Assembly: GCF_028858705.1 (NCBI RefSeq)
Contig: NC_072878.1
Location: 4,115,923-4,179,922, forward strand
Direction of reading: 5' to 3'
Source of the DNA: Grus americana
Lineage: Eukaryota
Length of the DNA stretch: 64,000 bases
Shown: positions 1 to 64,000 of the stretch, piece after piece
Numbering within the stretch: position 1 is the first letter of the stretch
Layout: the number at the start of each line of letters is the position of its first letter
Notes under the pieces: model-generated
Told to the model about the DNA's origin: nothing
What the model saw: the letters and a program-made list of their open reading frames with translations, nothing else
Databases searched by the model: none
Position numbers and translations under genes: made by a program

Positions 1-1300
1 GTTCAGTTTCATGAAAGTTCATTCTTCATTAAACTGGATAATTCTTACTGTAATAATGTTACTGTGGCATAGAGCAATCATAATAATGATGACACACATT
101 ATCATATAGCAATTAACATCATACAATCAAAAAACATTGCTGTTCTCACCCAAAATCAAATCCCCTTGAGGTACACATTGGACTGCCCCATCTTTCTGTG
201 ACAATAAGAGGTTTATGTGACACATAAGAGGTTAAAACACCGGTGTCCACTTATCTCTTATACAAACATTGTGGATGGAGATCCACAAGGTTGGTACGAG
301 AAGTAGCCGGAGGAAGTCCTATGGTGGCAAGACGGTCCAGTTTTGGCTAAGGAATGTGGAATAAACAGATAGACCGTTTCTACACAGAACCTTGAAGGTC
401 ACGGTGCCCAGAGTGAGACCTTTTGCTTCATTATCCATGAAATTAATATTAAAATTGACACCCCTAAATATGTTAATGAGCTAAAAGGAGTACATGCTAA
501 ACATAGATGACTATAATACTCGACTCTCCACCCAAATCATGTTAAACATCACCCCTGGGAGGGAACAGCTAAGGTTGGGGTATATAGGTCATTGATAAAA
601 GTTACCCCCAGGGGTGACAGAGAAGAAATTGAAGACCCCAAAGAGGCAGTCGACGGGCTGTGCTCCTTCTCCTCCACCCAAGACAGGGATGCCTTCTTGG
701 TAAGCAATTGCGATTTCACTTTTTTCGTGAGAATACACAGGGTAGTATTTTGCTAGCAATATAATTATAATCATATGTTAGCACTATTGCAGTAAGTGCA
801 TTTATCAATGGCAATTCCAAACTCTTTATATTTGTCACTTTAATAAACTTTCTATTATTTTCAACCTTGCAAAACTGTCTCAGTGAAAGCCCTTCGGGGG
901 CTCTGACAGGCAAACGTTGACTCTGATATGTCGCTCTATATATATAATCCTTTAGACATGAACAGTTGACCAAGTCTGGGACTCAGACTTGACCTATCTG
1001 CACCTAGGCTCCTCTATGAGAAGTTTAGAAAGCAAGAGGGTCCCTTCTGAACCTCGTGAACTCAGCGGGCGGATGTCCCTCAGCCACACATCAGACTTGT
1101 ACCCTTTATGTGACATCTTCTGCATCACCCACCAAGTGCATCCAGGTCCTTGATCAAAAGCAGCCCCATGTATGGGTTTGCCTTTGCCTGAAGCAGGGCT
1201 AACCCAGACTGTCTTCCCCAACATATTCTTCATGTGCACAATGGGGACTTTATCTCCTTCTATCTATAGTACGTAAAAGGTTTGACTGGGTAGGGCCAGC

Positions 1301-2269
1301 TCAATTGCTAGATCCCCTAGTGTTGACTAACCAGTTGGCCTTCGATAAATGTGTATCCCAATGTTTGAAGGTCCCAACACCCATTGCTCTCAGTGGAGTC
1401 TTTAACAGTCCATTGCATTTTTCAATTTTCCCGGAGTCTGGTACATGGTAGGGGATGTGATACACCCACTCAATACCATGCTCTTTGGCCCAGGGGTCTA
1501 TGAGATTGTTTGGGAAATGAGTCCTGTTGTCTGACTCAATTCTCTCTGGGGTGCCATGTCGCCACAGGACTTGCTTTTCAAGGCCCAGAATAGTGTTCCA
1601 GGCAGTGGCATGGGGCACAGGATATGTTTCCAGCCATCCAGTGGTTGCTTCCACCATTGTAAGAACATAACACCTGCCTTGGCGGGTTTGTGGGAGCGTG
1701 ATGTAGTCAATTTGCCATGCTCCCCCATATTTATATTTCAGCCATCGGCCTCCATACCACAGAGGCTTTACCTGCTTGGCTTGCTTGATGGCGGCGCATG
1801 TTTCACATTGATGGATGACCTGTGAGATGGCGTCCATGCTCAAGTCCACCCCTCGATCACGGGCCCATCTATATGTTGCATCTCTTCCTTGATGGCCTGA
1901 GGTGTCATGGGCCCACCGAGCTATAAATAGTTCACCCTTACGCTGCCAGTCCAAATCCACCTGAGCCACTTCAATCTTGGCAGCCTGATCCACCTGCTGG
2001 TTGTTCTGATGTTCCTCAGTGGCCCGACTCTTGGGTACGTGGGCATCTACATGATGTACCTTTACAACCAGCTTCTCTAGCCAGGCAGCAATATCTTGCC
2101 ACAACGGGGCAGCCCAGATGGGTTTGCCTCTGCGTTGCCAGTTGCTCCGCTTCCACTGCTGTAACCACCCCCACAGGGCATTGGCCACCATCCATGAGTC
2201 AGTATAGAGGTACGGTGTTGGCCACTTTTCTCTTTCAGCAATATCTAAAGCCAGCTGGATGGCTTTCAC
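1301..2269 (-). CDS. ERV pol fragment: RNase H C-terminus plus integrase (322-aa open frame; likely relic rather than functional gene)
   Basis: 322-aa ORF with HHCC motif and integrase catalytic core motifs. No gag or protease upstream. Confidence 0.7.
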   Translation of the reverse strand: MKAIQLALDIAEREKWPTPYLYTDSWMVANALWGWLQQWKRSNWQRRGKPIWAAPLWQDIAAWLEKLVVKVHHVDAHVPKSRATEEHQNNQQVDQAAKIEVAQVDLDWQRKGELFIARWAHDTSGHQGRDATYRWARDRGVDLSMDAISQVIHQCETCAAIKQAKQVKPLWYGGRWLKYKYGGAWQIDYITLPQTRQGRCYVLTMVEATTGWLETYPVPHATAWNTILGLEKQVLWRHGTPERIESDNRTHFPNNLIDPWAKEHGIEWVYHIPYHVPDSGKIEKCNGLLKTPLRAMGVGTFKHWDTHLSKANWLVNTRGSSN

Positions 2270-2317
2270 CTCTGCAAACTGGCTCGATTCACCTTGTCCT
2301 TCAGCAGCTTCTGCAAC

Positions 2318-2926
2318 TCACTGTGTAGGACTCCATGCAGCGGCCTTCCACCTTCGATGCTTTCCCACAATGCGGCAGGACCCATCAGTGAAGAGGGCAT
2401 ATGGTTTCTCATCTTCTGTTAGTTTATTATACGGTGGGGCTTCTTCAGCACGTGTCACCTCCTCCTCTGGCGACATTCTGAAATCTTTCCCTTCAGGCCA
2501 GTCTGTGATCACTTCCAGAATTCCTGGACGACTGGGGCTTCCTCTTCGAGCCCGCTGTGTAATCAGTGCAACCCACTTATTCCACGTAGCATCGGTTGCA
2601 TGATGTGTAGAAAGAGCCCTCTCTTTGACCATCCAGCCCAGCACTGGCAGTCGGGGTGCCAAGACGAGCTGTGCTTCAGTGCCAATCACCTCTGAAGCAG
2701 CTCGAACCCCTTCATAGGCTGCCAATATCTCCTTTTCCGTTGGAGTGTAGCGGGCCTCAGATCCTCTGTATCCCCGACTCCAAAACCCCAGGGGTCGACC
2801 TCGAGTCTCCCCTGGTGCTTTCTGCCAGAGACTCCACGTAAGGCCATTCTCCTCAGCTGCAGTGTAGAGCACGCCTTGGTGTCTGAAAAGTTTCTCAACT
2901 CTTCTCACTCCTCTCTCTGGCTGCAA
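2318..2926 (-). CDS. ERV pol fragment (RT thumb/connection into RNase H), 202-aa ORF
   Basis: Contiguous with and upstream of the integrase ORF on the minus strand. Contains TDGS-like RNase H start (ALFTDGSCRIVGKHR). Confidence 0.5.
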   Translation of the reverse strand: MQPERGVRRVEKLFRHQGVLYTAAEENGLTWSLWQKAPGETRGRPLGFWSRGYRGSEARYTPTEKEILAAYEGVRAASEVIGTEAQLVLAPRLPVLGWMVKERALSTHHATDATWNKWVALITQRARRGSPSRPGILEVITDWPEGKDFRMSPEEEVTRAEEAPPYNKLTEDEKPYALFTDGSCRIVGKHRRWKAAAWSPTQ

Positions 2927-3255
2927 AAGCTGCTGCTCCTTTTTTTTTTTTTTCCTTCTTTATGTTATCCCAGAGGTGCTACCACTGTCGCTGCTGGGCT
3001 CAGCCTTGGCCAGTGGTAGGTCTGTTTTGGAGCTGGCTGGCATTGGCTCTGTTGGACCTAGGGGAAGCTTCTAGCAGCTTCTCGCAGAAGCCACCCCTGT
3101 AGCCTCCCCACCCCCCCCCCACTACCAAAACCTTGCCACACAAACCCAAAACACCTTGGGGCAGTAGGACTCTGTCCAAGACGTGGCCCATCACATCTCT
3201 GTGTTTAAGCAAAAACGTGTTCAGTTCACCTAAAGGGGTACAAGAAAAACTTCCC
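2880..3255 (-). repeat. Truncated LTR (first about 370 bp of the avian LTR family also present at 8380-9435 and 20190-21400), fused directly to ERV pol
   Basis: Sequence ...gtgttttgggtttgtgtggcaaggttttggtagtgggggg...ctacaggggtggcttctgcgagaagctgctagaagcttcccctaggtccaacagagccaatgccagccagctccaaaacagacctaccactggccaaggctgagcc is near-identical (reverse complement) to the start of the LTR at 20190. Confidence 0.6.
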
Positions 3256-4835
3256 AACACCTGTCCCCCACGCCAGTAGCTGGTTTTGGGGACTCACACC
3301 ATTCTGCCCCACTGGCTAGAGCCCCAGATACCCACTGATCCTGGTTTGACTCCTGTTGCTGGCCCCAAACCCATTCATATCAGTCTCTCTCCACAATTGC
3401 TGGCACTTAATCCTTGCAACACACACACACCCACACCCAACCACCCCCCCAACCAGGCCCTACATCCCAGACCCTCTGGTTTGTATCCTGATGGGTTGCC
3501 AAGTCAGGCTTTGCCTGCAGTGCCTTGACAGAGGCCATCAGTCAGTGCCACTGTGGTCTCCAGGGGTGGTCTCCTTACTGCCTCCCTTATCACTTGCTGG
3601 TCAGGTCAGTTCTTGTTTAAGACTTCTGCCTTTTCTTATTATCTTCTTCTGCATTGAAAAAGGCCCCTGGTCAGATACCCTTAAAGGAACAGACACTCTC
3701 TCCTTCCACATGGCCCTCCACGCACCACCACCAAGGACAAACAGGAGAGCAGCAGGAGGGTCTCTGCAGAGACCCAAAGCAGGGGTGACACCTACCCCTG
3801 TGGTGCAGGACAGAATGTACAGCTAGAGACCACCTCTAGAGGAGCACTGGACCCAGGAAAACCCTCCCCACAGCGGGAGGGGATGGAAACTGGTGGCTTC
3901 TGGCTCCTTCTATTCCTGCCAAGCTGCAGGTACATGGAAAGTGCAGCCCCTGGAGAGAGGTGAGGAGGAGCCAGGCACATCAGGGAAACATCAGAGCCAG
4001 ATGAACAGCCCATGGCACAGGATGGGCTGGGAATGACTGCTGCAGAAGCAACTTTGCAGAAAAGGACCTCGGGGTCCTTGTGAACAAGAATCTGAACTGG
4101 GTTCATCAGTATGCCCTTGCAGCTGAGAAGGGCAAGAGCATCCTGGGCTGCACAAGCGGGCAGCAGAGCGAGGGAAGGGATTCTTCAGCCTTTCTGAGAC
4201 CACATCTGAACGCTGTCCCTGGTGATGGTCTCTGGGGCGAGGGCAGCGGGGAGTCAGCAAAAGGACTAGGGAGCTGAAGTTGTTCTCCCGGGGCAGTCAC
4301 AGCAGGTCACAGGCTAGCACACAAGAGGCACACTCCTCAGGGAGGTTTCTGAGGGAAAAGCTGTCCCCAGCCCAGGCAGAGGGGAGGTGGCCTCTTCCTG
4401 CATGTCCCTGCCATGCTTGCCATGCCACGAGCCCACCTCAGCACCCCACCTCAGCCTGCTCCTGGGAGGCTTCACACAGCCCTCCAAGGCTGCTGCAGCT
4501 GCCTCCCACTCAGGGGCTGCCTGGCAGCAGAAAGATTGAGCACCCCCATAGCCCCAGCAGTGCTGGGAGCAGGGGCAGGTGCTGGGACGTCAGGGCGAGC
4601 AACACAGGAGCTGGGACATCAAGGTGAGCAACGCAGAGCTCCCAGCTTGTGGCCAGCCCACTGGCTCACAGTCACGCTGGCCGGAGCAGAAGGTCAGATC
4701 CGAAGCTGCATGGGTTAAACAGAGAGGTTTGCCCAGCTGTGCCTAAGGATGAGCCATGCAGGAGCAGCTCTGGCAGTACTTTACTGGCAGTAAAGAATAA
4801 AGGGGCTCGATTGCCATGGAGTAGAGAGATGGAGA

Positions 4836-4915
4836 AGGCAGGCAAGCAAGCAAGCACGCAAGCAGGCACACAAGCAAGCAAGCAGGCACACAAGCAAGCA
4901 AAGCGAAGCAAAGCA
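4836..4915. repeat. Microsatellite (GCAAGCAA / CAAG-rich)
   Basis: ggcaagcaagcaagcacgcaagcaggcacacaagcaagcaagcaggcacacaagcaagcaaagcgaagcaaagcaagcc. Confidence 0.6.
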
Positions 4916-7387
4916 AGCCAGTGAACTGGCACTGGGGACCCAGACCCCACTCCCCCCCAGACTGAAGGTATAATTGTGCCTTTGCTCACACCAGAAACCT
5001 GCTGTCTGTCCTCAGCCAGAGGACAATCACACTGGAAGTTCCCTCAGGCCGTAACTGGGAAATCTTCCAGATGCTGGGGAAGCCATTTCGGGCGGGGGGT
5101 GGGGGGGGCGTGTGTGTCCTGGGGAGATGGACCTGCTGGGTCAAATTGAGACTTGCCAAATTAGCAAAGGACTGACTGAAGGCAGGATTCCTTGTCTGTA
5201 GTAGGAATCCTGTTTCACCAGCAAGTGTTTTTGAGGGACCCTATAACAAAATGCATGTGCTTGTACATTCATGCTCCTGCATTTTATTTTGGTCAAATAA
5301 GGCTCTGAATTTAGGAATATTGTGACGTGTGTGTGCATCTTGTTGGGAACTTGGACCTTAGCCTGCACACTTGCTGCCTTTGGCCTTAACAAGCCCAAGT
5401 GTGTGGCACCATTTCAACTGATCTCCCCAAATCACTTTCATTTTTGCACTTTGTATTGCTTCCTTGACAGAGTAGATTTTTTTTCTTTTTTTGTCCGAGC
5501 TTATCCAGGGATATGTGTCTCAATGAATACTTATGTGCCAGGAAAAGTGACAATTACCCCACTAGGTCTGTGGCTTTTGAGTATTTGCCTAACCCTTTAC
5601 CCTCTGGTATCTTTAAGACTGGCCCCACTCTGCACTAGGTGGCATCTGGCAATGGGCTGTCCCGGGTCTGGGTCACTGCTTGCTTTTTAGCACCTGGACT
5701 GATTGCAGTAAACCCGTAGTATGGACTCCCTTGCACCCATACTGTACAGGAACCACACTAGGTGCAGTGTGTTGGACTGAAGGCAGGCCCTCACTCCTCC
5801 ATGCACACAGTGACAAATTAAGCAATTTTATTCTGCTGCCCCAAACCTGGAAGACAAGCCCTGCAGCAAAAGTGGAAGGCTTGTGAGGGAGGGTGGTGAC
5901 TACAAGGATCAGAAGTGCATCTGATAGTCTGGCTCTCTGGGGGCTCAGAAGCAACTGAACTCGGAAAGAAAGGAAATCTGGAATTAGTTCTTACAAAAAA
6001 CACATCTAAAAAACATTTTAAGTAGGTCTGTTGGAGCAACAAAATTCTTGACAGTGTGTGTTTATGTAAAGGCAGTGTGGGAAGTCCACAATGCAAAACA
6101 GACCAGCAGTTCTCACTAACAGGATGCTACTAAACGCCCTGAGTGATTAAACAAGGGGAAAGACCCTGGAGGGCTGACAGCTTTAAAGGAGCAGATCCCA
6201 TCTCTGCCTCTGTGAGGCTTATGTCAGTCACTGCAAATGGGCAAAATTGAAAGGCAATAAAAAGGCAGCTTGTGCAAGTTGGACCCTGTACTATGCCTCA
6301 CAAGGGTCTGCTAACAGTAAAAGATGGAGAGGTAAAGCAGTGGCAAAAAGAAATCCAGAGCCTAAAGGAGGAGGAAATTCAAAATTAGCAGAACAAAACA
6401 CCAGAATCTGAAGAGAGGCCCACAGACAGAGCCTCAATTCACAAATTTACAAATTACAGAATTAGCGTAGTGGAAAAATACAAGATTTAGAAATAGAAGA
6501 TTTTAGAAAGAGCTAGAGACAGCTAGCACAGCAGCTCAGCTTCTGGCAGAGCAACATAAAGCTACTAAGGTAAGTCAGGATCAAGAGAATGCAGATATTG
6601 CAGATATAAGAGATTGCAGATATAAGAGAAAAACTTCACTTGCATGAAGAGTTAATAGCTGCTGTGAAGGTGGAAGAAATTCCTGATGTTTTCCTAAACC
6701 TTGAACCTTCTTGCACAAGAATTTGTTCTGAAACTTGCAAAGATATACTGCCAAAAGTTCCTTTGCATCTTTAACTGGAAGGACTCCACCCCATTAACCC
6801 AACAGTAACTTGAAAGGACAGGGAATAGAGGAGTGAGTGTTCAGGAACAATAAGGGACACTTTCAGTGCAAGCCCCAAGAAGCCGAATCCATTGCAGACC
6901 AGTTAGGTCCCTTAAATAGAAGTGCTGTAATGGACTGGTGCAGTTGAGCATGAAGCACACATCATGCTTCAATGGAGTAAACGTAGCCGAGCTGCCTCAC
7001 AGAAGTCCCTCTGATACAGATATGCATATGTTTGGGGAAGATTTAATAATTTAGCCAATCCAGACATGAACTGGAACTGCAAGAGGTTTGTGAGAAAACC
7101 TCACAAAACCTGAATTTTTATATTCCTTCAAGGAGTAAGTCTGAGGTCTACTCAGAAGAGACCACTCCTTCATCAAAACCACATTATCAAAGAAAACCAA
7201 GGCCATGCAAAGGTGCAACTCAACTCATCCTGTACTCATAATCCCTGTCCAAAGTCTCCTACATGCACACAAGATCCATCCAGAAACTGACTTTGGAAGG
7301 AACTGAGTGATCTTGAAGAAGATATGACAATCTGTCATAACCAGTCTGATATCCAGGGTCTCTATTCTGCTGCTCTCCTTCTGTGTT

Positions 7388-7725
7388 CATAGAATCATAG
7401 AATGGTTAGGGTTGGAAGGGACCTCAAAGATCATCTAGTTCCAACCCCCCCTGCTGCGGGCAGGGACACCCTCCACTAGACCACGTTGCCCAAAGTCTCA
7501 TCCAACCTGGCCTTGAACACTTCCAGGGATGGGGCATCCACAACCTCGCTGGGCAACCTGTTCCAGAGCCTCACCACTCTAACAGTAAAGAATTTCTTTC
7601 TAGCATCTAATCTAAATCGACCCTCCTTCAGCTTGAACCCATTACCCCTTGTCCTGTCACTACAATCCCTGATAAACAGTCCCTCACCATCTTTCCTGTA
7701 GGCCCCCTTCAGAACTTCACTATTT
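7388..7725 (-). mobile_element. CR1 LINE 3'-terminal fragment (same young subfamily as 10150-14455 and 21405-23560)
   Basis: Starts tcatagaatcatagaatggttagggttggaagggacctcaaagatcatctagttccaacc, the reverse complement of the CR1 3' end. About 98% identical to 21405-21740. Confidence 0.85.
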
Positions 7726-8379
7726 CATGTCGTCTGCAGTCGAGGCAGCCACTGAATGTCCTCACCCAAACTCTCCTGGTTATGAGATTCCCCTTCTTGC
7801 TATTGGGATCCACATTTTTGCCTTCACACCCCCCAAAACTCCAGCACCAAAATCACCCATGAGAATAGAGGGTCACCTCCCATTATGCAGCCAGGACCAG
7901 CCTCAAGAAGTGAGGCCCACGCTCAACATCTTCTCTGCCTGGGAGGTCTAAACCAGCTCTTCCCTCCTCTCACAAGAGGTCCATAGTGACAAGGGCACCT
8001 GTCCTGGCAAGGCCTTACATTGGAAGAGATCTGCCCTGGATGCAGGGACCAGCACCAAACCCCTGGCTCCTGAGCTGTAATCTTCAGGCCCCTCCAACAT
8101 TCCCAGGCTGCAAATGGCAGAGTTCACATCATACCAAGAAAGAGCCACACCAGTCCAGGAACTTGGTGTAATTCAACAGAACACAGCTCTGTGTGTTCCG
8201 TCCTGGCTGGCAGTTACCTCTACCTCTCCTTCCAGCCCGTAGATGGCTCTTCTCCCCACAGCTAAGGAGAGAGAAGAAAGATGCAAAGTGCAAGGCACAG
8301 GGAGAAAGGCAGAGAAATACTGCAGACTATTTCAGGCCACACATTTTTGGATGTGCCTCCAACTGCCCTTCCATGTTTG

Positions 8380-9435
8380 CCATCAAGTGACTGTGGTGGG
8401 TTGAGCCTGGCTGGGGGCCAGGTGCCCACCAGAGCCGCTCTCTCGCTCCCCTCATTCACTAAACAGGGGAGAAAAGGCATAACGAAATGCTTGCAGGTCG
8501 AGATAAGGACAGGGAGAGATCACTCTCTAATTGTTGTCACGAGCAAAACAGACCAAACTTAGAGAGGGAATTCATCTAATTTATTACTAGGCAAAACAGA
8601 GTAGAGGAATGAGAAAATAAAATCAACTCTTAAAACACTTCCCCCCACCCCTCCCATCTTCCCGGGCTCAACTTCACTCCCGGCTTCAACCTTCCCCCCC
8701 TCAGCGGCACAGGGGGACGGGGAGTGGGGGTTACGGTCAGTTCATCTCATGGTGTTTCTGCCGCCTCTTCATCCTCAGGGGGAGGACTCCTCTCATCGTT
8801 CCCCTGCTCCAGCATGGAGTCCCTCTCACGGGGTGCAGACCTTCAGGAGCAAACTGCTCCAGTGTGGGGTCCCCCACGGGGCCACAAGTCCTGCCAGCAA
8901 ACCTGCCCTGGCGTGGGCTCCCCTCTTCACGGGTCCACCGGTCCCGCCTGGAACTTGCTCCAGCGTGGGCTTCCCACGGGCCGCAGCCTCCTTCAGGTGT
9001 CTCCACCTGCTCCGGCGTGGGGTCCTCCACGGGCTGCAGGTGGAATCGCTACACTCCCTCATCCTTCCTCCATGGGCTGCAGGGGGACAGCCTGCTTCAC
9101 CATGGCCTTCACCACGGGCTGCAGGGGGATCTCTGCTCCGGCGCCTGGAGCTCCTCCTCCCCCTCCATCTGCACTGACCTTGGTGTCTGCAGAGTTTCTT
9201 ACATCTTCTCACTTCTCTCTCCGGCTGCAAAAGCTCTCTCTCCCTAAGTGTTTTTCTTCTTCTTAAATATGTTATCACAGAGGCGCTGATTGGCTTGGCC
9301 TTGGCCAGCGGCGGGCCCGTCTTAGAGCCGGCTGGCATTGGCTCTATCAGACACAGGGGGAGCTTCTAGCAGCTTCTCACAGAAGCCACCCCTGTAGCCC
9401 CCCCCGCTACCAAAACCTTGCCACACAAACCCAAC
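8380..9435 (-). mobile_element. Solo LTR of an avian ERV family
   Basis: Reverse complement of the LTR at 20190-21400. Shared blocks include ccatggaggaaggatgagggagtgtagcgattccacctgcagcccgtggaggacc and the terminal caaggttttggtagcggggggggctacagggg. No internal provirus between the two oppositely oriented copies. Confidence 0.7.
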
Positions 9436-10706
9436 ACAGTGACATAGGCTCCTGTGTCCAAACAGGGTCCCACATGCAGCCTGAGATTAGGGGCAAGCCA
9501 GAACTCACTGACATGTTTGAAAATGGGCAAAAAAAAACCCATTGGAGGGATCATTTTGCATTCAGCTGCTCAGGGCCTCTATATGCCCCATACTTTCATT
9601 CTATTCTGAGTGCCCAACAGCGACCACGTGGATGGAAGGGGTGTCTGAACCAAGGCCAGTGTGGCTTGCTGAGCGGGAAGCACGGTTGCAGTAGCAGTGG
9701 CACCTCCTCTCTCTCACTCTGGCTGAAACCCCTCCTGCCTCTCTCCTCCTTCAGCCCCTCCATGCCTGCTCCCACTTGCAGCCACAGCCCCTTCAGCTCC
9801 AAACTAGTGCCCGGCATTTGCCTGGGGCTGTAGAGAACTGCTTGGTGCTAGGGTCTAACCCAGGTCAAAAAAAGTCACAGGATGTCACATCCCACCCAGT
9901 GCCTCCAGGACTGGGATTCTGAAATCTCAGTGGGTCACTGCCACTTAACTGTCCCCAGCTTCTCCTAGACCTGGCACACACTTACTCAGTCTGTCATGTC
10001 CCCATCCTCTTGGCTGCTCTTTTGTCCTCCTCATTTGTGCAAAGGAAGTTAGCTTACACAGTCACAGTCTTCATCTGATGTCTGGTGGTACTCAAGGACT
10101 TCCTGAACACTTGGTTTTCCTCAGCCAGCTTCTCACCAGTCTTTTCTTTCCCAGCTGGGGGTAGGCATGAATGTGACCAACACAAGTGGTTGGGTTTCAG
10201 TACTTCACTGAACCTGCACAGAAGGTAGGCAGAGAGCCCTAAGCTCTGTGCTCGCCAGAAGGCATGTGGCAACACAGACAGAGCTGCCACCGAAGCATGC
10301 ACCCACCCAGCTTTCAGGCTGCAGGGAGTGTCTGAACTTGGCACTGGCAGGGGAAGGCAGAAGTGAGATTGGCTGCCTGAGGTGTGACCAGGTGGACGAT
10401 CTGCTCAGCCTGGTGGCAGAACTCTGTGAAGAAGTGGAGAGGTTAAGGAGCATCAGGGAGGCTGAGAGAAAGATAGACCGGTGGAGCCAAGCTCTGCCCT
10501 CCCTGAGACAGAAACAGGGACAGCTAACAGACCAAAGCCAAAGTGAAGGGAACCCTGCATCCTCCCCTTGCCAGGCAGAAGGCAGCAGCCTCAAAGAGGG
10601 GAGTGAATAGAAACAAGTCCACGCTTGGCATGGCAGGCGAGCCTTCTCCTCCTCACCCACCTCGCCTTCCCATTTACCCCTGTGCAACAGGTACCAGGCT
10701 CTGGCT

Positions 10707-11327
10707 GTGCAAGGCCACTCGAGTGAGGATATGGATGACAGTCAAGCTACTCCAGAGGTAGCACCTAGGCCCAAAAGGCCCATGCCTCAGGTCGTGACCA
10801 CCCCAACAAAGAAGAAAAGGAGGGTTATAGTTGTAGGGGACTCCCTTCTGAAGGGTACAGAGGGCCCGATATGCAGGGCAGACTCTCCCCTCAGAGAAGT
10901 CTGCTGCCTCCCTAGGGCCTGTGTCAAGGACACCGCTAGGAAACTCCCCAGCCTGGTACAGCCCTCTGACTACTACCCACTGCTGCTCCTCCATGTGGGT
11001 GGGGATGAAGCAGAGACACGTACCACGAAAGCAATCAAAAGGGACTTCAGGCTCTTAGGACAGTCACTGAAGGATTCGGGGGCACAGGTAATATTCTCCT
11101 CCCTCCTTCCAGTTAAGGGCAGCAATGTTGGGAGGAACAGGCGGACACAGTTGATAAATGCATGGCTCCACAGCTGGTGTCAACACCACAACTTTAGGTT
11201 CTTTGACAATGGGGCGGCCTACACGGCACCGGGCCTGATGAACCCTGATGGGATTCATCTCTCTCAAAGGGGGAAGAGGATCTTTGCCCAGGAACTAGCG
11301 GGGCTCATCGACAGAGCTTTAAACTAG
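10707..11327 (+). CDS. CR1 ORF1 (206 aa, esterase/SGNH-hydrolase-like C-terminal domain typical of CR1 ORF1)
   Basis: [11 protein letters not shown]...[38 protein letters not shown]...[67 protein letters not shown]... Confidence 0.7.
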
Positions 11328-11368
11328 GCTCGAAGAGGGAGGGGGATAACATCAGGCTTGCCAGCGAC

Positions 11369-14203
11369 ATGTTGTGGGATGATGTGCCCAGGTTGGAGGG
11401 AAGGGGCGCTGGTGAGGGCCCTCAGCCTACTGCTCAGAGATGTGCTGGACACACTACAGCACACTCGAAGCCTAGAGGAGACAAGCCAGGGGCTCCAGAT
11501 GCAACAGGAACCAACAGGGTAACACTGGGAAGATACATCAAAAGAATCCCAGCCACCCCAGCCAATAAGTCAGCCTCATCGGGGGCACAACTGAAATGCC
11601 TCTACACGAACGCACGGAGCATGGGGAATAAACAAGAGGAGCTGGAGACATGTGCGCGCCTGCAAGGCTATGACATTATTGGCATTAGAGACACGTGGTG
11701 GGATAGCTCCTATTACTGGAGTGTTGGGATGGAAGGGTACAGGCTCTTTAGGAAGGACAGGCAGGGCAGGCGAGGAGGGGGAGTCACCCTCTATGTCAAT
11801 GACCAGCTGGAGTGCATGGAGCTCCACCTGGGGATGGATGAGGAGCCGACTGAGAGCCTATGGGTCAGGATTAAAGGGAGGGCAGGGACAGGGGACATCA
11901 CAGCAGGGGTCTGCTACAGACCACCTGACCAGGGGGACCAAACAGATGAAGCCCTCTATAGGCAGATAGGAGCAGCCTCACGCTCACAAGCCCTGGTCCT
12001 TATGGGGGACTTCAACAACCCCGACATCTGTTGGACGGACAAAGCAGCTGAGCGTAAGCAATCCAGGAGGTTCCTGGAATGTGTCGATGACAACTTTCTC
12101 CTCCAAGTGATAGAGGAGCCCACGAGGAGAGGTGCCATGCTGGACCTTATTCTCACCAATAAGGAGGATCTGGTAGGGGATGTCAAGCTCAAGGGCAGCC
12201 TTGGCTGCAGTGACCACGAAATGGTGGAATTCAGGATCCTCAGGGCAGCGAGGAGAGCACTCAGCAAGCTCACTACCCTGGACTTCAGCAGAGCAGACTT
12301 TGGCCTCTTCAGGGATTTGCTTGGTAGAATACCATGGGACAAAGCCCTGGAAGGAAGAGGGGCCCAAGACAGCTGGCTAATATTCAAGGGTCACCTCCTC
12401 CAAGCTCAGGAGCGATGCATCCCAACACAGAGGAAGTCAAGCAAATCCACCAAGAGGCCCCTGTGGATGAACAAGGAGCTCCTGGGCAAAGTCAAACAAA
12501 AAAAGGAAGCCTGCAGAGGGTGGAAGCAAGGGCAGGTAGCCTGGGAAGAATACAGAGAAACTGTCTGAGCAGCCAGGGAGCAGCTTAGGAAAGCCAAAGC
12601 CCTGATAGAAATTAGTCTGGCCAGGGATGTCAAGGACAACAAGAAAAGCTTCTATAGGTATGTCAGTGAGAAAAGGAGGACGAGGGAAAATGTGGGTCCC
12701 CTCCGGAATGAAATGGGCGAGCTGGTTACCCAGGATATGGAGAAGGCTGAGGTACTCAACGACTTCTTTGCCTCAGTCTTCACTGGCAAATCCTTGAGCC
12801 ACGCTGCCCAGGTCGCAGAAGGCAGGGACTGGGAGAATGCAGAACCGCCCACTGCAGAAGAAGATCAGGTTCGAGAATATCTAAGGAACCTGAAGGTGCA
12901 CAAGTCCATGGGACCTGATGAGTTGCATACACAGGTCTTGAGGGAACTGGCGGATGAAGTGGCCAGGCCGCACTCCATCATATTTGAGAAGTCCTGGCAG
13001 TCTGGCAAAGTTCCCACCAACTGGAAGAGGGGGAACATAACCCCCATTTTTAAGAAGGGTAAAAGGAAGACCCAGGGAACTACAGGCCGGTCAGTCTCAC
13101 CTCCGTGCCTGGCAAGATTATGGAGCAGACCCTCCTGGAGACTATGCTCAGGCACATGGAAAATTAGGAGGTGATTGGTGACAGTCAACACGGCTTCACT
13201 AAGGGCAAATCGTGCCTGACAAACTTGGTGGCCTTCTACGATGGGGTTACAGTGTTGGTGGATAAGGGAAGGGCAACTGACATCATCTACCTGGACTTGT
13301 GCAAAGCATTTGACGCTGTCCTGCATGACATCCTTGTCTCTAAATTGGAGAGACATGGATTCGATTGGATGGACCACTCGGTGGATAAGGAATTGGCTGG
13401 ATGGTCGCACTCAAAGAGTTGTGGTCAACAGCTCAATGTCCAAGTGGAGAACAGTGACGAGTGGCGTTCCTCAGGGGTTGGTACCGGGACCGGCACTGTT
13501 CAACACCTTTGTCGGCAACATGGACAATGGGATTGAGTGCACCCTCAGCAAGTTTGCCAACGACACCAAGTTGTGTGGTGTGGTCAACATGTTGGAGGGA
13601 AGGGATGCCATCCAGAGGGACCTTGAGAGGCTGGAGAGGTGGGCCCGCGCAAACTGCATGAAGTTCAACAAGGCCAAATCCAAGGTCCTGCACATGGGTC
13701 AGGGCAATCCCAAGCACAACTACAGGCTGGGCAAGGAATGGATTGAAAGCAGCCCCGAGGAGAAGGACTTGGGGGTACTGATTGATGAGAAGTTCAACAT
13801 GAGCCGGCAGTGTGCGCTTGCAGCCCAGAAAGCCAACCATGTCCTGGGCTGCATCAAAAGAAGCGTGACCAGCAGGTCGAGGGAGGTGATCCTGCCCCTG
13901 TACTCCACTCTTGTGAGACCCCACCTGCAGTACTGCCTCCAGCTCTGGGGGCCCCAGTACAGGAGAGACATTGAGCTGTTGGAGCAAGTCCAGAGGAGGG
14001 CCATGAAGCTGATCAGAGGGCTGGAGCACCTCTCCTGTGAGGACAGGCTGAGAGAGTTGGGGCTGTTCAGTCTGGAGAAAAGGCGGCTCCAGGGAGATCT
14101 AATTGTGGCTTACCAGTACCTGAAGGGGCCTACAGGAAAGATGGTGAGGGACTGTTTATCAGGGAGTGTAGTGACAGGACAAGGGGTAATGGGTTTAAGC
14201 TGA
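11369..14203 (+). pseudogene. CR1 ORF2 (APE-type endonuclease + RT), interrupted by at least three frameshifts/stops
   Basis: Four consecutive partially overlapping frames cover EN ([15 protein letters not shown]...SDHEMVEF) and RT ([25 protein letters not shown]...[20 protein letters not shown]...YLDLCKAFD...[12 protein letters not shown]...). Confidence 0.8.
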
Positions 14204-17200
14204 AGGAGGGTCGATTTAGATTAGATGTTAGAAAGAAATTCTTTACTGTTAGAGTGGTGAGGCACTGGAACAGATTGCCCAGAGAGGTTGTGGAGGCCCC
14301 ATCCCTGGAAGTGTTCAAGGCCAGGTTGGATGAGACTTGGGCAACGTGGTCTAGTGGAGGGTGTCCCTGCCTGCAGCAGGGGGGTTGGAACTAGATGATC
14401 TTTGAGGTCTCTTCCAACCCAAACCATTCTATGATTCTATGATTCTATGAAGTTTGACATATGTTAGCCCTGCTTCCAAGCTCGCTCAGGTGCTCTGAAC
14501 ATGCACCACTAGGGCAGCCAGCACATAAAGATGCTGTGCTGTCACCAGCACCTTTGGTGTGGTGTGGCCTCAGGTACTGCTGGCAGGGACGCCACAGCTC
14601 TAGCTGGAGAACCAGGAGAGTCACTTCAGCACAGCCCTGGGACCATGTTCCAGCCTCACTGAGGTTCACAAAGGAGGCATCACAAAGGAGGGGAGGGACT
14701 GTCCTCAAGCTCGACCCCGTTCTGAGAAACTCCTGCAACAGAAGAGCAATGTGCAGTGCATGCAGGGGCACCGAGCATTCAGAAATACCAGCTGCAGCCA
14801 GGAGTGTTGGACTACTCCGAGATTTTTTTACCTCAAGAGGTACTGGAGATTTCCCATCATAGTGAAGGAGTGTCAAATCTTGTCTTGCGCTACCTGAGCC
14901 ATTGCACTGTAGTCTTGGCTCCAGTCCCCCACCAATGAGGACAGAAGGAGAAGGCACGCACCCTGCCTGTGATCAGATCTTCTGCTACCTATCTTGCCCT
15001 GGCATCATCTCCGCACTCCTCTTCCCAGGTGGGCTTCACAGGTCTACAGGCCTCACAAATGTCTATCTAGCTCCCATCTCAAAATTGCACATGGAAAGAG
15101 GAAAAAAAACACCAGTCTGAAGGAAAGGCACTACATTTCCTTTGCACCTTGTGTTAATAATTGGGACACGGGGACACTTGGGAGTTATACTGTGACATCC
15201 ATCTTTGTCCAAACTAGAAGCAGCAGAATATGCCAGGTCCTGGAGGACTGCATTAGGAAGCTGAGCGAAGACATCCTGTACCTGGTGAGGCATAAGCTTC
15301 CTCATCAGGCTGTCCTTCCTGTGTGAAGGTTTATTCTAACCCAAAGCCTCTGTGTTGCCATTGGAGATAATCTTCCATCTCCTGTTCATGCTCATGTCCA
15401 GGCAGAATAGACTAGTCTCCTTTCCTCCAGCTTTCCAGCACCATTTCTAATTCCAGTCTTGCCCTCCAAGAAATCTAATGGGAAAAAACACACAAGACCC
15501 ATCCTTTTCTTTGTCCTTTTCCCTCAGCATTCAGGTATGGGATCCCAGGCTAGATGAATCTTTTGTTGAATCCAGTACAGCCATTCCCAAGTCATCTGAA
15601 TCCTAAAGAAGAAACGGCTCAGGGAGCTGGCTTTACCAGGATTGTTCACGTGCCTAGAAAGGTCATGGCAGGCTAATAGAAAAGCTTTCACTTGTACTTT
15701 GCTAGGGTTTTGAAAGAACAAAAAGTACCACTGGAGAAAAGAAAAACTTACCCCAAGAAGAGCTTCTGACAGCTGTTCAGTCTCATTCAGCCTTTGCAGA
15801 AACTTTTTTTAGAATCTTATTTTCACATCTTTTCCTAGAATAACCAGCAGGCTAATGTCCTTCAAAATAAGAGCAACCTGCTTCCCACGCTGGAGGCAGT
15901 GAGAGAATAGTTGCATGGTTCTTCCTATGCAAAGCCTCCACTGTATTCTGAGAAACTGCTATGTTCCAGGCTATCCAAGCATACTTCATGGACTCAGCTT
16001 CCTTTAGACCTAGGAAGCAACAACAGAGGAGCAAAGACACTAACAGAAGTTCAGCAGGCTAAAAGAGAGGGCCAGGAGCTTTGAGGTCTTCAAGCAACAC
16101 AGTGCTACAGAGCTGTCTTCTTCAACCCTCCAGTAAAGTTTATGAAGGTGGTTGATGTTCATCTGTCCCTAGGAGAAGTTCAAAGCACTCTGTAACCTGA
16201 TGCAGTGCCAAGTGTACAGCAATGTTTTTTTCCCAGCAGAAACAGGAAAAAAACAAGCAAAACCCAACAAAAACCCAAGGTCCTAATCATCTGGTATGAA
16301 CGCGAGGCAGGATGGCAGGACAAGAATGGTGGGAAAGAGGGCCAGTTCCCATGAGAAGGGAGCAGGTGCTGGTCAATGTAATTGTGTCCACGCTCAGAGC
16401 AGTCCAGGTTTGAAGAAACTTAGCTGTGCCACATCACATGGATGCAATGATGAAGGAGAACACAAGCTCCCCAACAGCCCTTAAGATCTTTCTGGCCACC
16501 ACCAGGACCCTCAGCATTGGTCAGCAAACACCCCACACTGCCAGAGGCCTGTCCCTGAGGTATGTCAAGCTGATGTTCACATCACAGATGCAATGGAGTC
16601 ATTTGAAAGGAAAGACAAACTCCAAGCACAACTCTGAACTCCTGGTGAGCCCCACAGACACCACCGATGTCACACTACAGTGGCAGTGCTGGCAGCACTG
16701 ATGAGCAATCACAGCACATCCAGACTCTGATGGGTTTTCCCACACCCTACTGTTTCCACCTCCATTTCAAGGCTCTCTACAGCTGGCTTCAATACTCTTC
16801 TAAGTAGGAGAATAGTAAGAGCCAGCATGAATGCCGGTGTTTGCCTCTACAAGGTCTGGTGGGGCATAAATATGGGCCAACAGTTTTAACTAATCTGATC
16901 GGAAGCAGCAGTCCCAATACAGCTGGTATGTAACCACCTATTAAAGCAAGGGGAGAGAGGGAGAGAAAAAGAGATTATAATTTTATTCCTCATTAAGAAG
17001 TCATGATAATTAAAATAAAACCCTGAAGCTGTTCTCAAGACCTGGTGAAGGAGTTCTAGATTTCTAAGAGTAACTGCTGAACAGCAATTATTCACAGCCC
17101 AGAGGCATCACGAGGGGAAGCATAAGCTTCAGTGTCTTCCTACCAGCAACCTGGTAAGAAGACATTCTTAGTCTACAATTGGCGAGGCCACAAACCTCTA

Positions 17201-18759
17201 CAATATACTTGGAAAAACGAAATGTGGGTCTGCAGATAGTCAGAAAACCCTTCTTTCCATCACCCGCTTGTTCTCTAACAACACTGAAGGTCCCAAGTTG
17301 AATAATTCTGACATCCTGAAAACAGGAAAATGTAACTAGTCTGTCTGATAGGAAAAAACTGATGACTTGTCAGAGCACAGGGATGTTGCTCTGGGCCCTG
17401 TCCGCTCCTGACTGATGAAGGGGAAAGACAGAACACTCTGGAGAACCCATGGAGAAGCCTTGGAGAAGTCCTTTTGAAGAGCATTCCAGATATTTTCCTC
17501 CCCCTCTTCTTCGCCTTCTCAAAAATGAATGTAAAACCAGAAGAATCATCCCTCAAATACATAAGATCATAAGAAGTGTTTCCAAGAATGAAGGTAACCT
17601 CAGAAAAATGTGCCGAGCTCTGTGTTTGATCTTTCCACTCTGACAGGTGGGTATAGACAAGGCCCGGAAAGCATCTATCACAACTATTTACTGAAGGTGG
17701 ACTGGAGTTTTTCTCATCTCATTTTGAGGAAAAGATGGTCCATTGCCCATGCCATCTGCAGTGTCCTTCCGAAAGGGTTTTCTTTTGTTTTCTAAGGAGG
17801 GGAAGAACAATTGCACACATGGCACAGGGGTGTCAGGACCACTGAAACCATTGGAGTAGGAGGGGAGGGACAAGATGATAACCCACCTTGCTCAGCACAA
17901 GCTGCAAGCTGCTCTATGTCAAACACTCTTCCCCAGATAGCAAGGGTCTTTGGAAAGCAAGTGAAAGGCACATCATGCCTTTCCAGGTTGGCCAGGTGAC
18001 AACTATTCAGCACGTGCCTAACCAAGAGGATAAATGCAGGTGTAATCAAATGACATTCCCAACTTGACCTCATCCATGATGGGCTGCAGACCTCAGCTGG
18101 GTAAGGCCTTCAGGCTATAACCTTTAATCTTACCCCAGAAGAGGTCTGGAGCTGAAGCAGAGGCATTGGGACAGAGTGATCCTGCCACCCGACAGCCACA
18201 AGAACCTCAGGCACGTTAGAATGAAGTCACTCTCCTGCTATGACATCGCTCTTGTTTGTCAGTACATTGCAACGCACTGGTGGTGTAGGCTGTGAGGAGT
18301 GGTTCTGAGCAAGTAGTCTTGTGTAATTAAACTGTGAACTTAAAATGTTTCAGGCTCAAGAGGGAACATCCCACCAAGATGGCCTGGCTCTGGGGATACT
18401 TGGTGCTAACCCACATGTGGAGGAGGAAATCAGAGGTCATCAGAGGTGACAGAATCCCTCAACCATTCAGGTGCGAAGGGATCTTGAGTGGTCTCCAGCC
18501 CAACCTCCAGCTCATATTAACACCAAAGCCACCCCAAGTTCCTCAGGGTTCTGTTCAATGGAGTCCTAAAACCCTTGAAGAACAGAGAGTCCATAACCTC
18601 TCCAGACCTGTTCTTTGTTATCCTGACCGACTGCACATCCAGACTCACCTACACTTGTTTGATGACCATCATCTCTTATCCTCCACAAATCTTGTAAAGA
18701 CTGCTATCCTTTTGCCCCAGTGGCAAATGACTGTGCAGCATCAATACTAGGTCAGGATC

Positions 18760-19490
18760 CAGTATGTACGTGAAGCGCGCGTCTGTATTCATGCTACAGG
18801 AAGGATGTATGGTCTGGGGAGAGGTGTCTGTGTTACGTGTGCCTGTGTTTGTATGTGCCCTGGGCATTCTGGTGGACACCAAGCTGACCATGAGCCAGCA
18901 GTGTGCCCTTGTGGCAAAGCAGGCTGAGGATATCCTGGGCTGCATTAGGAGTGTTGGTCAGGGGAGGGGATCCTGCCCCTCAGCACTGGTGAGGCCCCAC
19001 CTGGAGAGCTGTGTCCCCAGTACCAGACAGACGAGGACACACTGGCCTGAGTCCAATGAAGGCCTGCAAAGATGATGAAGGGATTGGAGCATCTCTCCTG
19101 GTGAGGAAAGGCTGAGAGAGCTGGGACTGTTCGACCTGGAGAAGAGAAGGCTCAGGGGGATCTTATCAATGTAGATAAATAACTAAAGGGAGAGTGCAGA
19201 GAGGACGGAGCCCGGGTCTTCTCAGTGGTGCCCAGTGACAGGACCAGAGGCCATGGGCACACACTGGAACACAGGAGGGTGCCTCTGAACATCAGGAAAC
19301 ACTTTTTGACTGTGAGGGTGACTGAGCACTGGCTCAGGTTGCCCAGGGAGGCGGTGGAGTCTCCATCCTTCAACAGACTTGAAATCTGACTAGACATGGC
19401 CCTGGGCAACCAGCTCTAGGTGGACCTGCTTGAGCAGGAGGTTGGACCATATGATCTCAAGATATCCTTTCCAACCTAGATGATTCTGTG
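18760..19490 (+). mobile_element. CR1 fragment (older/different subfamily, RT C-terminus + 3' UTR)
   Basis: Frame 18764-19075 contains ...DTKLTMSQQCALVAKQAEDILGCIRSVGQGRG...LVRPHLESCV. 3' end ...ctagatgattctgtg. Near-identical to the fragment at 32700-33345. Confidence 0.7.
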
Positions 19491-20189
19491 GCTCATGTCC
19501 AATTTACCCAGGTGACCAACAGACCTAGCCACCTAGGCTCCACTTCCTGCATGACTCCCCCAGTTTCTGAGGGACTCAGGCATCCAGATGCCTCCTTCCC
19601 ACCAAATTCCCTCAGCTCGTGTCTGGGGGACCTAGGAGTCCAGGGAACCCATCTCTCAAGCCCCCTCTGCCCATGTCTGGAGGACCCAGGCCTCCGAGGG
19701 TCCACTTGCATGGGTGCCCTGCTCCCCCCCATCCCAGGGACAAAGATGTTCAGGCAGGAACAGGAGAAGGTTGGTGCCACCAGTGACAGGCCATCTTAAG
19801 GCTGGGGGGCCTGGAGGTGACAGCATTATCCCTAGGGTGCTGGGCGGGTTGGCCTGCAGAGAAGAGGGTGGCATTAGGTGGCATCAATTACCTGGGAACA
19901 CCCCAAACCTTGGGACATCCCCCACGTTAGGGGTGGTGGGGATCTGTCACCTGGAGACCCCCACACCCTGAGGACACACCAGGGGCACCATCATGTGCGA
20001 CTTCCGCCCTGAAGACACAGGGGCACCTGCTACCCCCCACACCTATTAGACCCTACCCAGGCTGCAGGGTGGCACTGGCAGCAGTGGTACCTGGGGGATG
20101 CTGGTGGGGTGTGTGTCTGGGAGGGGCTCCCAAATACCCCTTGGTATCAATCTCATCCCCCACTGTGTCGCTACATTCTCCCCTGCTCC

Positions 20190-21400
20190 TGTGTCCCACT
20201 GTTTTGGGTTTGCGTGGCAAGGTTTTGGTAGCAGAGGGGGCTACCGAGGTGGCTTCTGTGAGAAGATGCCAGAAGCTTCCCCTGTGTCTGACAGAGCCAA
20301 TGCCAGCCGGCTCCAAGACAGACTCGCCACTCAGCAAGGCTGAGCACAGCAGCAACAGTGGTAGCGCCTTTGGGATAACAGAGTTAAGAAAGGAAAAAAA
20401 ACCAACCAGGAGCAATTGCAGCGAGAGAGAGTGAGAAGATGTAAGAAACTCTGCAGACACCAAGGCCAGTGCAGAAGGAGGGGCAGAAGGTGCTCCAGGC
20501 GCCGGAGCAGAGATTCCCCTGCAGCCTGTGGAGAAGACCATGGTGAAGCAGGCTGTCCCCCTGCAGGCCATGGAGGAAGGATGAGGGGGAGCAGAGATTC
20601 CCCTGCAGCCCGTGGTGAAGACCATGGTGAAGCAGGCTGTCCCCCTGCAGGCCATGGAGGAAGGATGAGGGGGAGCAGAGATTCCACCCGCAGCCCGTGG
20701 AGGACCCCACACCTAAAGGAGACTGTGACCCTGTGGGAAGCCCGCGCTGGAGCAAGCTCCTGGCAGGACCTGTGGCCCCAAGGAGAGGGGAGCCCATGCC
20801 AGAGCAGGTTTGCTGGCAGGACTTGTGACCCCGTGGGGGACCCACGCTGGAGCAGTGTGGTCCTGAAGGTCTGCACCCCATGGAAGGGACCCACACTGGA
20901 GCAGTTGGTGAAGAACTGTAGCCTGTGGGAAGGACTCACATTGGAAGAGTTGGTGGAGAGCTGCTTCCCATGGGAGGGACCCCATGCTGGAGCAGGGGAA
21001 GAGTGTGAGGGGTCCTCCCCCTGAGGAGGAAGGAGCAGCAGAGACACCGTGTGATGAACTGACAGCAACCCCCATTCCCCATCCCCCTGGGCCGCTCGGG
21101 GTGGGGGGAGGAGGTGGAGACTTTGGGAGTAAAGTTAAGCCTGGGAAGAAGGGAGGGGTGGAGGGAGGTGTTTTTAAGATTTGAGTATATTTCTTGTTAC
21201 TCCTCTCTATTTTCTTGGTAATAAATTAAATGAATTTTTTTCTAAGTTGTCTGTTTTGCCCATGACGGTAACTGGTGAAAGATCTCTCCCTGTCCTTATC
21301 TCGACCCACAAGCCTTACGTTATATTTTCTCTCCCCTGTCCAGTTGAGAACGTGGAGTAACAGAGTCCCTCACCTGCTCCCCAGTGCCCCTCCCATCCCC
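20190..21400 (+). mobile_element. Solo LTR (same family as 8380-9435), with an internal perfect about 85-bp tandem duplication
   Basis: Starts tgtgtcccactgttttgggtttgcgtggcaaggttttggtagcagagggggctaccgagg. The block agagattcccctgcagcc(t/c)gtgg(a/t)gaagaccatggtgaagcaggctgtccccctgcaggccatggaggaaggatgagggggagc occurs twice back-to-back (about 20500-20580 and 20585-20665). Ends ...ctcacctgctccccagtgcccctcccatcccc immediately before the CR1 at 21405. Confidence 0.7.
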
Positions 21401-21404
21401 TTAT

Positions 21405-23560
21405 TCATAGAATCATAGAATGGTTTGGGTTGGAAGGGACCTCAAAGATCATCTAGTTCCAACCCCCCTGCTGCAGGCAGGGACACCCTCCACTAGACCA
21501 CATTGCCCAAAGTCTCATCCAACCTGGCCTTGAACACTTCCAGGGATGGGGCCTCCACAACCTCTCTGGGCAACCTGTTCCAGGGCCTCACCACTCTAAC
21601 AGTAAAGAATTTCTTTCTAACATCTAATCTAAATCGACCCTCCTTCAGCTTGAACCCATTACCCCTTGTCCTGTCACTACACTCCCTGATAAACAGTCCC
21701 TCACCATCTTTCCTGTAGGCCCCTTCAGGTACTGGTAAGCCACAATTAGATCTCCCTGGAGCCGCCTTTTCTCCAGACTGAACAGCCCCAACTCTCTCAG
21801 CCTGTCCTCACAGGAGAGGTGCTCCAGCCCTCTGATCAGCTTCGTGGCCCTCCTCTGGACTTGCTCCAACAGCTCAATGTCTCTCCTGTACTGGGGCCCC
21901 CAGAGCTGGAGGCAGTACTGCAGGTGGGGTCTCACAAGAGTGGAGTACAGGGGCAGGATCACCTCCCTCGACCTGCTGGTCACGCTTCTTTTGATGCAGC
22001 CCAGGACATGGTTGGCTTTCTGGGCTGCAAGCGCACACTGCCGGCTCATGTTGAACTTCTCATCAATCAGTACCCCCAAGTCCTTCTCCTCGGGGCTGCT
22101 TTCAATCCATTCCTTGCCCAGCCTGTAGTTGTGCTTGGGATTGCCCTGACCCATGTGCAGGACCTTGGATTTGGCCTTGTTGAACTTCATGCAGTTTGCG
22201 CGGGCCCACCTCTCCAGCCTCTCAAGGTCCCTCTGGATGGCATCCCTTCCCTCCAACATGTTGACCACACCACACAACTTGGTGTCGTTGGCAAACTTGC
22301 TGAGGGTGCACTCAATCCCATTGTCCATGTTGCCGACAAAGGTGTTGAACAGTGCCGGTCCCGGTACCAACCCCTGAGGAACGCCACTCGTCACTGTTCT
22401 CCACTTGGACATTGAGCTGTTGACCACAACTCTTTGAGTGCGACCATCCAGCCAATTCCTTATCCACCGAGTGGTCCATCCAATCGAATCCATGTCTCTC
22501 CAATTTAGAGACAAGGATGTCATGCAGGACAGCGTCAAATGCTTTGCACAAGTCCAGGTAGATGATGTCAGTTGCCCTTCCCTTATCCACCAACACTGTA
22601 ACCCCATCGTAGAAGGCCACCAAGTTTGTCAGGCACGATTTGCCCTTAGTGAAGCCGTGTTGACTGTCACCAATCACCTCCTAATTTTCCATGTGCCTGA
22701 GCATAGTCTCCAGGAGGGTCTGCTCCATAATCTTGCCAGGCACGGAGGTGAGACTGACCGGCCTGTAGTTCCCTGGGTCTTCCTTTTACCCTTCTTAAAA
22801 ATGGGGGTTATGTTCCCCCTCTTCCAGTTGGTGGGAACTTTGCCAGACTGCCAGGACTTCTCAAATATGATGGAGTGCGGCCTGGCCACTTCATCCGCCA
22901 GTTCCCTCAAGACCTGTGTATGCAACTCATCAGGTCCCATGGACTTGTGCACCTTCAGGTTCCTTAGATATTCTCGAACCTGATCTTCTTCTGCAGTGGG
23001 CGGTTCTGCATTCTCCCAGTCCCTGCCTTCTGCGACCTGGGCAGCGTGGCTCAAGGATTTGCCAGTGAAGACTGAGGCAAAGAAGTCGTTGAGTACCTCA
23101 GCCTTCTCCATATCCTGGGTAACCAGCTCGCCCATTTCATTCCGGAGGGGACCCACATTTTCCCTCGTCCTCCTTTTCTCACTGACATACCTATAGAAGC
23201 TTTTCTTGTTGTCCTTGACATCCCTGGCCAGACTAATTTCTATCAGGGCTTTGGCTTTCCTAAGCTGCTCCCTGGCTGCTCAGACAGTTTCTCTGTATTC
23301 TTCCCAGGCTACCTGCCCTTGCTTCCACCCTCTGCAGGCTTCCTTTTTTTGTTTGACTTTGCCCAGGAGCTCCTTGTTCATCCACAGGGGCCTCTTGGTG
23401 GATTTGCTTGACTTCCTCTGTGTTGGGATGCATCGCTCCTGAGCTTGGAGGAGGTGACCCTTGAATATTAGCCAGCTGTCTTGGGCCCCTCTTCCTTCCA
23501 GGGCTTTGTCCCATGGTATTCTACCAAGCAAATCCCTGAAGAGGCCAAAGTCTGCTCTCC
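21405..23560 (-). mobile_element. 5'-truncated CR1 LINE copy (about 2.15 kb; mid-ORF2 to 3' end), about 99% identical to the 10150-14455 element but inverted
   Basis: Minus-strand frames 21645-22607, 22312-22677 and 22674-23156 give proteins identical to the plus-strand copy except for a single residue (RRAMKLIRG vs RRATKLIRG). The 3' end is tcatagaatcatagaatggtttgggttgg at 21405. Confidence 0.9.
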
Positions 23561-24049
23561 TGTCCCCACATTTCCCCCTCCCCATGCCCACCAGGAGATG
23601 TGGCAGCAGGGGCCACACCAAGGTGAGGAGGGGTGATGCAGGTGGCCCCCAGGTGCTGTTGAGGATCTCCATGCTGTGCCATGACAGTGGAGGGCAGACA
23701 CAGGGCTGGGCAGCATCTGCAGGTGAGAGGGGTTCAGGGATTATGGATCACCCATGGGTGCCAGGTACGCACTCCCTGGGTGTGCCATACTCACCACCAG
23801 GACTCATTCACCCGCTTGGATCCATCTGCCCCTTCCCCCAGGCCTGTCCCCTCAGAGCTCACCTCCCCTCCTTGTTCTGTCCCCTCAGACCTTGCACCCT
23901 GGGCCTGTACCCCCCAAACCCTCACCCTATCCCCTCATACCTCGCACCTCCACTCCTCGGCCTATCCCCCCCAGGGCCTGTCCCCTCAGAGCTCACCCCA
24001 CAGCCTGACCTTGTCCCCTCAGGCCTCACATCTCCTCCCCATGCCTGTC

Positions 24050-24600
24050 CCCTCAGGCCTCACACCCCCAGGCCTGCCCCCCATCCCTCACCCCGCACCT
24101 CAGGCCTCGCTCCCCTGGCCCCGCCCCCTCTCCGCCCCGCCACCCGCCCACCAATGGGAGCGCGCCGAGGGGGCGGGGCGAGCCGTGCGTTCCGCCCCGC
24201 TCCCCCTCCCTCCCTCCCTCCTCTCCCCGCCGCGGGAGCGACAGGGAAGTGGCGACGCGTGCGTGTTGCTGCGGCGCGGCGGGCAAGATGGCGGCGTTGG
24301 TTGCTGAGCAGTGGGGTCGGGCCTGGGGCCGGGGCGGTGGGTCCCGGCCAGCGCTCAGTGGAGCTGCGGCTCCCCGGGGGAGCCTGGGCCGAGGCCGAGA
24401 CCGAGACCGGGGTCCGCGCCGACCCCGTCCCCTCTGTCCCCTTCAGCCCTCGCTGCGGCGAGCCCGGCCACGCCCGGGGGCCGCCCCGGCTTCGCTCGCC
24501 CCCGCGGCCCGGCCCTGGTGGGAAAATCCCGGCCCTGGGCGGGGGCAAACCGTGCCCTGAGGGGAGGTAAATCCAGCCCAGGGGTGGGGAGATAAATGCA
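24050..24600 (+). promoter_or_regulatory. MVP: CpG island / putative MVP promoter and non-coding first exon (candidate splice donor gag|gtaaat near 24566)
   Basis: Very CpG-rich segment containing gggcaagatggcggcg (an AAGATGGCGGC YY1/TSS-type motif). A 103-codon upstream ORF (24249-24560) ends before a gtaaat donor. The first coding exon at 25319 is preceded by an acceptor (ccccacag at about 25301), implying an upstream non-coding exon as in mammalian MVP. Confidence 0.45.
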
Positions 24601-25300
24601 GCCCTGGAGGGGGCAGATTGTGCCCTTGGGGGTAGGTCCTGCCCGGTTGGGGGGGGGGGGGGGGGCAGATCCTGCCTGGGGGGGGCCGTGGGGGGTGTAA
24701 ATCCGGGCCCGTGGGGCGGGCCCCGATGGGCTGGGCCCTGCCCATCCTCGGGGCTGGGCGTGGGCAAAGGCTTTTCCGGGCTCTGCCCAACAGCGAGGTG
24801 TCCCGACCGGCGGCGAGGTGGTCTGCCCCACGGTGAGGTCTGCTGCCCCACACCCCCCTCCCCTCCCAGCCCCGGGGCAAACCTGCCTGCCCCACAGCAA
24901 GCTTTCCTACCCCACGGCAGGGTCCCCTGGCATCCCACCCTGTGGTGAGCTCCTCTGCCCTATGGCGAGGTCTTCTGCCCACCCCCCCCCAGTCACCTCA
25001 TCTGCCCCCATGGCAAACTTTTCCCACCCCATGCCAAAGCCTCCTACCCCACCATGAGCCCTATGGCGAGCCCTTGAGCCCCATTCCAGCAAGCTCATCC
25101 ACCCCACAGTGACGTCATCTGCAGCTTTTGGACCATGTGACAAGGTCTCCCACCCCACCATGAGCCCTGTGGTGAGGTGATCTGCCCCACAGAAAGCTTT
25201 TCCACTGTGTGGCAGGGTCTCCCACCCCACAGCGAGCCACAACAAGCTGTTCTGTCCCACAGCAAGGTCATCTACACCCTGGGAAGGTCCCCTGCCCCAC
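24600..25300. repeat. Intron-1 minisatellite built from degenerate copies of the exon-2 splice-acceptor motif (ctgccccacag[tc][ga]ag...)
   Basis: Repeated units such as ctgccccacggtgaggtctgc, ctgccccacagcaagctttcc, caccccacagtgacgtcatctgc, ccaccccacagcgagccac, ctgtcccacagcaaggtcatc. The last unit (cctgccccacagtgaagtctcttgccccATGG) is the real acceptor + ATG. Also (G)20 at 24641-24665. Confidence 0.6.
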
Positions 25301-25318
25301 AGTGAAGTCTCTTGCCCC

Positions 25319-25437
25319 ATGGAGGACCCTGTGATCCGCATACCGCCCTACCACTATGTCCATGTGCTGGACCTCAACAGCAACGTCACCCGCGTGGAGG
25401 TTGGGCCCCACACCTACATCCGGCAGGACCACGAGAG
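25319..25437 (+). CDS. MVP: MVP coding exon 1 (ATG; [40 protein letters not shown])
   Basis: Aligns to human MVP N-terminus ([42 protein letters not shown]). Donor AG|gtgggt at 25438. Confidence 0.9.
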
Positions 25438-25986
25438 GTGGGTGCTATGAGGCAGGTGGGCCCCTGTAGGTTGAGGGGGTCCGGTTCCTACATCTGGCAG
25501 GACCAAAAAAAGGTGGGTGCTATGGGACAGGAGGGGATCTATAGGATGATGGGTCCCACCGCTGTGTCTGGCAGGACTACAAAATGTGGCTGCTATGGGG
25601 CAGGGGGTAGATTTATATGGCTATAGGGTGACCTAGATTTATAGGTGCATGGGGTCTCTGTGGGGGTGTTTGGGGGGCTCTGTAGGGCCACGAGAGGCTT
25701 GAGAAGATCTGGGGGACCGTTGGCACTCTTTAGGGCTGTGGGGAATGCTTGGGGGCTCTTTAGGACTATGGGGACTCTATGGGCCTGGGCAGCATTGGGG
25801 TTGTTTAGGGCCATGGGGGTTTTGGGGGGCTCTGCAGAGGCTCTCTCTAGGGTCACATGGATTCCATAAAGCTGTAGAAGGCCATAGGAGGGCTGTGGGG
25901 CTCTATAGGACTGGGGGACTTGATGGGTTCTGTAGGGCCCTGGGGGCTCTATAGGGCCGAGGGGAGCAATGCGGGGCCGCCCGCAG

Positions 25987-26182
25987 GGTGGTGTTTGCCC
26001 CTAGGCGCATGGTGATGGTGCCCCCCCGGCACTACTGCGTGGTGCTCAACCCTGTGGCCCGGGGCCCTACGGGGGCCGTGCTGGTCGATGGAGCAGGGCA
26101 GGCTCGTCTGCGGCACGCCGACCTCGATATCCGCCTGGCCCAGGAGCCCTTCCCCCTATACCCTGGCGAGGAGATCCAGCAG
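25987..26182 (+). CDS. MVP: MVP coding exon 2 ([23 protein letters not shown]...[26 protein letters not shown])
   Basis: Acceptor cccgcag|G. Donor CAG|gtacct. Homologous to human VLFAPMRMVTVPPRHYC...[23 protein letters not shown]. Confidence 0.9.
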
Positions 26183-26189
26183 GTACCTG

Positions 26190-26815
26190 TAGCCCCCTAT
26201 AGCAGCTTTGGTGCTCCCTATAGCTCCTCTAGCCCCACCATGTTCCCCTACAGGCTCCATAACCTCTCTGTAACCCACCACTGTAGTGTTCCATGGCCAC
26301 CCATAGCTCCTCTAATCCGTCCGTCATCTCTCACAGTTCCTATAGCCCATATAGCTCCCTTTGCACCCCCTGTTGCTCCTGTAGCCTCCCCCACGGCCTC
26401 CTATAGCCCCCAGCGTGTCATCCCTGTTCCTGCTCTGATCTTGTGTACCTGTTCCCAAAGTGTCCCCGCATCCTCAGGCTGTCCCCCATATCCCCCACCA
26501 CAAAAACCTGTGTCCCAGTTCCCACAGTTTCACTCCCCATGTCCCCTGCCATCGCTCCTGTATCGCCCTATACCCCCACAGCCCTGTCATGATGCCCATG
26601 TCCCCACATCCCCCATGGTGACCCTCCAGATGCATTCCTATGTCCTGCACAATGACCCCCATGACCCCCACATCTCCTGCCATGCCACCTGCATCCCCAG
26701 TGTCCCCAAGGTATCTCCCAAAGTGCCCCGGCACCCCTCGTCGCCACGTCGTCCGGATCTCCACTGTGACACCCATGTCCCCAGGGGATTCTCCCTCAAC
26801 CCCATGTCCACATGT
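26190..26815. repeat. MVP intron-2 GC-rich minisatellite (ccatgtcccc / cctatagctcc type units)
   Basis: Repeated ccatgtcccc, ccctatagc(tc)cc, cccacatc units across the whole intron. Confidence 0.5.
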
Positions 26816-26821
26816 CCCTAG

Positions 26822-26945
26822 GACATCACCCCACTGCAGGTGGTGCTGGCTGACACTGCCCTGCGCCTGCGGGCCCTGCTTGATTTCAAGGATGAGGATG
26901 GAAACAAGTTCGTGGCAGGAGATGAGTGGCTCTTCGAGGGTCCCG
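26822..26945 (+). CDS. MVP: MVP coding exon 3 ([42 protein letters not shown])
   Basis: Acceptor ccctag|GAC. Donor CCC G|gtgagc. Confidence 0.9.
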
Positions 26946-27019
26946 GTGAGCAGGGGGGAGCACCTCCTTTAGGGGGCATCCTGGGGGACCCATGGGCTGA
27001 CAATGCCACCTGCCCACAG

Positions 27020-27151
27020 GCACCTACATCCCCCGCAAAGAGGTGGAGGTAGCTGAGACGCTGCAGGCCACTGTCATTGGGCACAACCAGGCCATCCGCC
27101 TGCGAGCACGCAAGGAGTGCCTCGACCGCTATGGCACCCGTCGTGTCACAG
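27020..27151 (+). CDS. MVP: MVP coding exon 4 ([44 protein letters not shown])
   Basis: Acceptor cccacag|GC. Donor ACA G|gtagca. Confidence 0.9.
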
Positions 27152-27658
27152 GTAGCACCCAGTGACACCCCGGTGGCCTCCCAGGTTCAGCCCTTGCTCA
27201 GTGGCTTTGGTGTCAGCTGGCAGTATTGCCCTGTACCATTGGTGCTACCCCTCAGCACCCATGGGACACACCCCTTTGTTGCCTGAAAGCACCCTTGGGA
27301 CACCCTGTGCCACCCCACCCCCTACCTCTGGGACCCTTTTCTCACCCTCCAGCACCTCTGAGACCCCTGTGTCACCCTCTAGCACCCATGGGAGCTCCAT
27401 GTCATCTGACAGCACCCCTGGGGCCTACAGCACCCCCATCCCATCCTCTGGGACTCGTGGGACCCCCAGTACTCCCTTCCTACCCCACAACATTCCCAGG
27501 ACCCCTGTCCCATCCCTCAGTGCCCCAGGATCCCCAACTCTCCCATCCCACCCTCCATAACTACCCTCCCACCTCAGCACCCCTGGGACTCCCAGTCCCT
27601 TCCTCACGGCAAGCACCCCAGCATCCTCAGCTCCCTCAGCACCCATCACCCTGCTCCA

Positions 27659-27753
27659 GGTGAGGAGTGGCTAGTGAAGCAGGTGGGCGCTTACTTGCCT
27701 GGTGTCTACGAGGAGGTGGTGGACGTTGTGGATGCCTACATCCTCACTGACAA
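27659..27753 (+). CDS. MVP: MVP coding exon 5 ([31 protein letters not shown])
   Basis: Acceptor ctccag|GT. Donor AAG|gtactg. Confidence 0.9.
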
Positions 27754-27759
27754 GGTACT

Positions 27760-28355
27760 GGGAATCCTAACTGTTGCCTCCTTGGTGCCCACGGGTGATG
27801 AGGTCCTTCTGGGCCGGGTGTGTGGGTCCTGTGTCCATATTCCCTTGCACCCATGGGTGACTGGAACCCTCCAGGATGGGTGAAGGGCCCCATCACCCCC
27901 TGATCCACCACGACCCTGCCCCTTGTGCCTGTGGGTGACAAGGACCCTTGGGGGGGGCTGGGGATCCCTCCAAGCCACTGTGCTCCAGTGACCCCTGCAC
28001 CCATGGGTGACGGGGACCCTCCAGCATGGATGTGGGGTATCATCACCCCCCAACCCATCACATCCCTGTCCTGGCTGCACCCACAGGTGGTGAGTGCCCT
28101 TCATAGACTCCCATCTTCCCTGCCCCCCACCATGTCACCATCCTTGCTGCACCCATGTGTGACAAGGACCTTCCAGGGGGTTGTACCCCCTCCACCCACC
28201 CCATCCCTGTCCCCCTGCACCCACAGGTATGAGGTCCCTCAGTGGTAGGTTTGGGGGTCCCATCACCCTACCTCCCTGCACCTGTGGGTGACAAGGCCCG
28301 TTGGGGCCAGCTTTGCTTGTTCCATCACCCACCACATCCCCGCATGTCTCCCACT
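27760..28355. repeat. MVP intron-5 minisatellite (about 60-bp unit ccctgcacccatgggtgac[aa/gg]ggaccct(tc)cag...)
   Basis: Units at 27835, 27975, 28075, 28140, 28195 and 28270 each contain tgcacccatgggtgacaaggacc or a variant. Confidence 0.55.
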
Positions 28356-28360
28356 TGCAG

Positions 28361-28597
28361 AAAGCCCTGCACCTGAGGGCAACACGGACCTTTGAGGACG
28401 AGCAGGGCCGGGTGCGGCGCACAGGCGAGGAGTGGCTGGTGACCCAGGCGCAGAGCGAGGCCTACATCCCGGAGGTGTTTGAGGAGGTGGTGGCCGAGGT
28501 GGCGGTGACAACGCTGGGCCCCCGGCAGTACTGCGTGGTGCTTGACCCTGTGGGGCCCAGTGGGCAGCCCCAGCTGGGCCAGCAGCGTGTTGTCAAG
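28361..28597 (+). CDS. MVP: MVP coding exon 6 ([79 protein letters not shown])
   Basis: Acceptor cttgcag|AAA. Donor AAG|gtgggc. Confidence 0.9.
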
Positions 28598-28599
28598 GT

Positions 28600-29335
28600 G
28601 GGCACCCAAGGGTGGCCCCTGGGGACCTAATGTAGCCTTAGCTTGCCCATAGGTATCAAAGGTAGTCCTGGGGGACCCTAAGATGTGTGATGTACCACTA
28701 TTGTGTCACTGCCCCCTAAGGTGCCCTGAGAGACCCAAATGTGGCTGCCAGGACCTCAGGTGTCTCTGAGGGAACCTCATGTATGCACAGGTGTCCCCGA
28801 AAGTCTCAAGGGTGGCCCCAAGGGACCTCAATTACCCCTGAGGTGTCCCTAAAAGTCCCTAAGGCATCCCTGAGGGATCCTAACATACCTTTGAGGTGAC
28901 CCCAAGGGTCCCTAAGGTGACCTGAGGGCCCCAGGGGCCACAGGTGGCCCTGACATACTTAAACACATCCCCAAAGATCATAAAGGTGGTCTCAAGGGAC
29001 CCGAAGACACGTACATTAGCCCTGATGTCTTGCTGAGGGACCCTAAGCTTCCATAGGAACCCATGGGTGGCTACCAGGAACCAGAAGTTGGCCCTAACAT
29101 ACCTGTAGACACCCCTGAAGGTCTTGAAGGTGGCCCATGGGGACCCAAAGACATCCCTGAGGGACCCTAATGCACCCATGTCCCTGCTCCGAGTCCCACC
29201 ACGTCCTGCTGTCCTTCCCTCCTGTCCCCCATGTGTCTGTGCCCCTACTTCATGTCCCACCATGTCCCCATGCTCTGCCCTGTGTCCCCACCACTTTGCC
29301 AAACCCCTGTCCTGCTGGTGACTTGTCCTTGTGTC
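28600..29335. repeat. MVP intron-6 minisatellite (about 24-bp unit ccctgagggaccctaa[gc]nt[gt]...cc)
   Basis: Many units, e.g. gtcctgggggaccctaagatgtgtg, gtgccctgagagacccaaatgtggct, gtccctaaaagtccctaaggcatccctgagggatcctaacatacc. Confidence 0.55.
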
Positions 29336-29340
29336 CCCAG

Positions 29341-29466
29341 GGGGAGAAGTCCTTCTTTCTGCAGCCGGGTGAGCAGCTCCAGGCTGGCATCCAAGATGTC
29401 TATGTGCTCTCTGAGGACGAGGGGCTGCTGCTCCAGGCGCTCCAGACCATCAAGGACACCAATGAG
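29341..29466 (+). CDS. MVP: MVP coding exon 7 ([42 protein letters not shown])
   Basis: Acceptor tccccag|GGG. Donor GAG|gtggcc. Confidence 0.9.
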
Positions 29467-29943
29467 GTGGCCCAGGGGACACCTGGGGTTTCAGGATCCC
29501 CCGGGGGTACCTGGGAGAAGCTGGAGGGGGTCCAGGGAGCCTGGGATGACTGGGGCAACCAGGAGTGGTTGGGGGACAAAGGGGAAAGCTGGGGGTGACC
29601 CAGGAGTGGTTGGCAGTCATGGAGGATAGCTGGGGCCCCGGGGAGAGTTGGGGTATGTAAGGGACTCCTGGGGAATTATGGAGGCCCCAGGGGACACATA
29701 GGGGGACTCCTGTCCTCATCTCTGTGTCCCCAAGCCAGGTGGGTAGGAGAGCACCATGGGAGGAGTCCCACACTGTCCCCGAGCTGAGGGACTATAGGGA
29801 GGGTGTCCCTGACTCCATGTCTTCAGGTCGGTGGGTGGCAGAGGGGCATGGGGGAATGTCTCTGTCCCCATGTCCCTATCCAGGGGGTGGTAGGGGTCCC
29901 TGCATCCCCAGGCCAGTCGCTGATGCCATCCCCGCATTCCCAG

Positions 29944-30102
29944 GAGGGGACGGAGGTGATGCGGCGGGCAGGTGACCGCTGGCTGGCCCGGGGCCCCCTC
30001 GAGTACGTGCCACCGGCCGAGGTGACCGTGCTGGAGCGACGCCAGGCCGTGGCCCTTGCTGACAATGAGGGTATCTACGTGCGAGACATCCGCACTGGCA
30101 AG
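29944..30102 (+). CDS. MVP: MVP coding exon 8 ([53 protein letters not shown])
   Basis: Acceptor attcccag|GAG. Donor AAG|gtgccc. Confidence 0.85.
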
Positions 30103-30104
30103 GT

Positions 30105-31140
30105 GCCCGCCGCGGCTCCCCATAGCTCCCCTGGAGCCCCTTGTATCCCCCTATAGCTCTCTGCTGGCCCTTAAAGCTCCCCTGGAGCTCCTTGTGTCCC
30201 CCCATAGCCCTCTGCTGGCCCTTGTAGCTCCCCATAGCTCCTTTATAGCCTCCTCAGTGGCTCCCCATAGCTCCGCTGCTGCTCCCTGTAGCTCCCCCAG
30301 TTCCCTATAGTTTTCCATAGACTTCTAGAGCTCCCCTGCAGCCCTCTATAGCTCTCTATAGACTACCTATAGCTCCTCATAGCCCCCTGTAATGCTCCAT
30401 AGCCCCGCCCCAAACCCCTACAGCTCACCCACAGGCCTCTATAGCATCCCACAGGCCCCGTAGATCCCTGCAGCTCACCCATAACCCCTATAGCGCCCCA
30501 ACCCCACTACAGCCCCCCGTAGCTTCCCATAAGCCATATAGCCCCCCAGGGTTCCCTGTAATGCTTATAACTCCCCATAACTCCTGTAGCCCACCATAAT
30601 TATGCAATCCCCTGTAGTCTCCCATACCCCCCTTCCCAGTGTTCCCCCTTCCCATGCCAGTATTCCACATTCCCCTACTGCCCCATAACCCCTCCAGTAC
30701 CCCCAGCTCCCTCCCAGTCCTCCCAGTATCCATATAGCCCATCCCAGTATCCCCCCACTGCCTCCCAGTGCTCCCACTATTCCATGTATCTCATCCTAGT
30801 GCCCCCCCCAAACGCAGTCGCAGTCTCCCAGCCCCCCTCTCACTGTCTCCAGATACCCCTCCACCTCATCCCAGTTCTCCCAGTACCCAATATACCTGCT
30901 TCAAACCCCATCCCAGTGCTCCTAGTATCCCTTATACCTTTCCGAGTGCCTCCACACACCCTCCATAGCCCCTCACAGTGCTCCCAGTAATCCCCACCCC
31001 CTCTCCCAGTATCCCACACACCTCTTCCCAGCATTCCTGAACCACATTCAAGTGATTCTATTGCCCCCCAAGCCCCCTCCCGCTTACCCCCAGACACCCC
31101 CTTCCAGCACTCCCAAGCTCCCAGTGGCCATCCCACCCTG
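30105..31140. repeat. MVP intron-8 minisatellites: (YCCATAGCTCC)n followed by (CCCAGTRYYCC)n
   Basis: ccatagctcccctggagcccc / ctatagctctctgctggccc / ccatagctcc... then tcccagtgctccc / atcccagtatcc repeated to 31140. Confidence 0.6.
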
Positions 31141-31169
31141 GCAGCACCCTGAGGTGGCTCTGGGTGCAG

Positions 31170-31420
31170 GTGCGGGTGGTGACAGGCCAGACCTACATGC
31201 TGACGGAGGCCGAGGAGCTGTGGGAGAAGGACCTGTCCCCTGGGGTGGAGGCGCTGCTGGCTGAAGCCCGTGGAGACACCCGCAGCGTGGATGCCGGGGT
31301 CCGTTCCTCCTCCAGCCTGGACGTTGGGGTCCCCCAACGTGACCGCACCCGTGCAGTCACCTACCAGGTGCCGCACAATGCCGCCGTGCAGGTCTACGAC
31401 TACCGTGAGCGGCGGGCACG
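31170..31420 (+). CDS. MVP: MVP coding exon 9 (VRVVTGQTYMLTEAEELWEKDLSPGVEALLAEARGDTRSVDAGVRSSSSLDVGVPQRDRTRAVTYQVPHNAAVQVYDYRERRA-R)
   Basis: Acceptor ggtgcag|GTG. Donor CG|gtaagc. Confidence 0.9.
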
Positions 31421-31584
31421 GTAAGCACCCACGGTTCAGGGCACAGGGGAGAAGAGACATGGGGGGGAATGGAGGATGTGGTGGATGGAGGTGGGGGTGT
31501 AGGGGGAAGGTATGGGGATGGAGGGGGCACAGAGGAGGGTGCTGGGCATCAGGGTGCAGGTGATGTTGCTGTGACCCCTGTGCT

Positions 31585-31800
31585 GTGGTGTGTTCCTTGG
31601 CATGTGACCAGTCTTGTTGGCATGTCTGTGGCCAGCTGATGCTGGGCCCAGAGCTGGTGGTGCTGGGCCCTGGGGAGCAGGTGATGGTGTGGGGACTGGT
31701 GTGTCCTTGGCATGTGACCCACGTCCTTCATGTGTTTTTGGCATGTCACAGAGTGATGCTGGGTATAGAGTTGGTCGTGTAGGGCCCTGGGGAGCAAGTG
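31585..31800 (+). repeat. Two degenerate duplicates of the 5' part of MVP exon 10 (pseudo-exons) inside intron 9; a third at 33470-33600
   Basis: gatgctgggcccagagctggtggtgctgggccctggggagcaggtgatggtgtggggactggtgtgtccttggcatgtgacc ([21 protein letters not shown]) and tgatgctgggtatagagttggtcgtgtagggccctggggagcaagtggag, compared with the real exon 10 ggtggtgctgggccccgagctggtggtgctgggccccggggagcagctgacggtcctgtcc. Confidence 0.6.
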
Positions 31801-31939
31801 GAGAGACTCTTGTGTCCCACCATATCGTCTGTACAAGTCACACTCAGCAATCCTGGGCTCCAGAGAGCAGAATGAAAGTCTGGAGCAAGGAAGACGTGCC
31901 CTTGTTTGAAGATGTTGAGGTTAAAGAACACTCTAGCAA

Positions 31940-33345
31940 GTGTATAGGTCCATGAGCCCTGATAGGATGCAACTATGAGTGCTGAAGGAGCTGGCTGACG
32001 TCATTGCGAGGCCACTCTTGATAATCTTTGATCAATCATGGTGAGTGGGAGAAGTGTCCAAAGGCTAGAAAGGTCACCCTCATCTTCCAGAAGGACAAGA
32101 AGGAGGACCCAGGGAGCTACAGGCTGATAAGCCTCACCTTAGTCTCTGGGAAACTGATGGAGCAGCTCATCCTGGAAACTATTTCCAGGCATAGGAAGGA
32201 CAAGAAGATCATCAAGAGCAGTCAGCATGAATTCACAAAGGGGAAATCACATTGATCAACCTGCTAAATGCCTCTGATGAAATGACTGGGTTTGTAGATG
32301 AGGGGAGAGCAGCGGCTATTGTCTACCTTCGACACTGTCTCCCACGAGGTCTCATAGAGAAGCTGGATGATCAGTGAGGTGGACTGAAAACTGGCTGAAT
32401 GGCCAGGCCCAGAGCGTGGTGATCAGTGGCATGAGGTCTAGTTGGAGGACAGTGGCAGCGTACCCCAGGGGTGTATATTGGGTCCAGTGCTGTTTAACAT
32501 CTTCATTAATGATCTGGATCATGGGGCAGAGTGTGCCCTCAGCAAGTTTGAAGGTGACACCAAACTGGGAGGAGTTGCTGAGATGCCAGAATGTCGTGCT
32601 GCCATCCTGAGGGATCTCAACAAGGCTGGAGAAATGGGCTGACAGGAACCTCATCAAGATCAACAAGGGGAGGTGCAAAGTCCTGCAGCTGGGGAGGAGC
32701 AACCCCAGGCACCAAGACATGCTAGGGAACAATGTGCTGGAAAGCAGCTCAGCAGAAAAGGACTCGGGGGTCCGGATGGACACCAAGTTGACCATGAGCC
32801 AGCAGTGTGCCCTTGCCAAAAAGGGTCAATGGTATCCTGGGCTGCGTTAGGAGTGTTACCACCAGGTGGGAGAATTGATCCTGCCCCTCAGCACTGGTGA
32901 GGCCCCACCTGGAGGGCTGTGTCCCCAGTACAAGACAGACGAGGACACACTGGCCTGAGTCCAATGAAGGCCTGCAAACATGATGAAGGGATTGGAGCAT
33001 CTCTCCTGTGAGGAAAGGCTGAGAGAGCTGGGACTGTTCGACCTGGAGAAGAGAAGGCTCAGGGGGATCCTATCAATGTAGATAAATAACTAAAGAGAGA
33101 GTGCAGAGAGGACGGAGCCCGGCTCTTCTCAGTGGTGCCCAGTGACAGGACCAGAGGCCATGGGCACACACTGGAACACAGGAGGGTGCCTCTGAACATC
33201 AGGAAACACTTTTTGACTGTGAGGGTGACTGAGCACTGGCTCAGGTTGCCCAGGGAGGCGGTGGAGTCTCCATCCTTCAACAGACTTGAAATCTGACTAG
33301 ACATGGCCCTGGGCAACCAGCTCTAGGTGGACCTGCTTGAGCAGG
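31940..33345 (+). mobile_element. CR1 fragment (RT + 3' UTR, older subfamily) within MVP intron 9
   Basis: Frames 32028-32255 (...KVTLIFQKDKKEDPGSYRLISLTLVSGKLMEQLIL...) and 32442-32642 (VPQGCILGPVLFNIFINDLDHGAECALSKFEGDTKLGGV). 3' tail like the copy at 18760-19490. Confidence 0.75.
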
Positions 33346-33660
33346 AGGTTGGACCATATGATTGTCAGGTGTCCCTCCACACCTCAGCCATGCTGTGACC
33401 CTATCATCCTGTAGTTCTGTGATATCTCCTTGGTGCATCCTTGTGACCTTGGTCCTTGGCACGTCACAAGATGGTGTTGGGCACCTACATGTCACAGCAC
33501 GTCCTTGGTCCGGCAGGATGGCTGTAGGCCCCGTGGGGCAGGTGATGATGTTGGGACCAGCACGTGGTGGCTTGTCCTTGGCGTGTTCTGTGCCCTTCCT
33601 GTGCAGAGGAGCGCTCCCGCTGCGTTACCTGGCCATCGACACGCTCTTGCCCTGTTGCAG

Positions 33661-33858
33661 GGTGGTGCTGGGCCCCGAGCTGGTGGTGCTGGGCCCCGGG
33701 GAGCAGCTGACGGTCCTGTCCCTCTCGGCGGGGCGCCCCAAGCGTCCCCACGCCCGCCGCAGCCTCTGCCTCCGCCTTGGCCCTGACTTCTGTGCTGACA
33801 TCGTCACCATCGAGACAGCCGACCATGCCCGGCTCCAGCTCCAGCTGGCCTACAACTG
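33661..33858 (+). CDS. MVP: MVP coding exon 10 ([66 protein letters not shown])
   Basis: Acceptor tgttgcag|G. Donor TG|gtgggt. Almost identical to human [66 protein letters not shown]. Confidence 0.9.
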
Positions 33859-34204
33859 GTGGGTGGGGCCTTGGGGGGGCGGGGTACCAGCCATGGGGGC
33901 AGGGCTGGGGGTGGGGTCTGGTGTTATGGGCAGGGCTGGGCAAGGGGGTGTGGCAGCATGGGTGGGGCTGGGTGAGTGGGTGTGGCCTCAGGCTTGGGGT
34001 GGGGTCAGGCTGCATGGGCAGGGCTAGGCAAGGGGGTGTGGCCTGGGTCTTGAAAGCAGGGCACTGTGGGGGCAGGGCATGGTCTACAGCCAGGAGGTGG
34101 GGCCAACTTTGGGACAAGGTGGGGCTATGGCAGTGGGCGGGACCAAGGTAGGCATGGCCTGGGGTGGGCGAGGCCTGAGGGTGGCTCACCCCCATCCCCC
34201 ATAG

Positions 34205-34343
34205 GCACTTCGAGGTGCCTGAGGACCCCAAGGCCCTGGGGCGCCTCTTCAGTGTCCCCGACTTCGTGGGCGACGCCTGCAAGGCCCTGGCCTCCCGCGT
34301 GCGTGGCGCTGTGGCGGCCGTCACCTTCGATGACTTCCACAAG
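34205..34343 (+). CDS. MVP: MVP coding exon 11 ([46 protein letters not shown])
   Basis: Acceptor cccatag|G. Donor AAG|gtctcc. Confidence 0.9.
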
Positions 34344-34717
34344 GTCTCCTCGGTTGCCCCCATGTCCCCCCACCACACCCCCTCGGTCATGCACGAGTGC
34401 CCCCACTCTCACCCACATCTCCCACTGGTGCCCTGGGTCACCCCGTGTCTCCCTCCATGTCACCCCATGTCTCCCCGGGTCCCCGATGTCCCCTTGCGTC
34501 CCTGATGTTCTGTTGAGTCCTTGATGTCCTCTTGCATCCCCGATGTCCCCAGGTGTCTTGCCATATCCCTGATGTCCCAAGAACTCAAAGAGGTTGACCT
34601 GCTCAGGCTTGTCTGGCTTTGATGAAGCTCTGTGTGTTCCCCAGTATCCTCCCATGTCCCCAGTGCCCCAACATCCTCAATGTTCTCAAGTGTCTCACAT
34701 GTCTCTGCTGTCGCCAG

Positions 34718-34929
34718 AACTCCAATCGTCTCATCTGCTCGGCCGTGTTTGGCTTTGATGAGGGTGGGCGGCTGCGGGAGCAGCTCCGCTTTGCCCCCAA
34801 CGGGCTGGTGGTGACGAGCGTTGACATCCAGAGCGTGGAGCCCGTGGACCAGCGCACCCGCGATGCCCTGCAGCGCAGTGTCCAGCTAGCCATCGAGATC
34901 GCCACCAACTCCCAGGAGGCTGCCGCCAG
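34718..34929 (+). CDS. MVP: MVP coding exon 12 ([71 protein letters not shown])
   Basis: Acceptor tcgccag|AAC. Donor AG|gtgccc. Confidence 0.9.
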
Positions 34930-35378
34930 GTGCCCATGTCCCCCCATATCACCTCACATCCCACCGGGTCCCTCCTGTGTCCCCCTGTGTCCCTCCAGCA
35001 CACCTTCCAGATGGAGATCAACATAGCGCTAACTCCAGGAGGCCACTGCCAGGTCTCTGTGCCCTTTGCATCCCCAAATGTCCCTCCAAGTGCCCCATGC
35101 CCTACGATGTCCCTTATGTCCCCCCATATCCTCCAGTGGTTCCTCACATATCCCCCTATGTCCCATGTTGCCATATTCCCTTCTGTCCCTCTGTGACCCC
35201 CCCCCGCCATATCCCTCGTGTCCCTAAATGTCCCCTACATCTCCCCTATCCTCAACGTGCCCAGGATCTCCCCCGTGTCCCCGCCATGCCCCACAACCCT
35301 GGTGTCTCCCAGCTCCCCTAGCATCCCCCCTGCACCCTGTGTCCCCCGTGCCTCTCACCCCTCTGTCCCTGTCCCCAG

Positions 35379-35495
35379 GCACGAGGCAGAGCGGCTGGCG
35401 CAGGAGGCCCGGGGACGTCTGGAGCGGCAGCGACTCCTGGACCAGGCGGAGGCCGAGCGGGCGCGCAGAGCGCTGCTGGAGCTCGAGGCCCTCAG
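35379..35495 (+). CDS. MVP: MVP coding exon 13 ([39 protein letters not shown])
   Basis: Acceptor gtccccag|G. Donor CTC AG|gtcggc. Confidence 0.85.
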
Positions 35496-35654
35496 GTCGG
35501 CCATCTTCCCAGCATGCACTGCTGGGGGGCGTCCGCTGGGGGCTTCTGCCAGCCTGGGGGCAGCGGGGAGCCCTGCCCTTCCCGGGGGGGGGATCGTGGG
35601 GCAGGCTGGGTGGAGCCCGAGGTGGGCGTGGCCGTGACTCTGCTTCCCCCGCAG

Positions 35655-35781
35655 CGCGGCAGTGGAGAGCGCGGGGGCGGCCCGGGCGGAAGCACAGGCC
35701 CGGGCGGAGGCCGCCCGCATCGAGGGCGAAGCCGCCATCCTCCAGGCCAAGCTGAAGGCTGAGGCCATCGCCATAGAAACG
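35655..35781 (+). CDS. MVP: MVP coding exon 14 ([42 protein letters not shown])
   Basis: Acceptor ccccgcag|C. Donor ACG|gtgcgg. Confidence 0.85.
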
Positions 35782-35906
35782 GTGCGGGGGGAGGGGCTGG
35801 CAGGGGCAAGGCCCGCCCTGGGGGAGGTGTCCCCGTGCCAGCCCTGCCCTCTGGGAGGCCGAGCCGTGGGGTGGGGGGCGTGTCCCAACGGTGTCCCCGC
35901 TCCCAG

Positions 35907-36095
35907 GAGGCGGAGCTGTCGCGGCTGGAGCGGGCGCAGGCCCAGGAGGTGCGGGCCCAGCGGGCCAGGGGGGAGGCGGAGGCGGCGCGGGCCCAGGCGC
36001 TAGCGGACGTGGAGGCCTCGCGGGTGCGGGAGGTGGCCGCAGCCCTGGGGCCTGACACCATCCGCGACATCGCCCGGGCCGGGCCTGAGCTCCAG
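35907..36095 (+). CDS. MVP: MVP coding exon 15 ([63 protein letters not shown])
   Basis: Acceptor gctcccag|GAG. Donor CAG|gtgagc. Confidence 0.85.
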
Positions 36096-36329
36096 GTGAG
36101 CGGGCCGGGGGTAACCGGGGGTGGGGGTGGGTCCTGGAGGCGTGGCCACCCGGAGGGGGCGGAGCCTGCAGAGGGGTGCAGATAGGGCCTAAGGTGGTGG
36201 GTGGGGTCTCTGGAGTGGGTGGGGCTTTGCTGGGCGTGGCACCGCTGGGCTGCAGCAGGGGTGGGGCCTCTCGCTGGGGGCGTATCCAGCGGCCAGCACC
36301 GTGTGTGTGTGTGTGCGTGTCCCCCCCAG

Positions 36330-36473
36330 GTGAAGCTGCTGCAGGGCCTGGGGCTGCAGTCCACCCTCATCACCGACGGCACTGCCCCCCTCAACCTCTT
36401 TGCCACCGCCCGGGGGCTGCTGGGGCTGGGCCCACCCCCGGAGAGCTCTGCCCCCCAAGGCCCCACGCTCTGA
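36330..36473 (+). CDS. MVP: MVP terminal coding exon 16 ([47 protein letters not shown]), stop TGA 36471-36473
   Basis: Acceptor preceded by (GT)n then cccccccag|GTG. Matches human [32 protein letters not shown]. The 16 exons sum to 2565 nt with all splice phases consistent. Confidence 0.9.
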
Positions 36474-36539
36474 GGACCTGGGCTGCTAGGCAGCCCCCCT
36501 CTTCAGGGCCCCTGCATCCAGAGCAGCTGGAACCAGCAC

Positions 36540-36545
36540 AATAAA
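36540..36545 (+). terminator. MVP: MVP polyadenylation signal AATAAA about 70 nt after stop
   Basis: ...ggaaccagcacaataaagggagcaggtgg. Confidence 0.6.
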
Positions 36546-39289
36546 GGGAGCAGGTGGCAGTGGTGTTGTCTGCATGATGGTGTGATGTCACAGTGATGCA
36601 TATCCCATACTGGGGGCTGTGATGTCAGCAATGAGGGCAGCAGGGGCAATACCATCATAGCCCTGAGGAGGGGGCAGGAGACCATAAGCAGTTGGGTGAG
36701 GTGGGGGGGAGGAAGGGAAACTGACACTGGACAGGGCATGGTTTCACAGCAGCACAGCAACCCCTGTGTTGTGTCATCAGGTAGAAGTGATCTCATAATA
36801 CTCAACCTTGCTCGTTTGTCTCTGGCCTATCCAGTACTCAGGTGGGGGATGCCAGGGAAGCATCAGGCCCTCTGGCCCCTCTCCCATGTGGTTTACCTCA
36901 CACCAGTCTCACCAGTCACCGCCTCAGGGACACCCCCCCCCCCCCCCAAACCATGAGCTGGCTCTGAGCGCTGCACTCATCAGGAAGGGTTCAATAAGCA
37001 GGCAGGTCTGACTGCGCTAGTCACACCGCGGGCATGGCATGACCAACACACAAGCTATTTTCACATGATGGACCTTTTCTATCCGTCTGTTTTCCCCTAC
37101 TTGTTCCTCCCTGAATCCTCTGGATCCTTCCATTTGGTTCCTCCCCAAAACATCCTGTGTGATGCCAAGATGTTCATCCCCATGGCACTTACTGATGGTG
37201 ACAGGTTTTGTACCTGGACTGCAGGGTGAGGCTTTTCCCAGGACAGCCCTGGCAGCAGGTCTATGCCTTCAAGTCTGTAATTTGGGTTCCTGCCTGCAGC
37301 TGTGCCCCCACCCTCCGCTGGGCTGGTGAACAGGGGTGGGCTGATGAATCCTGTGGTAGGACAGGGAGAAGCTGCTGCAGGGCATTTTTTGGGGAGGAGT
37401 CCTCCCACTGCCATGCTCCATTGCAGGTATGTGGACAAACTTTTATCACACAAGTTGATTGCCCCCCCCCGCCCCCCCACAAGTTCCAGGTCCAACTTCC
37501 AGCCTCTCTCCTCGCACAGCCCTTCCCCTCCGTCCCTGCCACCCCAGCAGACATGCTTCCGGAGCACGAGGCTTGGTGCTGCTGCTGGCTGCTGCTTAAG
37601 GGGCTGGTAGGGCCCCAGTGCACAGCCAGCCTGAGCTGTACCGTAAATGTGAACGGCAAAATGGGCCGCTGCTCCTGGATTTGGTGAATTACCACGTCTG
37701 CATTACAATGAGGTGCATTTACACAGTAGTGCCTGTCCCTAGATCAGGAAGGCTTCCATCCCTACAAACCCCGTGTCCCCAGATTAGCCACTCTGCAGCA
37801 TGACACTGCACAATGCTGCGGTGCTCACAGGGCTGTCCTTCCTTATGGCTCCCTGCTCTACCCCGTATTTGTTGATGACGGCAAAGGCATCCTGCCCTCC
37901 AAATTGAAATCTCATACCCCCCAGGTACTTAAATGGGTCACACAAATGTGCAAACCCAGTCACTAAATTTTAATGGGCACAGCTCTGGTGGCTGCAAGGG
38001 CTGTCATTCCCCTCAGCTCCCTGCTCTGATCCATATTTCCTGATAGCGGTAAAGTTTTGCACTTCAAATTCAACCCCGCACCTCCCAATGCACTACCCAG
38101 TCCTGTGTGTAACCTCCTCAGACCTCTTGACCCATAGTACACAGATGCAGCTACAGAAAAAAACCACAGATATGGATATACATCTATGTATAGCTATACC
38201 TCACAAACTATTTTCATTGAAAAGAGCAGATGCTAATTTTACCATTTCTTTCCCCGAAGTTGCCTGCAGCACATTAGTCACTTTCACTGCGGATCACGAG
38301 CCGCTCAGAGTCTTGTGGCTGCTCAGGGACAGTGAGCATGGGCAGAGCTAGGTGCCTGTTTTGTAACGTAGCTCCTCCACCGACAAACTGCACTGTCTGT
38401 GTGCTGCAGGGCACAGGCAACAGGGCATCTGCCAGCTTGCCCCCGATCTCTTGGGGCAGTTGGCTACAACCACAGTCAGGTCACACCTCGGCTGCCCAGG
38501 CAGTTTTTGCACAATTAAATCAGGAGCATGAGGTGAGTGAACTACAGCGCTGGTCTGAAGGGGACACAGCCCGGGTCTAGGGGGTTCAGGTGACATGAGG
38601 AGGTCCCTGCACCTGCAGGGGTGGGATGTACCAGCCCTGTTGGCCAAGCTGGCCCCATGCCCCTGCACCGGGAACTGGCCTTGTGAATTGACTGCAGGTG
38701 TTGCAAAGGGCATGGAGGAGGCAGTTCAGGGGAGAATACACATTTGAGGCATCCCTGACATGACCTCTCCTCCCTGCACAAGAAGGGGAACAGTATGAGC
38801 TGCAGATGGGCAACAATGCCTGCAGGAGGCACCTAAGCAACAGCAGTTGTTGGAAGACCAGGAGACGGGCAAAACCTAACTGAAGGTCAGGTGTCAGGGG
38901 AGAGGAGCCTGCCAGCCCTTTTTTGAAGGCAAGGGGACAACAGTGTCAAATTATCAAAGATGGAGAAGAAAAACTTATCAGCCCACTTCAGTGTGGCCTT
39001 CTCTTGCAAAAGAGCTCTCTAACCCCATTACCTTCACTGCTGCAGCCTCAGCCATTGGTGTGAGCCATGGGCCACCAGCTCCACAGGAGCGTGTGCTTGC
39101 AGCAAAACTTGAAGTGTTAATGGCTCGCATGTTGGTACAGCCCTTGGCAAGACATGACAGAGCAGCCTGCACCTCCTGGGGGAATGGCCCTTGCAGGCTG
39201 GGAGTTCACTCAGCCCTAAGAAGCTGCTGAATGAGGCAGCAGAATGAGTGCTGGGATCTGGTGGAGAAGGTGCTGGAGGTGGAGAATCA

Positions 39290-39475
39290 TAGAGTAAGTT
39301 GGGCCAGAAGGGACCTTCAGAGATCATCTAGTCCAACCCACCCCACCCCCCCCAACCGTCATGGGTAGGGACACCCTCCACTAGCCCAGGTTGCCCAAAG
39401 CCCCATCTGACCTGGCCTTCAACACTTCCGGGGATGGGGCATCCACAACTCCTGTGAGGAGAGAATCCCTTCTCC
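39290..39475 (-). mobile_element. CR1 3' fragment
   Basis: gagaatcatagagtaagttgggccagaagggaccttcagagatcatctagtccaacc...gggacaccctccactagcccaggttgcccaaagccccatctgacctggccttcaacacttccggggatggggcatccacaac. Confidence 0.6.
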
Positions 39476-39676
39476 TTCCTTTCTTATGGTGGCAAAACAC
39501 AAGTCTGGCTTTGCCCATCAGGTTGTCTCAACCTAACTGCAAAGAAGCATCTTTGGAATAAAACACATACCTCTGGCTTGAGCATGTTCTTAGAAGATAA
39601 CAGAATGGCTGATCTTTTTCCCCCCAGATTTTCTTTTAGCAAGTGTATCTACAGCTACACAAAGCCTGTGGTAAAG

Positions 39677-39919
39677 CTACTGCTTTACTACAGTAATGTA
39701 AACATACTTCAAAGAAGAATACACTAATGGTTTCGGAGATGACTTTCTAGCAGTAAAACCAGAGCAACAGAGCATATCAACCTCTTCTGAGAGCTCAGGC
39801 TGTACATTTATCCTTGAAGGACATCTTCTGGCATACAAGACAGGATTGACGGCCTTCATTTGTTCTTCTCCTAATAAAGATAGTCCAACAATTCGAAATG
39901 AGGTATGAAATGGAACCAC
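39677..39919 (-). pseudogene. RABGGTB: RABGGTB-derived terminal exon (acceptor ttcttctcccag|GTG...). About 75% identical to human C-terminus, but with compensating indels and loss of the ancestral stop (about 40-aa extension)
   Basis: Minus-strand translation [50 protein letters not shown]... versus human [45 protein letters not shown]. The stretch CMPEDVLQ is readable only in the +1 frame, consistent with two small indels. Conserved splice acceptor present. Confidence 0.55.
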
Positions 39920-41414
39920 CTGGGAGAAGAACGTGTTTGTTAACCTCCAAAAGCTATCCAGCTTTTGTTTGTACAGGATGGAGCTTTTGTTTCTTAGCAA
40001 GAGAACTGCAAACTCCATGGCTGAAGACGATGCTGCAACTGAATAAACTTTTGTCTTGCCTGCAAGCACGCATCAGAGCAATTTCTGTGGCATGCATTTA
40101 CGGCACTATGATTTACTCAGAGGTGTTTGTAGATTGTTTCCTGCTAAGACCTAAGGCAATTTTCAACTCTGCATTCAGCAGGAACCACTCATGTATTCCC
40201 AATAACACATAATGGCATCAAACAGAAGGAGCAAAGATGAGAAAGACTGAAAAGGTAAATTTGATAACCTCCAAATGCCTCTTCCATAAATGCCCCGTTT
40301 GCTGTTCAGGAACAGTATAATCCTCTTCAGCAGTCTCCGAATATAGAGCTTTGCTGTAAAATCTTAAGAGGGGAGTAGCAACCTACTGTGCTATAAAACT
40401 GAAAGAAGAAAATACAAGGAAGGAAAAAAACCCAAAAAGAGACAGCAGCAGTTACCAGGTATCCAAGCACTCCTTCACTGCATTAACTTTCCCCTGAAGC
40501 TTCTATCATCATACAACTGCAAGAGGCTATTTAAAGTGTCATGACACGAGCACCCTGGCAGTGGAGTTAATGAGTCACTCTACAAAATCCTATCCACAAT
40601 TACTGATTTGGTCTGGTGCAGAGTACATCCTGTTTATCTGATAAGATCCACAATTTCCACTTACAAGGGTCCTATAATGCAGACAACCAAGCAGAATTAT
40701 CGTATTATAACCACACGTAGGAGCCTCAACGACTTATCGCAGCCTAGAAGGTCAAAACTACACCAGCATAACAACAAATCCTACTCCTCGGTGGTTTGGC
40801 AAACACATTACAGGTATGGTGAAAGCACACAGATATAAAAGAAGCAAGTAAGCATATAAGAGCCCATATTGTATTGTTTTTCACCATGGTTTGCATGAGA
40901 ATCAAGTTCTGGTAACCCATATGAAACCCATGTAAAATCCAATAAAACCCATGCTGCTAGTGGCAGTGGTGATCGACCCGGGAGAACCTTGGAGCTCTTA
41001 CTCCTACAACGCAGGGAGGAGGGAATGAAATAAATACTCTTCAATGACAAGGAAAAATACATTCAAGTCATCCTCGACAACAGGCGACAAAACACTCAAG
41101 CCCAGGTTTCACGCTGAACAACAAGAGCGATTAACCACAGAGTTCCTCGGCACTGCTGCCTTTTCCAGCCCGCGGATAGTTTCCTCGCTCACTGACAAAG
41201 CGCGCGTTACAACTCCAGCCATCCGTGTGTTGACTGCGCATCAAAGCGAACAACTCCTTTTCAGCTGCTGTGCAGTCAGATATACATCCAAAAAACCTCA
41301 ACCAGCGTAACCTGCAGACAGCCGTGTAGTTGGGAACTGCCCTGGAGAGCCGCAGAGCCTCAGAAATACTGGGGGAAATGCTCAGAAATACAGTGGAAAG
41401 AAACTGGAGTTGCC

Positions 41415-41501
41415 TGGGTCTCAGAATAATTCTAGAGCTAAAGTGGTGACAGACATCAGCTTTACATCAGGTAATACATGCCAACACTCATCACTGACCC
41501 A
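41415..41501 (-). ncRNA. SNORD45: SNORD45-like C/D box snoRNA, variant B, copy 1
   Basis: Minus-strand RNA tgggtcagtgatgagtgttggcatgtattacCTGAtgtaaagcTGATGTctgtcaccactttagctctagaattattCTGAgaccca. C box GUGAUGA, D' CUGA, C' UGAUGU, D CUGA, 6-bp terminal stem tgggtc/gaccca. Guide upstream of D is complementary to 18S rRNA GGUAAUUCUAGAGCUAA. Guide upstream of D' is complementary to (G)UAAUACAUGCC(A). Confidence 0.85.
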
Positions 41502-42542
41502 AGAAGGCAACCTCCGCCTGCCCTACCCAAGGCTTTCAAACGCAGCACAGTTTCTGCCCAAAGCAGGATGCTACTTCATTTGTAACACCGCTGACAGATT
41601 TCTTCCTCGAGATGGGACGAGAGATACATCACGCGAACAACCAAGCCGCTGTTGGCAAGCACTGGAGCCTTTTTCTCCGTATTGTTTTTCACCGCCGTTT
41701 GCGTGAGAAGGAAAATCAAAGACAGAACAGGTGGAGATAGCCTTGGTGAAAAAATAAGATTCAGGCAACGTTCTCTTCTTGGTTTGGCGTCCCTTTTTTC
41801 TTTTCTTTTCCCCCTCTTCAGGATAAGAGTACAGGCCAAATAAATAAAGAAAACTTAGACCCGTCTTCCGAGCATTTCAAGCTATTACAGGAAAAAAGCA
41901 ATTTGAGGAAGACAACACAAGAACTGGCTACTACAACCCTTCTTTTCTACAAGACACTAAAGCGTAGACACGCTACACGCGTATAATTCATACGTTCTGC
42001 ATAACTATATCCTTTCTATAGACACCACACAAGTATGTGACTATATAGCATAATATTGACTGTCATACACATCTCTGTGTATAAGTATCTACGAAATCCA
42101 AACCTTTCCTCCTCCCCTGGCCAGGCACATCTTTCTCCTCAACATACCCCCCGGCTTGAGGAGAATTCATGAAATCCACAAGCAGTTATCGACAAGATCC
42201 CGCTACGACCTGTACCTAAGCAATGTTTCGGGGAGACTGCTACAAAATTCACAAAAAACGCAGACAAAAAGCCACCAGTAAAGGAACATTGAAAGCACAA
42301 TGTTCCCAAATCTGACAATTCTCTTTAGGAGATGAATCCTAAAGTTGGGCCCATCAGATTATTGTTGAATAAGGTACCAAAACCGTTCTTGCCATCCATA
42401 TCCAACTGCACCCAGTTCCTAAGTCTGCAGTCCTCAAGATCATGAATTGCAAGCGGTTGTTCCCACAGCGACCCTGTCACATTTACCCGGACGTCCTGGG
42501 GGTCGACACAAGATGAGGATCACGACCTGTGCCGGCACTTAC

Positions 42543-42700
42543 CGCACCACGTGCGCTGGCGTGATCTGATGAACGCCAGAATTCCGTCTGCCGTCAGTCG
42601 GTGCAGCCGTCGTCCCACGGGATCCCTCGCTGTCTGCCCCCAGGAAACGCCGCTCGTCCTCAAGTACTCCCGACAGACTGCGCCCCGAAGCAGGGCATGA
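42543..42700 (-). pseudogene. RABGGTB: RABGGTB exon-3-like pseudo-exon inside array unit (copies also at about 45468-45625, 48386-48543, 51319-51476)
   Basis: Minus-strand translation CREYLRTSGVSWGQTARDPVGRRLHRLTADGILAFIRSRQRTWCG|gtaagt, versus human [45 protein letters not shown]. Conserved EYLR, SG, WG, LHR and ILAFI. About 45% identity in one frame, followed by a consensus GTAAGT donor. Confidence 0.6.
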
Positions 42701-43533
42701 TTTTTACTTCTGAATCGGGTAAGCACAGCATCGAAACAGAGCAAGGAAAATGCCTCAGTTAAATGTTTTCCATCCCTTTAACCACTCAACACGTACTAAC
42801 CGCTCATATGTATCACACGCACCATGCGTGCCTGTACGTATGCCTGCGTACGTACGGGCGCCTGTGCCGGTAGGTACCTTACAGCACTACGTTTCCTTCC
42901 CCCCCATTTTCTAGTCCAGGAGCATCAAGCTCAATGTCAAGTTGCACGCATGCTACTAGTAAAGCGCCAGTTCACTTCAGATCATCGGGCATTATCTTAG
43001 CAGCCAAACTAACACTCACATCGCCACCGCGACCAGTCTCAAAAGTAACGGGACTAACGTTCCCTGAAACTTACTGTCGAGTGCCAAAGCTGCCACGACC
43101 TGAGGTGGCACTACAAAGGGAATTCTCATATGCATCTCTCCTCTTGTCTGCCTACGTCACCCGCGAGCATCACCTTCTTGATGCAGTACTTACAACCTGC
43201 ATGTTTTCAGCACAGCAACAAGCAGCACAGGCAACAGTGCCTCCCCCTCTTTCGGGGACACGAAAAGTAACTGCAGCTTTCCCCACCCCCCCCTCCAGAC
43301 ACAAGCAGTTATTGACATTTTCCACCTCCTGGAACTGGAATCCAGTTGCTGTTGGGGGCGATGTCTGGTAACCCACGCCGATAAAACCCGTGCTGCTAGC
43401 TGCCGTGGGGATCGACCCGAGCAACCAAGCAGCAGTGCTGCGCCCAGATTCGGCACGTTCTCCCGTCACGGGAGCCACGTGCAAATACAGCTGCACCCTC
43501 CTTGCCGATAAAGGGGCAACAAGAAGTTCGCTT

Positions 43534-43620
43534 CCCAGGTCTCAGAGTAATTCTAGAGCTAAGCTGATAGTCTTCAGGTTTATGCTCAGCTAATACATGC
43601 CAACACCCATCACCGACCCA
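43534..43620 (-). ncRNA. SNORD45: SNORD45-like C/D box snoRNA, variant A, copy 1
   Basis: Minus-strand RNA tgggtcggtgatgggtgttggcatgtattagCTGAgcataaacCTGAAGActatcagcttagctctagaattactCTGAgacctggg. C box GUGAUGG, D' CUGA, degenerate C', D CUGA, terminal stem gggtc/gacc. D'-guide ggcatgtattag pairs with 18S CUAAUACAUGCC. D-guide gcttagctctagaattac pairs with 18S GUAAUUCUAGAGCUAA. Confidence 0.8.
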
Positions 43621-43784
43621 GGGGAACGAACAGAGCGGCTCCCCTTTGCACGTCACGGGGGACTGCTGGGCAAGAGAGGAGCAGCTGGGGAGCACGCACC
43701 AAACCAACCCCACCTCTCCACAAGGCACTGAGGGTTGTCGCTCTTAATAAAAGCACGGCGGTGCTTTCGTAAGGCCTTACTCAC

Positions 43785-43886
43785 TCGGTCACCTTTCCTT
43801 GTCCCAGGCGAAACTCCGGGAGAAACACGCGGCCCGTACGGCAACGTGCTCGGGGCATCAGGGTTTCTTATCGCATCCTTTCGCAG
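43785..43886 (-). pseudogene. RABGGTB: RABGGTB exon-2-like pseudo-exon inside array unit (copies also at about 46710-46811, 49628-49729, 52561-52662)
   Basis: Minus-strand translation ...RKDAIRNPDAPSTLPYGPRVSPGVSPGTRKGDR|gtgagt. About 85% identical to the ancestral copy at 53862-53969 and about 40% to human [35 protein letters not shown]. The splice acceptor is lost in the array copies. Confidence 0.6.
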
Positions 43887-44340
43887 CGTCGCGTTGCACC
43901 GCACCGGGAGAACCTTGGGGCTCTTACTCCTACAACGCAGGGAGGAGGGAATGAAATAAATACTCTTCAATGACAAGGAAAAATACATTCAAGTCATCCT
44001 CGACAACAGGCGACAAAACACTCAAGCCCAGGTTTCACGCTGAACAACAAGAGCGATTAACCACAGAGTTCCTCGGCACTGCTGCCTTTTCCAGCCCGCG
44101 GATAGTTTCCTCGCTCACTGACAAAGCGCGCGTTACAACTCCAGCCATCCGTGTGTTGACTGCGCATCAAAGCGAACAACTCCTTTTCAGCTGCTGTGCA
44201 GTCAGATATACATCCAAAAAACCTCAACCAGCGTAACCTGCAGACAGCCGTGTAGTTGGGAACTGCCCTGGAGAGCTGCAGAGCCTCAGAAATACTGGGG
44301 GAAATGCTCAGAAATACAGTGGAAAGAAACTGGAGTTGCC

Positions 44341-44427
44341 TGGGTCTCAGAATAATTCTAGAGCTAAAGTGGTGACAGACATCAGCTTTACATCAGGTAA
44401 TACATGCCAACACTCATCACTGACCCA
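44341..44427 (-). ncRNA. SNORD45: SNORD45-like snoRNA, variant B, copy 2
   Basis: Identical to copy 1, at +2926. Confidence 0.85.
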
Positions 44428-46458
44428 AGAAGGCAACCTCCGCCTGCCCTACCCAGGCTTTCAAACGCAGCACAGTTTCTGCCCAAAGCAGGATGCTACT
44501 TCATTTGTAACACCGCTAACAGATTTCTTCCTCGAGATGGGACGAGAGATACATCACGCGAACAACCAAGCCGCTGTTGGCAAGCACTGGAGCCTTTTTC
44601 TCCGTATTGTTTTTCACCGCCGTTTGCGTGAGAAGGAAAATCAAAGACAGAACAGGTGGAGATAGCCTTGGTGAAAAAATAAGATTCAGGCAACGTTCTC
44701 TTCTTGGTTTGGCGTCCCTTTTTTCTTTTCTTTTCCCCCTCTTCAGGATAAGAGTACAGGCCAAATAAATAAAGAAAACTTAGACCCGTCTTCCGAGCAT
44801 TTCAAGCTATTACAGGAAAAAAGCAATTTGAGGAAGACAACACAAGAACTGGCTACTACAACCCTTCTTTTCTACAAGACACTAAAGCGTAGACACGCTA
44901 CACGCGTATAATTCATACGTTCTGCATAACTATATCCTTTCTATAGACACCACACAAGTATGTGACTATATAGCATAATATCGACTGTCATACACATCTC
45001 TGTGTATAAGTATCTATGAAATCCAAACCTTTCCTCCTCCCCTGGCCAGGCACATCTTTCTCCTCAACATACCCCCCGGCTTGAGGAGAATTCATGAAAT
45101 CCACAAGCAGTTATCGACAAGATCCCGCTACGACCTGTACCTAAGCAATGTTTCGGGGAGACTGCTACAAAATTCACAAAAAACGCAGACAAAAAGCCAC
45201 CAGTAAAGGAACATTGAAAGCACAATGTTCCCAAATCTGACAATTCTCTTTAGGAGATGAATCCTAAAGTTGGGCCCATCAGATTATTGTTGAATAAGGT
45301 ACCAAAACCGTTCTTGCCATCCATATCCAACTGCACCCAGTTCCTAAGTCTGCAGTCCTCAAGATCATGAATTGCAAGCGGTTGTTCCCACAGCGACCCT
45401 GTCACATTTACCCGGACGTGCTGGGGGTCGACACAAGATGAGGATCACGACCTGTGCCGGCACTTACCGCACCACGTGCGCTGGCGTGATCTGATGAACG
45501 CCAGAATTCCGTCTGCCGTCAGTCGGTGCAGCCGTCGTCCCGCGGGATCCCTCGCTGTCTGCCCCCAGGAAACGCCGCTCGTCCTCAAGTACTCCCGACA
45601 GACTGCGCCCCGAAGCAGGGCATGATTTTTACTTCTGAATCGGGTAAGCACAGCATCGAAACAGAGCAAGGAAAATGCCTCAGTTAAATGTTTTCCATCC
45701 CTTTAACCACTCAACACGTACTAACCGCTCATATGTATCACACGCACCATGCGTGCCTGTACGTATGCCTGCGTACGTACGGGCGCCTGTGCCGGTAGGT
45801 ACCTTACAGCACTACGTTTCCTTCCCCCCCATTTTCTAGTCCAGGAGCATCAAGCTCAATGTCAAGTTGCACGCATGCTACTAGTAAAGCGCCAGTTCAC
45901 TTCAGATCATCGGGCATTATCTTAGCAGCCAAACTAACACTCACATCGCCACCGCGACCAGTCTCAAAAGTAACGGGACTAACGTTCCCTGAAACTTACT
46001 GTCGAGTGCCAAAGCTGCCACGACCTGAGGTGGCACTACAAAGGGAATTCTCATATGCATCTCTCCTCTTGTCTGCCTACGTCACCCGCGAGCATCACCT
46101 TCTTGATGCAGTACTTACAACCTGCATGTTTTCAGCACAGCAACAAGCAGCACAGGCAACAGTGCCTCCCCCTCTTTCGGGGACACGAAAAGTAACTGCA
46201 GCTTTCCCCACCCCCCCCTCCAGACACAAGCAGTTATTGACATTTTCCACCTCCTGGAACTGGAATCCAGTTGCTGTTGGGGGCGATGTCTGGTAACCCA
46301 CGCCGATAAAACCCGTGCTGCTAGCTGCCGTGGGGATCGACCCGAGCAACCAAGCAGCAGTGCTGCGCCCAGATTCGGCACGTTCTCCCGTCACGGGAGC
46401 CACGTGCAAATACAGCTGCACCCTCCTTGCCGATAAAGGGGCAACAAGAAGTTCGCTT

Positions 46459-46545
46459 CCCAGGTCTCAGAGTAATTCTAGAGCTAAGCTGATAGTCTTC
46501 AGGTTTATGCTCAGCTAATACATGCCAACACCCATCACCGACCCA
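46459..46545 (-). ncRNA. SNORD45: SNORD45-like snoRNA, variant A, copy 2
   Basis: Identical to variant A copy 1. Confidence 0.8.
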
Positions 46546-47263
46546 GGGGAACGAACAGAGCGGCTCCCCTTTGCACGTCACGGGGGACTGCTGGGCAAGA
46601 GAGGAGCAGCTGGGGAGCACGCACCAAACCAACCCCACCTCTCCACAAGGCACTGAGGGTTGTCGCTCTTAATAAAAGCACGGCGGTGCTTTCGTAAGGC
46701 CTTACTCACTCGGTCACCTTTCCGTGTCCCGGGCGAAACTCCGGGAGAAACACGCGGCCCGTACGGCAACGTGCTCGGGGCATCAGGGTTTCTTATCGCA
46801 TCCTTTCGCAGCGTCGCGTTGCACCGCACCGGGAGAACCTTGGAGCTCTTACTCCTACAACGCAGGGAGGAGGGAATGAAATAAATACTCTTCAATGACA
46901 AGGAAAAATACATTCAAGTCATCCTCGACAACAGGCGACAAAACACTCAAGCCCAGGTTTCACGCTGAACAACAAGAGCGATTAACCAGAGTTCCTCGGC
47001 ACTGCTGCCTTTTCCAGCCCGCGGATAGTTTCCTCGCTCACTGACAAAGCGCGCGTTACAACTCCAGCCATCCGTGTGTTGACTGCGCATCAAAGCGAAC
47101 AACTCCTTTTCAGCTGCTGTGCAGTCAGATATACATCCAAAAAACCTCAACCAGCGTAACCTGCAGACAGCCGTGTAGTTGGGAACTGCCCTGGAGAGCC
47201 GCAGAGCCTCAGAAATACTGGGGGAAATGCTCAGAAATACAGTGGAAAGAAACTGGAGTTGCC

Positions 47264-47350
47264 TGGGTCTCAGAATAATTCTAGAGCTAAAGTGGTGACA
47301 GACATCAGCTTTACATCAGGTAATACATGCCAACACTCATCACTGACCCA
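47264..47350 (-). ncRNA. SNORD45: SNORD45-like snoRNA, variant B, copy 3
   Basis: Identical to copy 1. Confidence 0.85.
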
Positions 47351-49376
47351 AGAAGGCAACCTCCGCCTGCCCTACCCAGGCTTTCAAACGCAGCACAGTT
47401 TCTGCCCAAAGCAGGATGCTACTTCATTTGTAACACCGCTAACAGATTTCTTCCTCGAGATGGGACGAGAGATACATCACGCGAACAACCAAGCCGCTGT
47501 TGGCAAGCACTGGAGCCTTTTTCTCCGTATTGTTTTTCACCGCCGTTTGCGTGAGAAGGAAAATCAAAGACAGAACAGGTGGAGATAGCCTTGGTGAAAA
47601 AATAAGATTCAGGCAACGTTCTCTTCTTGGTTTGGCGTCCCTTTTTTCTTTTCTTTTCCCCCTCTTCAGGATAAGAGTACAGGCCAAATAAATAAAGAAA
47701 ACTTAGACCCGTCTTCCAAGCATTTCAAGCTATTACAGGAAAAAAGCAATTTGAGGAAGACAACACAAGAACTGGCTACTACAACCCTTCTTTTCTACAA
47801 GACACTAAAGCGTAGACACGCTACACGCGTATAATTCATACGTTCTGCATAACTATATCCTTTCTATAGACACAAGTATGTGACTATATAGCATAATATC
47901 GACTGTCATACACATCTCTGTGTATAAGTATCTATGAAATCCAAACCTTTCCTCCTCCCCTGGCCAGGCACATCTTTCTCCTCAACATACCCCCCGGCTT
48001 GAGGAGAATTCATGAAATCCACAAGCAGTTATCGACAAGATCCCGCTACGACCTGTACCTAAGCAATGTTTCGGGGAGACTGCTACAAAATTCACAAAAA
48101 ACGCAGACAAAAAGCCACCAGTAAAGGAACATTGAAAGCACAATGTTCCCAAATCTGACAATTCTCTTTAGGAGATGAATCCTAAAGTTGGGCCCATCAG
48201 ATTATTGTTGAATAAGGTACCAAAACCGTTCTTGCCATCCATATCCAACTGCACCCAGTTCCTAAGTCTGCAGCCCTCAAGATCATGAATTGCAAGCGGT
48301 TGTTCCCACAGCGACCCTGTCACATTTACCCGGACGTGCTGGGGGTCGACACAAGATGAGGATCACGACCTGTGCCGGCACTTACCGCACCACGTGCGCT
48401 GGCGTGATCTGATGAACGCCAGAATTCCGTCTGCCGTCAGTCGGTGCAGCCGTCGTCCCACGGGATCCCTCGCTGTCTGCCCCCAGGAAACGCCGCTCGT
48501 CCTCAAGTACTCCCGACAGACTGCGCCCCGAAGCAGGGCATGATTTTTACTTCTGAATCGGGTAAGCACAGCATCGAAACAGAGCAAGGAAAATGCCTCA
48601 GTTAAATGTTTTCCATCCCTTTAACCACTCAACACGTACTAACCGCTCATATGTATCACACGCACCATGCGTGCCTGTACGTATGCCTGCGTACGTACGG
48701 GCGCCTGTGCCGGTAGGTACCTTACAGCACTACGTTTCCTTCCCCCCCATTTTCTAGTCCAGGAGCATCAAGCTCAATGTCAAGTTGCACGCATGCTACT
48801 AGTAAAGCGCCAGTTCACTTCAGATCATCGGGCATTATCTTAGCAGCCAAACTAACACTCACATCGCCACCGCGACCAGTCTCAAAAGTAACGGGACTAA
48901 CGTTCCCTGAAACTTACTGTCGAGTGCCAAAGCTGCCACGACCTGAGGTGGCACTACAAAGGGAATTCTCATATGCATCTCTCCTCTTGTCTGCCTACGT
49001 CACCCGCGAGCATCACCTTCTTGATGCAGTACTTACAACCTGCATGTTTTCAGCACAGCAACAAGCAGCACAGGCAACAGTGCCTCCCCCTCTTTCGGGG
49101 ACACGAAAAGTAACTGCAGCTTTCCCCACCCCCCCCTCCAGACACAAGCAGTTATTGACATTTTCCACCTCCTGGAACTGGAATCCAGTTGCTGTTGGGG
49201 GCGATGTCTGGTAACCCACGCCGATAAAACCCGTGCTGCTAGCTGCCGTGGGGATCGACCCGAGCAACCAAGCAGCAGTGCTGCGCCCAGATTCGGCACG
49301 TTCTCCCGTCACGGGAGCCACGTGCAAATACAGCTGCACCCTCCTTGCCGATAAAGGGGCAACAAGAAGTTCGCTT

Positions 49377-49463
49377 CCCAGGTCTCAGAGTAATTCTAGA
49401 GCTAAGCTGATAGTCTTCAGGTTTATGCTCAGCTAATACATGCCAACACCCATCACCGACCCA
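49377..49463 (-). ncRNA. SNORD45: SNORD45-like snoRNA, variant A, copy 3
   Basis: Identical to variant A copy 1. Confidence 0.8.
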
Positions 49464-50191
49464 GGGGAACGAACAGAGCGGCTCCCCTTTGCACGTCACG
49501 GGGGACTGCTGGGCAAGAGAGGAGCAGCTGGGGAGCACGCACCAAACCAACCCCACCTCTCCACAAGGCACTGAGGGTTGTCGCTCTTAATAAAAGCACG
49601 GCGGTGCTTTCGTAAGGCCTTACTCACTCGGTCACCTTTCCTTGTCCCAGGCGAAACTCCGGGAGAAACACGCGGCCCGTACGGCAACGTGCTCGGGGCA
49701 TCAGGGTTTCTTATCGCATCCTTTCGCAGCGTCGCGTTGCACCGCACCGGGAGAACCTTGGGGCTCTTACTCCTACAACGCAGGGAGGAGGGAATGAAAT
49801 AAATACTCTTCAATGACAAGGAAAAATACATTCAAGTCATCCTCGACAACAGGCGACAAAACACTCAAGCCCAGGTTTCACGCTGAACAACAAGAGCGAT
49901 TAACCACAGAGTTCCTCGGCACTGCTGCCTTTTCCAGCCCGCGGATAGTTTCCTCGCTCACTGACAAAGCGCGCGTTACAACTCCAGCCATCCGTGTGTT
50001 GACTGCGCATCAAAGCGAACAACTCCTTTTCAGCTGCTGTGCAGTCAGATATACATCCAAAAAACCTCAACCAGCGTAACCTGCAGACAGCCGTGTAGTT
50101 GGGAACTGCCCTGGAGAGCTGCAGAGCCGCGGACCCTCAGAAATACTGGGGGAAATGCTCAGAAATACAGTGGAAAGAAACTGGAGTTGCC

Positions 50192-50278
50192 TGGGTCTCA
50201 GAATAATTCTAGAGCTAAAGTGGTGACAGACATCAGCTTTACATCAGGTAATACATGCCAACACTCATCACTGACCCA
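50192..50278 (-). ncRNA. SNORD45: SNORD45-like snoRNA, variant B, copy 4
   Basis: Identical to copy 1. Confidence 0.85.
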
Positions 50279-52309
50279 AGAAGGCAACCTCCGCCTGCCC
50301 TACCCAGGCTTTCAAACGCAGCACAGTTTCTGCCCAAAGCAGGATGCTACTTCATTTGTAACACCGCTAACAGATTTCTTCCTCGAGATGGGACGAGAGA
50401 TACATCACGCGAACAACCAAGCCGCTGTTGGCAAGCACTGGAGCCTTTTTCTCCGTATTGTTTTTCACCGCCGTTTGCGTGAGAAGGAAAATCAAAGACA
50501 GAACAGGTGGAGATAGCCTTGGTGAAAAAATAAGATTCAGGCAACGTTCTCTTCTTGGTTTGGCGTCCCTTTTTTCTTTTCTTTTCCCCCTCTTCAGGAT
50601 AAGAGTACAGGCCAAATAAATAAAGAAAACTTAGACCCGTCTTCCGAGCATTTCAAGCTATTACAGGAAAAAAGCAATTTGAGGAAGACAACACAAGAAC
50701 TGGCTACTACAACCCTTCTTTTCTACAAGACACTAAAGCGTAGACACGCTACACGCGTATAATTCATACGTTCTGCATAACTATATCCTTTCTATAGACA
50801 CCACACAAGTATGTGACTATATAGCATAATATCGACTGTCATACACATCTCTGTGTATAAGTATCTATGAAATCCAAACCTTTCCTCCTCCCCTGGCCAG
50901 GCACATCTTTCTCCTCAACATACCCCCCCGCTTGAGGAGAATTCATGAAATCCACAAGCAGTTATCGACAAGATCCCGCTACGACCTGTACCTAAGCAAT
51001 GTTTCGGGGAGACTGCTACAAAATTCACAAAAAACGCAGACAAAAAGCCACCAGTAAAGGAACATTGAAAGCACAATGTTCCCAAATCTGACAATTCTCT
51101 TCAGGAGATGAATCCTAAAGTTGGGCCCATCAGATTATTGTTGAATAAGGTACCAAAACCGTTCTTGCCATCCATATCCAACTGCACCCAGTTCCTAAGT
51201 CTGCAGTCCTCAAGATCATGAATTGCAAGCGGTTGTTCCCACAGCGACCCTGTCACATTTACCCGGACGTGCTGGGGGTCGACACAAGATGAGGATCACG
51301 ACCTGTGCCGGCACTTACCGCACCACGTGCGCTGGCGTGATCTGATGAACGCCAGAATTCCGTCTGCCGTCAGTCGGTGCAGCCGTCGTCCCACGGGATC
51401 CCTCGCTGTCTGCCCCCAGGAAACGCCGCTCGTCCTCAAGTACTCCCGACAGACTGCGCCCCGAAGCAGGGCATGATTTTTACTTCTGAATCGGGTAAGC
51501 ACAGCATCGAAACAGAGCAAGGAAAATGCCTCAGTTAAATGTTTTCCATCCCTTTAACCACTCAACACGTACTAACCGCTCATATGTATCACACGCACCA
51601 TGCGTGCCTGTACGTATGCCTGCGTACGTACGGGCGCCTGTGCCGGTAGGTACCTTACAGCACTACGTTTCCTTCCCCCCCATTTTCTAGTCCAGGAGCA
51701 TCAAGCTCAATGTCAAGTTGCACGCATGCTACTAGTAAAGCGCCAGTTCACTTCAGATCATCGGGCATTATCTTAGCAGCCAAACTAACACTCACATCGC
51801 CACCGCGACCAGTCTCAAAAGTAACGGGACTAACGTTCCCTGAAACTTACTGTCGAGTGCCAAAGCTGCCACGACCTGAGGTGGCACTACAAAGGGAATT
51901 CTCATATGCATCTCTCCTCTTGTCTGCCTACGTCACCCGCGAGCATCACCTTCTTGATGCAGTACTTACAACCTGCATGTTTTCAGCACAGCAACAAGCA
52001 GCACAGGCAACAGTGCCTCCCCCTCTTTCGGGGACACGAAAAGTAACTGCAGCTTTCCCCACCCCCCCCTCCAGACACAAGCAGTTATTGACATTTTCCA
52101 CCTCCTGGAACTGGAATCCAGTTGCTGTTGGGGGCGATGTCTGGTAACCCACGCCGATAAAACCCGTGCTGCTAGCTGCCGTGGGGATCGACCCGAGCAA
52201 CCAAGCAGCAGTGCTGCGCCCAGATTCGGCACGTTCTCCCGTCACGGGAGCCACGTGCAAATACAGCTGCACCCTCCTTGCCGATAAAGGGGCAACAAGA
52301 AGTTCGCTT

Positions 52310-52396
52310 CCCAGGTCTCAGAGTAATTCTAGAGCTAAGCTGATAGTCTTCAGGTTTATGCTCAGCTAATACATGCCAACACCCATCACCGACCCA
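52310..52396 (-). ncRNA. SNORD45: SNORD45-like snoRNA, variant A, copy 4
   Basis: Identical to variant A copy 1. Confidence 0.8.
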
Positions 52397-53116
52397 GGGG
52401 AACGAACAGAGCGGCTCCCCTTTGCACGTCACGGGGGACTGCTGGGCAAGAGAGGAGCAGCTGGGGAGCACGCACCAAACCAACCCCACCTCTCCACAAG
52501 GCACTGAGGGTTGTCGCTCTTAATAAAAGCACGGCGGTGCTTTCGTAAGGCCTTACTCACTCGGTCACCTTTCCGTGTCCCGGGCGAAACTCCGGGAGAA
52601 ACACGCGGCCCGTACGGCAACGTGCTCGGGGCATCAGGGTTTCTTATCGCATCCTTTCGCAGCGTCGCGTTGCACCGCACCGGGAGAACCTTGGAGCTCT
52701 TACTCCTACAACGCAGGGAGGAGGGAATGAAATAAATACTCTTCAATGACAAGGAAAAATACATTCAAGTCATCCTCGACAACAGGCGACAAAACACTCA
52801 AGCCCAGGTTTCACGCTGAACAACAAGAGCGATTAACCACACAGTTCCTCGGCACTGCTGCCTTTTCCAGCCCGCGGATAGTTTCCTCGCTCACTGACAA
52901 AGCACGCGTTACAACTCCAGCCATCCGTGTGTTGACTGCGCATCAAAGCGAACAACTCCTTTTCAGCTGCTGTGCAGTCAGATATACATCCAAAAAACCT
53001 CAACCAGCGTAACCTGCAGACAGCCGTGTAGTTGGGAACTGCCCTGGAGAGCCGCGGACCCTCAGAAATACTGGGGGAAATGCTCAGAAATACAGTGGAA
53101 AGAAACTGGAGTTGCC

Positions 53117-53203
53117 TGGGTCTCAGAATAATTCTAGAGCTAAAGTGGTGACAGACATCAGCTTTACATCAGGTAATACATGCCAACACTCATCACTGAC
53201 CCA
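53117..53203 (-). ncRNA. SNORD45: SNORD45-like snoRNA, variant B, copy 5
   Basis: Identical to copy 1. Confidence 0.85.
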
Positions 53204-53861
53204 AGAAGGCAACCTCCGCCTGCCCTACCCAAGGCTTTCAAATGCAGCACAGTTTCTGCCCAAAGCAGGATGCTACTTCATTTGTAACACCGCTAACAGA
53301 TTTCTTCCTCGAGATGGGACGAGAGATACATCACGCGAACAACCAAGCCGCTGTTGGCAAGCACTGGAGCCTTTTTCTCCGTATTGTTTTTCACCGCCGT
53401 TTGCGTGAGAAGGAAAATCAAAGACAGAACAGGTGGAGATAGCCTTGGTGAAAAAATAAGATTCAGGCAACGTTCTCTTCTTGGTTTGGCGTCCCTTTTT
53501 TCTTTTCTTTTCCCCCTCTTCAGGATAAGAGTACAGGCCAAATAAATAAAGAAAACTTAGACCCGTCTTCCGAGCATTTCAAGTTATTACAGGAAAAAAG
53601 CAATTTGAGGAAGACAACACAAGAACTGGCTACTACAACCCTTCTTTTCTTTTGTACAGGACACTAAAGCATAGACACATTATGCAGGTATAATTGATAC
53701 ATCCTGCATAACTATATCGTTTATATAAACATTATGCAAGTATGTAATTATATATTATAATAATTAAAGCTAAAAACTTATGTTTAATTACTAAGTGATT
53801 GCATTTTATAATATACAGTAATAGCTATTGGGCCGTATAAGTACCTGAAAAAGCCACTCAC

Positions 53862-53969
53862 TCGGTCACCCTTCTTTGTCCCAGGCGAAGTTTCTGGAGA
53901 AACACGCCGCCAGTATGGCAACGTGCTCGGGGCATCAGGGTTTCTTATCGCCTCCTTCCGCGGTGTCAC
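53862..53969 (-). pseudogene. RABGGTB: Ancestral (single-copy) RABGGTB exon-2-like exon with intact acceptor ttttcacag|GTG and donor CGA|gtgagt
   Basis: VTPRKEAIRNPDAPSTLPYWRRVSPETSPGTKKGDR, 36 codons in frame, adjacent to the CpG island. Only about 40% identical to human RABGGTB residues 3-38, so coding constraint appears relaxed. Confidence 0.55.
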
Positions 53970-53999
53970 CTGTGAAAAACACCATCAAAACGTCAGTTT

Positions 54000-54850
54000 T
54001 GGCGTCAGCCGTGGGGGTTGCCGTGCCCGGGGTTCATTAGGGGAGCTCAGCAGCCGTCACTGCCCGTTCGGACTCGGAGCTTTCTCCGCCCGTCCTGACC
54101 CTGGGGCACATTTCCTTCCCGGCCCGGCTGACCGCCCCCCCCTCCGCCCAGGGAAGTGCGCGAAGGGATGCGCCCAGCGAGGCTGAGGTGAGCCACCATC
54201 TCCCCGCGGCCGCCCCGACCGTCGGGAGACCGTAACCCGCCCAGGGACCCGCGATCCCCCCACCGCCGCCAGCCTCGACCTAGGCCAGCTCAGCCGCACT
54301 GTCGCGTCCGTCACACCGCTATATCTGGAGCGACCGGGCCCGCAGCCCCCGCGCCGCCCCCAGCTGCCGAGGCACCGGCCCCGAGCTGGGCCCTTCCCCC
54401 ACCATGCGGCAGCAGCACCCGCCCCCGCCGCCGCCCGCGCCGGAAAGAGCGTCCCGCCGCGGGGCGGAGCTAGATGGGTCTCCCGGCAGGACCCCGCTGT
54501 AGCTGCCTCGCCGTTCGCCTGACCCGCGCTGGCGGACTGAGGCGGCGGCGCCTGGGGCGGGCAGGACGCGGCGGTCAGGCGTTCGCCCCGCGGTGGGAAG
54601 GTCCCGCCCGGAAGCGGGGTGTCCATGGCGACCGGCGCGGCTCTGAGGAGAGGTCGTTCCCGGTGCTCTGCCCCGGGGCGGGGGAGGGCAGCTGCTCTTC
54701 CCTGCGGAAATAAACTCCTTTCCTCCCTCTTTAAAACCGATTCCTCTGAGCGCGCTGTGAATTGCCAACGCTGGACTCTGGCAGCCGCTAGCCGTGTCGG
54801 GCGGGAACACCATTTGAAGACTATACAATAAAAAAAATATGTATAATGCT
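54000..54850. promoter_or_regulatory. CpG island, likely bidirectional promoter (minus-strand RABGGTB-derived snoRNA host transcript; plus-strand spliced transcript)
   Basis: Extremely CpG/GC-rich with no long coding frame that makes sense. The RABGGTB-like exon 2 lies 40 bp to its left on the minus strand. A plus-strand splice donor (aca|gtaagt) sits at its right edge (54873). Confidence 0.55.
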
Positions 54851-54872
54851 GGCTGGCATAGAGCAATTGACA
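54790..54872 (+). other. Candidate exon 1 of a plus-strand divergent transcript (possible start ATGTATAATGCTGGCTGGCATAGAGCAATTGACA|gtaagt)
   Basis: Consensus donor GTAAGT at 54873. The reading frame joins exon 2 in-frame (MYNAGWHRAID-S-KYDGGSQLL...) but no recognisable homolog. Could be a lncRNA. Confidence 0.3.
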
Positions 54873-55047
54873 GTAAGTCTTCCCCCCCCCCCCCGATATT
54901 TTGGAGGGTATGGGGGAGGGGTTTAGGGGTTATGGGGGTGTTGGGTTTTTTGAGGAGTTTTGATGGGGGGTGTTGGAGGGTTTGGGTTTGTTTTTTTTAA
55001 TACAGCAAATACTTGTCTAGCATGTCATGTTATTGATCTTCCCACAG

Positions 55048-55174
55048 GTAAATATGATGGTGGTTCACAGCTGTTAAGCACTTTATTAAGCAATGGAAAC
55101 TTCATACCTGGTGACAGGATTCGCACCATCCAGCACTATGTTCAGAGGGATTGTGGTGAAGCAAGGGTGTTTTG
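55048..55174 (+). other. Candidate exon 2 of the plus-strand transcript (strong acceptor tgatcttcccacag|G and donor TTTTG|gtgagt)
   Basis: Open frame KYDGGSQLLSTLLSNGNFIPGDRIRTIQHYVQRDCGEARVFW across the whole exon. No identifiable family. Confidence 0.35.
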
Positions 55175-55194
55175 GTGAGTACCTGAAGTGAATT

Positions 55195-55745
55195 CACAGA
55201 AGGGTTCAGGTGGGAAGGAACCACTGGAGATCATCTAGTCAACTCCCCCTGCTCCAGCAGGGCCACGTCTAGTTGGGTTTTGACTGTCTACAAGGATGGA
55301 GACTCCACAACCTATCTGGGCAACCTGTGCGAGTTTTTTTACACACCCTCACAATAAAAAAAAAAAAGTTTGTTTTCTTGTATTCAGGTGGGATTTTATG
55401 TGTTTTCATTTGTGCCCATTGCCCTGCCAGTGGGCACTACTGAGGAGTGCCTGGCTCCCTCCCCTTCCTTCCATCCCACCAGGTGTTCATGCACATTGAT
55501 AAGATCCCCCTGAGCCTTCAACAGGCTGGACAGTCCCACCTCTCTCAGCCTCATGCTCCAGACCATTCATCATCATCGTGGCCTGCCCCTGGACTCTCTC
55601 CAGGATGTCCATGCCTTGGATATGGGGATCCCAGCACTGGACACAGCACTCCAGGTGCAGCCTCACCAGTGCCGAGCGATTGGGAAACGTACTGGGAAAG
55701 GTATGTTCTGCCAGCACTGAAGGGCCTATCCCAATTAAAAAAAAA
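55195..55745 (-). mobile_element. CR1 fragment (RT C-terminus/3' UTR)
   Basis: Minus ORF ALVRLHLECCVQCWDPHIQGMDILERVQGQATMMMNGLEHEAERGG, like the CR1 LVRPHLEYC...LLERVQRRA...GLEHL motif. CR1 tail ggaaggaaccactggagatcatctagtcaactcc at 55200. Confidence 0.7.
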
Positions 55746-58042
55746 AAATCTCACAGAAATTCTTCCTTCTCAGCTGTTCTTGCTGCAAATGTAGTCAAGT
55801 GTATGTACTGATGGAAAGGTTTAGACTAGATTTGAAATAAACGTGATGCTGTAAGACATTCTTAGTGGAAAAACCACACACTTTCACTTGAATCACCCTA
55901 ATTGAAGGTTTACTTGCTTAGGGAGTAAGCGGTGAAAGGGCGCCATGCTCTCTGAAGCTGATGATAGTGTGTTACTGCTGGATAGCATCTCAAGACACTC
56001 TTGCAGACAACAGCAACACAGGCCTCAGTGCTGCTGAGCTGCAAGGGCTGTTCAGCTGCGGTGGGCTGTAGTGTAGTGAGAACTGCAGTATGGCTGTAAC
56101 ATACTTCAGACACTGGACAACTTCCCTGAGCTACAATTTAAATGATGTGACAAGCAAAGTGAACAAAAGAACCACACCTCTCTGCTTATAAACTTGTATT
56201 TTTTTATTAGAATGCAGCAATGCCTGTCAGAAATAGTATTTTGATCCTCTAATTTTACAGTGAAAAAACATAGTGTTGCGAGGTTCTCATTTGTTGCCCC
56301 TTATTGTATTTGTTATAATTCAAAATAAGGCAGTTTCCTACAGGTTCTTTCACATGGGATCAGTTAAAATGGAAATGTTTAAAATTGAATTATCGTATTT
56401 ATTTTTTCCCCACTGTGATGGAAACACATATTTCAGCTGTATTACTCAAGTGCTGTACTTAACATTCACCCATAAAGAAGAAGTCTTACTTAAGGTACAA
56501 GAAAACAAGTATTTTCTTCATAAACATTACAGGTTTCTTTGAGGCACAGAGATGAATACATTGAATGACAATTTCTGTCTTTGTTGAATTCAGGTGAATA
56601 AGATGGTGAAGTCACTGAAAAGAAGGCCAATGAAAACAAAAACTAGTTTTTGTTCATACTGACTCATGGATGCATATAAAATAGAGATAATGTGCAATCA
56701 GTAATGCAGCCACCGTTTGAAAAATAACACCTGTGTAGTAATTTAAGAGAATGTATGTTTTTGACAGGTCCAGAAGTCAGCACGTATTCACTTTCCATTT
56801 TTTTAAAAGTTGCAAGTTTTCTAAAGGCCAGTGTTATCATATTTATTTTAGCAAGTGGTGACCTAAAAACCATGTGCTGCAAAATGGTATTGCTGAGGAA
56901 GCGGAACAGCTTATTTAAATTTCCCTGAGATTTATTAATTTGATATCCACCCAACTCCAGTGCTAAAACAGTGGGTGCAAATGTGTCACTATAACCAATA
57001 CAGAAACACCTAAAATCCAATTTGTTGTTACATGCTGAATGCCTTCACAGACACACACACAAATATCTGAGTTTTATTCACTTTTTTGATCATATAAATT
57101 TTAAATTTTTCTCCCACCAAAAGTCAAAGGTTTCAGTGAAAGAGATTGAGTGGGGAAAGATGCCAAACTATCACTTTGGAATTCAGAAATGTTTAGAAAA
57201 CACCAAGTTTGTTAGTCAGAAAGAATGAAGTGAGAGAATGGATGGGGAGTACAGAATAGTGCTTAATCATGTACACAGTAAAAAGATTTGAAGGAAAAGA
57301 GTTTTTTCCACGTCTTTCTAATTGAGAAACACACTGAAAATCCTCTTCTATGAGAGCACAGAACACTACAGCAGCAGCCAGATATGCTTGATACATATCC
57401 TTAAGCCTTATATTTGCCAACATGTTCACGAGCTATGATCATCCTTTGAATCTGAGCAGTTCCCTCATAAATCTGAAAAGAAGAATTGCAATAATGTTAA
57501 CTGATAATTTTTTAAAACATTTTAGCAGGTCTTTCTACGCTTGTAAACCTTCACAGCACTTATCTAGTGTGGATTAGGATGTGTAGAAAGAAAAAACTGA
57601 AAAAAATTCTAGTGCAACTCGAGTAACTACAGTGGGCTAAATGCAATAAATCCTTATACGAGATACTGAGAGACAGGCTTGTTCTCTCAGATGCTTTTAT
57701 CAAAACTCAGTAAGGTTCTCATGAAATTAAGAGTGAGGAAGGATGGGGAAAATGGGGGAGAAAATACATATTTTAGGTTTTACAAAGAAGGTTATAAAAC
57801 AGTGGGTTGAGGGGAAGAAGTGACCTGTGCTGAAAGTGTCGTATTTTCTTTGACTAGCCTTTCAAGGCTGTAGCAAGTGTACCCTTTCATGCAGTTATCC
57901 AGTTATTCCCACTGCTCCTTAACTCTTTCTCTCTTGAACACAGTATTTTATTTTTTTTTTAAACTATGTATTCTTGCATTTTCCTCTAGAAACAGTCTGC
58001 ATCTTCCCTCTGGTTTTTTTTGGCTTGCTGGCAAAGTCAGAT

Positions 58043-58586
58043 TGTATTGGGTCTGGCTGAGATGGAGTTAAGTCTCCCCACAGCAGCCCTCATGGTGCTG
58101 TGCTGTGTATTCGTAGCTAGCAAAGTGTTGATAACACACCAGTGTTTTGGCTACGACTGAGCAGTGCCAGCACACATCAAGGCCGTCTCTCCAACATTTC
58201 TTTCCCCCCCTGCCCAGCAGCAGGCTGGGGGTAGGCAAGATCTTGGGAGGGGACACAGCCAGGACAGCTGACCCAAACTGACCAAAGGGATATTCCATTT
58301 ACAATGTTTGTCTTCCGCAGTAAGGGGTACGCTTACTGAAGCCCTACTTCCCAGGAAGTGGCTGGACATCGCCTGCTGATGGGAAGTAGAGAATAATCTT
58401 TTGCTTTTTGCTTTGCTTCTGCGCGCGGCTTTTTGCTTTAGCTACATTAAACTGCCTTTATCTTGACCCACGAGTTTGGGGTTGGTTTTCCATCTTAGTT
58501 TCTCTCCTCCCTGCCTTGCTGAGGAGGGGAGTGATAGAGTGGCTTGGTGGACACTTGGCTTCCAGCCAAGGGTAAACCACCACACA
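58043..58586 (+). mobile_element. Solo LTR-like fragment (3' part related to the LTR family at 21200-21400)
   Basis: ...ctgcctttatcttgacccacgagtttggggttggttttccatcttagtttctctcctccctgccttgctgaggaggggagtgatagagtggcttggtggacacttggcttccagccaagggtaaaccaccaca parallels gttttgcccatgacggtaactggtg...cttatctcgacccacaagccttacgttatattttctctcccctgtccagttgag. Confidence 0.5.
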
Positions 58587-61153
58587 GAGATACACAACAA
58601 AACACATATGTAGGTCTAATGCATAAAGAAGGCCACATGGGTACAGTGCAACGTCACTTGAGGGCAGCCTAGCTTAGGGGTTGAAGTGTTTCAGCTCCCA
58701 GTTCTGTCAAAACTTACTTTGGCAAATTGCTCAAAGGCATGAAAATTCACTTCTCTGTAGTCATAAAATAGGGATAATCTTCCCAAGAACCTTACAAAGC
58801 TTTACAAAAATAAAGATGGTATAACCTGTGGTCACATTCAGTTTTTGGTTCAGAGGAAATGGTTCATCCTCAAAGTGAACTCTCTGACTGATGCTGCTTG
58901 CCCCATCTGGATCCAGATCATCAAGCAGATTTTGCTTTGTCAATACTAGGTGCCCTCTGGAGTAAACTGAACTGGAAGCTCTCCCCTCTGCATACACCCA
59001 GTACCCTCCAAACCCTAACGAAGACATAATGGTCCAAGCCCACAGCTGGACGTGCAGTGGGGATGTTCAGTCCAGACAGGCCTGCTGTGAACCTAGCCCA
59101 CCCAAACTGCGTACAGTAGATGCAGGGGCCTCCGCAGCCCCTCCTCCCATCTGCTGCACTGAATTACTTGCTGATGAAGACAGAAACGAAACTCAAGTGT
59201 AAAGACATCAAAACCCACAATCTTCTTAAGTAAGCACGAGAATGGTTTTGGTTTCTAAGCCAATGGGGTGGTTTCAAGAATCATTGACAATTGAAGAAAA
59301 GAAGTTTTCTGAATTTGAGAAACTAAGCTAGAATTTCTATCCTATTAGCCTAGATTTGTAGCCAGACACAAACCCAGAGCAAAGCATGGACATGTAAGAA
59401 TGTTACCAGTAAACCCAGTAGCAGAATTGTGTCATAATGAGAAGTATCAAATATGTGGAAGAAAAGAACAGGTGGAAAACAAAGTTTCTGTGCATGAAAG
59501 GCGGCCAAAAACATATACCATCTGGAATTGGGCAGTAATATAGTGAAGTATAATCAAGAGACATGGATAAAATAATTGTAAAGAGAAAGGCCTTTCCTGT
59601 ATTCTTTTGGATATGAAGGGGAGCAGAAAAACACCAAAAGTGTATTACTAAATCTGATTAATTTGAACAATAAAGAAAAAAAAAGTCTACCTAGGCATTC
59701 ATTCGTGATAGATCAGTGTAATGGAAAATCTAAATAACTGGGATCCTGTAAAATCAGTCTCAACTTTCAAATAAACTTCTAACCCTCCCACCCTTCTTCT
59801 CTAGAAACATATGGAACCTGACAGGAAAAAAGCCCAATCATAAGAAAGTTCAATTACTCATTTGTTTCCTCACTTGCAGGAGTGCAATTAGTACTAAGAA
59901 CCTTTAGATTCCAAAACCACAGTTTTCTATCCTTAAGAAAAAAATTCTTGGCTAGTGAGAATACACCTGACTTTAAAATTAAAGGTAAGAGAAATTTCAA
60001 CTATCTAGAATCTTAAGAATGGTATCTGTTAGTATAACTAACATTACAGATCATTGTCCACATGCACTTCTTGATATCATTGATTTTGATGTGTTTTGTC
60101 TAGTCATTATTAATGTCAGAAAGAGGTGAAAAGATAAAAAATTACTGGTTTTCCTGAATGTAATGAAATCATTCTTACTGAAGAAAGAACTAGCATAGTA
60201 TAGCTAAGAGAAGAGTTATGACATGGAATAATTTCTTGGTAATAATAATACTGCAGAAAAAGATCTGGGGATTATGGGTGACTATGGGCTAAACATGAGT
60301 AAATATGAGCATGTTTTGTTGTGGTGGGGTTTTTTTAAAGGCTAATCATTTCAGGCTGTGCCATGCTTCTGTTAATGCAACATATGCAAGATAACTAATC
60401 CATAATACTCAGTGGTGGTGACCTCAACTGAAGTAATCTGCCGAGCTTATGATACCAAAGTTTCAAACAGAAGGTTTAGAGCACAGCGAGAAGTGATGAA
60501 GAGACTGGAAAACAAAAAGGAAAACCAACCTAAAAAAACTGCCACCATGGCTTATGAGGAGAGAGGAAGCAGCTGCTTTAGTGTTCTCTTCTAGACTAAA
60601 CTAAGAGGAAGGTGGGAAGCACATAAAATGTAGTCATTACCAATTGTTTGTTCTGTATACCCACTTTGGATATGACAAGTAAAAGGATGTAATTAGCAAC
60701 AACTGTTCTTTACACTGCATACCAGGCTGAGGGGAACATGAAGATGGAGGCAGGCACCAGTCCAGGGTACAAACAGAGGGTCAGAGGATTTCCATCACCA
60801 AAGCAAGCATTAGTATTTTGATCAGTGTTTTCTACAGTGGGTTTTTCTGAGTTCAAAAGCTTCAAAATGAAGGGTCCAAGAATTCAAAGAGTTACCACTT
60901 CAGAAAAACAAAATCACACCACTAAATTTATTTCTCTTGTGTAGGTTAAGTTGTTGATTTAATACAAAGAAAGAGTTTTGTATGCAAGAATTTGCCTGAT
61001 TTGAATGCCCTTTCTTTAAATAGAAGAAATACTGCTCTCATCCTCAAAACTTTTTTTATGTGCGTATATCATGATTTCAAATAAGTAGCCATTAGGTTCT
61101 TTTATATAAAAGGTATGCATTAATATAAAGATCACATTCTCTCTTTTACTTAC

Positions 61154-61402
61154 CTGGTAGATTTTAGCATCTCTCATTAATTTTTCTACAGGATATTCAG
61201 TATTAAATCCATTTCCACCAAAAATCTGCACTGCATCCGTAGCTACTTGGTTTGCAACATCACCAGCGAATGCCTTCGCAATGGAAGCATAGTAGGTATT
61301 CCTGCGACCAGCATCGACTTCCCACGCAGCTCTCTGGTAAGCCATCCTAGCAAGTTCCACTTTCATTGCCATTTCAGCAAGCATGAAAGACACCGCTTGG
61401 TG
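61154..61402 (-). CDS. ACADM: ACADM penultimate coding exon ([83 protein letters not shown])
   Basis: About 93% identical to the human medium-chain acyl-CoA dehydrogenase C-terminal region. Acceptor cacttacag|CAC and donor CAG|gtaagt on the minus strand. Confidence 0.9.
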
Positions 61403-62090
61403 CTGTAAGTGATGAAATAAACTAGGTTAACACTGCCTGCTTAAAATTCTGTAACATCCAAGAAGAGTGTAGTTGCCTTAATTTCTTAATTTCTGAATTC
61501 AACACACTCAGGAAATTGTACTTTAGGCGTTCTACAGAATTTGAATCAGGCTTTCATAACTGTATGTTGAATTAGACTTTTGAGTTTTTAATTCTAAAAT
61601 CCACTTAGTCACAGGGATTAAGTATTGAATTATGAAGTTTTGCTTTACTTTTTATGAGATCTGTATTTAGTGTGATGTTTATTGATATTTCTTTAAGCAC
61701 GGTAACCAGTGTGATTGGCAGCGTATTCTACTAGTATTAATACCGTGAGTCTTGTTTCACGTACCTCAGGGAGATTTTTTCCTTCCCTGAAAATCCCTGT
61801 TTATTGGAATTGAAGAACTTAAGTATGTCCTGGCAGTACATGAGTTTCAGGGCTTTGGGCGGAGTTTTCTTTGTGATTTTACCGTTTTCATCAATAAGTT
61901 ATTGAAGAATCCAGGAGTTACTGCATAGCTAGATTTACTTAGTACTGACCTATATACTTGAAAACCCAGGCAGTGGCAGAGATATAATAAAACACACATC
62001 CTAAATATCAAGGAACAACCTTGAAAATTCACTAGTAGTGCATCTGGTATGAAAACATAGCTTTTTGATACGTTTATTTTTATATATTTA

Positions 62091-62243
<153 letters not shown>

Positions 62244-62268
62244 TTAAGTAACTTATTTCTGATACTTA

Positions 62269-62410
62269 CAGGTGGTCTGGTCTTATCAAAAGCTCCCATT
62301 GCTATTTTAAAGCCAGCTCCCTCAGCTATTAGTACATTTTCTTTTGGAACTCTCACATCTTCAAAGACAATACCTCTTGTATCAGAGCAGCGCTGACCCA
62401 TATTCATTTC
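62269..62410 (-). CDS. ACADM: ACADM exon ([47 protein letters not shown])
   Basis: Acceptor cccttttcag|GAA. Donor CCT|gtaagt. Human [47 protein letters not shown]. Confidence 0.9.
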
Positions 62411-63266
62411 CTGAAAAGGGAAGTTTACAGAGGTGCAACTAAATTGGATTCTTCCAAGGTACAACACATTTTCATTCTTTACTCCAAGCATCAAAGCATA
62501 AAGAAAGCCCCCCCGGCTCAAACACTTCAGTTTTATCTAAAAATCACCATATACGCAACAAATACTAGTTTTGCATTTACAGACTAGCACGCCCTTAATT
62601 TGTCAAAGCTGGGCAGTTTACTTTCTCCATATGTGGAATTAATTCTGTAGCTGTAATCACTCATTTGTCTTTGAGATGGTAGAGGAAAAAGTAAAGAACC
62701 TAAAATGCAGGCAGAAGTACAGCTGTACTACAAACAAACAAAAAAATAAATGAGATTTTCAAGTTTTCCGATTCCTTTCCTAATGTTCAATGTCCAATTT
62801 CGCCTGCTACTAAAAATAGTACTTTGTTTTGTTTTCTTTCTTTCAATTTTTTTTTACCCCAAAAGAGAACTAGCACCAGTGTCTCCAAGGCCTATTCCCT
62901 GAGCAGGGGTAGCTAAAATTAATGCATGCTGTGTGTTTATGGTTAAAGTTGTCCACCTTGCTTCTTACACTTGCAAGGCATGCTACTTCACATTAATTGG
63001 CACTTCTCAAAGATTCTTTTGCAGCTGTACAACGTGATATTAATTTATACCATTCTGAATAATTCCTGATCTGAATTACTAAAATTATTAAGTACATGTC
63101 ATTAATAGTTTCTGTATGCTGTGAAAATTAAAAGATCATTGTACACGAGGCCATGAAAACGTTCTGTTGCTGAACAGTCTTTTTTCTTTAATGGCAATTT
63201 GTTGCATTATTGGTTTGGAAGCGAATAATAATTCCTGGCTTGTCAGATGAGGGATACACTGTTCAC

Positions 63267-63375
63267 CTTTCTTCCAATTTGGATTCCAGGGCTATTTGCT
63301 TCCACAATGAATCCAGTAAAGGCTTTGCTTGCAGGAGCTTTTGGATCTGGATCGGTACGAGCTAGCAAAAAATAC
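63267..63375 (-). CDS. ACADM: ACADM exon ((W)[36 protein letters not shown])
   Basis: Acceptor ttttacactag|G (completing Trp). Donor AAG|gtgaac. Human [37 protein letters not shown]. More 5' exons lie beyond 64000. Confidence 0.85.
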
Positions 63376-64000
63376 CTAGTGTAAAACAAAGAGGGGAGTC
63401 CGTTTATCCTCACAATTAACAATCACATGCTTTTCTAGCTAAAGTGTTAAATATTTGTGTGTTTGTACCATATAATAAAACTATCAATAAGTTAACAATC
63501 CTTTTTTCTTGGGCCTTCCAAAAATACACTGAGAGGGAGTGAGGGAGAGGAAGTGTCAGTGCAGTCAAGACTTAATAAAATTACTTCAGATCAACATGCA
63601 AAGGTTCTCCACCTTTTCCATGTATTATGGGTCTTAATATTACAATCAGCTTCACGAATGGGACAAAAGAAACGTGTTCCCAGCACACACATAAAAATGA
63701 TTGCTTAGGAAATACAGTATTGCATGCAAAATGTTATGTTACCCTCTTGATATCAGATATCTTAATTTTATTCTTCTAAATATAAGCTGTAAACAAGTTT
63801 TTTCTGTTAGAAAATAAACAATTGTAAATCACATTTATGGTGTTCAGTAACATCAAAAGGTAGCTGGCGGATTATATTTGATGGTTCTGCCTTGAACAAG
63901 GAAATAAATAATGAGAAAATTCAACTTTATACATAAATGTATAAAGTTTTTCCTTTGAATTAAAAAGAATTTATGTGTTGGGGATGAGCATGATATGTGA

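Follow-up and report, generated by a model that had tools for sequence, protein, structure and literature searches.

Three described systems are close to the locus analyzed here. A pattern termed "sequence stuttering" was described in GC-rich genes of avian microchromosomes by Hron et al. (Genome Biol Evol 2026, PMC12954441). In this pattern, imperfect tandem repeats of tens of bases are kept inside single introns, the repeat motif often changes from one intron to the next, and exon borders with their splice sites are copied into the adjacent intron while the coding sequence is left untouched. The expansions are stressed as recent and polymorphic, and introns of chicken dot chromosomes differ between individuals (PMC12954441). 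The second system is the major vault protein (MVP) as solved in human and rat (4V60, 7PKZ), and the third is the canonical vertebrate ACADM-RABGGTB-MSH4 block, as found in parrot and kittiwake, in which SNORD45 is intronic; RABGGTB is also the listed host gene of human SNORD45C (PMC8393311). The window, a 64,000-nucleotide stretch of DNA of the whooping crane, Grus americana (NC_072878.1), was compared with all three.

The crane MVP gene and its product

An earlier note on this DNA had described a complete MVP gene of 16 coding exons and 854 amino acids between positions 24050 and 36560. An independent splice-site search of the plus strand reproduced this model, with 16 coding exons at 25319-36473, all flanked by GT donors and AG acceptors in consistent phases, and an intact coding sequence of 2,565 nt. 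The product is identical, in all 854 residues, to the RefSeq protein XP_054660993.1 (isoform X1, Grus americana), and hence the gene is already annotated and not new. Exact matches included XP_054660993.1-XP_054660996.1, on a record of 4.39 Mb, the RefSeq model being itself a prediction.

The coding exons, all on the plus strand, were located at 25319-25437 (exon 1, beginning at the ATG), 25987-26182, 26822-26945, 27020-27151, 27660-27754, 28361-28597, 29341-29466, 29944-30102, 31170-31420, 33661-33858, 34205-34343, 34718-34929, 35379-35495, 35655-35781, 35907-36095, and 36330-36473 (exon 16, with the stop codon). For exon 8, the acceptor at 29944 yields the RefSeq protein, and an alternative AG is present at 29947. 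Exon 11 is absent from the predicted isoform X2 (821 amino acids), which instead includes 40 nt of the repeat-rich intron 11 as a cryptic exon (34553-34592, plus strand).

The outer limits of the gene agreed with a CpG-rich promoter at 24100-24560 (plus strand; CpG o/e 0.82, GC 0.79), where a CCAAT box and GC boxes are readable, and with an AATAAA polyadenylation signal at 36540-36545 (plus strand), 67 nt past the stop. Between promoter and ATG, positions 24693-24770 (plus strand) are the likely site of a non-coding first exon with approximate boundaries, as they match at 77% a 5'UTR exon of chicken (contig L006, nt 214-290) that is spliced onto the ATG exon. The same chicken spliced transcript contig breaks into blocks at the same 16 places as the crane model, all transcript support for the exon structure coming from chicken. 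In cuckoo and gull, each exon is equal in length to its crane counterpart, and the start and end of the cuckoo gene call (854 amino acids) coincide with those of the crane model.

A Pfam search of the product identified Vault, Vault_2, Vault_3, Vault_4, and MVP_shoulder. Alignment to the solved human MVP was colinear end to end (1284 bits, residues 2-844), with an identity of about 69% to human and rat as well as to chimpanzee MVP, and vault repeats, shoulder, cap-helix, and cap-ring followed in the same order. The crane protein differs from its mammalian counterparts in length (854 versus 893 amino acids), as most of the C-terminal tail is missing, and in small insertions or deletions in the loop of repeat 8 and following the shoulder domain. 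The gene is compact. GC content was 0.62 across the locus, 0.685 in the coding sequence, and 0.55-0.78 in the introns, with a GC3 of 0.84, so that the locus is GC-rich but not to the extreme degree first described. Its placement in the class of genes long reported missing from bird assemblies holds only loosely, as gene calls for MVP, often partial, exist in turkey and in many short-read assemblies of birds.

The rearranged, repeat-rich surroundings and the predicted isoform with a cryptic exon might suggest a pseudogene or a non-functional duplicate. Such a reading is barely conceivable given the intact reading frame and canonical splice sites, a protein that shares 91-95% identity with full-length MVPs from other orders of neognaths and 85% with those from ratites, and an exon conservation (81-96% across bird orders) far above that of introns (75-80%). 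Moreover, no second MVP-like sequence was found within the 64-kb window. Judged from its sequence, the region most probably holds the single, intact, functional-looking MVP orthologue of Grus americana, which is presumably expressed in the crane. The gene spans about 12.5 kb; its promoter is a CpG island, one non-coding first exon probably precedes the 16 coding exons, the 3'UTR is short, and the product is the 854-residue shell protein of the vault particle.

Repeat composition of the introns

The introns had been described as minisatellite-dense, each with its own unit type. Under default TRF settings, only 7-8% of the MVP locus was tandem repeat, and the largest arrays had 1.9-4.9 copies at 64-89% match; this coverage is right at the lower end of what has been reported for introns of dot chromosomes. 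Under lenient settings, 63% of intron bases fell in degenerate arrays (periods of about 10, 20, 30, 51, or 75 bp; 48-73% match), compared with 10-62% in dinucleotide shuffles. Approximate internal repeats exceeded such shuffles in all 11 introns longer than 300 bp (z 3.7-24), while the excess was weak in introns 7, 9, 10, and 12. Lenient settings and shuffle controls show that decayed local periodicities make up most of the introns longer than 300 bp, and the original description of them as minisatellite-dense was partly confirmed but overstated. The distinctness of unit types was also partial, as introns 2, 6, 7, 11, and 12 have TGTCCCC/ATGTCCC motifs in common.

Copies of adjacent exon borders were found in three introns (1, 9, and 11) and upstream of the ATG exon, with those in introns scoring 44.6-74.3 bits, above the 42.1-bit threshold of Hron et al. 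(PMC12954441). For example, intron 1 contains two copies of the 3' end and splice donor of exon 1 at 25487-25607 (25487-25535 and 25544-25607, plus strand; blastn 50.0 and 44.6 bits), and TRF reported a 75-bp unit at 25413-25553. In intron 9, the acceptor and 5' end of exon 10 are copied at 31626-31688 (plus strand; 74.3 bits, 85.7% over 63 nt) and, more weakly, at 31738-31796; the exon 10 border copy is also present in gull and cuckoo. Directly upstream of the ATG exon, a degenerate repeat of about 20-40 bp at 24790-25318 (plus strand) includes many acceptor-like copies of the form ...CTGCCCCACAG; TRF reported 20-bp arrays in this region, and lenient coverage reached 0.89 of 24050-25318.

The age of the repeats was indicated by comparison with gull. 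Whole introns of the two species are colinear at 76-80% identity, and for most introns the length difference stays below 15%, which places the repeat structure before the crane/gull split and suggests that it has been fairly stable since. Intron 9 also carries a CR1-like LINE reverse-transcriptase remnant at 31961-33362 (plus strand), whose ORF fragments match RVT_1 in profile order and which is common to gull (contig L002, 17806-19843, aligns across it); a 94.9% copy of this element lies elsewhere in the window at 18873-19455.

Active hypervariable minisatellites (VNTRs) would predict marked length polymorphism and a collapse-prone assembly. Several observations are in keeping with such introns: the internal repetition above shuffles in every intron longer than 300 bp, the individual differences reported for chicken dot-chromosome introns (PMC12954441), the ostrich MVP, which extends over 28.6 kb with a default TRF coverage of 77% and 20-copy arrays at 90% match, and the two- to six-fold length variation of some introns between bird orders. 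In crane, cuckoo, and gull, respectively, lengths were 549, 1404, and 601 bp for intron 1, 449, 1546, and 409 bp for intron 12, and 125, 758, and 151 bp for intron 14. The few, poorly matching copies of the best crane arrays and the colinearity with gull nevertheless make live arrays distinctly unlikely. As the introns are old, decayed, and alignable to gull, strong length polymorphism is not the default expectation.

Instead, the crane introns fit avian sequence stuttering, an assignment made by pattern and not by all defining features. They show the confinement of imperfect repeats of tens of bases to single introns, the frequent change of motif between introns, and the copied exon borders beside untouched coding sequence. 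In contrast to published cases, the copies are few and of low similarity, and they are shared with gull and therefore old, which makes the crane a mild, old case of stuttering. The introns are probably, for the most part, the decayed remains of repeat expansions that were strictly local and stayed between exons. In the crane lineage such expansions would have been few-copy and old, so that the introns would now change mostly through point substitution.

The junction downstream of MVP

The earlier note had raised the possibility of a chimeric join between MVP and the ACADM region. MVP and RABGGTB do lie apart in other birds: in kittiwake, a 56-Mb chromosome carries ACADM-RABGGTB and a 10-Mb chromosome carries MVP, and in chicken the two genes fall on records of 29.6 Mb (RABGGTB) and 4.98 Mb (MVP). 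A sharp shift in base composition was also observed at about 38-40 kb. However, the window contains no N, and a contig from an independent short-read assembly of the trumpeter Psophia crepitans follows positions 23562-40916 in colinear order and then enters the array unit described below, covering the MVP upstream region, the gene, the RABGGTB remnant, and the array unit in one run. The last coding exon of RABGGTB survives as a frameshifted remnant at 39791-39919 (minus strand; 64% identity to human), whose Psophia homologue, compared with a bird consensus from P0263, has common decay substitutions; such heavy decay is impossible as a product of misassembly. In gull, a matching block is found downstream of MVP, where the flank contains RABGGTB-MSH4 intergenic sequence and the 5' end of MSH4 in the same orientation. 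An assembly chimera is accordingly very improbable, and the Psophia contig refutes the suspected chimerism of the join.

RABGGTB remnants and the SNORD45 array

RABGGTB is present in the window only as decayed exon remnants, while its intronic SNORD45 is conserved and amplified to nine copies. A tandem array at 40978-53762 (minus strand; self-megablast) comprises 4.37 units of 2926 bp with a mutual identity of about 99%. The 5' part of RABGGTB is the source of the unit, in which tblastn identified coding exons 1 and 2 as decayed remnants and which is colinear with kittiwake and parrot RABGGTB. The nine SNORD45 genes, all on the minus strand, are at 41415-41499, 43536-43618, 44341-44425, 46461-46543, 47264-47348, 49379-49461, 50192-50276, 52312-52394, and 53117-53201; they scored 61-64 bits in Rfam (gathering score 42) and were aligned to kittiwake SNORD45. 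Whereas this 2.9-kb piece was amplified 4.4-fold in crane, the complete canonical RABGGTB of parrot has a single SNORD45 above threshold. Beyond the array, a CpG island is retained at the former RABGGTB promoter (53800-55000, minus strand; CpG o/e 0.88, GC 0.64), and tblastn placed what is left of the first coding exon at 53838-53966 (minus strand). This region shows homology to kittiwake 22074-22160.

Origin of the neighboring block

The window ends within an ACADM paralogue on the minus strand, whose five final coding exons lie 21 kb downstream of MVP at 57407-63374. In alignment-segment coordinates, with approximate splice sites, these are 63374-63267, 62410-62270, 62192-62097, 61402-61154, and 57472-57407. 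An ACADM/RABGGTB neighbor had been proposed for MVP, and its ACADM part was borne out by these 3' exons. The canonical identity of the block was rejected: in a four-taxon test over about 1.9 kb, 88 informative sites joined crane ACADM with a truncated "ACADM-like" locus of Buteo, the other two splits gaining 6 and 15, and RABGGTB is reduced to fragments. Gene order, orientation, and intronic SNORD45 resemble the canonical block, but RABGGTB coding exons are decayed or deleted, MVP takes the place of MSH4, and the ACADM copy is a paralogue of canonical ACADM. On these sequence comparisons, we consider the block a paralogous duplicate of the canonical locus.

Alternatively, the canonical ACADM-RABGGTB locus may itself have been translocated beside MVP, with crane RABGGTB then lost or relocated. 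The strong purifying selection on the crane ACADM 3' half (dN/dS 0.08 versus parrot; the crane branch carries about 1.5 nonsynonymous changes) would suit such an event, as would the lack of a Grus RABGGTB among the cluster members listed, a small sample. The event is unlikely, as the Buteo relative of crane ACADM is an extra locus on a different record from Buteo RABGGTB, and the internal branch, inferred at about 0.06 substitutions per site, is far longer than expected between neoavian orders. RABGGTB is moreover an essential gene, and an intact copy must therefore exist elsewhere in the crane.

The preferred reading remains a duplication, in which an ancient ACADM-RABGGTB-(MSH4) duplicate would have been inserted beside MVP before the divergence of crane, trumpeter, and gull. 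Taken together, it is highly probable that the locus combines an intact MVP orthologue, introns of decayed local repeats, and an ancient duplicated ACADM/RABGGTB block as its neighbor.

The MVP gene

Colinear tblastn matches to a human MVP probe were found from 25322 to 36434 on the plus strand of the window. Human MVP, ACADM, RABGGTB, and DYNLRB1 sequences served only as leads for the tblastn searches, and Pfam, PDB, and database proteins were used to confirm what they matched. At the 15 splice junctions, GT/GC donors and AG acceptors were enumerated and the spliced peptide was scored, and the best junction in all 15 was one clear GT-AG pair with a pyrimidine-rich acceptor. The model obtained by this splice-pair search included 16 coding exons on the plus strand, where exons 1 to 4 are located at 25319-25437, 25987-26182, 26822-26945, and 27020-27151, exons 5 to 8 at 27660-27754, 28361-28597, 29341-29466, and 29944-30102, exons 9 to 12 at 31170-31420, 33661-33858, 34205-34343, and 34718-34929, and exons 13 to 16 at 35379-35495, 35655-35781, 35907-36095, and 36330-36473. 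All junctions were GT-AG with consistent phases, and the coding sequence of 2565 nt had a single terminal stop and encodes 854 aa. The exon count and both lengths reproduced exactly those of an earlier note on this DNA, which had described a complete MVP gene. The model is identical, residue for residue, to the RefSeq proteins XP_054660993.1 to XP_054660996.1 (major vault protein isoform X1 of Grus americana, on a record of 4,385,072 bp), and the gene was therefore already annotated. A pseudogene was ruled out by the intact open reading frame and splice sites.

The encoded protein aligned with solved human MVP in a single alignment of 1284 bits (crane residues 2-844 against human residues 4-855), and it shares about 69% identity with chimpanzee MVP. 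The Pfam families Vault, Vault_2, Vault_3, Vault_4, and MVP_shoulder all exceeded their curated cut-offs, including an N-terminal vault-repeat array in which the Vault family matched four stretches (222.7 bits) and a shoulder domain with 167.4 bits, followed by the cap-helix and cap-ring in an order colinear with solved MVP. MVP is established for the family as the shell subunit of the vault ribonucleoprotein particle, and the crane sequence gives no hint of a departure from this role.

The exon structure was conserved among birds. The lengths of all 16 exons were equal in the crane, the cuckoo Phaenicophaeus, and the gull Chroicocephalus, and the start and end of the cuckoo's own 854-aa gene call coincided with those of the crane model. 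The comparison with avian transcripts proposed in the earlier note was borne out by a spliced transcript contig of chicken (public sequencing data), whose chicken-genome blocks match the crane model at the 16 exon boundaries. This contig also includes a separate non-coding 5' exon, part of which aligned to crane 24693-24770. A CpG-rich promoter was found at 24100-24560 (CpG observed/expected ratio 0.82, GC 0.79) and an AATAAA signal 67 nt beyond the stop, so that the outer coordinates of 24050-36560 proposed for the gene are sensible. The 530 bp preceding the ATG exon are built of successive CTGCCCCACAG acceptor-like units. At 24649-24665, downstream of the CpG-island promoter and upstream of the putative 5'UTR exon, 17 G follow one another, a type of homopolymer prone to sequencing errors. 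Taken as a whole, MVP in the window is an ordinary, conventional, and intact gene.

The GC content was 0.62 in the locus, 0.685 in the coding sequence, and up to 0.78 in the last introns, with a GC3 of 0.84. Along the window, GC ranged from 0.55 to 0.67 across MVP and its 3' flank and was about 0.40 from 39600 onward.

In the upstream flank of MVP, two LINE-derived segments at 12286-14442 and 21405-23562 (2158 bp, 99.6% identical) are inverted relative to each other and 7 kb apart. Both were missing from the orthologous gull positions, and a third, shorter copy was observed at 7386-7712. These segments are a young retrotransposon family and a potential inversion substrate. Additionally, a stretch of 230 bp at 9989-10219 shares 87% identity with the upstream flank of gull MVP, while the surrounding alignments have identities of 72-78%. 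It contained no open reading frame and may be a conserved non-coding element.

Repeats in the MVP introns

The earlier note had described every intron longer than 300 bp as largely composed of minisatellites with unit types distinct to each intron. At the standard settings of TRF, this description did not hold, as only 7-8% of the MVP locus was covered. The best arrays at these settings had only 1.9-4.9 copies with 64-89% match, unlike a classical hypervariable minisatellite with its many similar head-to-tail copies of 10-100 bp. A real excess of repeats was nevertheless present: approximate 14-mer repeats exceeded dinucleotide shuffles in all 11 introns above 300 bp (z of 3.7-24), and direct self-similarity covered 15-48% of introns 1, 4, 5, 6, 8, and 10, compared with about zero in the shuffles. 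With lenient TRF settings, 63% of intron bases were covered at periods near 10, 20, 30, 51, and 75 bp (48-73% match), where coverage was 10-62% in the shuffled introns and 11% in the ACADM part of the window. The excess was weak in introns 7, 9, 10, and 12, with introns 7, 10, and 12 barely above the shuffles, and most of intron 9 consists of a LINE reverse-transcriptase remnant. Neither were the motifs fully intron-specific, as TGTCCCC/ATGTCCC recurred in five introns.

Local repeats in introns of avian dot-chromosome genes have been reported as sequence stuttering, in which imperfect local tandem repeats are isolated between exons and are sometimes seeded by an exon border together with its splice site; the published screen uses a threshold of 42.1 bits (Hron et al. 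2026, PMC12954441). This threshold was applied here to blastn alignments of exons against introns. A copy of the acceptor and 5' end of exon 10 was found at 31626-31688 in intron 9 (74.3 bits), two copies of the 3' end and donor of exon 1 at 25487-25535 and 25544-25607 in intron 1 (50.0 and 44.6 bits), and a copy of the 5' end of exon 12 at 34562-34625 in intron 11 (44.6 bits). All of these copies exceeded the threshold, and each lies proximal to its source exon on the same strand. Hence, crane MVP shares with the published pattern both the local imperfect repeats within single introns and the exon-border copies in the adjacent intron. Its standard TRF coverage falls at the low end of the reported chromosome medians for introns, which range from 7 to 93% (PMC12954441). 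No mention of MVP was found in the main text and available supplementary material of that study, or in Kim et al. 2022 (the VGP false-loss paper).

One visible consequence of the intron repeats is isoform X2 (821 aa) in the RefSeq annotation of the crane gene, in which exon 11, encoding part of the shoulder domain, is skipped and a 40-nt cryptic exon at 34553-34592, within the repeat-rich intron 11, is used instead. This isoform is probably a minor or spurious product of copied splice signals.

The extent of the repeats varied widely among birds. The default TRF coverage of MVP was 77% in ostrich, 29% in cuckoo, 14% in chicken, and 10% in gull, and intron lengths varied up to about 6-fold between bird orders. 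Ostrich MVP spans 28.6 kb (positions 10001-38582 of its contig) and includes a 155-bp unit in 22 copies with 91% match, which makes it an extreme case of stuttering in a palaeognath. Between gull and crane, whole introns were colinear at 76-80% identity, with intron 9 aligning through both its LINE and its exon-10 copy, and most intron lengths differed little. The repeat pattern places the crane introns as a mild and apparently old case of stuttering. The expansions in chicken are reported as recent and polymorphic (PMC12954441), while the crane repeats are common to the gull, so that expansion at the crane locus would be slow or stopped, unlike in chicken. Given the close alignment with gull, the small differences in length, and a TRF coverage that is low compared with other birds, we would expect length polymorphism in cranes to be modest rather than dramatic.

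Synteny of the MVP locus

The earlier note had raised a chimeric assembly joining MVP to the ACADM region as a concern. This was refuted, as a contig of the trumpeter Psophia crepitans, from an independent short-read assembly, was colinear with window 23562-40916 and continued into an array unit. Positions 14940-19162 of that contig contain the same junction between MVP and a RABGGTB remnant as in the crane. The last-exon remnant of RABGGTB in Psophia, which has no frameshift in the aligned part, departs from the bird consensus by the same D>V, L>S, and I>M substitutions as the crane remnant. An assembly chimera was thus ruled out by the Psophia colinearity, with further support from the shared decay substitutions and a matching MVP flank in the gull. 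In the latter, a segment 5-10 kb downstream of MVP (27568-32438 of the gull contig), in which no gene was called, aligned colinearly, in reverse orientation, to the parrot intergenic sequence between RABGGTB and MSH4 and to the 5' end of MSH4. These alignments suggest that the duplicated block predates the split of cranes and gulls and that it originally reached into MSH4.

The neighbors of MVP differed among the other birds. In ostrich, MVP lies between a kinesin gene and a TLC-domain gene, an order which we take to be KIF22-MVP-TLCD3B, as on human 16p11.2. In chicken, no gene precedes it on its 4.98-Mb chromosome, which starts 8 kb away, and in cuckoo it is flanked by a DYNLRB-type gene on one side and a gamma-glutamyltranspeptidase gene on the other. 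The latter two neighbors, DYNLRB1 and GGT, were absent from the window, and the chicken and ostrich MVP flanks had only LINE repeats in common with it. In the kittiwake, the chromosome with ACADM and RABGGTB measures 56 Mb, and MVP is on a separate one of 10 Mb. A simple end-to-end chromosome fusion was rejected as an origin of the crane arrangement, since in chicken and gull it is the 5' side of MVP that points to the chromosome end and the crane junction is on the 3' side; no telomere-like repeats were found at the MVP-ACADM junction. A sharp compositional boundary at about 37500-40000 was observed to coincide with the junction of MVP-derived and chromosome-8-derived sequence. A search of the window for tRNAs returned none.

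The ACADM and RABGGTB sequences beside MVP

ACADM-like exons for residues 201-420 were found by tblastn at 63374-57407 on the minus strand, with a GC3 of 0.30 compared with 0.84 in MVP. Upstream of the first ACADM exon in view (YFLLART), 626 bp of the window remain; in canonical loci the preceding exon is about 1.1 kb away, so that its absence from these 626 bp is uninformative. In the canonical loci of kittiwake and parrot, ACADM is followed by an intact RABGGTB, and in the parrot locus, which extends further, MSH4 comes next. An additional "ACADM-like" locus, truncated and frameshifted, is present in the hawk Buteo buteo (49017-60080 of its contig), on a different record from the Buteo RABGGTB.

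The relationships of these copies were analyzed among four taxa (crane, Buteo ACADM-like, kittiwake, and parrot) using 1877 ungapped columns, mostly of intron sequence. The grouping of crane with Buteo ACADM-like against kittiwake with parrot was supported by 88 informative sites, compared with 6 and 15 for the two alternatives. Similarly, the K2P distances were 0.119 between crane and Buteo ACADM-like, 0.152 between kittiwake and parrot, and 0.18-0.20 across the pairs. The neoavian species tree contradicts a grouping of crane with Buteo, and the ACADM topology fits an old duplication. The crane ACADM copy is thus a paralogue of the canonical genes in kittiwake and parrot and, on this evidence, an orthologue of the Buteo ACADM-like locus. 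The 3' half of the crane copy is under strong purifying selection, with a dN/dS of 0.08 against parrot, while the Buteo copy was relaxed. The canonical ACADM of kittiwake stands out by its many nonsynonymous differences (about 26 in 220 codons) from the crane copy and the parrot copy alike, and the database ACADM sequences of other Charadriiformes also look aberrant, which may reflect either relaxed constraint or poor gene models.

RABGGTB was present in the window only as remnants. Matches by tblastn were limited to residues of about 2-100 and 286-329, at 37-64% identity to human and with frameshifts, and nothing was detectable for residues of about 100-285. With human, the RABGGTB exons of kittiwake and parrot share 84-94% identity, except for a variable exon with about 62-71%. 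The last-exon remnant, frameshifted, is located at 39791-39919 on the minus strand, and the remnants of the first two coding exons (37-53% identical to human) are inside a tandem array. No Grus RABGGTB was found among the 40 cluster members listed of 327. A canonical ACADM-RABGGTB-MSH4 locus in the window was rejected, as there is no intact RABGGTB frame and ACADM groups with the Buteo ACADM-like copy. While the adjacency of MVP to ACADM and RABGGTB asserted in the earlier note was upheld, the block is a paralogous copy of the ACADM-RABGGTB block in which RABGGTB has decayed.

The tandem array at 40978-53762 on the minus strand is composed of 4.37 units of 2926 bp that are about 99% identical, and each unit contains two SNORD45 genes along with what is left of the first two coding exons of RABGGTB. 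Since RABGGTB is the human host gene of SNORD45 (PMC8393311), the sequence was scanned with Rfam. Nine full-length matches to the SNORD45 covariance model were found on the minus strand, scoring 61.3-64.2 bits where the gathering score is 42. An alignment with the intronic SNORD45 of kittiwake (A3) indicated that boxes C, D', and D and both guide elements are kept in the crane. The guide TTGGCATGTATTA before CTGA is conserved between the two species, as is TTAGCTCTAGA(A/T)TTA before the terminal CTGA, with one variable base in the kittiwake copy. In copy b, TGATGA is replaced by TGATGG. A CpG island (observed/expected ratio 0.88) is located at 53800-55000, at the old RABGGTB promoter.

Discussion

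With a confidence just short of even, we propose that an ancient copy of the ACADM-RABGGTB-MSH4 block lies beside MVP, is common at least to cranes, trumpeters, and gulls, and is probably the counterpart of the extra ACADM-like locus of hawks. Under this proposal, RABGGTB, which has no intact frame, would survive as a non-coding host, and its constrained SNORD45 genes would have been recently amplified to nine in the crane by a 2.9-kb tandem duplication, while ACADM would have been kept in the crane and be decaying in Buteo, a case of lineage-specific differential retention. From its sequence, the array looks like a coding host gene turned snoRNA carrier that was recently amplified. The former protein-coding host would now serve only to express the intronic SNORD45, and the steps observed toward such a carrier are the conserved snoRNAs, the decayed exons, and the retained CpG island.

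The intron repeats of MVP would be relics of local expansions, driven by replication or recombination and bounded by selection on the exons (following PMC12954441). They provide a data point for stuttering that is cross-order and outside chicken, with the coverage of one gene extending from 7% (crane) to 77% (ostrich).

For MVP itself the stakes are very low, and its reconstruction from raw sequence serves as a check that an exon-level reading can be exact. As a warning, an "ACADM/RABGGTB" identity is unsafe when based on exon matches alone. The neighborhood, with its paralogous block and SNORD45 array, is more instructive than the finding of MVP: a duplicated protein-coding host gene may end as a snoRNA carrier.

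Follow-up and report, generated by a model that had tools for sequence, protein, structure and literature searches.

The question raised by this locus of the whooping crane (Grus americana) is what remains of RABGGTB, and what the remnant now does, in a window of 64,000 nucleotides that was analysed as a whole. We consider it likely that a protein-coding RABGGTB host has here become a gene that hosts the box C/D snoRNA SNORD45 only. Promoter, splice sites and nine intact SNORD45 copies are kept and the capacity to make the protein is lost, so that the locus looks like a carrier gene for snoRNAs only. Nearly all elements listed in the initial annotation were found where it had placed them, and its overall interpretation is partly supported.

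The recognizable parts of the ancestral gene downstream of exon 1 are as follows.

53862..53969, minus strand: exon 2 remnant, splice sites intact, frame open, sequence unconstrained
51263..51485, minus strand: exon 3 remnant with indels, donor GTAAAT kept; copies at 48330-48552, 45412-45634 and 42487-42709
40978..41003, minus strand: last exon-5 fragment (acceptor and 26 nt), then a deletion junction, from alignments
39920..40829, minus strand: 3' part of intron 8, aligning to 21180-22089 of a parrot locus (L003)
39660..39919, minus strand: terminal exon, made of an exon-9 remnant (39919-39790) and a 3'UTR remnant, from bird alignments

Peptides from exons 2, 3 and 9 share 37%, 53% and 64% identity with human RABGGTB (tblastn, E down to 1e-10), and at the nucleotide level the orthologous loci of birds align with E-values down to 1e-64 to 1e-146, so the resemblance to RABGGTB is not due to chance. 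Exon 2, for which intact splice sites had been claimed, does have both an acceptor (TTTTTCACAG/G, the slash marking the junction) and the donor CGA/GTGAGT; it is 108 nt long as in other birds, with 14 of 36 residues identical, and an alternative donor at 53845/53844 is the one in the RefSeq model discussed below. Exon 3 has lost its ancestral acceptor (TTAG to TTCG), carries four indels (+1, +3, -2 and -1) and holds residues up to about 100, frameshifted. Crane-specific substitutions amount to 37% in exon 2 (25 AT-to-GC against 7 GC-to-AT) and 25% in exon 3 (36 against 3), compared with 15-28% in introns and 4.5% in an ACADM exon. What survives of exons 2 and 3 thus changes as fast as introns or faster. 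The terminal exon keeps its acceptor (CTCCCAG/G at 39920/39919), and its exon-9 part has one 2-nt and one 1-nt deletion; a further deletion of ~20 nt removes the stop, so that the ORF continues to 39677, in agreement with the indels and lost stop reported earlier. This terminal exon retains ~88-92% nucleotide identity to other birds, and the divergence of exon 9 (7-8%) is much below that of exons 2 and 3, a difference that one single date for the loss of constraint does not explain.

The initial annotation could not find the middle exons. Searching the whole 64-kb window at the protein and nucleotide levels likewise gave none of exons 4, 6, 7 and 8; the gap as first drawn was too wide at its upstream edge, where residues to about 100 lie in the exon 3 remnant. 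From exon 5 the first 26 nt alone survive, and the junction after 40978 removes the remainder of that exon through most of intron 8. Residues D238 and C240 fall within the deleted exon 8, and the remnant peptides gave no match to the Pfam prenyltransferase domain, which scores 343 bits over residues 18-315 of an intact bird protein. Judged from its sequence, this copy is unable to encode the enzyme, with the catalytic core (exons 4, 6-8 and most of 5) deleted.

Between exon 2 and the exon-5 fragment lies a tandem array that holds the snoRNAs.

52706..53762, minus strand: head partial repeat unit, intron-3-derived, with one A-type SNORD45; 96.2% identical to the array units
41004..52705, minus strand: four complete tandem units, each 2918-2933 bp long, from unit-to-unit alignment (52705-49773, 49772-46855, 46854-43930 and 43929-41004)
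52561..52705, minus strand: chimeric exon, matching residues 179-227 of XP_054660931.1 at 100%; copies at 49628-49772, 46710-46854 and 43785-43929
53117..53201, minus strand: A-type SNORD45 (intron-3 paralog), Rfam RF00279; identical copies at 50192-50276, 47264-47348, 44341-44425 and 41415-41499
52312..52394, minus strand: B-type SNORD45 (intron-2 paralog), Rfam; identical copies at 49379-49461, 46461-46543 and 43536-43618

The full units differ pairwise by 3-10 mismatches (identity >99.6%). The chimeric exon (145 nt) joins 26 nt from the start of exon 5 to an exon 2 that lacks a few bases at its own start; its acceptor is TTGTAG/GAG, from the intron-4/exon-5 boundary, and its donor is the strong GTGAGT. 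The array copies of exon 2 had been described as acceptorless; they have indeed lost the exon-2 acceptor, and have gained that of exon 5 in its place. An old tandem duplication has joined the exon-5 acceptor to exon 2 at the duplication junction. With this fusion each 2.9-kb unit comprises two exons and two introns, and every intron holds a single snoRNA. The four full units and the partial head bring the number of snoRNAs to nine, spread over nine consecutive GT-AG introns.

Both snoRNA types are well preserved. The A-type scores 64.2 bits against an RF00279 gathering threshold of 42 and the B-type 61.3 bits (Rfam), and in both the boxes and the two 18S guides match other birds exactly. The snoRNA bodies are changed by 7-12% compared with 52-60% in their flanks; in the B-type the body has changes at 5 of 69 sites and the 5' flank at 10 of 18. 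Set beside the 25-37% in exons 2 and 3, these values bear out the earlier proposal of a decaying ORF with retained intronic snoRNAs, and promoter and splice sites are kept as proposed; the units are, however, so nearly identical that the nine snoRNAs do not each count as separate evidence of selection. The distance from the copies to the downstream acceptors is 409-1495 nt, far from the usual optimum, which speaks against the reading we favour; intact bird RABGGTB genes place SNORD45 equally far. Chicken SNORD45 (GGgCD5) sits in RABGGTB introns and guides modification of 18S A158 and U171 (PMC2653536).

Transcription of the locus would depend on the following elements.

54001..54850, minus strand: CpG-island promoter of the RABGGTB-derived gene, from GC content and CpG ratio; aligns to the parrot promoter
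54440..54470, minus strand: conserved block, a putative core promoter, from alignment to parrot L003
54403..54813, minus strand: exon 1 as in the RefSeq CDS, matching residues 1-137 of XP_054660931.1 at 100%

The island recognized earlier at 54.0-54.85 kb was recovered, with GC of 66-79% and a CpG observed/expected ratio of 0.73-1.04 over 54800-54001. Within it a GC box (GCTCCGCCCCG, 54470-54460) and a TOP-like/ETS-like motif (CTCTTTCCGG, 54449-54440) are conserved with parrot L003. The ancestral start ATG (54405-54403) is followed by the donor GTGGGG, and the ATG/GT junction is conserved with parrot. At the other end, the 3'UTR remnant after exon 9 has a conserved AGTAAA at 39689-39684; no canonical AATAAA was found downstream of exon 9, a point against the reading we favour. 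The architecture we infer has 12 exons and one snoRNA per intron, with GT-AG splice sites kept throughout, exon 3 using a new acceptor in place of the lost ancestral one. RefSeq holds a model for this gene, XP_054660931.1 ("uncharacterized protein LOC129196991", Grus americana, annotated as protein-coding), which is 100% identical to the window and is the sole match to the decayed RABGGTB peptides in a search of 5.8 billion proteins. It matches exon 1, exon 2 (alternative donor) and the chimeric exon, each at 100%, and its C-terminal K and stop fit the new acceptor TTCAG/AAGTAA upstream of exon 3. The NCBI junctions are exactly those inferred for the decayed RABGGTB, including that between the exon-5 acceptor and exon 2. 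Part of the model may be an ab initio prediction, and the model probably derives from the same assembly as the window, so that the two are not independent.

In the mechanism that we propose, RNA polymerase II would start at the CpG island and the transcript would be spliced. Each excised intron would be trimmed to one SNORD45 snoRNP, predicted to direct 2'-O-methylation of 18S rRNA at A159 and U172 (human numbering), and the spliced RNA, with its early stop, would be discarded. Tandem amplification may have raised snoRNA dosage or may be neutral.

The neighbouring sequence contains the following parts.

57407..63374, minus strand: the five 3'-most coding exons of ACADM (human residues 201-420), by tblastn; intact and constrained
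39360..39662, minus strand: end of the ancestral flanking sequence downstream (39662-39535), followed by a CR1 fragment (39450-39360); synteny break
25988..35640, plus strand: exons of MVP (major vault protein), in a GC-rich region, from ORFs and Pfam Vault_2, Vault and MVP_shoulder

The order ACADM then RABGGTB is that of parrot and passerine loci, in keeping with the ortholog position first assigned to the locus. Downstream this assignment becomes doubtful: synteny with other birds ends ~130-300 bp beyond the 3' end of the remnant, and MVP (GC 57-67%), a non-ancestral and convergent neighbour, stands where MSH4 is expected. The record bearing XP_054660931.1 is 4,385,072 bp long (4.39 Mb), the size of a crane microchromosome, whereas in chromosome-level assemblies of other birds the records that carry RABGGTB measure about 29-86 Mb. 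Together these observations point to a relocated or duplicated ACADM-RABGGTB block, which is probably what the window holds. In the crowned crane, Balearica regulorum, an intact RABGGTB with exons 2 and 4-9 fully conserved is found on a 36.3-Mb record; exons 4-9 are also intact in a rail. It is likely, as the initial annotation predicted, that the whooping crane makes the enzyme from another copy; by analogy with the crowned crane, that copy would probably sit on the ~36-Mb chromosome.

The same setting could be read as that of a plain pseudogene, in which a microchromosome received a copy of the whole block, the snoRNAs and array of the relic are functionless, and an intact ACADM-RABGGTB-MSH4 region persists on the ~36-Mb chromosome. 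The small record, the adjoining MVP, the synteny break right past the 3' end and the intact Balearica gene agree with this, as does the high synteny reported for crane genomes with one another (PMC12992608). We nevertheless regard it as rather unlikely. ACADM in the window has 75-91% identity to the human protein (exons 63374-57407, tblastn), with 3 of 220 residues changed in the window alone and exon divergence of 4.5% against 15-21% in its introns; such clear purifying selection is unexpected for a redundant copy that dates from the time of the RABGGTB decay. Nor does a plain pseudogene account for the preservation of snoRNAs, splice sites and CpG island despite exon decay, or for the annotated gene model. 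The functional appearance of ACADM, and its collinearity with the remnant, which other birds show too, would also suit loss in place, with the window as the sole ancestral locus, translocated, and the enzyme supplied by an intronless retrocopy elsewhere. Replacement by a retrogene is a known route (PMC3548309, PMC5803294). This is quite improbable, as the Balearica gene keeps its introns and exon-skipping isoforms on a large chromosome and protein searches found no crane-specific divergent RABGGTB cluster.

The RefSeq annotation as protein-coding and the open frame from the upstream ATG through exon 2 into the chimeric exon might indicate a new protein, either the 228-aa RefSeq product or a shorter ORF from the ancestral ATG. 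We find this very improbable: 137 of the 228 residues derive from the GC-rich 5' leader, there is no Pfam match and no homologue but itself among the 5.8 billion proteins, the ORF using the canonical exon-2 donor ends at codon 2 of the chimeric exon (GAG TAA), and the exons change at or above the intron rate. That the array and internal deletion are a mis-assembled normal RABGGTB can be dismissed almost entirely, because, although near-identical 2.9-kb units are a kind of sequence that assemblers can mishandle and the RefSeq model probably shares the assembly, read mis-joining cannot yield 25-37% lineage-specific, GC-biased substitutions, a lost acceptor and indels in exons 2, 3 and 9, the units differ by 3-10 substitutions each, and the head unit (96% identity) and first exon 2 (53969-53862, just 87% identity) are set apart from the array copies.

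The SNORD45-only host gene that we favour resembles the non-coding hosts UHG/SNHG1 and GAS5 in its unconstrained exons, conserved intronic snoRNAs, one snoRNA per intron, TOP-like pyrimidine motif where transcription presumably starts and predicted spliced Pol II transcript. Its short ORF and early stop lead us to expect nonsense-mediated decay, as in that type. Unlike these hosts, it carries a single snoRNA family and its origin is visible: the homologous exons 2, 3, 5' and 9 mark it as a decayed RABGGTB. With intact vertebrate RABGGTB, as in chicken (PMC2653536), it shares the promoter, the ACADM neighbour, two SNORD45 paralogs and the 18S guides; it differs in being frameshifted, in lacking the catalytic exons and prenyltransferase domain, in having nine snoRNAs instead of one to three, and in having MVP downstream, not MSH4. 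As in SNORD115/116, SNORD113/114 and rat Bsr (reviewed in PMC11028025), the unit is one or more exons and introns with a C/D snoRNA, and the units are homogenised (>99.6%), as expected from unequal crossing-over or conversion. The crane array differs in having about 4.4 units only, a canonical rRNA guide in place of an orphan snoRNA and a formerly protein-coding host. A further point of difference is that the species is a bird, and imprinting is not known in birds. Like the lncRNA fossils of coding genes described by Hezroni et al. 2017 (PMC5577775), a study that makes no mention of snoRNAs or host genes, the crane locus keeps a promoter and partial exon-intron structure and is predicted to be transcribed. 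Unlike those fossils, it has an identifiable likely reason for its retention, namely its snoRNA payload.

The decayed RABGGTB-derived locus of the whooping crane (hereafter the remnant) was compared with four loci carrying intact RABGGTB, from a guan (Penelope pileata, L001), a passerine (Phainopepla nitens, L002), a parrot (Amazona guildingii, L003) and a rail (L004), which also supplied the avian exon map. In the window, RABGGTB-like pieces are spread over 54.85-39.66 kb. Nine Rfam matches to SNORD45 lie between the same limits, two types alternating: the intron-2 paralog (B-type) and the intron-3 paralog (A-type). A ~2925-bp repeat is present as four full copies and a partial head unit, the copies being 99-100% identical.

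Avian RABGGTB exon map
Exon 2: residues 1-37
Exon 3: residues 38-104
Exon 4: residues 104-139
Exon 5: residues 139-156
Exon 6: residues 157-194
Exon 7: residues 194-236
Exon 8: residues 235-287
Exon 9: residues 286-331

Features of the remnant and its gene model, in window positions
63374-57407, minus strand: last five coding exons of ACADM
54813-54403, minus strand: residues 1-137 of XP_054660931.1, ending at the ancestral ATG
54800-54001, minus strand: promoter CpG island, GC 66-79%, CpG observed/expected 0.73-1.04
53969-53862, minus strand: exon 2; acceptor, donor, length and open frame kept, 14 of 36 residues as in other birds
Exon 2 lengthened to an alternative donor at 53845, minus strand: block of XP_054660931.1 after residue 137
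52707-52561, minus strand: residues 179-227 of XP_054660931.1
41003-40978, minus strand: exon-5 fragment after the last unit, running directly into the final ~900 bp of intron 8 (internal deletion junction)
Acceptor at 39920/39919, minus strand: exon 9, with 2-nt and 1-nt deletions and a further ~20-nt deletion that takes out the stop

When the decayed peptides were used as query, the single match among 5.8 billion proteins was XP_054660931.1 ("uncharacterized protein LOC129196991 [Grus americana]"), a model of 228 residues that is 100% identical to the window. NCBI's pipeline has modelled a spliced gene at the remnant, and the last K and stop of this model are compatible with an acceptor TTCAG|AAGTAA at 51486/51485. 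Three promoter elements can be aligned to the parrot promoter, namely a GC box, CTCTTTCCGG and ATG|GT; CTCTTTCCGG is a 5'TOP/TCT-type candidate kept in the parrot, but is also an ETS-type motif. Exon 3 has lost its ancestral acceptor (TTAG to TTCG), contains indels of +1, +3, -2 and -1, and retains its donor GTAAAT. Where the repeat units meet, intron 4 contributes its 3' end with the acceptor TTGTAG|G; the first 26 nt of exon 5 come next, and then exon 2 minus its initial few bases. The resulting chimeric exon of 145 nt, with a donor GTGAGT, is present in all four full units. From the RefSeq junctions and the kept sites we infer an architecture of 12 exons and nine consecutive GT-AG introns, with exactly one SNORD45 per intron. 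About 25 bp downstream of the exon-5/intron-8 junction (near 40978), an 11-bp tandem repeat (AACCCATATAA, 3.6 copies, 40914-40952) may be a trace left by the deletion.

The initial annotation had described a CpG-island promoter, an exon 2 with intact splice sites (53862-53969) and a terminal exon with an intact acceptor and a lost stop, all of which were borne out. Its statement that the array copies lack acceptors was wrong, as the intron-4/exon-5 acceptor is present in them and its junction is used by the RefSeq model. It had also placed the missing middle exons at residues ~86-290. The absence of exons 4 and 6-8 held up on a wider search, and the residue range needed correction. With these two amendments the reported observation is real.

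Several results bear on the coding capacity of the remnant. Exons 4, 6, 7 and 8 were not found in the whole 64-kb window at the protein or DNA level, and searches for the missing exons by tblastn (word size 2) and permissive blastn with parrot and rail exons recovered only the first 26-41 nt of exon 5. The complete PF00432 alpha-alpha toroid of RabGGTase beta (residues about 18-315) is lacking from the remnant; its joined peptides gave zero Pfam matches at E<=1, and the intact bird protein scored 343 bits over residues 18-315. The reading frame is interrupted across the exons, by the indels of exon 3 and by the -2 and -1 changes and lost stop of exon 9. D238, C240 and H290 are the zinc ligands of rat RabGGTase (structure 1DCE); in alignment numbering, the first two fall within the deleted exon 8 and H290 is retained in exon 9. 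Intact RABGGTB is at least 95% identical across bird orders, and exons 4-9 of the rail gene are intact with introns present. Judged from its sequence, the window copy cannot make a RabGGTase beta enzyme. A processed (retro-) pseudogene was ruled out, since introns, promoter and ACADM flank are all kept.

We next consider substitutions unique to the crane, scored only at sites identical in parrot and passerine.

Crane-specific substitutions, with the ratio of AT-to-GC to GC-to-AT changes
ACADM introns: 15-21%
One ACADM exon: 4.5%
RABGGTB intron 8: 22%
RABGGTB intron 2: 28%, 94:22
Exon 3: 25%, 36:3
Exon 2: 37%, 25:7
Exon 9: 8%, 5:3

Conservation of exons 2 and 3 does not exceed that of the introns, and both exons carry a strong GC-biased signature; the divergence of exon 9 is far below theirs. 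ACADM, with 3 unique residue changes in 220, is clearly under constraint. The 5' part of the gene (54403-41004) has a GC content of 51% here versus 34-38% in the orthologous part of the guan, passerine and parrot loci. This rise consists of roughly strand-symmetric AT-to-GC changes; ACADM, 2.6 kb upstream, is still at 38%, and exon 9 is without bias. The pattern resembles GC-biased gene conversion tightly confined to the surroundings of the CpG-island promoter and the recombining array. Local conversion of this kind, close to the island and inside the array, is also our best guess for the contrast between exon 9 and exons 2 and 3. Strand asymmetry was dropped as a sign of ongoing transcription: the coding strand is richer in G than in C and in T than in A, but equally so in intact bird RABGGTB, and crane-specific substitutions are strand-symmetric (A>G 55 versus T>C 62), so that the measure is uninformative on transcription.

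The nine SNORD45 copies (Rfam RF00279) score 61.3-64.2 bits against a gathering threshold of 42, and an Rfam scan of 39.0-55.5 kb at E<=0.1 returned no other RNA family. On alignment, boxes C, D', C' and D and the terminal stem are all present. Box C of the B-type is GUGAUGG, its final A having changed to G, and the internal segment AAAGCUGAUGUCUGUCACCAC of the A-type is a locus-specific variant; the guides GGCAUGUAUUA and UUAGCUCUAGAAUUA have the same sequence as in other birds. Both antisense elements against 18S rRNA are present, and their predicted pairing makes the 2'-O-methylation sites A158/159 and U171/172 the predicted targets, in a register compared by hand with an 18S segment. Chicken SNORD45 (GGgCD5) resides in RABGGTB introns and guides modification of 18S A158 and U171 (PMC2653536). 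Unique changes affect 5 of 69 sites in the B-type body versus 10 of 18 in the flank 5' of it. Compared with the guan, the A-type shows differences at 10 of 84 sites in the body and at 21/40 and 24/40 in the flanks. The payload is conserved while the exons are not, with one snoRNA per intron, as in a snoRNA host.

SNORD45 also varies among the intact loci. Intron 2 of the guan gene holds two near-identical B-type copies (10256-10338 and 11646-11728, 1390 bp apart), implying that SNORD45-bearing intron segments duplicate locally in a working host too. In the parrot, the intron-3 copy (about 12330-12500) has lost box C and falls below Rfam detection, and the intron-2 copy (10248-10330) has changes in both guides and scores 50.7 bits; the passerine has one detectable copy. 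SNORD45 copies are thus being lost in other birds, against which the nine intact crane copies stand out.

The array itself is of recent amplification or homogenisation. Its four full units are 3-10 substitutions apart; identity to them is 96% for the head unit, and the first exon 2 matches the array copies at 87%. Of the derived exon-2 changes, 23 are common to the first copy and the array, 6 are found in the first copy only and 8 in the array only. Most of the decay therefore either came before the duplication that joined exon 5 to exon 2 or spread through gene conversion.

The initial annotation had placed this locus at the RABGGTB ortholog position. That ACADM lies upstream agrees with it; the position is nonetheless doubtful, as MVP rather than MSH4 lies downstream and the record is only 4.39 Mb long. 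Collinearity with other birds runs from ACADM through ~130 bp of ancestral flank beyond the 3'UTR (39662-39535) and is followed by a CR1 fragment, beyond which is the GC-rich MVP gene (plus strand, 25.9-35.6 kb). MSH4 is downstream of RABGGTB in guan and parrot. Of the ACADM-RABGGTB-MSH4 order on the chr8-like chromosome, the upstream ACADM is matched here and MVP stands in place of MSH4; tblastx of the MSH4-side flanks of two birds against the region downstream in the window found CR1 repeats only. In the passerine (23465-27601) the first annotated gene downstream of RABGGTB encodes a 189-aa acetyltransferase-domain protein, not MSH4, indicating that the RABGGTB-MSH4 interval is variable among birds. 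The MVP exons (25988-35640, plus strand, 57-67% GC) are convergent on the remnant, and ACADM and the spacer on the opposite side have 38-41% GC. By this GC step at ~39 kb, an AT-rich chr8-type block abuts a GC-rich microchromosome-type block, with CR1 at the join (39450-39360). The join is either a real evolutionary breakpoint or an assembly join.

Other elements of the window lie on the far side of this join. Positions 12286-14341 and 21507-23562 are the arms, 2056 nt long and separated by 7165 nt, of an inverted repeat with 100% identity. It is composed of CR1 LINE with long endonuclease and reverse transcriptase ORFs, and identity this high points to an inverted duplication of very recent date, to gene conversion or to an artefact of assembly. 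A retroviral pol fragment at 1301-2926 (minus strand), with RNase H, integrase zinc-binding and integrase core domains in long open frames, probably belongs to an endogenous retrovirus of young age. At 8724-9338 and 20053-21068, on opposite strands, there are similar ORFs rich in proline, glycine and serine (e.g. ...GISAPAPGAP...SALTLVSAEFLTSSH...), which suggests that the sequence downstream of MVP contains a further repeated element or a duplicated segment.

Other cranes and birds bear on where an intact gene may lie. The LOC129196991 record is 4,385,072 bp long, and RABGGTB of other birds, in the 15 listed of up to 327 cluster members, lies on records of ~29-86 Mb in chromosome-level assemblies. 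In the Siberian crane chromosome 30 is 4.36 Mb and chromosome 9 is 36.46 Mb, and four crane genomes are reported to be highly syntenic (PMC12992608). In the crowned crane Balearica regulorum a 36,293,307-bp record carries RABGGTB isoform X2, in which exons 2 and 4-9 are fully conserved, and this implies that cranes retain normal RABGGTB on a large chromosome. A functional RABGGTB is thus likely to reside elsewhere in the whooping crane, and the ACADM-RABGGTB block in the window has most likely been relocated or arisen by duplication. Because ACADM looks functional, a rearrangement with a breakpoint duplication of RABGGTB would be likelier than the block as a whole being just a dead duplicate.

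Two further readings concern how protein and RNA functions are divided. A duplicative translocation may have split the jobs, so that the original site keeps the coding role and the window copy hosts the snoRNAs, with this snoRNA-only copy growing into an array. This is far likelier than the extreme in which whooping crane, or Grus as a whole, has no intact RABGGTB anywhere and Rab geranylgeranylation proceeds via another beta subunit or an unrecognisable replacement. We regard the complete loss as highly improbable. Exact protein look-up of ten approximate consensus sequences for Grus RABGGTB returned stork and penguin only, and a protein homology search with rail RABGGTB gave no Grus-named cluster.

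The initial interpretation was partly supported, its claim of an ortholog position being doubtful. These data are best read as a decayed host gene that has been retained for its snoRNAs, a reading we hold to be quite probable. The RefSeq junctions, which fall as inferred, the kept CpG island and the GT-AG form of all introns are indirect signs of a putative transcribed and spliced host that would release snoRNAs from its introns. On this reading each step is still legible in the sequence. RABGGTB, a conserved and essential protein gene hosting SNORD45, gained a second copy or a new location. The window copy lost its catalytic exons, and the remaining exons drifted with strong GC-biased substitution, with promoter, splice sites and SNORD45 copies retained. 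The duplication junction then made a new exon, and with it an exon-intron-snoRNA unit able to multiply in tandem. If transcription is confirmed, the remnant would be a dated natural case of a coding host turned snoRNA-only host, an early-stage tandem snoRNA array would be on view, and the "uncharacterized protein" LOC129196991 should be re-annotated as a snoRNA host gene. If the coding copy of RABGGTB has lost its own SNORD45, this would amount to subfunctionalisation between a protein and an intronic RNA.

Non-coding snoRNA host genes are common, and their origin is rarely visible. The mechanism is the ordinary route of intronic box C/D snoRNAs in non-coding hosts; what is unusual here is the visible origin and a tandem exon-intron-snoRNA array at its start. 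A literature search for RABGGTB or SNORD45 tied to birds or cranes gave the chicken snoRNA catalogue only; snoRNAs are not mentioned in papers on lncRNA fossils and orphan retrogenes, nor RABGGTB in the whooping-crane paper. Few exon-intron-snoRNA arrays are known, all of them mammalian, and understudied genomes may hold more (PMC11028025); that review makes no mention of a bird tandem array of a canonical rRNA-guide snoRNA. Arrays of the SNORD115/116 type comprise tens to hundreds of units of orphan snoRNAs at an imprinted locus. The crane locus, in contrast, has four full units and a head unit with guides aimed at rRNA, and does not belong to that type.

Follow-up and report, generated by a model that had tools for sequence, protein, structure and literature searches.

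What becomes of a protein-coding gene once its exons have broken down but the small nucleolar RNA (snoRNA) genes in its introns are intact and multiplied? This question is raised by a locus of Grus americana, studied here within a window of 64,000 nucleotides, the whole stretch of DNA that was analysed. The locus lies on the minus strand, so that the gene reads from right to left. It is probably a non-coding snoRNA host derived from a pseudogene of RABGGTB, present-day function included; its structural and evolutionary description alone is close to certain.

At the gathering threshold (42 bits for SNORD45), Rfam cmscan of the window returned nine SNORD45 (RF00279) matches and no more, each of them on the minus strand. 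Five are of one type, P (64.2 bits; 41415-41499, 44341-44425, 47264-47348, 50192-50276 and 53117-53201, the last in the intron after the original exon 2, within the incomplete unit 0), and four of another, Q (61.3 bits; 43536-43618, 46461-46543, 49379-49461 and 52312-52394). Within a type, all copies agree letter for letter, as do the 12 nt that flank them on either side. Both types carry C, D', C' and D boxes, a terminal stem and long external stems, and they differ in internal sequence (for example, GCUGAUGUCUGUCACCAC in P and AACCUGAAGACUAUCAGC in Q), Q being 5a-like and P 5b-like. Their scores exceed those of canonical accipitrid (53.1 and 46.5) and parrot (50.7) SNORD45, and are on par with those of Penelope, Scopus and Phainopepla (59.6-65). 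The original prediction, which described both intronic elements as C/D snoRNAs of the SNORD45 type in five plus four copies, is thus borne out, and both elements of the first unit score above the gathering score; the amplified dosage it proposed is true at the level of gene copies.

Each type also carries two guides directed at adjacent sites in 18S rRNA, again as predicted, with at least 13 contiguous pairs for the D' guide and 16-17 pairs for the D guide. The fifth positions of these guides pair with the U and A that Shao et al. 2009 (PMC2653536) assigned to GGgCD5a/b. The predicted link between SNORD45 and RABGGTB introns holds for human, and for chicken as well (Shao et al. 2009, PMC2653536). 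Distances from the snoRNAs to the next acceptor are 410-860 nt in the array, and the canonical gene is spaced likewise; from Q to exon 3, for example, there are 858 nt in the array and 848 nt in the canonical accipitrid gene. This departs from the optimum for splicing-coupled snoRNA assembly, roughly 70-80 nt from the acceptor, and counts against a working host.

The conceptual translation of the host matches human RabGGTase beta (PDB 6o60_B) over residues 5-102 and 285-330 (E = 6.5e-28). The repeated exon-intron-exon-intron unit is therefore of RABGGTB origin, as had been proposed, but the gene is a decayed paralogue and not RABGGTB itself. Deletions have removed exon 4 and most of exons 5-8, and the other exons are frameshifted and strongly GC-shifted. 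The original exon 2 survives once, at 53862..53969 (acceptor tttttcacag/GTGACACC, donor CCGA/GTGAGT), and is 72.9% identical to canonical bird exon 2, with 20 W>S and 3 S>W differences. What was first read as an exon-2-like piece does contain the exon-2 body, but is chimeric: the intron-4 acceptor and first 26 nt of exon 5 are fused to that body with the exon-2 donor, in exons X4 (52561..52705), X3 (49628..49772), X2 (46710..46854) and X1 (43785..43929). Exon 3 remnants lie at 51263..51453 (unit 4; frameshifted, 79% identical to canonical), 48330..48520 (unit 3), 45412..45602 (unit 2) and 42487..42677 (unit 1), and the ancestral exon-3 acceptor may be mutated, with a nearby AG in its place. 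The GTAAGT donor noted earlier is present (GCG/GTAAGT, at 51319 in unit 4), but is an alternative, mutation-made site inside ancestral exon 3, with the ancestral donor CGG/GTAAAT 56 nt further on. Acceptor and donor motifs are identical across all units.

The ends of the host can be traced in the same way. Upstream is a CpG-island promoter region (54050..54900; GC 0.74-0.75, CpG o/e about 0.9), whose GC box and CTCTTTCCGG pyrimidine/ETS-like element (54449-40) have homologues in the core promoter of canonical RABGGTB. Candidate exon 1 (54403..54449) ends in CGCATG/GTGGGG, matching the canonical GAAGATG/GTGGGT, and its ATG/GT donor aligns to that of canonical exon 1. At the 3' end of the array, a truncated chimeric exon (40978..41003) retains only the exon-5 acceptor and 26 nt, and its breakpoint doubles as the deletion junction to intron 8. 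There follow the remnant of the last exon, exon 9, and the 3' UTR (39659..39919; 91% identical to canonical), with the acceptor ttctcccag/GTGG kept, and with the reading frame disrupted and the stop codon lost through small deletions. The region around a conserved AGTAAA poly(A) signal (39684-39689) aligns with four canonical loci. All parts needed for making and processing a transcript (core promoter, exon 1 donor, splice motifs of every unit with its chimeric exon, last acceptor and AGTAAA) are thus preserved despite the loss of coding capacity.

The snoRNAs and the exons around them have diverged very differently. Relative to canonical birds, only 1/104 functional snoRNA positions (boxes, guide cores and terminal stem) is changed, against 19/64 other positions (Fisher p = 2.3e-8), and the single functional change replaces a G-C pair with G-U. 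Divergence of the exon remnants within these units is 21-27% (67/289 positions, compared with 19/167 for the snoRNAs; p = 0.001). This pattern points to purifying selection, the signal of which is historical, as units that are 99.3-99.7% identical to one another make the copies uninformative on present-day selection. In principle, the snoRNAs could have been refreshed by gene conversion from the canonical locus, but Q has nine W>S differences, which argue against a recent event.

Such a historical signal would also be left by an inert relic, that is, an array of dead pseudogene that is untranscribed or whose snoRNAs are not assembled, and whose intactness reflects past selection, chance or gene conversion. 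The segment is a plain pseudogene in osprey, where Q of the orthologous paralogue is dead (its C box reads GUGCUGG, its guides have two mismatches and its D box is gone through deletion) and has no Rfam match, and the RABGGTB part is missing from the Morphnus eagle copy. Wood stork and accipitrids have a canonical RABGGTB with SNORD45; by analogy, the studied genome very probably also holds one with its own SNORD45 copies, and the array is consequently not demonstrably needed. This reading is nevertheless unlikely, given the contrast between snoRNAs and exons, and the retention of the core promoter, of every splice motif and of the poly(A) signal where coding capacity was destroyed. Furthermore, the P copies of this locus are intact, in contrast to the decayed 5b-type copies at the canonical loci of other Neoaves (Scopus and Amazona). 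On the basis of conserved functional positions, retained transcript parts and the decay of the osprey orthologue, we think that the locus is a working, dedicated, multi-copy SNORD45 host.

Base composition suggests a different role, in which the array would matter as DNA (a CpG-rich macrosatellite or a recombination hotspot at an isochore boundary) or as a long non-coding RNA, with the snoRNAs as passengers. The array is located at a jump in GC from 0.35 to 0.6, CpG o/e stays at 0.64-0.89 throughout the 14 kb, compared with 0.06-0.46 in the rest of the window (apart from two GC-rich bins, at 24 and 35 kb, that reach 0.54-0.56), and substitutions are strongly W>S biased (74 vs 9). In Morphnus, the homologous point is followed by CpG-rich DNA of unrelated sequence, with a direct repeat of 7.3 kb. 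Such a role is improbable, however, since detectable constraint is confined to the functional positions of the snoRNAs, and the exon remnants evolve like neutral DNA. The osprey paralogue is in the same CpG-rich, GC-shifted state despite its dead snoRNA and lack of amplification, and this state is therefore not evidence of activity.

The array itself spans 40978-53762, where BLAST of one unit against the window found a 2.93-kb unit repeated head to tail in four full copies and an older partial one. The full units (41000-43925, the reference; 43926-46850; 46851-49768; 49769-52701) are 99.35-99.66% identical to the first, and the partial unit 0 (52702-53762), which lies at the 5' (right) end and lacks snoRNA Q and exon 3, is 96.8% identical overall and only 89% over its final 263 bp. 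This agrees with the predicted 4.4 or so repeats of a 2926-bp unit at >99%. TRF did not report the array solely because its maximum period is 500.

Assemblers are known to err on long tandem arrays of near-identical units, and the count of nine rests on one assembly, so the array might have been over-expanded or mis-joined by the assembler. This is very improbable. Both flanks are unique and collinear with the loci of other birds, the copy at the array edge is older, and the full units differ by 14 substitutions and four indels (1, 2, 5 and 8 bp), none in a homopolymer; they are genuine, slightly differing copies. Four of the variable sites alternate (units 1 and 3 versus units 2 and 4), the most recent expansion having duplicated a two-unit block. 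In addition, two ENA metagenome contigs of host DNA, from independent assemblies (3074 and 2988 bp; 99.84-99.90% identical to unit 4), both cross a unit junction, and the 141 and 55 bp that their two ends share in direct orientation give a period of 2933. They provide independent support for the head-to-tail arrangement, but not for copy number.

Comparison with other birds indicates that the host belongs to an old segmental duplicate (ACADM-like plus RABGGTB) distinct from the ACADM-RABGGTB-MSH4 locus, the same duplicate being present in osprey and eagles. Immediately upstream, in the same duplicated segment, an ACADM-like gene is represented by four well-conserved 3' exons (61151..63377, minus strand). 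An NJ tree built from 2432 ungapped columns places the window together with the truncated 'ACADM-like' copies found in osprey, Buteo and Morphnus (bootstrap 1.0), apart from canonical accipitrid, Scopus, parrot and passerine loci. That this is the species' own RABGGTB, internally amplified at its ancestral position, is suggested by collinearity with canonical loci (over the ACADM 3' exons, the promoter, exons 2, 3 and 9, and about 2 kb beyond), but can hardly be true given the missing and frameshifted exons and the presence of MVP rather than MSH4 downstream, and is refuted by the tree together with an ACADM fragment identical at 197/198 positions to the RefSeq 'ACADM-like' protein of Ciconia.

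The locus almost certainly arose through an old DNA-level duplication by which ACADM and RABGGTB reached a second site, RABGGTB bringing along the two SNORD45 genes in its introns. In the lineage studied, the RABGGTB copy then lost exon 4 and most of exons 5-8 while its surviving exons decayed, keeping the CpG-island promoter, exon 1 donor, exons 2 and 3 as splice-competent spacers, last acceptor and poly(A) signal. A tandem duplication, one of whose breakpoints lay at the start of exon 2 and the other 26 nt into exon 5, created the module (chimeric exon, Q-bearing intron, exon 3, P-bearing intron), which unequal crossing-over multiplied, finally as a two-unit block. RNA polymerase II would transcribe the unit of roughly 15 kb, splicing would free nine introns with one snoRNA in each, and exonucleases, helped by the long external stems, would trim them to 83-85-nt box C/D snoRNPs. 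P and Q would direct fibrillarin to 2'-O-methylation of two neighbouring sites in 18S rRNA: through the D guide, A158 by chicken numbering (human A159), and through the D' guide, U171 (human U172). The spliced RNA has only a short, early-ending open reading frame, so it is predicted to be a likely NMD substrate, as are GAS5/UHG/SNHG-type hosts, and it is probably disposable.

Compared with known systems, the array is a host of the GAS5/SNHG and SNORD115/116 kind and not a new kind of system. It descends from canonical SNORD45/RABGGTB (U45A/B/C; chicken GGgCD5a/5b), with which it shares the family, both 18S targets, the spacing to exon 3 and the order of introns (5a-type after exon 2, 5b-type after exon 3). 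However, it is a paralogue at another site that no longer encodes RabGGTase beta, and has nine copies, where the five canonical bird loci examined have 1-3. Like GAS5/UHG/SNHG-type hosts, it has short, poorly conserved, seemingly disposable exons, one snoRNA per intron and a CpG-island promoter with a pyrimidine-rich start region; in contrast to them, its protein-coding ancestry is legible exon by exon, and copies of one family replace their mixed snoRNA sets. With SNORD115/SNORD116 (and SNORD113/114) it shares a tandem exon-intron module with one C/D snoRNA per intron, expansion by unequal crossing-over and homogenisation within the array. Those clusters are mammalian, imprinted, mostly orphan and expressed tissue-specifically in tens of copies, whereas this one is avian and holds canonical rRNA guides in nine copies of two alternating types; imprinting is not expected. 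Lastly, as in the fossil lncRNAs of Hezroni et al. 2017 (PMC5577775), a former coding gene would persist as a non-coding transcription unit with recognisable exon remnants. That study makes no mention of snoRNA hosting, while in this case it is the intronic cargo that is proposed to explain why the gene survived. The array would therefore be a tidy example of a dead protein gene retained as a snoRNA carrier.

The best description of the locus around the tandem array at 40978-53762 (minus strand, read here from right to left) is that of a RABGGTB-derived SNORD45 host gene, non-coding and amplified in tandem, within an ancient ACADM-RABGGTB segmental duplicate. The original prediction had proposed a tandem array of 2.9-kb units, each an exon/intron segment derived from RABGGTB and carrying C/D box snoRNAs of the SNORD45 kind, and both this observation and its core interpretation stand. 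No prior description of such an array was found in literature searches. Its ingredients, namely non-coding hosts, tandem snoRNA modules, and pseudogene-derived lncRNAs, are all known already.

Box C/D snoRNAs are characterised by a C box (RUGAUGA) and a D box (CUGA) that are joined by a terminal stem, with D' and C' boxes located internally. Mature SNORD45 RNAs are 80-90 nt long, are bound by fibrillarin, NOP56, NOP58, and 15.5K, and have methylated nucleotides as their targets. An Rfam scan of the 64 kb at the gathering threshold returned nine matches to SNORD45 (RF00279, gathering score 42 bits) and none to any other family. All nine span model positions 1-72 of 72, and they comprise two types: P (five copies, 64.2 bits) and Q (four copies, 61.3 bits). 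Within each type, the copies do not differ at all, even over the 12 nt that flank them on either side. The C, D', C', and D boxes are GUGAUGA, CUGA, UGAUGU, and CUGA in type P, and GUGAUGG, CUGA, UGAAGA, and CUGA in type Q, where the final G of box C could form a G-U pair with the base preceding box D. In both types, the terminal stem GGGUC/GACCC(U) is lengthened by complementary flanks, which form external stems.

Chicken has two SNORD45 homologues, GGgCD5a and GGgCD5b, which occupy the RABGGTB introns that follow exon 2 and exon 3, and whose D and D' guides target 18S-A158 and 18S-U171, respectively (Shao et al. 2009, PMC2653536). By internal sequence, Q is of the 5a type (83.9% to 5a vs. 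82.4% to 5b) and P of the 5b type (88.6% to 5b). Both guides pair with the 18S segments printed in that paper, which were used in place of the host species' own 18S. Uninterrupted pairing covers at least 13 pairs for the D' guides and 16-17 for the D guides, and the fifth position faces a U in the former and the second A of GGUAAUU in the latter; that is, the fifth nucleotide upstream of D and D' lies opposite A158/159 and U171/172, respectively. As printed in the supplement (PMC2653536), chicken GGgCD5b has AGUAUGU at the box C site, without the GA of UGAUGA, unlike type P and a copy from Penelope, both of which have a proper box C.

The tandem arrangement was confirmed in two ways. BLAST of the unit at 41000-43925 against the window gave tandem matches starting at 41000, 43926, 46851, and 49769, with 99.35-99.66% identity to the first copy, and a partial fifth match at 52702-53762 with 96.8% identity, of which the final 263 bp reach only 89%. 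The array edges lie at 40978 (left) and 53762 (right), and a detached 106-bp piece at 53856-53961 corresponds to unit positions 2780-2885 (89.6% identity). TRF missed the array solely because its longest period was 500. The second line of evidence comes from ENA contigs, retrieved by exact match with an ORF inside the unit as the key. Two metagenome contigs of 3074 and 2988 bp, which are host DNA from independent samples and assemblies, are 99.84% and 99.90% identical to unit 4. Both exceed one unit and have terminal direct overlaps (141 and 55 bp; period 2933), so each spans a unit-unit junction. The head-to-tail order is therefore real, a statement that covers the arrangement of the units and not their exact copy number.

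Variation among the four full units amounts to 14 substitutions and four indels (1, 2, 5, and 8 bp), none of them in homopolymers; the snoRNAs contain no such variants, against approximately 1.5 expected. Four of the variable sites alternate along the array, one allele occurring in units 1 and 3 and a second in units 2 and 4, which implies that the latest expansion duplicated a two-unit block. Every unit also contains a 145-aa ORF within intron 2 (e.g., 42934-43371), on the strand opposite to the host. This ORF has no Pfam match and is taken to be a by-product of GC-rich sequence. Just beyond the 3' end of the array, 40939-40980 resembles an intron-2 piece at 43378-43419 (42 bp, 86%, E = 1e-8) and is adjoined by an 11-bp microsatellite at 40914-40952. 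This likeness may be a trace of the recombination that made the array end.

Intact RABGGTB has an ORF of approximately 331 aa with prenyltransferase repeats, and is approximately 90% identical among amniotes. The window host has no intact ORF. Conceptual translation of its exon-like pieces matches residues 5-102 and 285-330 of human RabGGTase beta (PDB 6o60_B; E = 6.5e-28) at approximately 37-64% identity, and the frame is broken and requires repair for the match; RABGGTB proteins of birds reach 90-91% identity to the human protein. The host lacks exon 4 and the greater part of exons 5-8, and tblastn found no trace of RABGGTB residues 100-286 in the window. The minus strand of the window is collinear with the canonical ACADM-RABGGTB loci of other birds through the ACADM 3' exons, intergenic region, promoter, exon 2, 5a-type snoRNA, exon 3, and 5b-type snoRNA, after which collinearity skips to intron 8, exon 9, and approximately 2 kb beyond.

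Each unit junction aligns with the 3' end of intron 4 and the initial 26-40 nt of exon 5. Every junction is thus a chimeric exon (X) of 145 nt, consisting of the exon-5 acceptor (ccctcctccctgcgttgtag/GAG), 26 nt of exon 5, and the exon-2 body with its donor CCGA/GTGAGT. The array terminates at the same exon-5 breakpoint and, approximately 150 bp on, joins intron 8. The rightmost partial unit, 'unit 0', is the oldest: it has the original exon 2 with its native acceptor, followed by P, with Q and exon 3 deleted. Putative GT/AG splice motifs and polypyrimidine tracts surround every snoRNA, one per intron, and the acceptor and donor motifs are identical across all units. The GTAAGT donor that was initially assigned to the exon-3-like piece is present, but it was born by mutation inside ancestral exon 3, and the ancestral donor CGG/GTAAAT lies 56 nt downstream.

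The host promoter has a CpG island and a conserved CTCTTTCCGG element, and its core (GC box, CTCTTTCCGG) can be aligned to the canonical promoters of an accipitrid and a parrot. Downstream, ATG/GTGGGG at 54405-54401 matches the canonical exon-1 end, ATG/GTGGGT. The idea that the start codon had been lost in exon 2 was wrong, as the bird ATG forms the last three bases of exon 1 and ATG/GT is kept here. At the other end of the host, the 3' UTR AGTAAA region aligns with four canonical loci.

Canonical loci were reached via RABGGTB proteins in Phainopepla (L003), Amazona (L004), Penelope (L005), Scopus (L007), and an accipitrid (L009). RABGGTB is intact in four of the five, the Scopus contig stopping inside the gene, and ACADM lies upstream in four, the Penelope flank being without it. 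The downstream gene is MSH4 in Amazona, Penelope, and the accipitrid and an acetyltransferase gene in Phainopepla. The five loci carry one to three SNORD45 copies each. The window host is flanked by an ACADM-like gene upstream and MVP downstream, and is thus not in the ACADM-MSH4 position of RABGGTB. The neighbouring MVP would suggest a dispersed duplicate at a non-syntenic site, a view that was revised in light of the conserved ACADM exons upstream.

A further alternative is that the window holds the ancestral RABGGTB locus itself in a decayed state. Accipitrids possess a canonical locus as well as truncated, degenerate 'ACADM-like' copies on another chromosome; the Buteo copy (L006) is flagged LOW QUALITY and the Morphnus copy (L008) has an in-frame stop. 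Neighbour-joining on 2432 ungapped columns from the 3' region of ACADM places the window in one cluster with the osprey, Buteo, and Morphnus 'like' copies (bootstrap 1.0), as a branch outside those three (bootstrap 1.0); canonical accipitrid, Scopus, parrot, and passerine sequences are separate from this cluster. By K2P distance, the window is 0.125-0.146 from the 'like' copies and 0.167-0.243 from the canonical loci, which differ among themselves by 0.11-0.20. Four-point distances give the window and 'like' copies a common stem of approximately 0.06, too long for an artefact of two independently fast lineages. In addition, the ACADM fragment of the window (198 residues) is identical at 197/198 positions to RefSeq 'ACADM-like isoform X6' of a Ciconia species, with the next best match at 97.5%, which makes a stork or a near relative of storks the most probable source of the window. 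The tree and the Ciconia match rule out decay of the ancestral locus. The window instead holds a duplicated segment, which is older than the split of its lineage from Accipitriformes, and a normal RABGGTB protein occurs in wood stork and accipitrids.

The flanking genes have features of their own. Four ACADM-like 3' exons at 61151-63377 (-), in a gene that runs past 64000, encode protein 95-97% identical to canonical bird ACADM; in Buteo, Morphnus, and osprey, the orthologues have degenerated (77-87%, in-frame stop). A second functional ACADM gene may persist in storks. MVP exons at 25988-36500 (+), with a GC content of 0.6-0.67, are arranged tail to tail with the remnant of RABGGTB. For one of these exons, the top database match reaches just 92% (to fragments), so bird MVP is seemingly under-represented in annotations.

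The exons and snoRNAs of the host have had very different fates. Measured against the consensus of the canonical bird loci, identity is 72.9% for the original exon 2, 72.5% for the exon-2 body within X, 79.1% for exon 3, which has several indels, and 91% for the exon 9 remnant, which lies outside the array and has deletions that break the frame. In the three array exons, substitutions from A/T to G/C number 74 vs. nine in reverse. Relative to canonical copies, changes affect 1/104 functional snoRNA positions (box cores, guide positions 2-12 and 2-16, and terminal stem) and 19/64 other positions (Fisher p = 2.3e-8), and the sole functional change turns a G-C pair with 18S into G-U. Drift at the non-functional snoRNA positions (30%) is similar to that of the exon remnants (23%); taken over all positions, the snoRNAs show less divergence than these remnants (19/167 vs. 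67/289, p = 0.001). The host is non-coding: it is without a conserved long ORF, and its exons (72-79% identity, with frameshifts) have outpaced the functional positions of its snoRNAs (99%).

Other birds provide natural controls. In the osprey (L010), the same paralogous segment is present through promoter, exon 2, and exon 3, and its equivalent of Q gives no Rfam match, with the C box disrupted (GUGCUGG), the D box deleted, and two mismatches in the guides. In Morphnus, homology to the window ends approximately 500 bp short of the promoter, and neither SNORD45 or RABGGTB remnants nor an Rfam signal were found in the region downstream. The canonical 5b-type copy has degenerated in Scopus (L007, about 11540-11720) and Amazona (L004, about 12330-12510), is weak in the accipitrid (46.5 bits), and was undetected in Phainopepla. 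These snoRNAs thus do decay when unconstrained, and their intactness beside heavily decayed exons indicates, from sequence comparison, long-term purifying selection on the snoRNAs in the window's lineage.

Two canonical loci have further peculiarities. The accipitrid copies (L009, 10813-10895 and 12910-12994) have complementary damage, the first with a mismatch beside the D-guide target and the second with D'-guide mismatches and a CUGC D' box, which looks like a division of labour. The canonical RABGGTB of Penelope pileata (L005) has a pair of near-identical 5a-type copies at a spacing of 1390 bp (10256-10338 and 11646-11728), located between exons 2 and 3, which represents a small tandem duplication within a functional host gene.

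CpG o/e is 0.64-0.89 in each 1-kb bin between 41 and 55 kb, and 0.06-0.46 elsewhere in the window, with the exception of GC-rich bins at 24 and 35 kb (0.54-0.56). The edges of this 14-kb CpG-non-depleted domain (41001-55000) match the array plus promoter. In canonical loci, CpG-richness is confined to a promoter island of approximately 1 kb. The osprey paralogue, which is not amplified, is likewise GC-shifted and CpG-rich over an extended stretch (L010, 12500-15500). This state is read as a regional regime, due to GC-biased gene conversion or hypomethylation of the duplicated segment. Since the osprey paralogue is CpG-rich despite a dead snoRNA, CpG state is no evidence of array activity and was dropped as a sign of it. 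In Morphnus, past the ACADM-like pseudogene, unrelated CpG-rich DNA (L008, 18338-26397; o/e 0.6-1.0, GC 0.40-0.48) contains a 7.3-kb direct repeat (18878-19068 vs. 26207-26397, spacing 7329 bp) and may be another long-period array.

The window also contains a CR1 LINE inverted pair (12286-14442 vs. 23562-21405; 2158 bp, 99.6%) with a 320-aa reverse-transcriptase ORF in each, which suggests either a recent pair of insertions or duplication in inverted orientation. A further repeat pair occurs at 18873-19455 vs. 32777-33362 (94.9%), and an ERV pol/integrase remnant at 1301-2926.

The majority of vertebrate snoRNAs reside in introns of housekeeping genes. Dedicated hosts of the GAS5/SNHG type have a 5'TOP-type housekeeping promoter and a spliced RNA that is unstable (NMD). 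With repeated exon-intron units, a snoRNA in each intron, and high inter-unit identity, the array resembles a SNORD115/116 cluster, although by architecture only: SNORD115/116 are imprinted, tissue-specific, orphan snoRNAs without rRNA targets, whereas the array snoRNAs carry canonical 18S guides. The analysis shows the anatomy and origin of the locus and the past selection on it; its transcription and the processing of its snoRNAs are inferred, as is any influence on the methylation of rRNA.

A tentative and rather unlikely reading is that a host switch by duplication has occurred, such that the duplicated locus is the main or only effective SNORD45 source in storks. If this were true, the dead RABGGTB paralogue would be kept purely as a scaffold of promoter and splice sites, and amplification of the module would raise output. 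The intronic copies of working RABGGTB would be free to decay, as with the 5b-type copies of hamerkop, parrot, and accipitrid. As a determinant of 18S Am159/Um172 levels, the array would vary in copy number, and it would also be a rare, datable case of a protein gene becoming a dedicated snoRNA gene.

The array reveals no new RNA type or mechanism. The origins of non-coding hosts and tandem snoRNA clusters have mostly been inferred once their traces had faded. Here, the steps are legible, in the duplicated segment, the deleted exons, the chimeric-exon breakpoints, the later two-unit expansion, and the sister lineages with a dead paralogue. The locus thus represents a datable natural experiment in what a snoRNA host needs, that is, a promoter, splice sites, a poly(A) signal, and the functional positions of the snoRNAs, and it also displays the parts whose decay is tolerated. 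Should the array prove to be expressed and copy-number-variable, it would provide a handle on the relationship between snoRNA gene dosage and site-specific rRNA methylation.

What the first reader, a model, noticed from the sequence alone, without database searches (positions are those of the whole stretch)
41415..43620. Two SNORD45 paralog types with different box quality and guide mismatches
Variant B has a perfect C box (UGAUGA) and a good C' box. Its D'-guide has an internal C for G change (tattaCctga versus tattaGctga) that weakens pairing to 18S CUAAUACAUGCC.

Variant A has a weaker C box (UGAUGG) and a degenerate C' (CUGAAGA), but both guides match 18S over 12-16 nt.

The two types alternate strictly along the array (A, B, A, B...). 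This mirrors the exon2 / intron / exon3 / intron unit and suggests sub-functionalisation of the two methylation sites (human 18S Am159/Am166/Cm174 region) between paralogs.
Basis: partly seen in the sequence, partly recalled or inferred. Interest (0 to 1): 0.5.

Follow-up and report, generated by a model that had tools for sequence, protein, structure and literature searches.

The report
SNORD45 array in dead RABGGTB gene
The two SNORD45 "types" are the old intron-2 and intron-3 copies of a bird's RABGGTB gene, both still able to guide the same two 18S rRNA methylations, and they alternate only because a 2.9-kb piece of the now-dead host gene carrying one of each was copied in tandem.

Summary
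Nine SNORD45 genes (Rfam, 61-64 bits) lie on the minus strand: five of type B and four of type A, in strict alternation.

The interpretation mostly fails.
- Alternation follows from a 2.93-kb tandem unit (4.4 copies, 99.3-99.6% identical) that carries one A and one B.
- A is the RABGGTB intron-2 paralog and B the intron-3 paralog. Both are older than the Galliformes-Neoaves split.
- The G-to-C change lies at guide position 1, next to box D'. All canonical bird copies carry a mismatching U there.
- Both types keep a 15-16 bp D' duplex (human 18S U172) and a 16-bp D duplex (A159). That argues redundancy, not sub-functionalisation.
- UGAUGG keeps a G-U pair with the base before box D. The UGAAGA C' box is shared by four of the five canonical intron-2 copies.

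The more interesting result is the context. The host is a decayed RABGGTB at its ancestral place next to ACADM: exons 4-8 are gone, the rest are frameshifted, and exons diverge at about the intron rate or faster. The snoRNA cores, the promoter CpG island and most splice sites survive. Expression was not tested, and the functional RABGGTB copy was not located.

The parts
41415..41499 (-). SNORD45 type B (intron-3 paralog), copy 1. Identical copies lie at 44341-44425, 47264-47348, 50192-50276 and 53117-53201.
   Evidence: Rfam RF00279, 64.2 bits, E 8e-11. Copies identical with flanks. Flanks align to RABGGTB intron 3 of Rissa, Amazona and Penelope. Guides analysed.
43536..43618 (-). SNORD45 type A (intron-2 paralog), copy 1. 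Identical copies lie at 46461-46543, 49379-49461 and 52312-52394.
   Evidence: Rfam RF00279, 61.3 bits. Contiguous homology with intron 2 and exon 3 of canonical bird RABGGTB. Four of the five canonical intron-2 copies share its UGAAGA C' box; Rissa has UGAACA.
40978..53762 (-). Tandem array of a ~2926-bp unit: 4 full units, a 437-bp partial unit at the low end and a 646-bp partial unit at the high end.
   Evidence: Self-BLAST gives units 99.3-99.6% identical. The four full units differ by 17 substitutions and 5 indel events, and several variants follow the pattern u1=u3, u2=u4.
43785..43929 (-). Chimeric exon remnant: exon-5 acceptor plus the first ~30 nt of exon 5, fused to an exon-2 copy with a GTGAGT donor. 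This is the duplication junction. Repeated at 46710-46854, 49628-49772 and 52561-52705. A truncated copy starts at 41003.
   Evidence: Alignments to five canonical birds. Coordinates.
42487..42685 (-). Exon-3 remnant of RABGGTB, frameshifted. The acceptor AG is mutated to CG and the donor GTAAAT is kept. Repeated at 45412-45610, 48330-48528 and 51263-51461.
   Evidence: tblastn 53% identity with a frameshift. Alignment. 24% nucleotide divergence plus 7 indel columns against Balaeniceps.
53862..53969 (-). Original exon-2 remnant at the 5' edge of the array. Acceptor CAG and donor GTGAGT are kept, and the coding sense is lost.
   Evidence: 39% divergence against Balaeniceps for the repeated exon-2 copy inside the units.
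53800..54800 (-). CpG island at the position of the RABGGTB promoter and exon 1; the presumed promoter of the host transcript.
   Evidence: GC 0.48-0.79 (0.66-0.79 over 54000-54800) and CpG o/e 0.74-1.04. It matches the position of the Rissa RABGGTB promoter island.
39791..39921 (-). Last-exon remnant of RABGGTB, with two frameshifts and the acceptor CAG kept. The adjoining last-intron sequence extends up to 40829.
   Evidence: tblastn 64% identity. blastn to the Amazona, Penelope and Phainopepla last intron and exon. Sequence.
57407..63374 (-). ACADM, last five exons, intact. This upstream neighbour marks the locus as the ancestral ACADM-RABGGTB position.
   Evidence: tblastn 75-91% identity to human. 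94-96% to bird ACADM. No abnormal substitutions.

Best explanation
Types A and B are the intron-2 and intron-3 SNORD45 paralogs of RABGGTB. They were inherited from the bird ancestor rather than newly diverged.

Both are complete box C/D guide RNAs of the SNORD45A kind. By the fifth-nucleotide rule, the guide before box D' places 18S U172 (human numbering) for 2'-O-methylation, and the guide before box D places A159. Their small differences fall at positions that tolerate change. The two types are therefore redundant, not specialised.

In this bird, RABGGTB at its ancestral place downstream of ACADM has lost its coding function. A fragment running from exon 2 to the start of exon 5, which carries both snoRNA introns, was then duplicated in tandem. 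It is now present about 4.4 times, giving 5 B and 4 A genes.

The most likely working model is as follows. The retained CpG-island promoter still drives a non-coding transcript through the array. Splicing at the retained donor and acceptor sites releases introns, and the snoRNAs are trimmed out of them, protected by their long terminal and external stems.

Shown: identity, orthology, guide pairing, host decay, the order of events, and the array structure.
Inferred: transcription, splicing, snoRNP assembly, actual methylation, and any benefit of the higher copy number.
For: Family and copy number:
- Nine matches at 61-64 bits against a gathering score of 42, with no further weak copies.

Orthology:
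- The unit maps colinearly onto intact RABGGTB of Rissa. Window 43674-42162 matches intron 2 with its SNORD45 plus exon 3. Window 41673-41397 matches intron 3. Window 41305-40981 matches the end of intron 4 and the start of exon 5.
- Penelope has intact copies in both introns.
- Chicken has two SNORD45-type genes in RABGGTB, guiding 18S A158 and U171 in chicken numbering (PMC2653536).

Guides:
- Both types have a D' duplex of 15 bp from position 2 and a D duplex of 16 bp.
- The numbering of the recalled 18S was checked against the known sites (PMC11550049).

Selection on the snoRNA:
- Against Balaeniceps, exon 2 differs by 39%, introns by 30.5%, exon 3 by 24% plus indels, and snoRNA A by 14.5%.
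- By my own comparison of the sequences, none of the 12 snoRNA differences falls in a box core, in guide positions 2 onward, or in the terminal stem.

Processing signals:
- The terminal plus external stems are the strongest of all bird copies examined, at -22.5 and -24.2 kcal/mol.

Host decay and retained signals:
- Exons 4-8 are absent and the remaining exons are frameshifted.
- The CpG island is kept.
- The exon-2 donor, the exon-5 acceptor, the exon-3 donor and the last-exon acceptor are kept.

Order of events:
- Of 79 exon-2 columns invariant in five canonical birds, 21 carry the same derived base in both the edge copy and the repeated copy, while 9 carry copy-specific changes (3 edge-only, 3 unit-only, 3 where both differ but differently). 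Decay therefore came before duplication.
Against: - No expression, RNA-end or methylation data were available.
- The canonical exon-3 acceptor is AG-to-CG in every unit. If no cryptic site is used, A and B share one 2.8-kb intron, which is unusual for vertebrate snoRNAs.
- No AATAAA or ATTAAA was found within 500 nt downstream of the last-exon remnant.
- The species' own 18S rRNA was not available. A human sequence recalled from memory was used, supported only indirectly by the duplex lengths published for chicken.
- Variation within the array says nothing about selection: about 1.3 variants are expected in the snoRNAs and none was seen.
- The copy number could be mis-assembled.
- The functional RABGGTB that this bird must have was not located.
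Confidence: 0.72

Rival explanations
1. Sub-functionalisation: type B has lost efficient U172 guiding and type A has a weakened snoRNP core, so the two methylation sites are divided between the paralogs.
For: - Human SNORD45 paralogs really are specialised: Am159 is guided by 45A and 45C, Um172 by 45A and 45B, and Cm174 by 45C (PMC11550049).
- A and B differ at about 12 positions, including the C and C' boxes.
Against: - Both types keep both guides at 15-16 bp.
- The B-specific mismatch is at position 1, where all canonical bird copies are also mismatched.
- The C' box UGAAGA is shared by four of the five canonical bird intron-2 copies.
- UGAUGG keeps a G-U pair with the base before box D and also occurs in the intact Penelope intron-3 copy.
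Confidence: 0.06
2. Dead relics: the whole locus is an untranscribed pseudogene, the nine snoRNA copies are non-functional, and they look intact only by chance or because they were copied recently.
For: - The host gene is clearly dead as a coding gene.
- The exon-3 acceptor is lost.
- Intron-3 copies have decayed in the other Neoaves sampled.
- There are no expression data.
Against: - The snoRNA diverges at half the intron rate, with no change in about 55 core positions. By my estimate (0.695^55) the neutral chance is of the order of 1e-9 at 30% divergence.
- Both strands of the B external stem changed so that a strong helix remains.
- The promoter CpG island keeps an o/e of 0.74-1.04, while nearby ACADM introns have 0.17.
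Confidence: 0.1
3. Assembly artefact: the real locus has one unit (one A and one B) or a different copy number, and the 4.4 copies come from mis-assembly of a repeat or of haplotypes.
For: - The units are 99.3-99.6% identical.
- The window holds other very recent duplicates, such as a 2.16-kb inverted repeat at 99.6%.
- No reads were available for checking.
Against: - The units differ by 17 substitutions and 5 indel events, not by homopolymer noise. Several variants are shared by alternate units, which looks like a real duplication history.
- The edge and repeated exon-2 copies are 10% apart, so at least one duplication is old.
Confidence: 0.12

Closest known systems
SNORD45A/B/C in introns of mammalian RABGGTB, and chicken GGgCD5 (two copies in RABGGTB introns)
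   Same: - Same Rfam family.
- Same host gene lineage and the same neighbour, ACADM.
- Same 18S target region.
- Like SNORD45A and chicken GGgCD5, each RNA carries two guides, for A159 and U172. The chicken guides are 17 nt and 13 nt (PMC2653536).
   Different: - The host no longer encodes RabGGTase beta.
- The two snoRNA introns are present 4-5 times each, not once.
- No copy has a SNORD45C-type guide for C174.
Non-coding snoRNA host genes such as GAS5 and the chicken gas5-like host (own knowledge; chicken case in PMC2653536)
   Same: The proposed role is the same: a spliced transcript whose only evident product is the intron-encoded box C/D snoRNAs.
   Different: - GAS5-type hosts have no recognisable coding ancestor and carry different snoRNAs in successive introns.
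- Here the coding ancestor is still recognisable, and the same two snoRNAs are repeated.
- Splicing and a 5'-TOP start were not shown here.
Tandemly repeated box C/D snoRNA arrays in repeated exon-intron units: SNORD115/116 at 15q11, SNORD113/114 at 14q32, and rat Bsr/RBII-36 (own knowledge; the 14q32 paper is only listed as reference B33 of PMC2653536)
   Same: A repeated unit made of a short non-coding exon plus an intron with one snoRNA, amplified in tandem.
   Different: - Those arrays are imprinted mammalian loci with tens of copies of orphan snoRNAs.
- This is a small array (9 genes) of canonical rRNA guides in a bird, derived from a housekeeping gene.
lncRNAs that are fossils of ancestral protein-coding genes (Hezroni et al. 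2017, PMC5577775)
   Same: A formerly coding locus kept at its syntenic position, with a promoter and some exon structure after losing the reading frame.
   Different: That survey does not mention snoRNA hosts. Here the reason for retention would be the intronic snoRNAs.

Membership tests
SNORD45 (Rfam RF00279), box C/D snoRNA | Covariance-model score at or above the curated gathering score (42 bits). | tested here: met
   64.2 bits for the five B copies and 61.3 bits for the four A copies, all full length 1-72/72.
SNORD45 (Rfam RF00279), box C/D snoRNA | Box C (RUGAUGA) near the 5' end and box D (CUGA) near the 3' end, closed by a terminal stem. | tested here: met
   B has GUGAUGA...CUGA with GGGUC/GACCC. 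A has GUGAUGG...CUGA with GGUC/GACC. Position 7 pairs with the U before box D, as A-U or G-U. Both have external stems of -22.5 and -24.2 kcal/mol.
SNORD45 (Rfam RF00279), box C/D snoRNA | Internal D' and C' boxes. | tested here: met
   D' is CUGA in both. C' is UGAUGU in B and UGAAGA in A. Four of the five canonical bird intron-2 copies also have UGAAGA.
SNORD45 (Rfam RF00279), box C/D snoRNA | Guides of at least 10 bp that place 18S A159 (D guide) and U172 (D' guide) opposite the fifth base upstream of the box. | tested here: met
   15 bp (D') and 16 bp (D) from position 2 in both types. The 18S was recalled from memory and its numbering verified. The result agrees with the chicken guide lengths in PMC2653536. 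The species' own 18S was not available.
SNORD45 (Rfam RF00279), box C/D snoRNA | Location in introns of RABGGTB. | tested here: met
   The flanks are orthologous to introns 2 and 3 of RABGGTB, but the gene is a pseudogene here.
SNORD45 (Rfam RF00279), box C/D snoRNA | A stable ~85-nt RNA bound by fibrillarin/NOP56/NOP58/SNU13, with the target actually methylated. | not testable with these tools
   No expression or RiboMeth-seq data.
Non-coding snoRNA host gene | No conserved open reading frame. | tested here: met
   Exons 4-8 are missing and exon 3 and the last exon are frameshifted. Exon 2 differs from canonical birds by 39% at nucleotide level, and its 5'-edge copy is 37% identical to human at amino-acid level.
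Non-coding snoRNA host gene | Transcribed and spliced, with one snoRNA per intron. | tested here: inconclusive
   The CpG island is kept, and three of the four splice sites within each unit are kept. The exon-3 acceptor is AG-to-CG, with only a cryptic AG 8 nt downstream. No RNA data.
Tandem snoRNA arrays (SNORD115/116 type) | A repeated exon-intron unit, each carrying a snoRNA. | tested here: met
   A 2926-bp unit present 4.4 times, each with exon remnants and two snoRNA introns.
Tandem snoRNA arrays (SNORD115/116 type) | Orphan snoRNAs at an imprinted mammalian locus. | tested here: not met
   These copies have canonical rRNA guides and the genome is avian. Imprinting was not tested.

The most novel reading that the evidence does not exclude
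In this bird lineage the essential RABGGTB function moved to another locus. The ancestral locus was then kept by selection only as a SNORD45 producer and was amplified after it had stopped coding.

That would be a vertebrate rRNA-guide snoRNA array born from a dead housekeeping gene. It might also be the main SNORD45 source in the genome. A similar unseen locus in other Neoaves could explain two observations in canonical RABGGTB: the intron-3 copy has decayed, and several intron-2 copies carry guide mismatches.
Probability: 0.2. Interest if true: 0.6.

Novelty: new variant of a known kind. Interest (0 to 1): 0.38.

Why it matters
The two-type finding itself is ordinary. They are old paralogs with tolerated differences and the same predicted targets.

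The context has some value. It appears to be a clear, datable case of a protein-coding snoRNA host turning into a snoRNA-only host and then being amplified. The order of events can be read from the sequence: coding decay came first, duplication second, and recent homogenisation of the units last.

It offers a simple test of whether selection on intronic snoRNAs alone can preserve a promoter and splice sites. It also raises the question of where this bird's essential RabGGTase beta gene now lies.

Tried and rejected
- **Missing exons.** I looked for RABGGTB exons 4-8 anywhere in the window by tblastn at E<=10 and found none.
- **Weak extra copies.** An Rfam search in E-value mode over 37-57.5 kb found no further SNORD45 copies.
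- **Variation within the array.** This is not informative as a test of selection. There are 22 variant events in 2926 bp, so about 1.3 are expected in the 168 nt of snoRNA, and P(0) is about 0.28.
- **Edge unit against inner unit.** The apparent P of 0.002 is invalid, because the differences cluster at the end of the homology (53650-53762). I discarded it.
- **Search for the same locus in relatives.**
  - ACADM-anchored look-ups in raptors returned only partial ACADM duplicates without RABGGTB or SNORD45 (L001, L002, L008).
  - An MVP-anchored search found no bird MVP proteins.
  - Four look-ups failed because the sequence was not on record, probably because they were shorter isoforms.
  - A metagenome scan for the B-type 5' half found nothing.
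- **Alternative D' box in type B.** I considered whether a different box position could shift the target to C174. No suitable box exists 2 nt upstream.
- **Species.** It could not be identified. The best ACADM protein hits are various birds at 94-96%. At the DNA level the nearest sampled sequences are accipitrid ACADM copies, at 12-13% intron divergence.
Full report
**1. What is in the sequence**

Rfam finds exactly nine SNORD45 (RF00279) genes in the window. All are on the minus strand and all are full length.
- Five are 85 nt and score 64.2 bits (type B: 41415, 44341, 47264, 50192, 53117).
- Four are 83 nt and score 61.3 bits (type A: 43536, 46461, 49379, 52312).
- A more permissive search of 37-57.5 kb adds no weaker copy.
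- Copies of one type are identical, including 15 nt of flank on each side.

| Feature | Type B | Type A |
|---|---|---|
| C box | GUGAUGA | GUGAUGG |
| C' box | UGAUGU | UGAAGA |
| Bases before box D' | UUAC | UUAG |

The order along the window is strictly B A B A B A B A B.

**2. Why the types alternate**

A self-comparison shows a tandem array from 40978 to about 53762. The unit is ~2926 bp and the full units are 99.3-99.6% identical. Each full unit holds one B and one A, so alternation follows automatically from copying the unit and says nothing more.

The four full units differ by 17 substitutions and 5 indel events. Several variants are shared by units 1+3 and by units 2+4, as if a two-unit block had been copied. 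None of the variants lies in a snoRNA. Only about 1.3 would be expected there, so this is not evidence of selection.

**3. What the unit is**

- The last five exons of ACADM lie on the minus strand at 63374-57407. They are well conserved: 75-91% identity to human and 94-96% to birds, with no abnormal substitutions.
- CR1 and ERV sequences, together with the ACADM hits, show that this is a bird genome.
- Downstream of ACADM, where birds and mammals have RABGGTB, only wreckage of that gene is found (the query was human RABGGTB recalled from memory):
  - an exon-2 remnant at 53969-53862;
  - an exon-3 remnant in every unit (for example 42685-42487, frameshifted);
  - a frameshifted last exon at 39921-39791.
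- Exons 4-8 are absent from the window.
- Intact RABGGTB loci were fetched from Rissa (L003), Amazona (L004), Phainopepla (L005), Penelope (L006) and Balaeniceps (L007). They encode proteins 94-98% identical to one another, so the window copy is unquestionably a pseudogene.

The unit maps colinearly onto the intact gene:

| Window (minus strand) | Corresponds to |
|---|---|
| 43674-42162 | intron 2 with its SNORD45, plus exon 3 |
| 41673-41397 | intron 3 |
| 41305-40981 | end of intron 4 and first ~30 nt of exon 5 |

The duplication junction fuses the start of exon 5 to exon 2. This creates a 145-nt chimeric exon remnant at 43929-43785. Homology to the canonical locus continues through the last intron, the last exon and about 2 kb of 3' flank. 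MSH4, the usual next gene, is missing. A GC-rich major vault protein gene lies there instead.

**4. Identity of the two types**

Type A is the intron-2 paralog and type B the intron-3 paralog.
- Penelope (Galliformes) has intact copies in both introns, and its intron-2 copy is itself duplicated.
- Chicken is reported to have two SNORD45-type genes (GGgCD5) in RABGGTB (PMC2653536).
- In four sampled Neoaves the intron-2 copy is intact. The intron-3 copy is degenerate in Rissa (33.8 bits), Balaeniceps (36.8) and Amazona (29.9), and absent in Phainopepla.
- Window B shares GUGAUGAGUG and CACCAC with the neoavian intron-3 relics. Window A shares the UGAAGA C' box with the intron-2 copies of Penelope, Amazona, Phainopepla and Balaeniceps; Rissa has UGAACA.

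The two types are therefore older than the Galliformes-Neoaves split. The "degenerate" C' box of A is its normal state.

**5. Guides and boxes**

I used the 5' part of human 18S from memory. Its numbering reproduces A159, A166, U172 and C174. Anchoring the fifth base upstream of each box gives these duplexes:

| Type | D' guide (U172) | D guide (A159) |
|---|---|---|
| A | 15 bp from position 2, plus G-C at position 1 | 16 bp from position 2 |
| B | 15 bp from position 2, C-C mismatch at position 1 | 16 bp from position 2, with G-U at position 2 |

- Position 1 is U, also a mismatch, in every canonical bird copy. The G/C difference is therefore at a freely varying end position, not inside the duplex.
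- From structural work on C/D RNPs (own knowledge), the base next to box D/D' is not part of the roughly 10-bp substrate duplex.
- The lengths fit the 13-nt and 17-nt duplexes published for chicken.
- In human, Am159 is assigned to SNORD45A and C, Um172 to 45A and B, Cm174 to 45C, and Am166 to SNORD44 (PMC11550049; PMC8393311). Both window types are thus of the SNORD45A kind, and neither can reach C174 or A166.
- C-box position 7 pairs with the base before box D, which is U in all bird copies. This gives A-U in B and G-U in A and in the intact Penelope intron-3 copy. The Rfam consensus has U with an A before box D.

Sub-functionalisation is therefore not supported. The snoRNAs pass that test, but it did not bear on the sub-functionalisation claim.

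**6. Evidence that the snoRNAs are still under selection**

Divergence between the window and Balaeniceps:

| Region | Divergence |
|---|---|
| Exon 2 | 39% |
| Introns | 30.5% |
| Exon 3 | 24%, plus 7 indel columns |
| snoRNA A | 14.5%, no indels |

- Among canonical birds, exon 3 differs by only 5-7.5%.
- By my own comparison of the sequences, the 12 differences in A all lie outside the box cores, guide positions 2 onward and the terminal stem.
- That leaves about 55 core positions unchanged. By my estimate (0.695^55), the chance of this at the intron rate is of the order of 1e-9.
- Both types are closed by long terminal plus external stems (-22.5 and -24.2 kcal/mol), the strongest among the bird copies compared.
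- In B, changes on both strands rebuilt the external helix (GUUGCC/GGCAAC) in a new register relative to the canonical GUUUUC.../GGAAAC (my reading of the predicted folds).

**7. State of the host**

- A CpG island (CpG o/e 0.74-1.04; GC 0.66-0.79 over 54000-54800) persists at 53800-54800, where the Rissa RABGGTB promoter island lies. ACADM introns nearby have a CpG o/e of 0.17. This suggests a promoter that is still unmethylated, and so probably active, in the germ line. That is an inference.
- The exon-2 acceptor (edge copy only), the exon-2 donor GTGAGT, the exon-5 acceptor, the exon-3 donor and the last-exon acceptor are kept. The exon-3 acceptor is AG-to-CG in all units, with a possible cryptic AG 8 nt downstream.
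- If exon 3 is skipped, A and B would lie in one intron.
- No canonical poly(A) signal was seen within 500 nt of the last exon.

**8. Order of events**

- Of 79 exon-2 columns that are invariant in five canonical birds, 21 carry the same derived base in both the 5'-edge exon 2 and the repeated exon 2. Nine carry copy-specific changes: 3 edge-only, 3 unit-only and 3 where both differ but differently. Coding constraint was therefore lost well before the first duplication.
- The edge and inner exon-2 copies are about 10% apart, whereas the inner units are about 0.5% apart. This indicates an old first duplication followed by recent re-amplification or homogenisation.
- The array is GC- and CpG-enriched (GC 0.50, o/e 0.77) compared with the orthologous Rissa sequence (GC 0.37, o/e 0.54). 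Its introns are about 0.1 more diverged than expected from the ACADM side. This is compatible with biased gene conversion in a recombining array, which is an inference.

**9. What remains open**

- RabGGTase beta is essential (own knowledge), so a working copy must exist outside the window. It was not found.
- The species was not identified. The nearest sampled DNA is accipitrid: 12-13% intron divergence to partial ACADM duplicates of Buteo and Morphnus, which lack RABGGTB and SNORD45.
- Expression, splicing, methylation and the true copy number could not be tested.

**10. Verdict**

The functional reading (weakened guide, box quality, division of labour) is not supported.

The two types are ancient, redundant dual-guide SNORD45 paralogs. 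The notable feature is their setting: a tandemly amplified fragment of a dead RABGGTB gene that appears to be kept as a snoRNA host. This is a new variant of known kinds (non-coding snoRNA hosts and tandem snoRNA arrays) and of moderate interest.

Noticed in passing
window 25300-36470 (+): A complete-looking, very GC-rich (0.57-0.67) major vault protein (MVP) gene. The best protein matches are turtles (80-85%), and no bird MVP appears among the top 120 hits. It may be one of the 'hidden' GC-rich avian genes. It lies tail-to-tail with the RABGGTB remnant, where MSH4 is expected.
   Followed up: partly
window 12286-14442 (+) and 21405-23562 (-): A 2.16-kb inverted repeat, 99.6% identical, carrying a CR1 LINE reverse-transcriptase ORF. 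It is a very recent duplication. Other repeats: 18873-19455 against 32777-33362 (95%), and an 84-bp tandem repeat at 20504-20702.
   Followed up: partly
window 1304-2959 (-): Endogenous-retrovirus pol remnant, with open RNase H/integrase-like ORFs of 338 and 213 aa.
   Followed up: no
L003 24496-24575; L007 5363-5443; L004 6362-6439; L005 (none): In canonical RABGGTB of four Neoaves the intron-3 SNORD45 copy is degenerate or absent, whereas it is intact in Penelope and in the window.
   Followed up: partly
L003 22354-22436; L004 4248-4330; L005 4275-4357: The single intact-looking intron-2 SNORD45 of Rissa, Amazona and Phainopepla has mismatches inside a guide. The D guide is mismatched at position 6 (Rissa), 8 (Phainopepla) and 14 (Amazona), and the Amazona D' guide at positions 7-8. 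This raises the question of how Am159 and Um172 are guided in these species. Only Balaeniceps and Penelope have perfect guides.
   Followed up: no
L006 4256-4338 and 5646-5728: Penelope has two near-identical SNORD45 copies inside intron 2, 1390 bp apart, with identical flanks. This is an independent tandem duplication within an intact RABGGTB.
   Followed up: no
L001 (Buteo buteo OZ076932.1), L002 and L008 (Morphnus guianensis CM098419.1, CM098420.1): Accipitrid genomes carry several partial duplicates of the 3' half of ACADM with decaying exons. At least two (L001, L008) lie near chromosome ends, and none is followed by RABGGTB or SNORD45. L008 extends through the intergenic region to window 55408, just short of the RABGGTB CpG island.
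   Followed up: partly
window 40978-53762: The array has GC 0.50 and CpG o/e 0.77. The orthologous Rissa sequence has GC 0.37 and o/e 0.54, and nearby ACADM introns have o/e 0.17. The array's intronic sequence is also unusually diverged from other birds (0.29-0.35).
   Followed up: partly
window 53650-53862: The 5'-most unit lacks type A and exon 3. Exon 2 is followed after about 100-200 nt by intron-3 sequence and a B copy, and homology to the inner units fades over 53650-53762. The rearrangement that produced this edge was not worked out.
   Followed up: no
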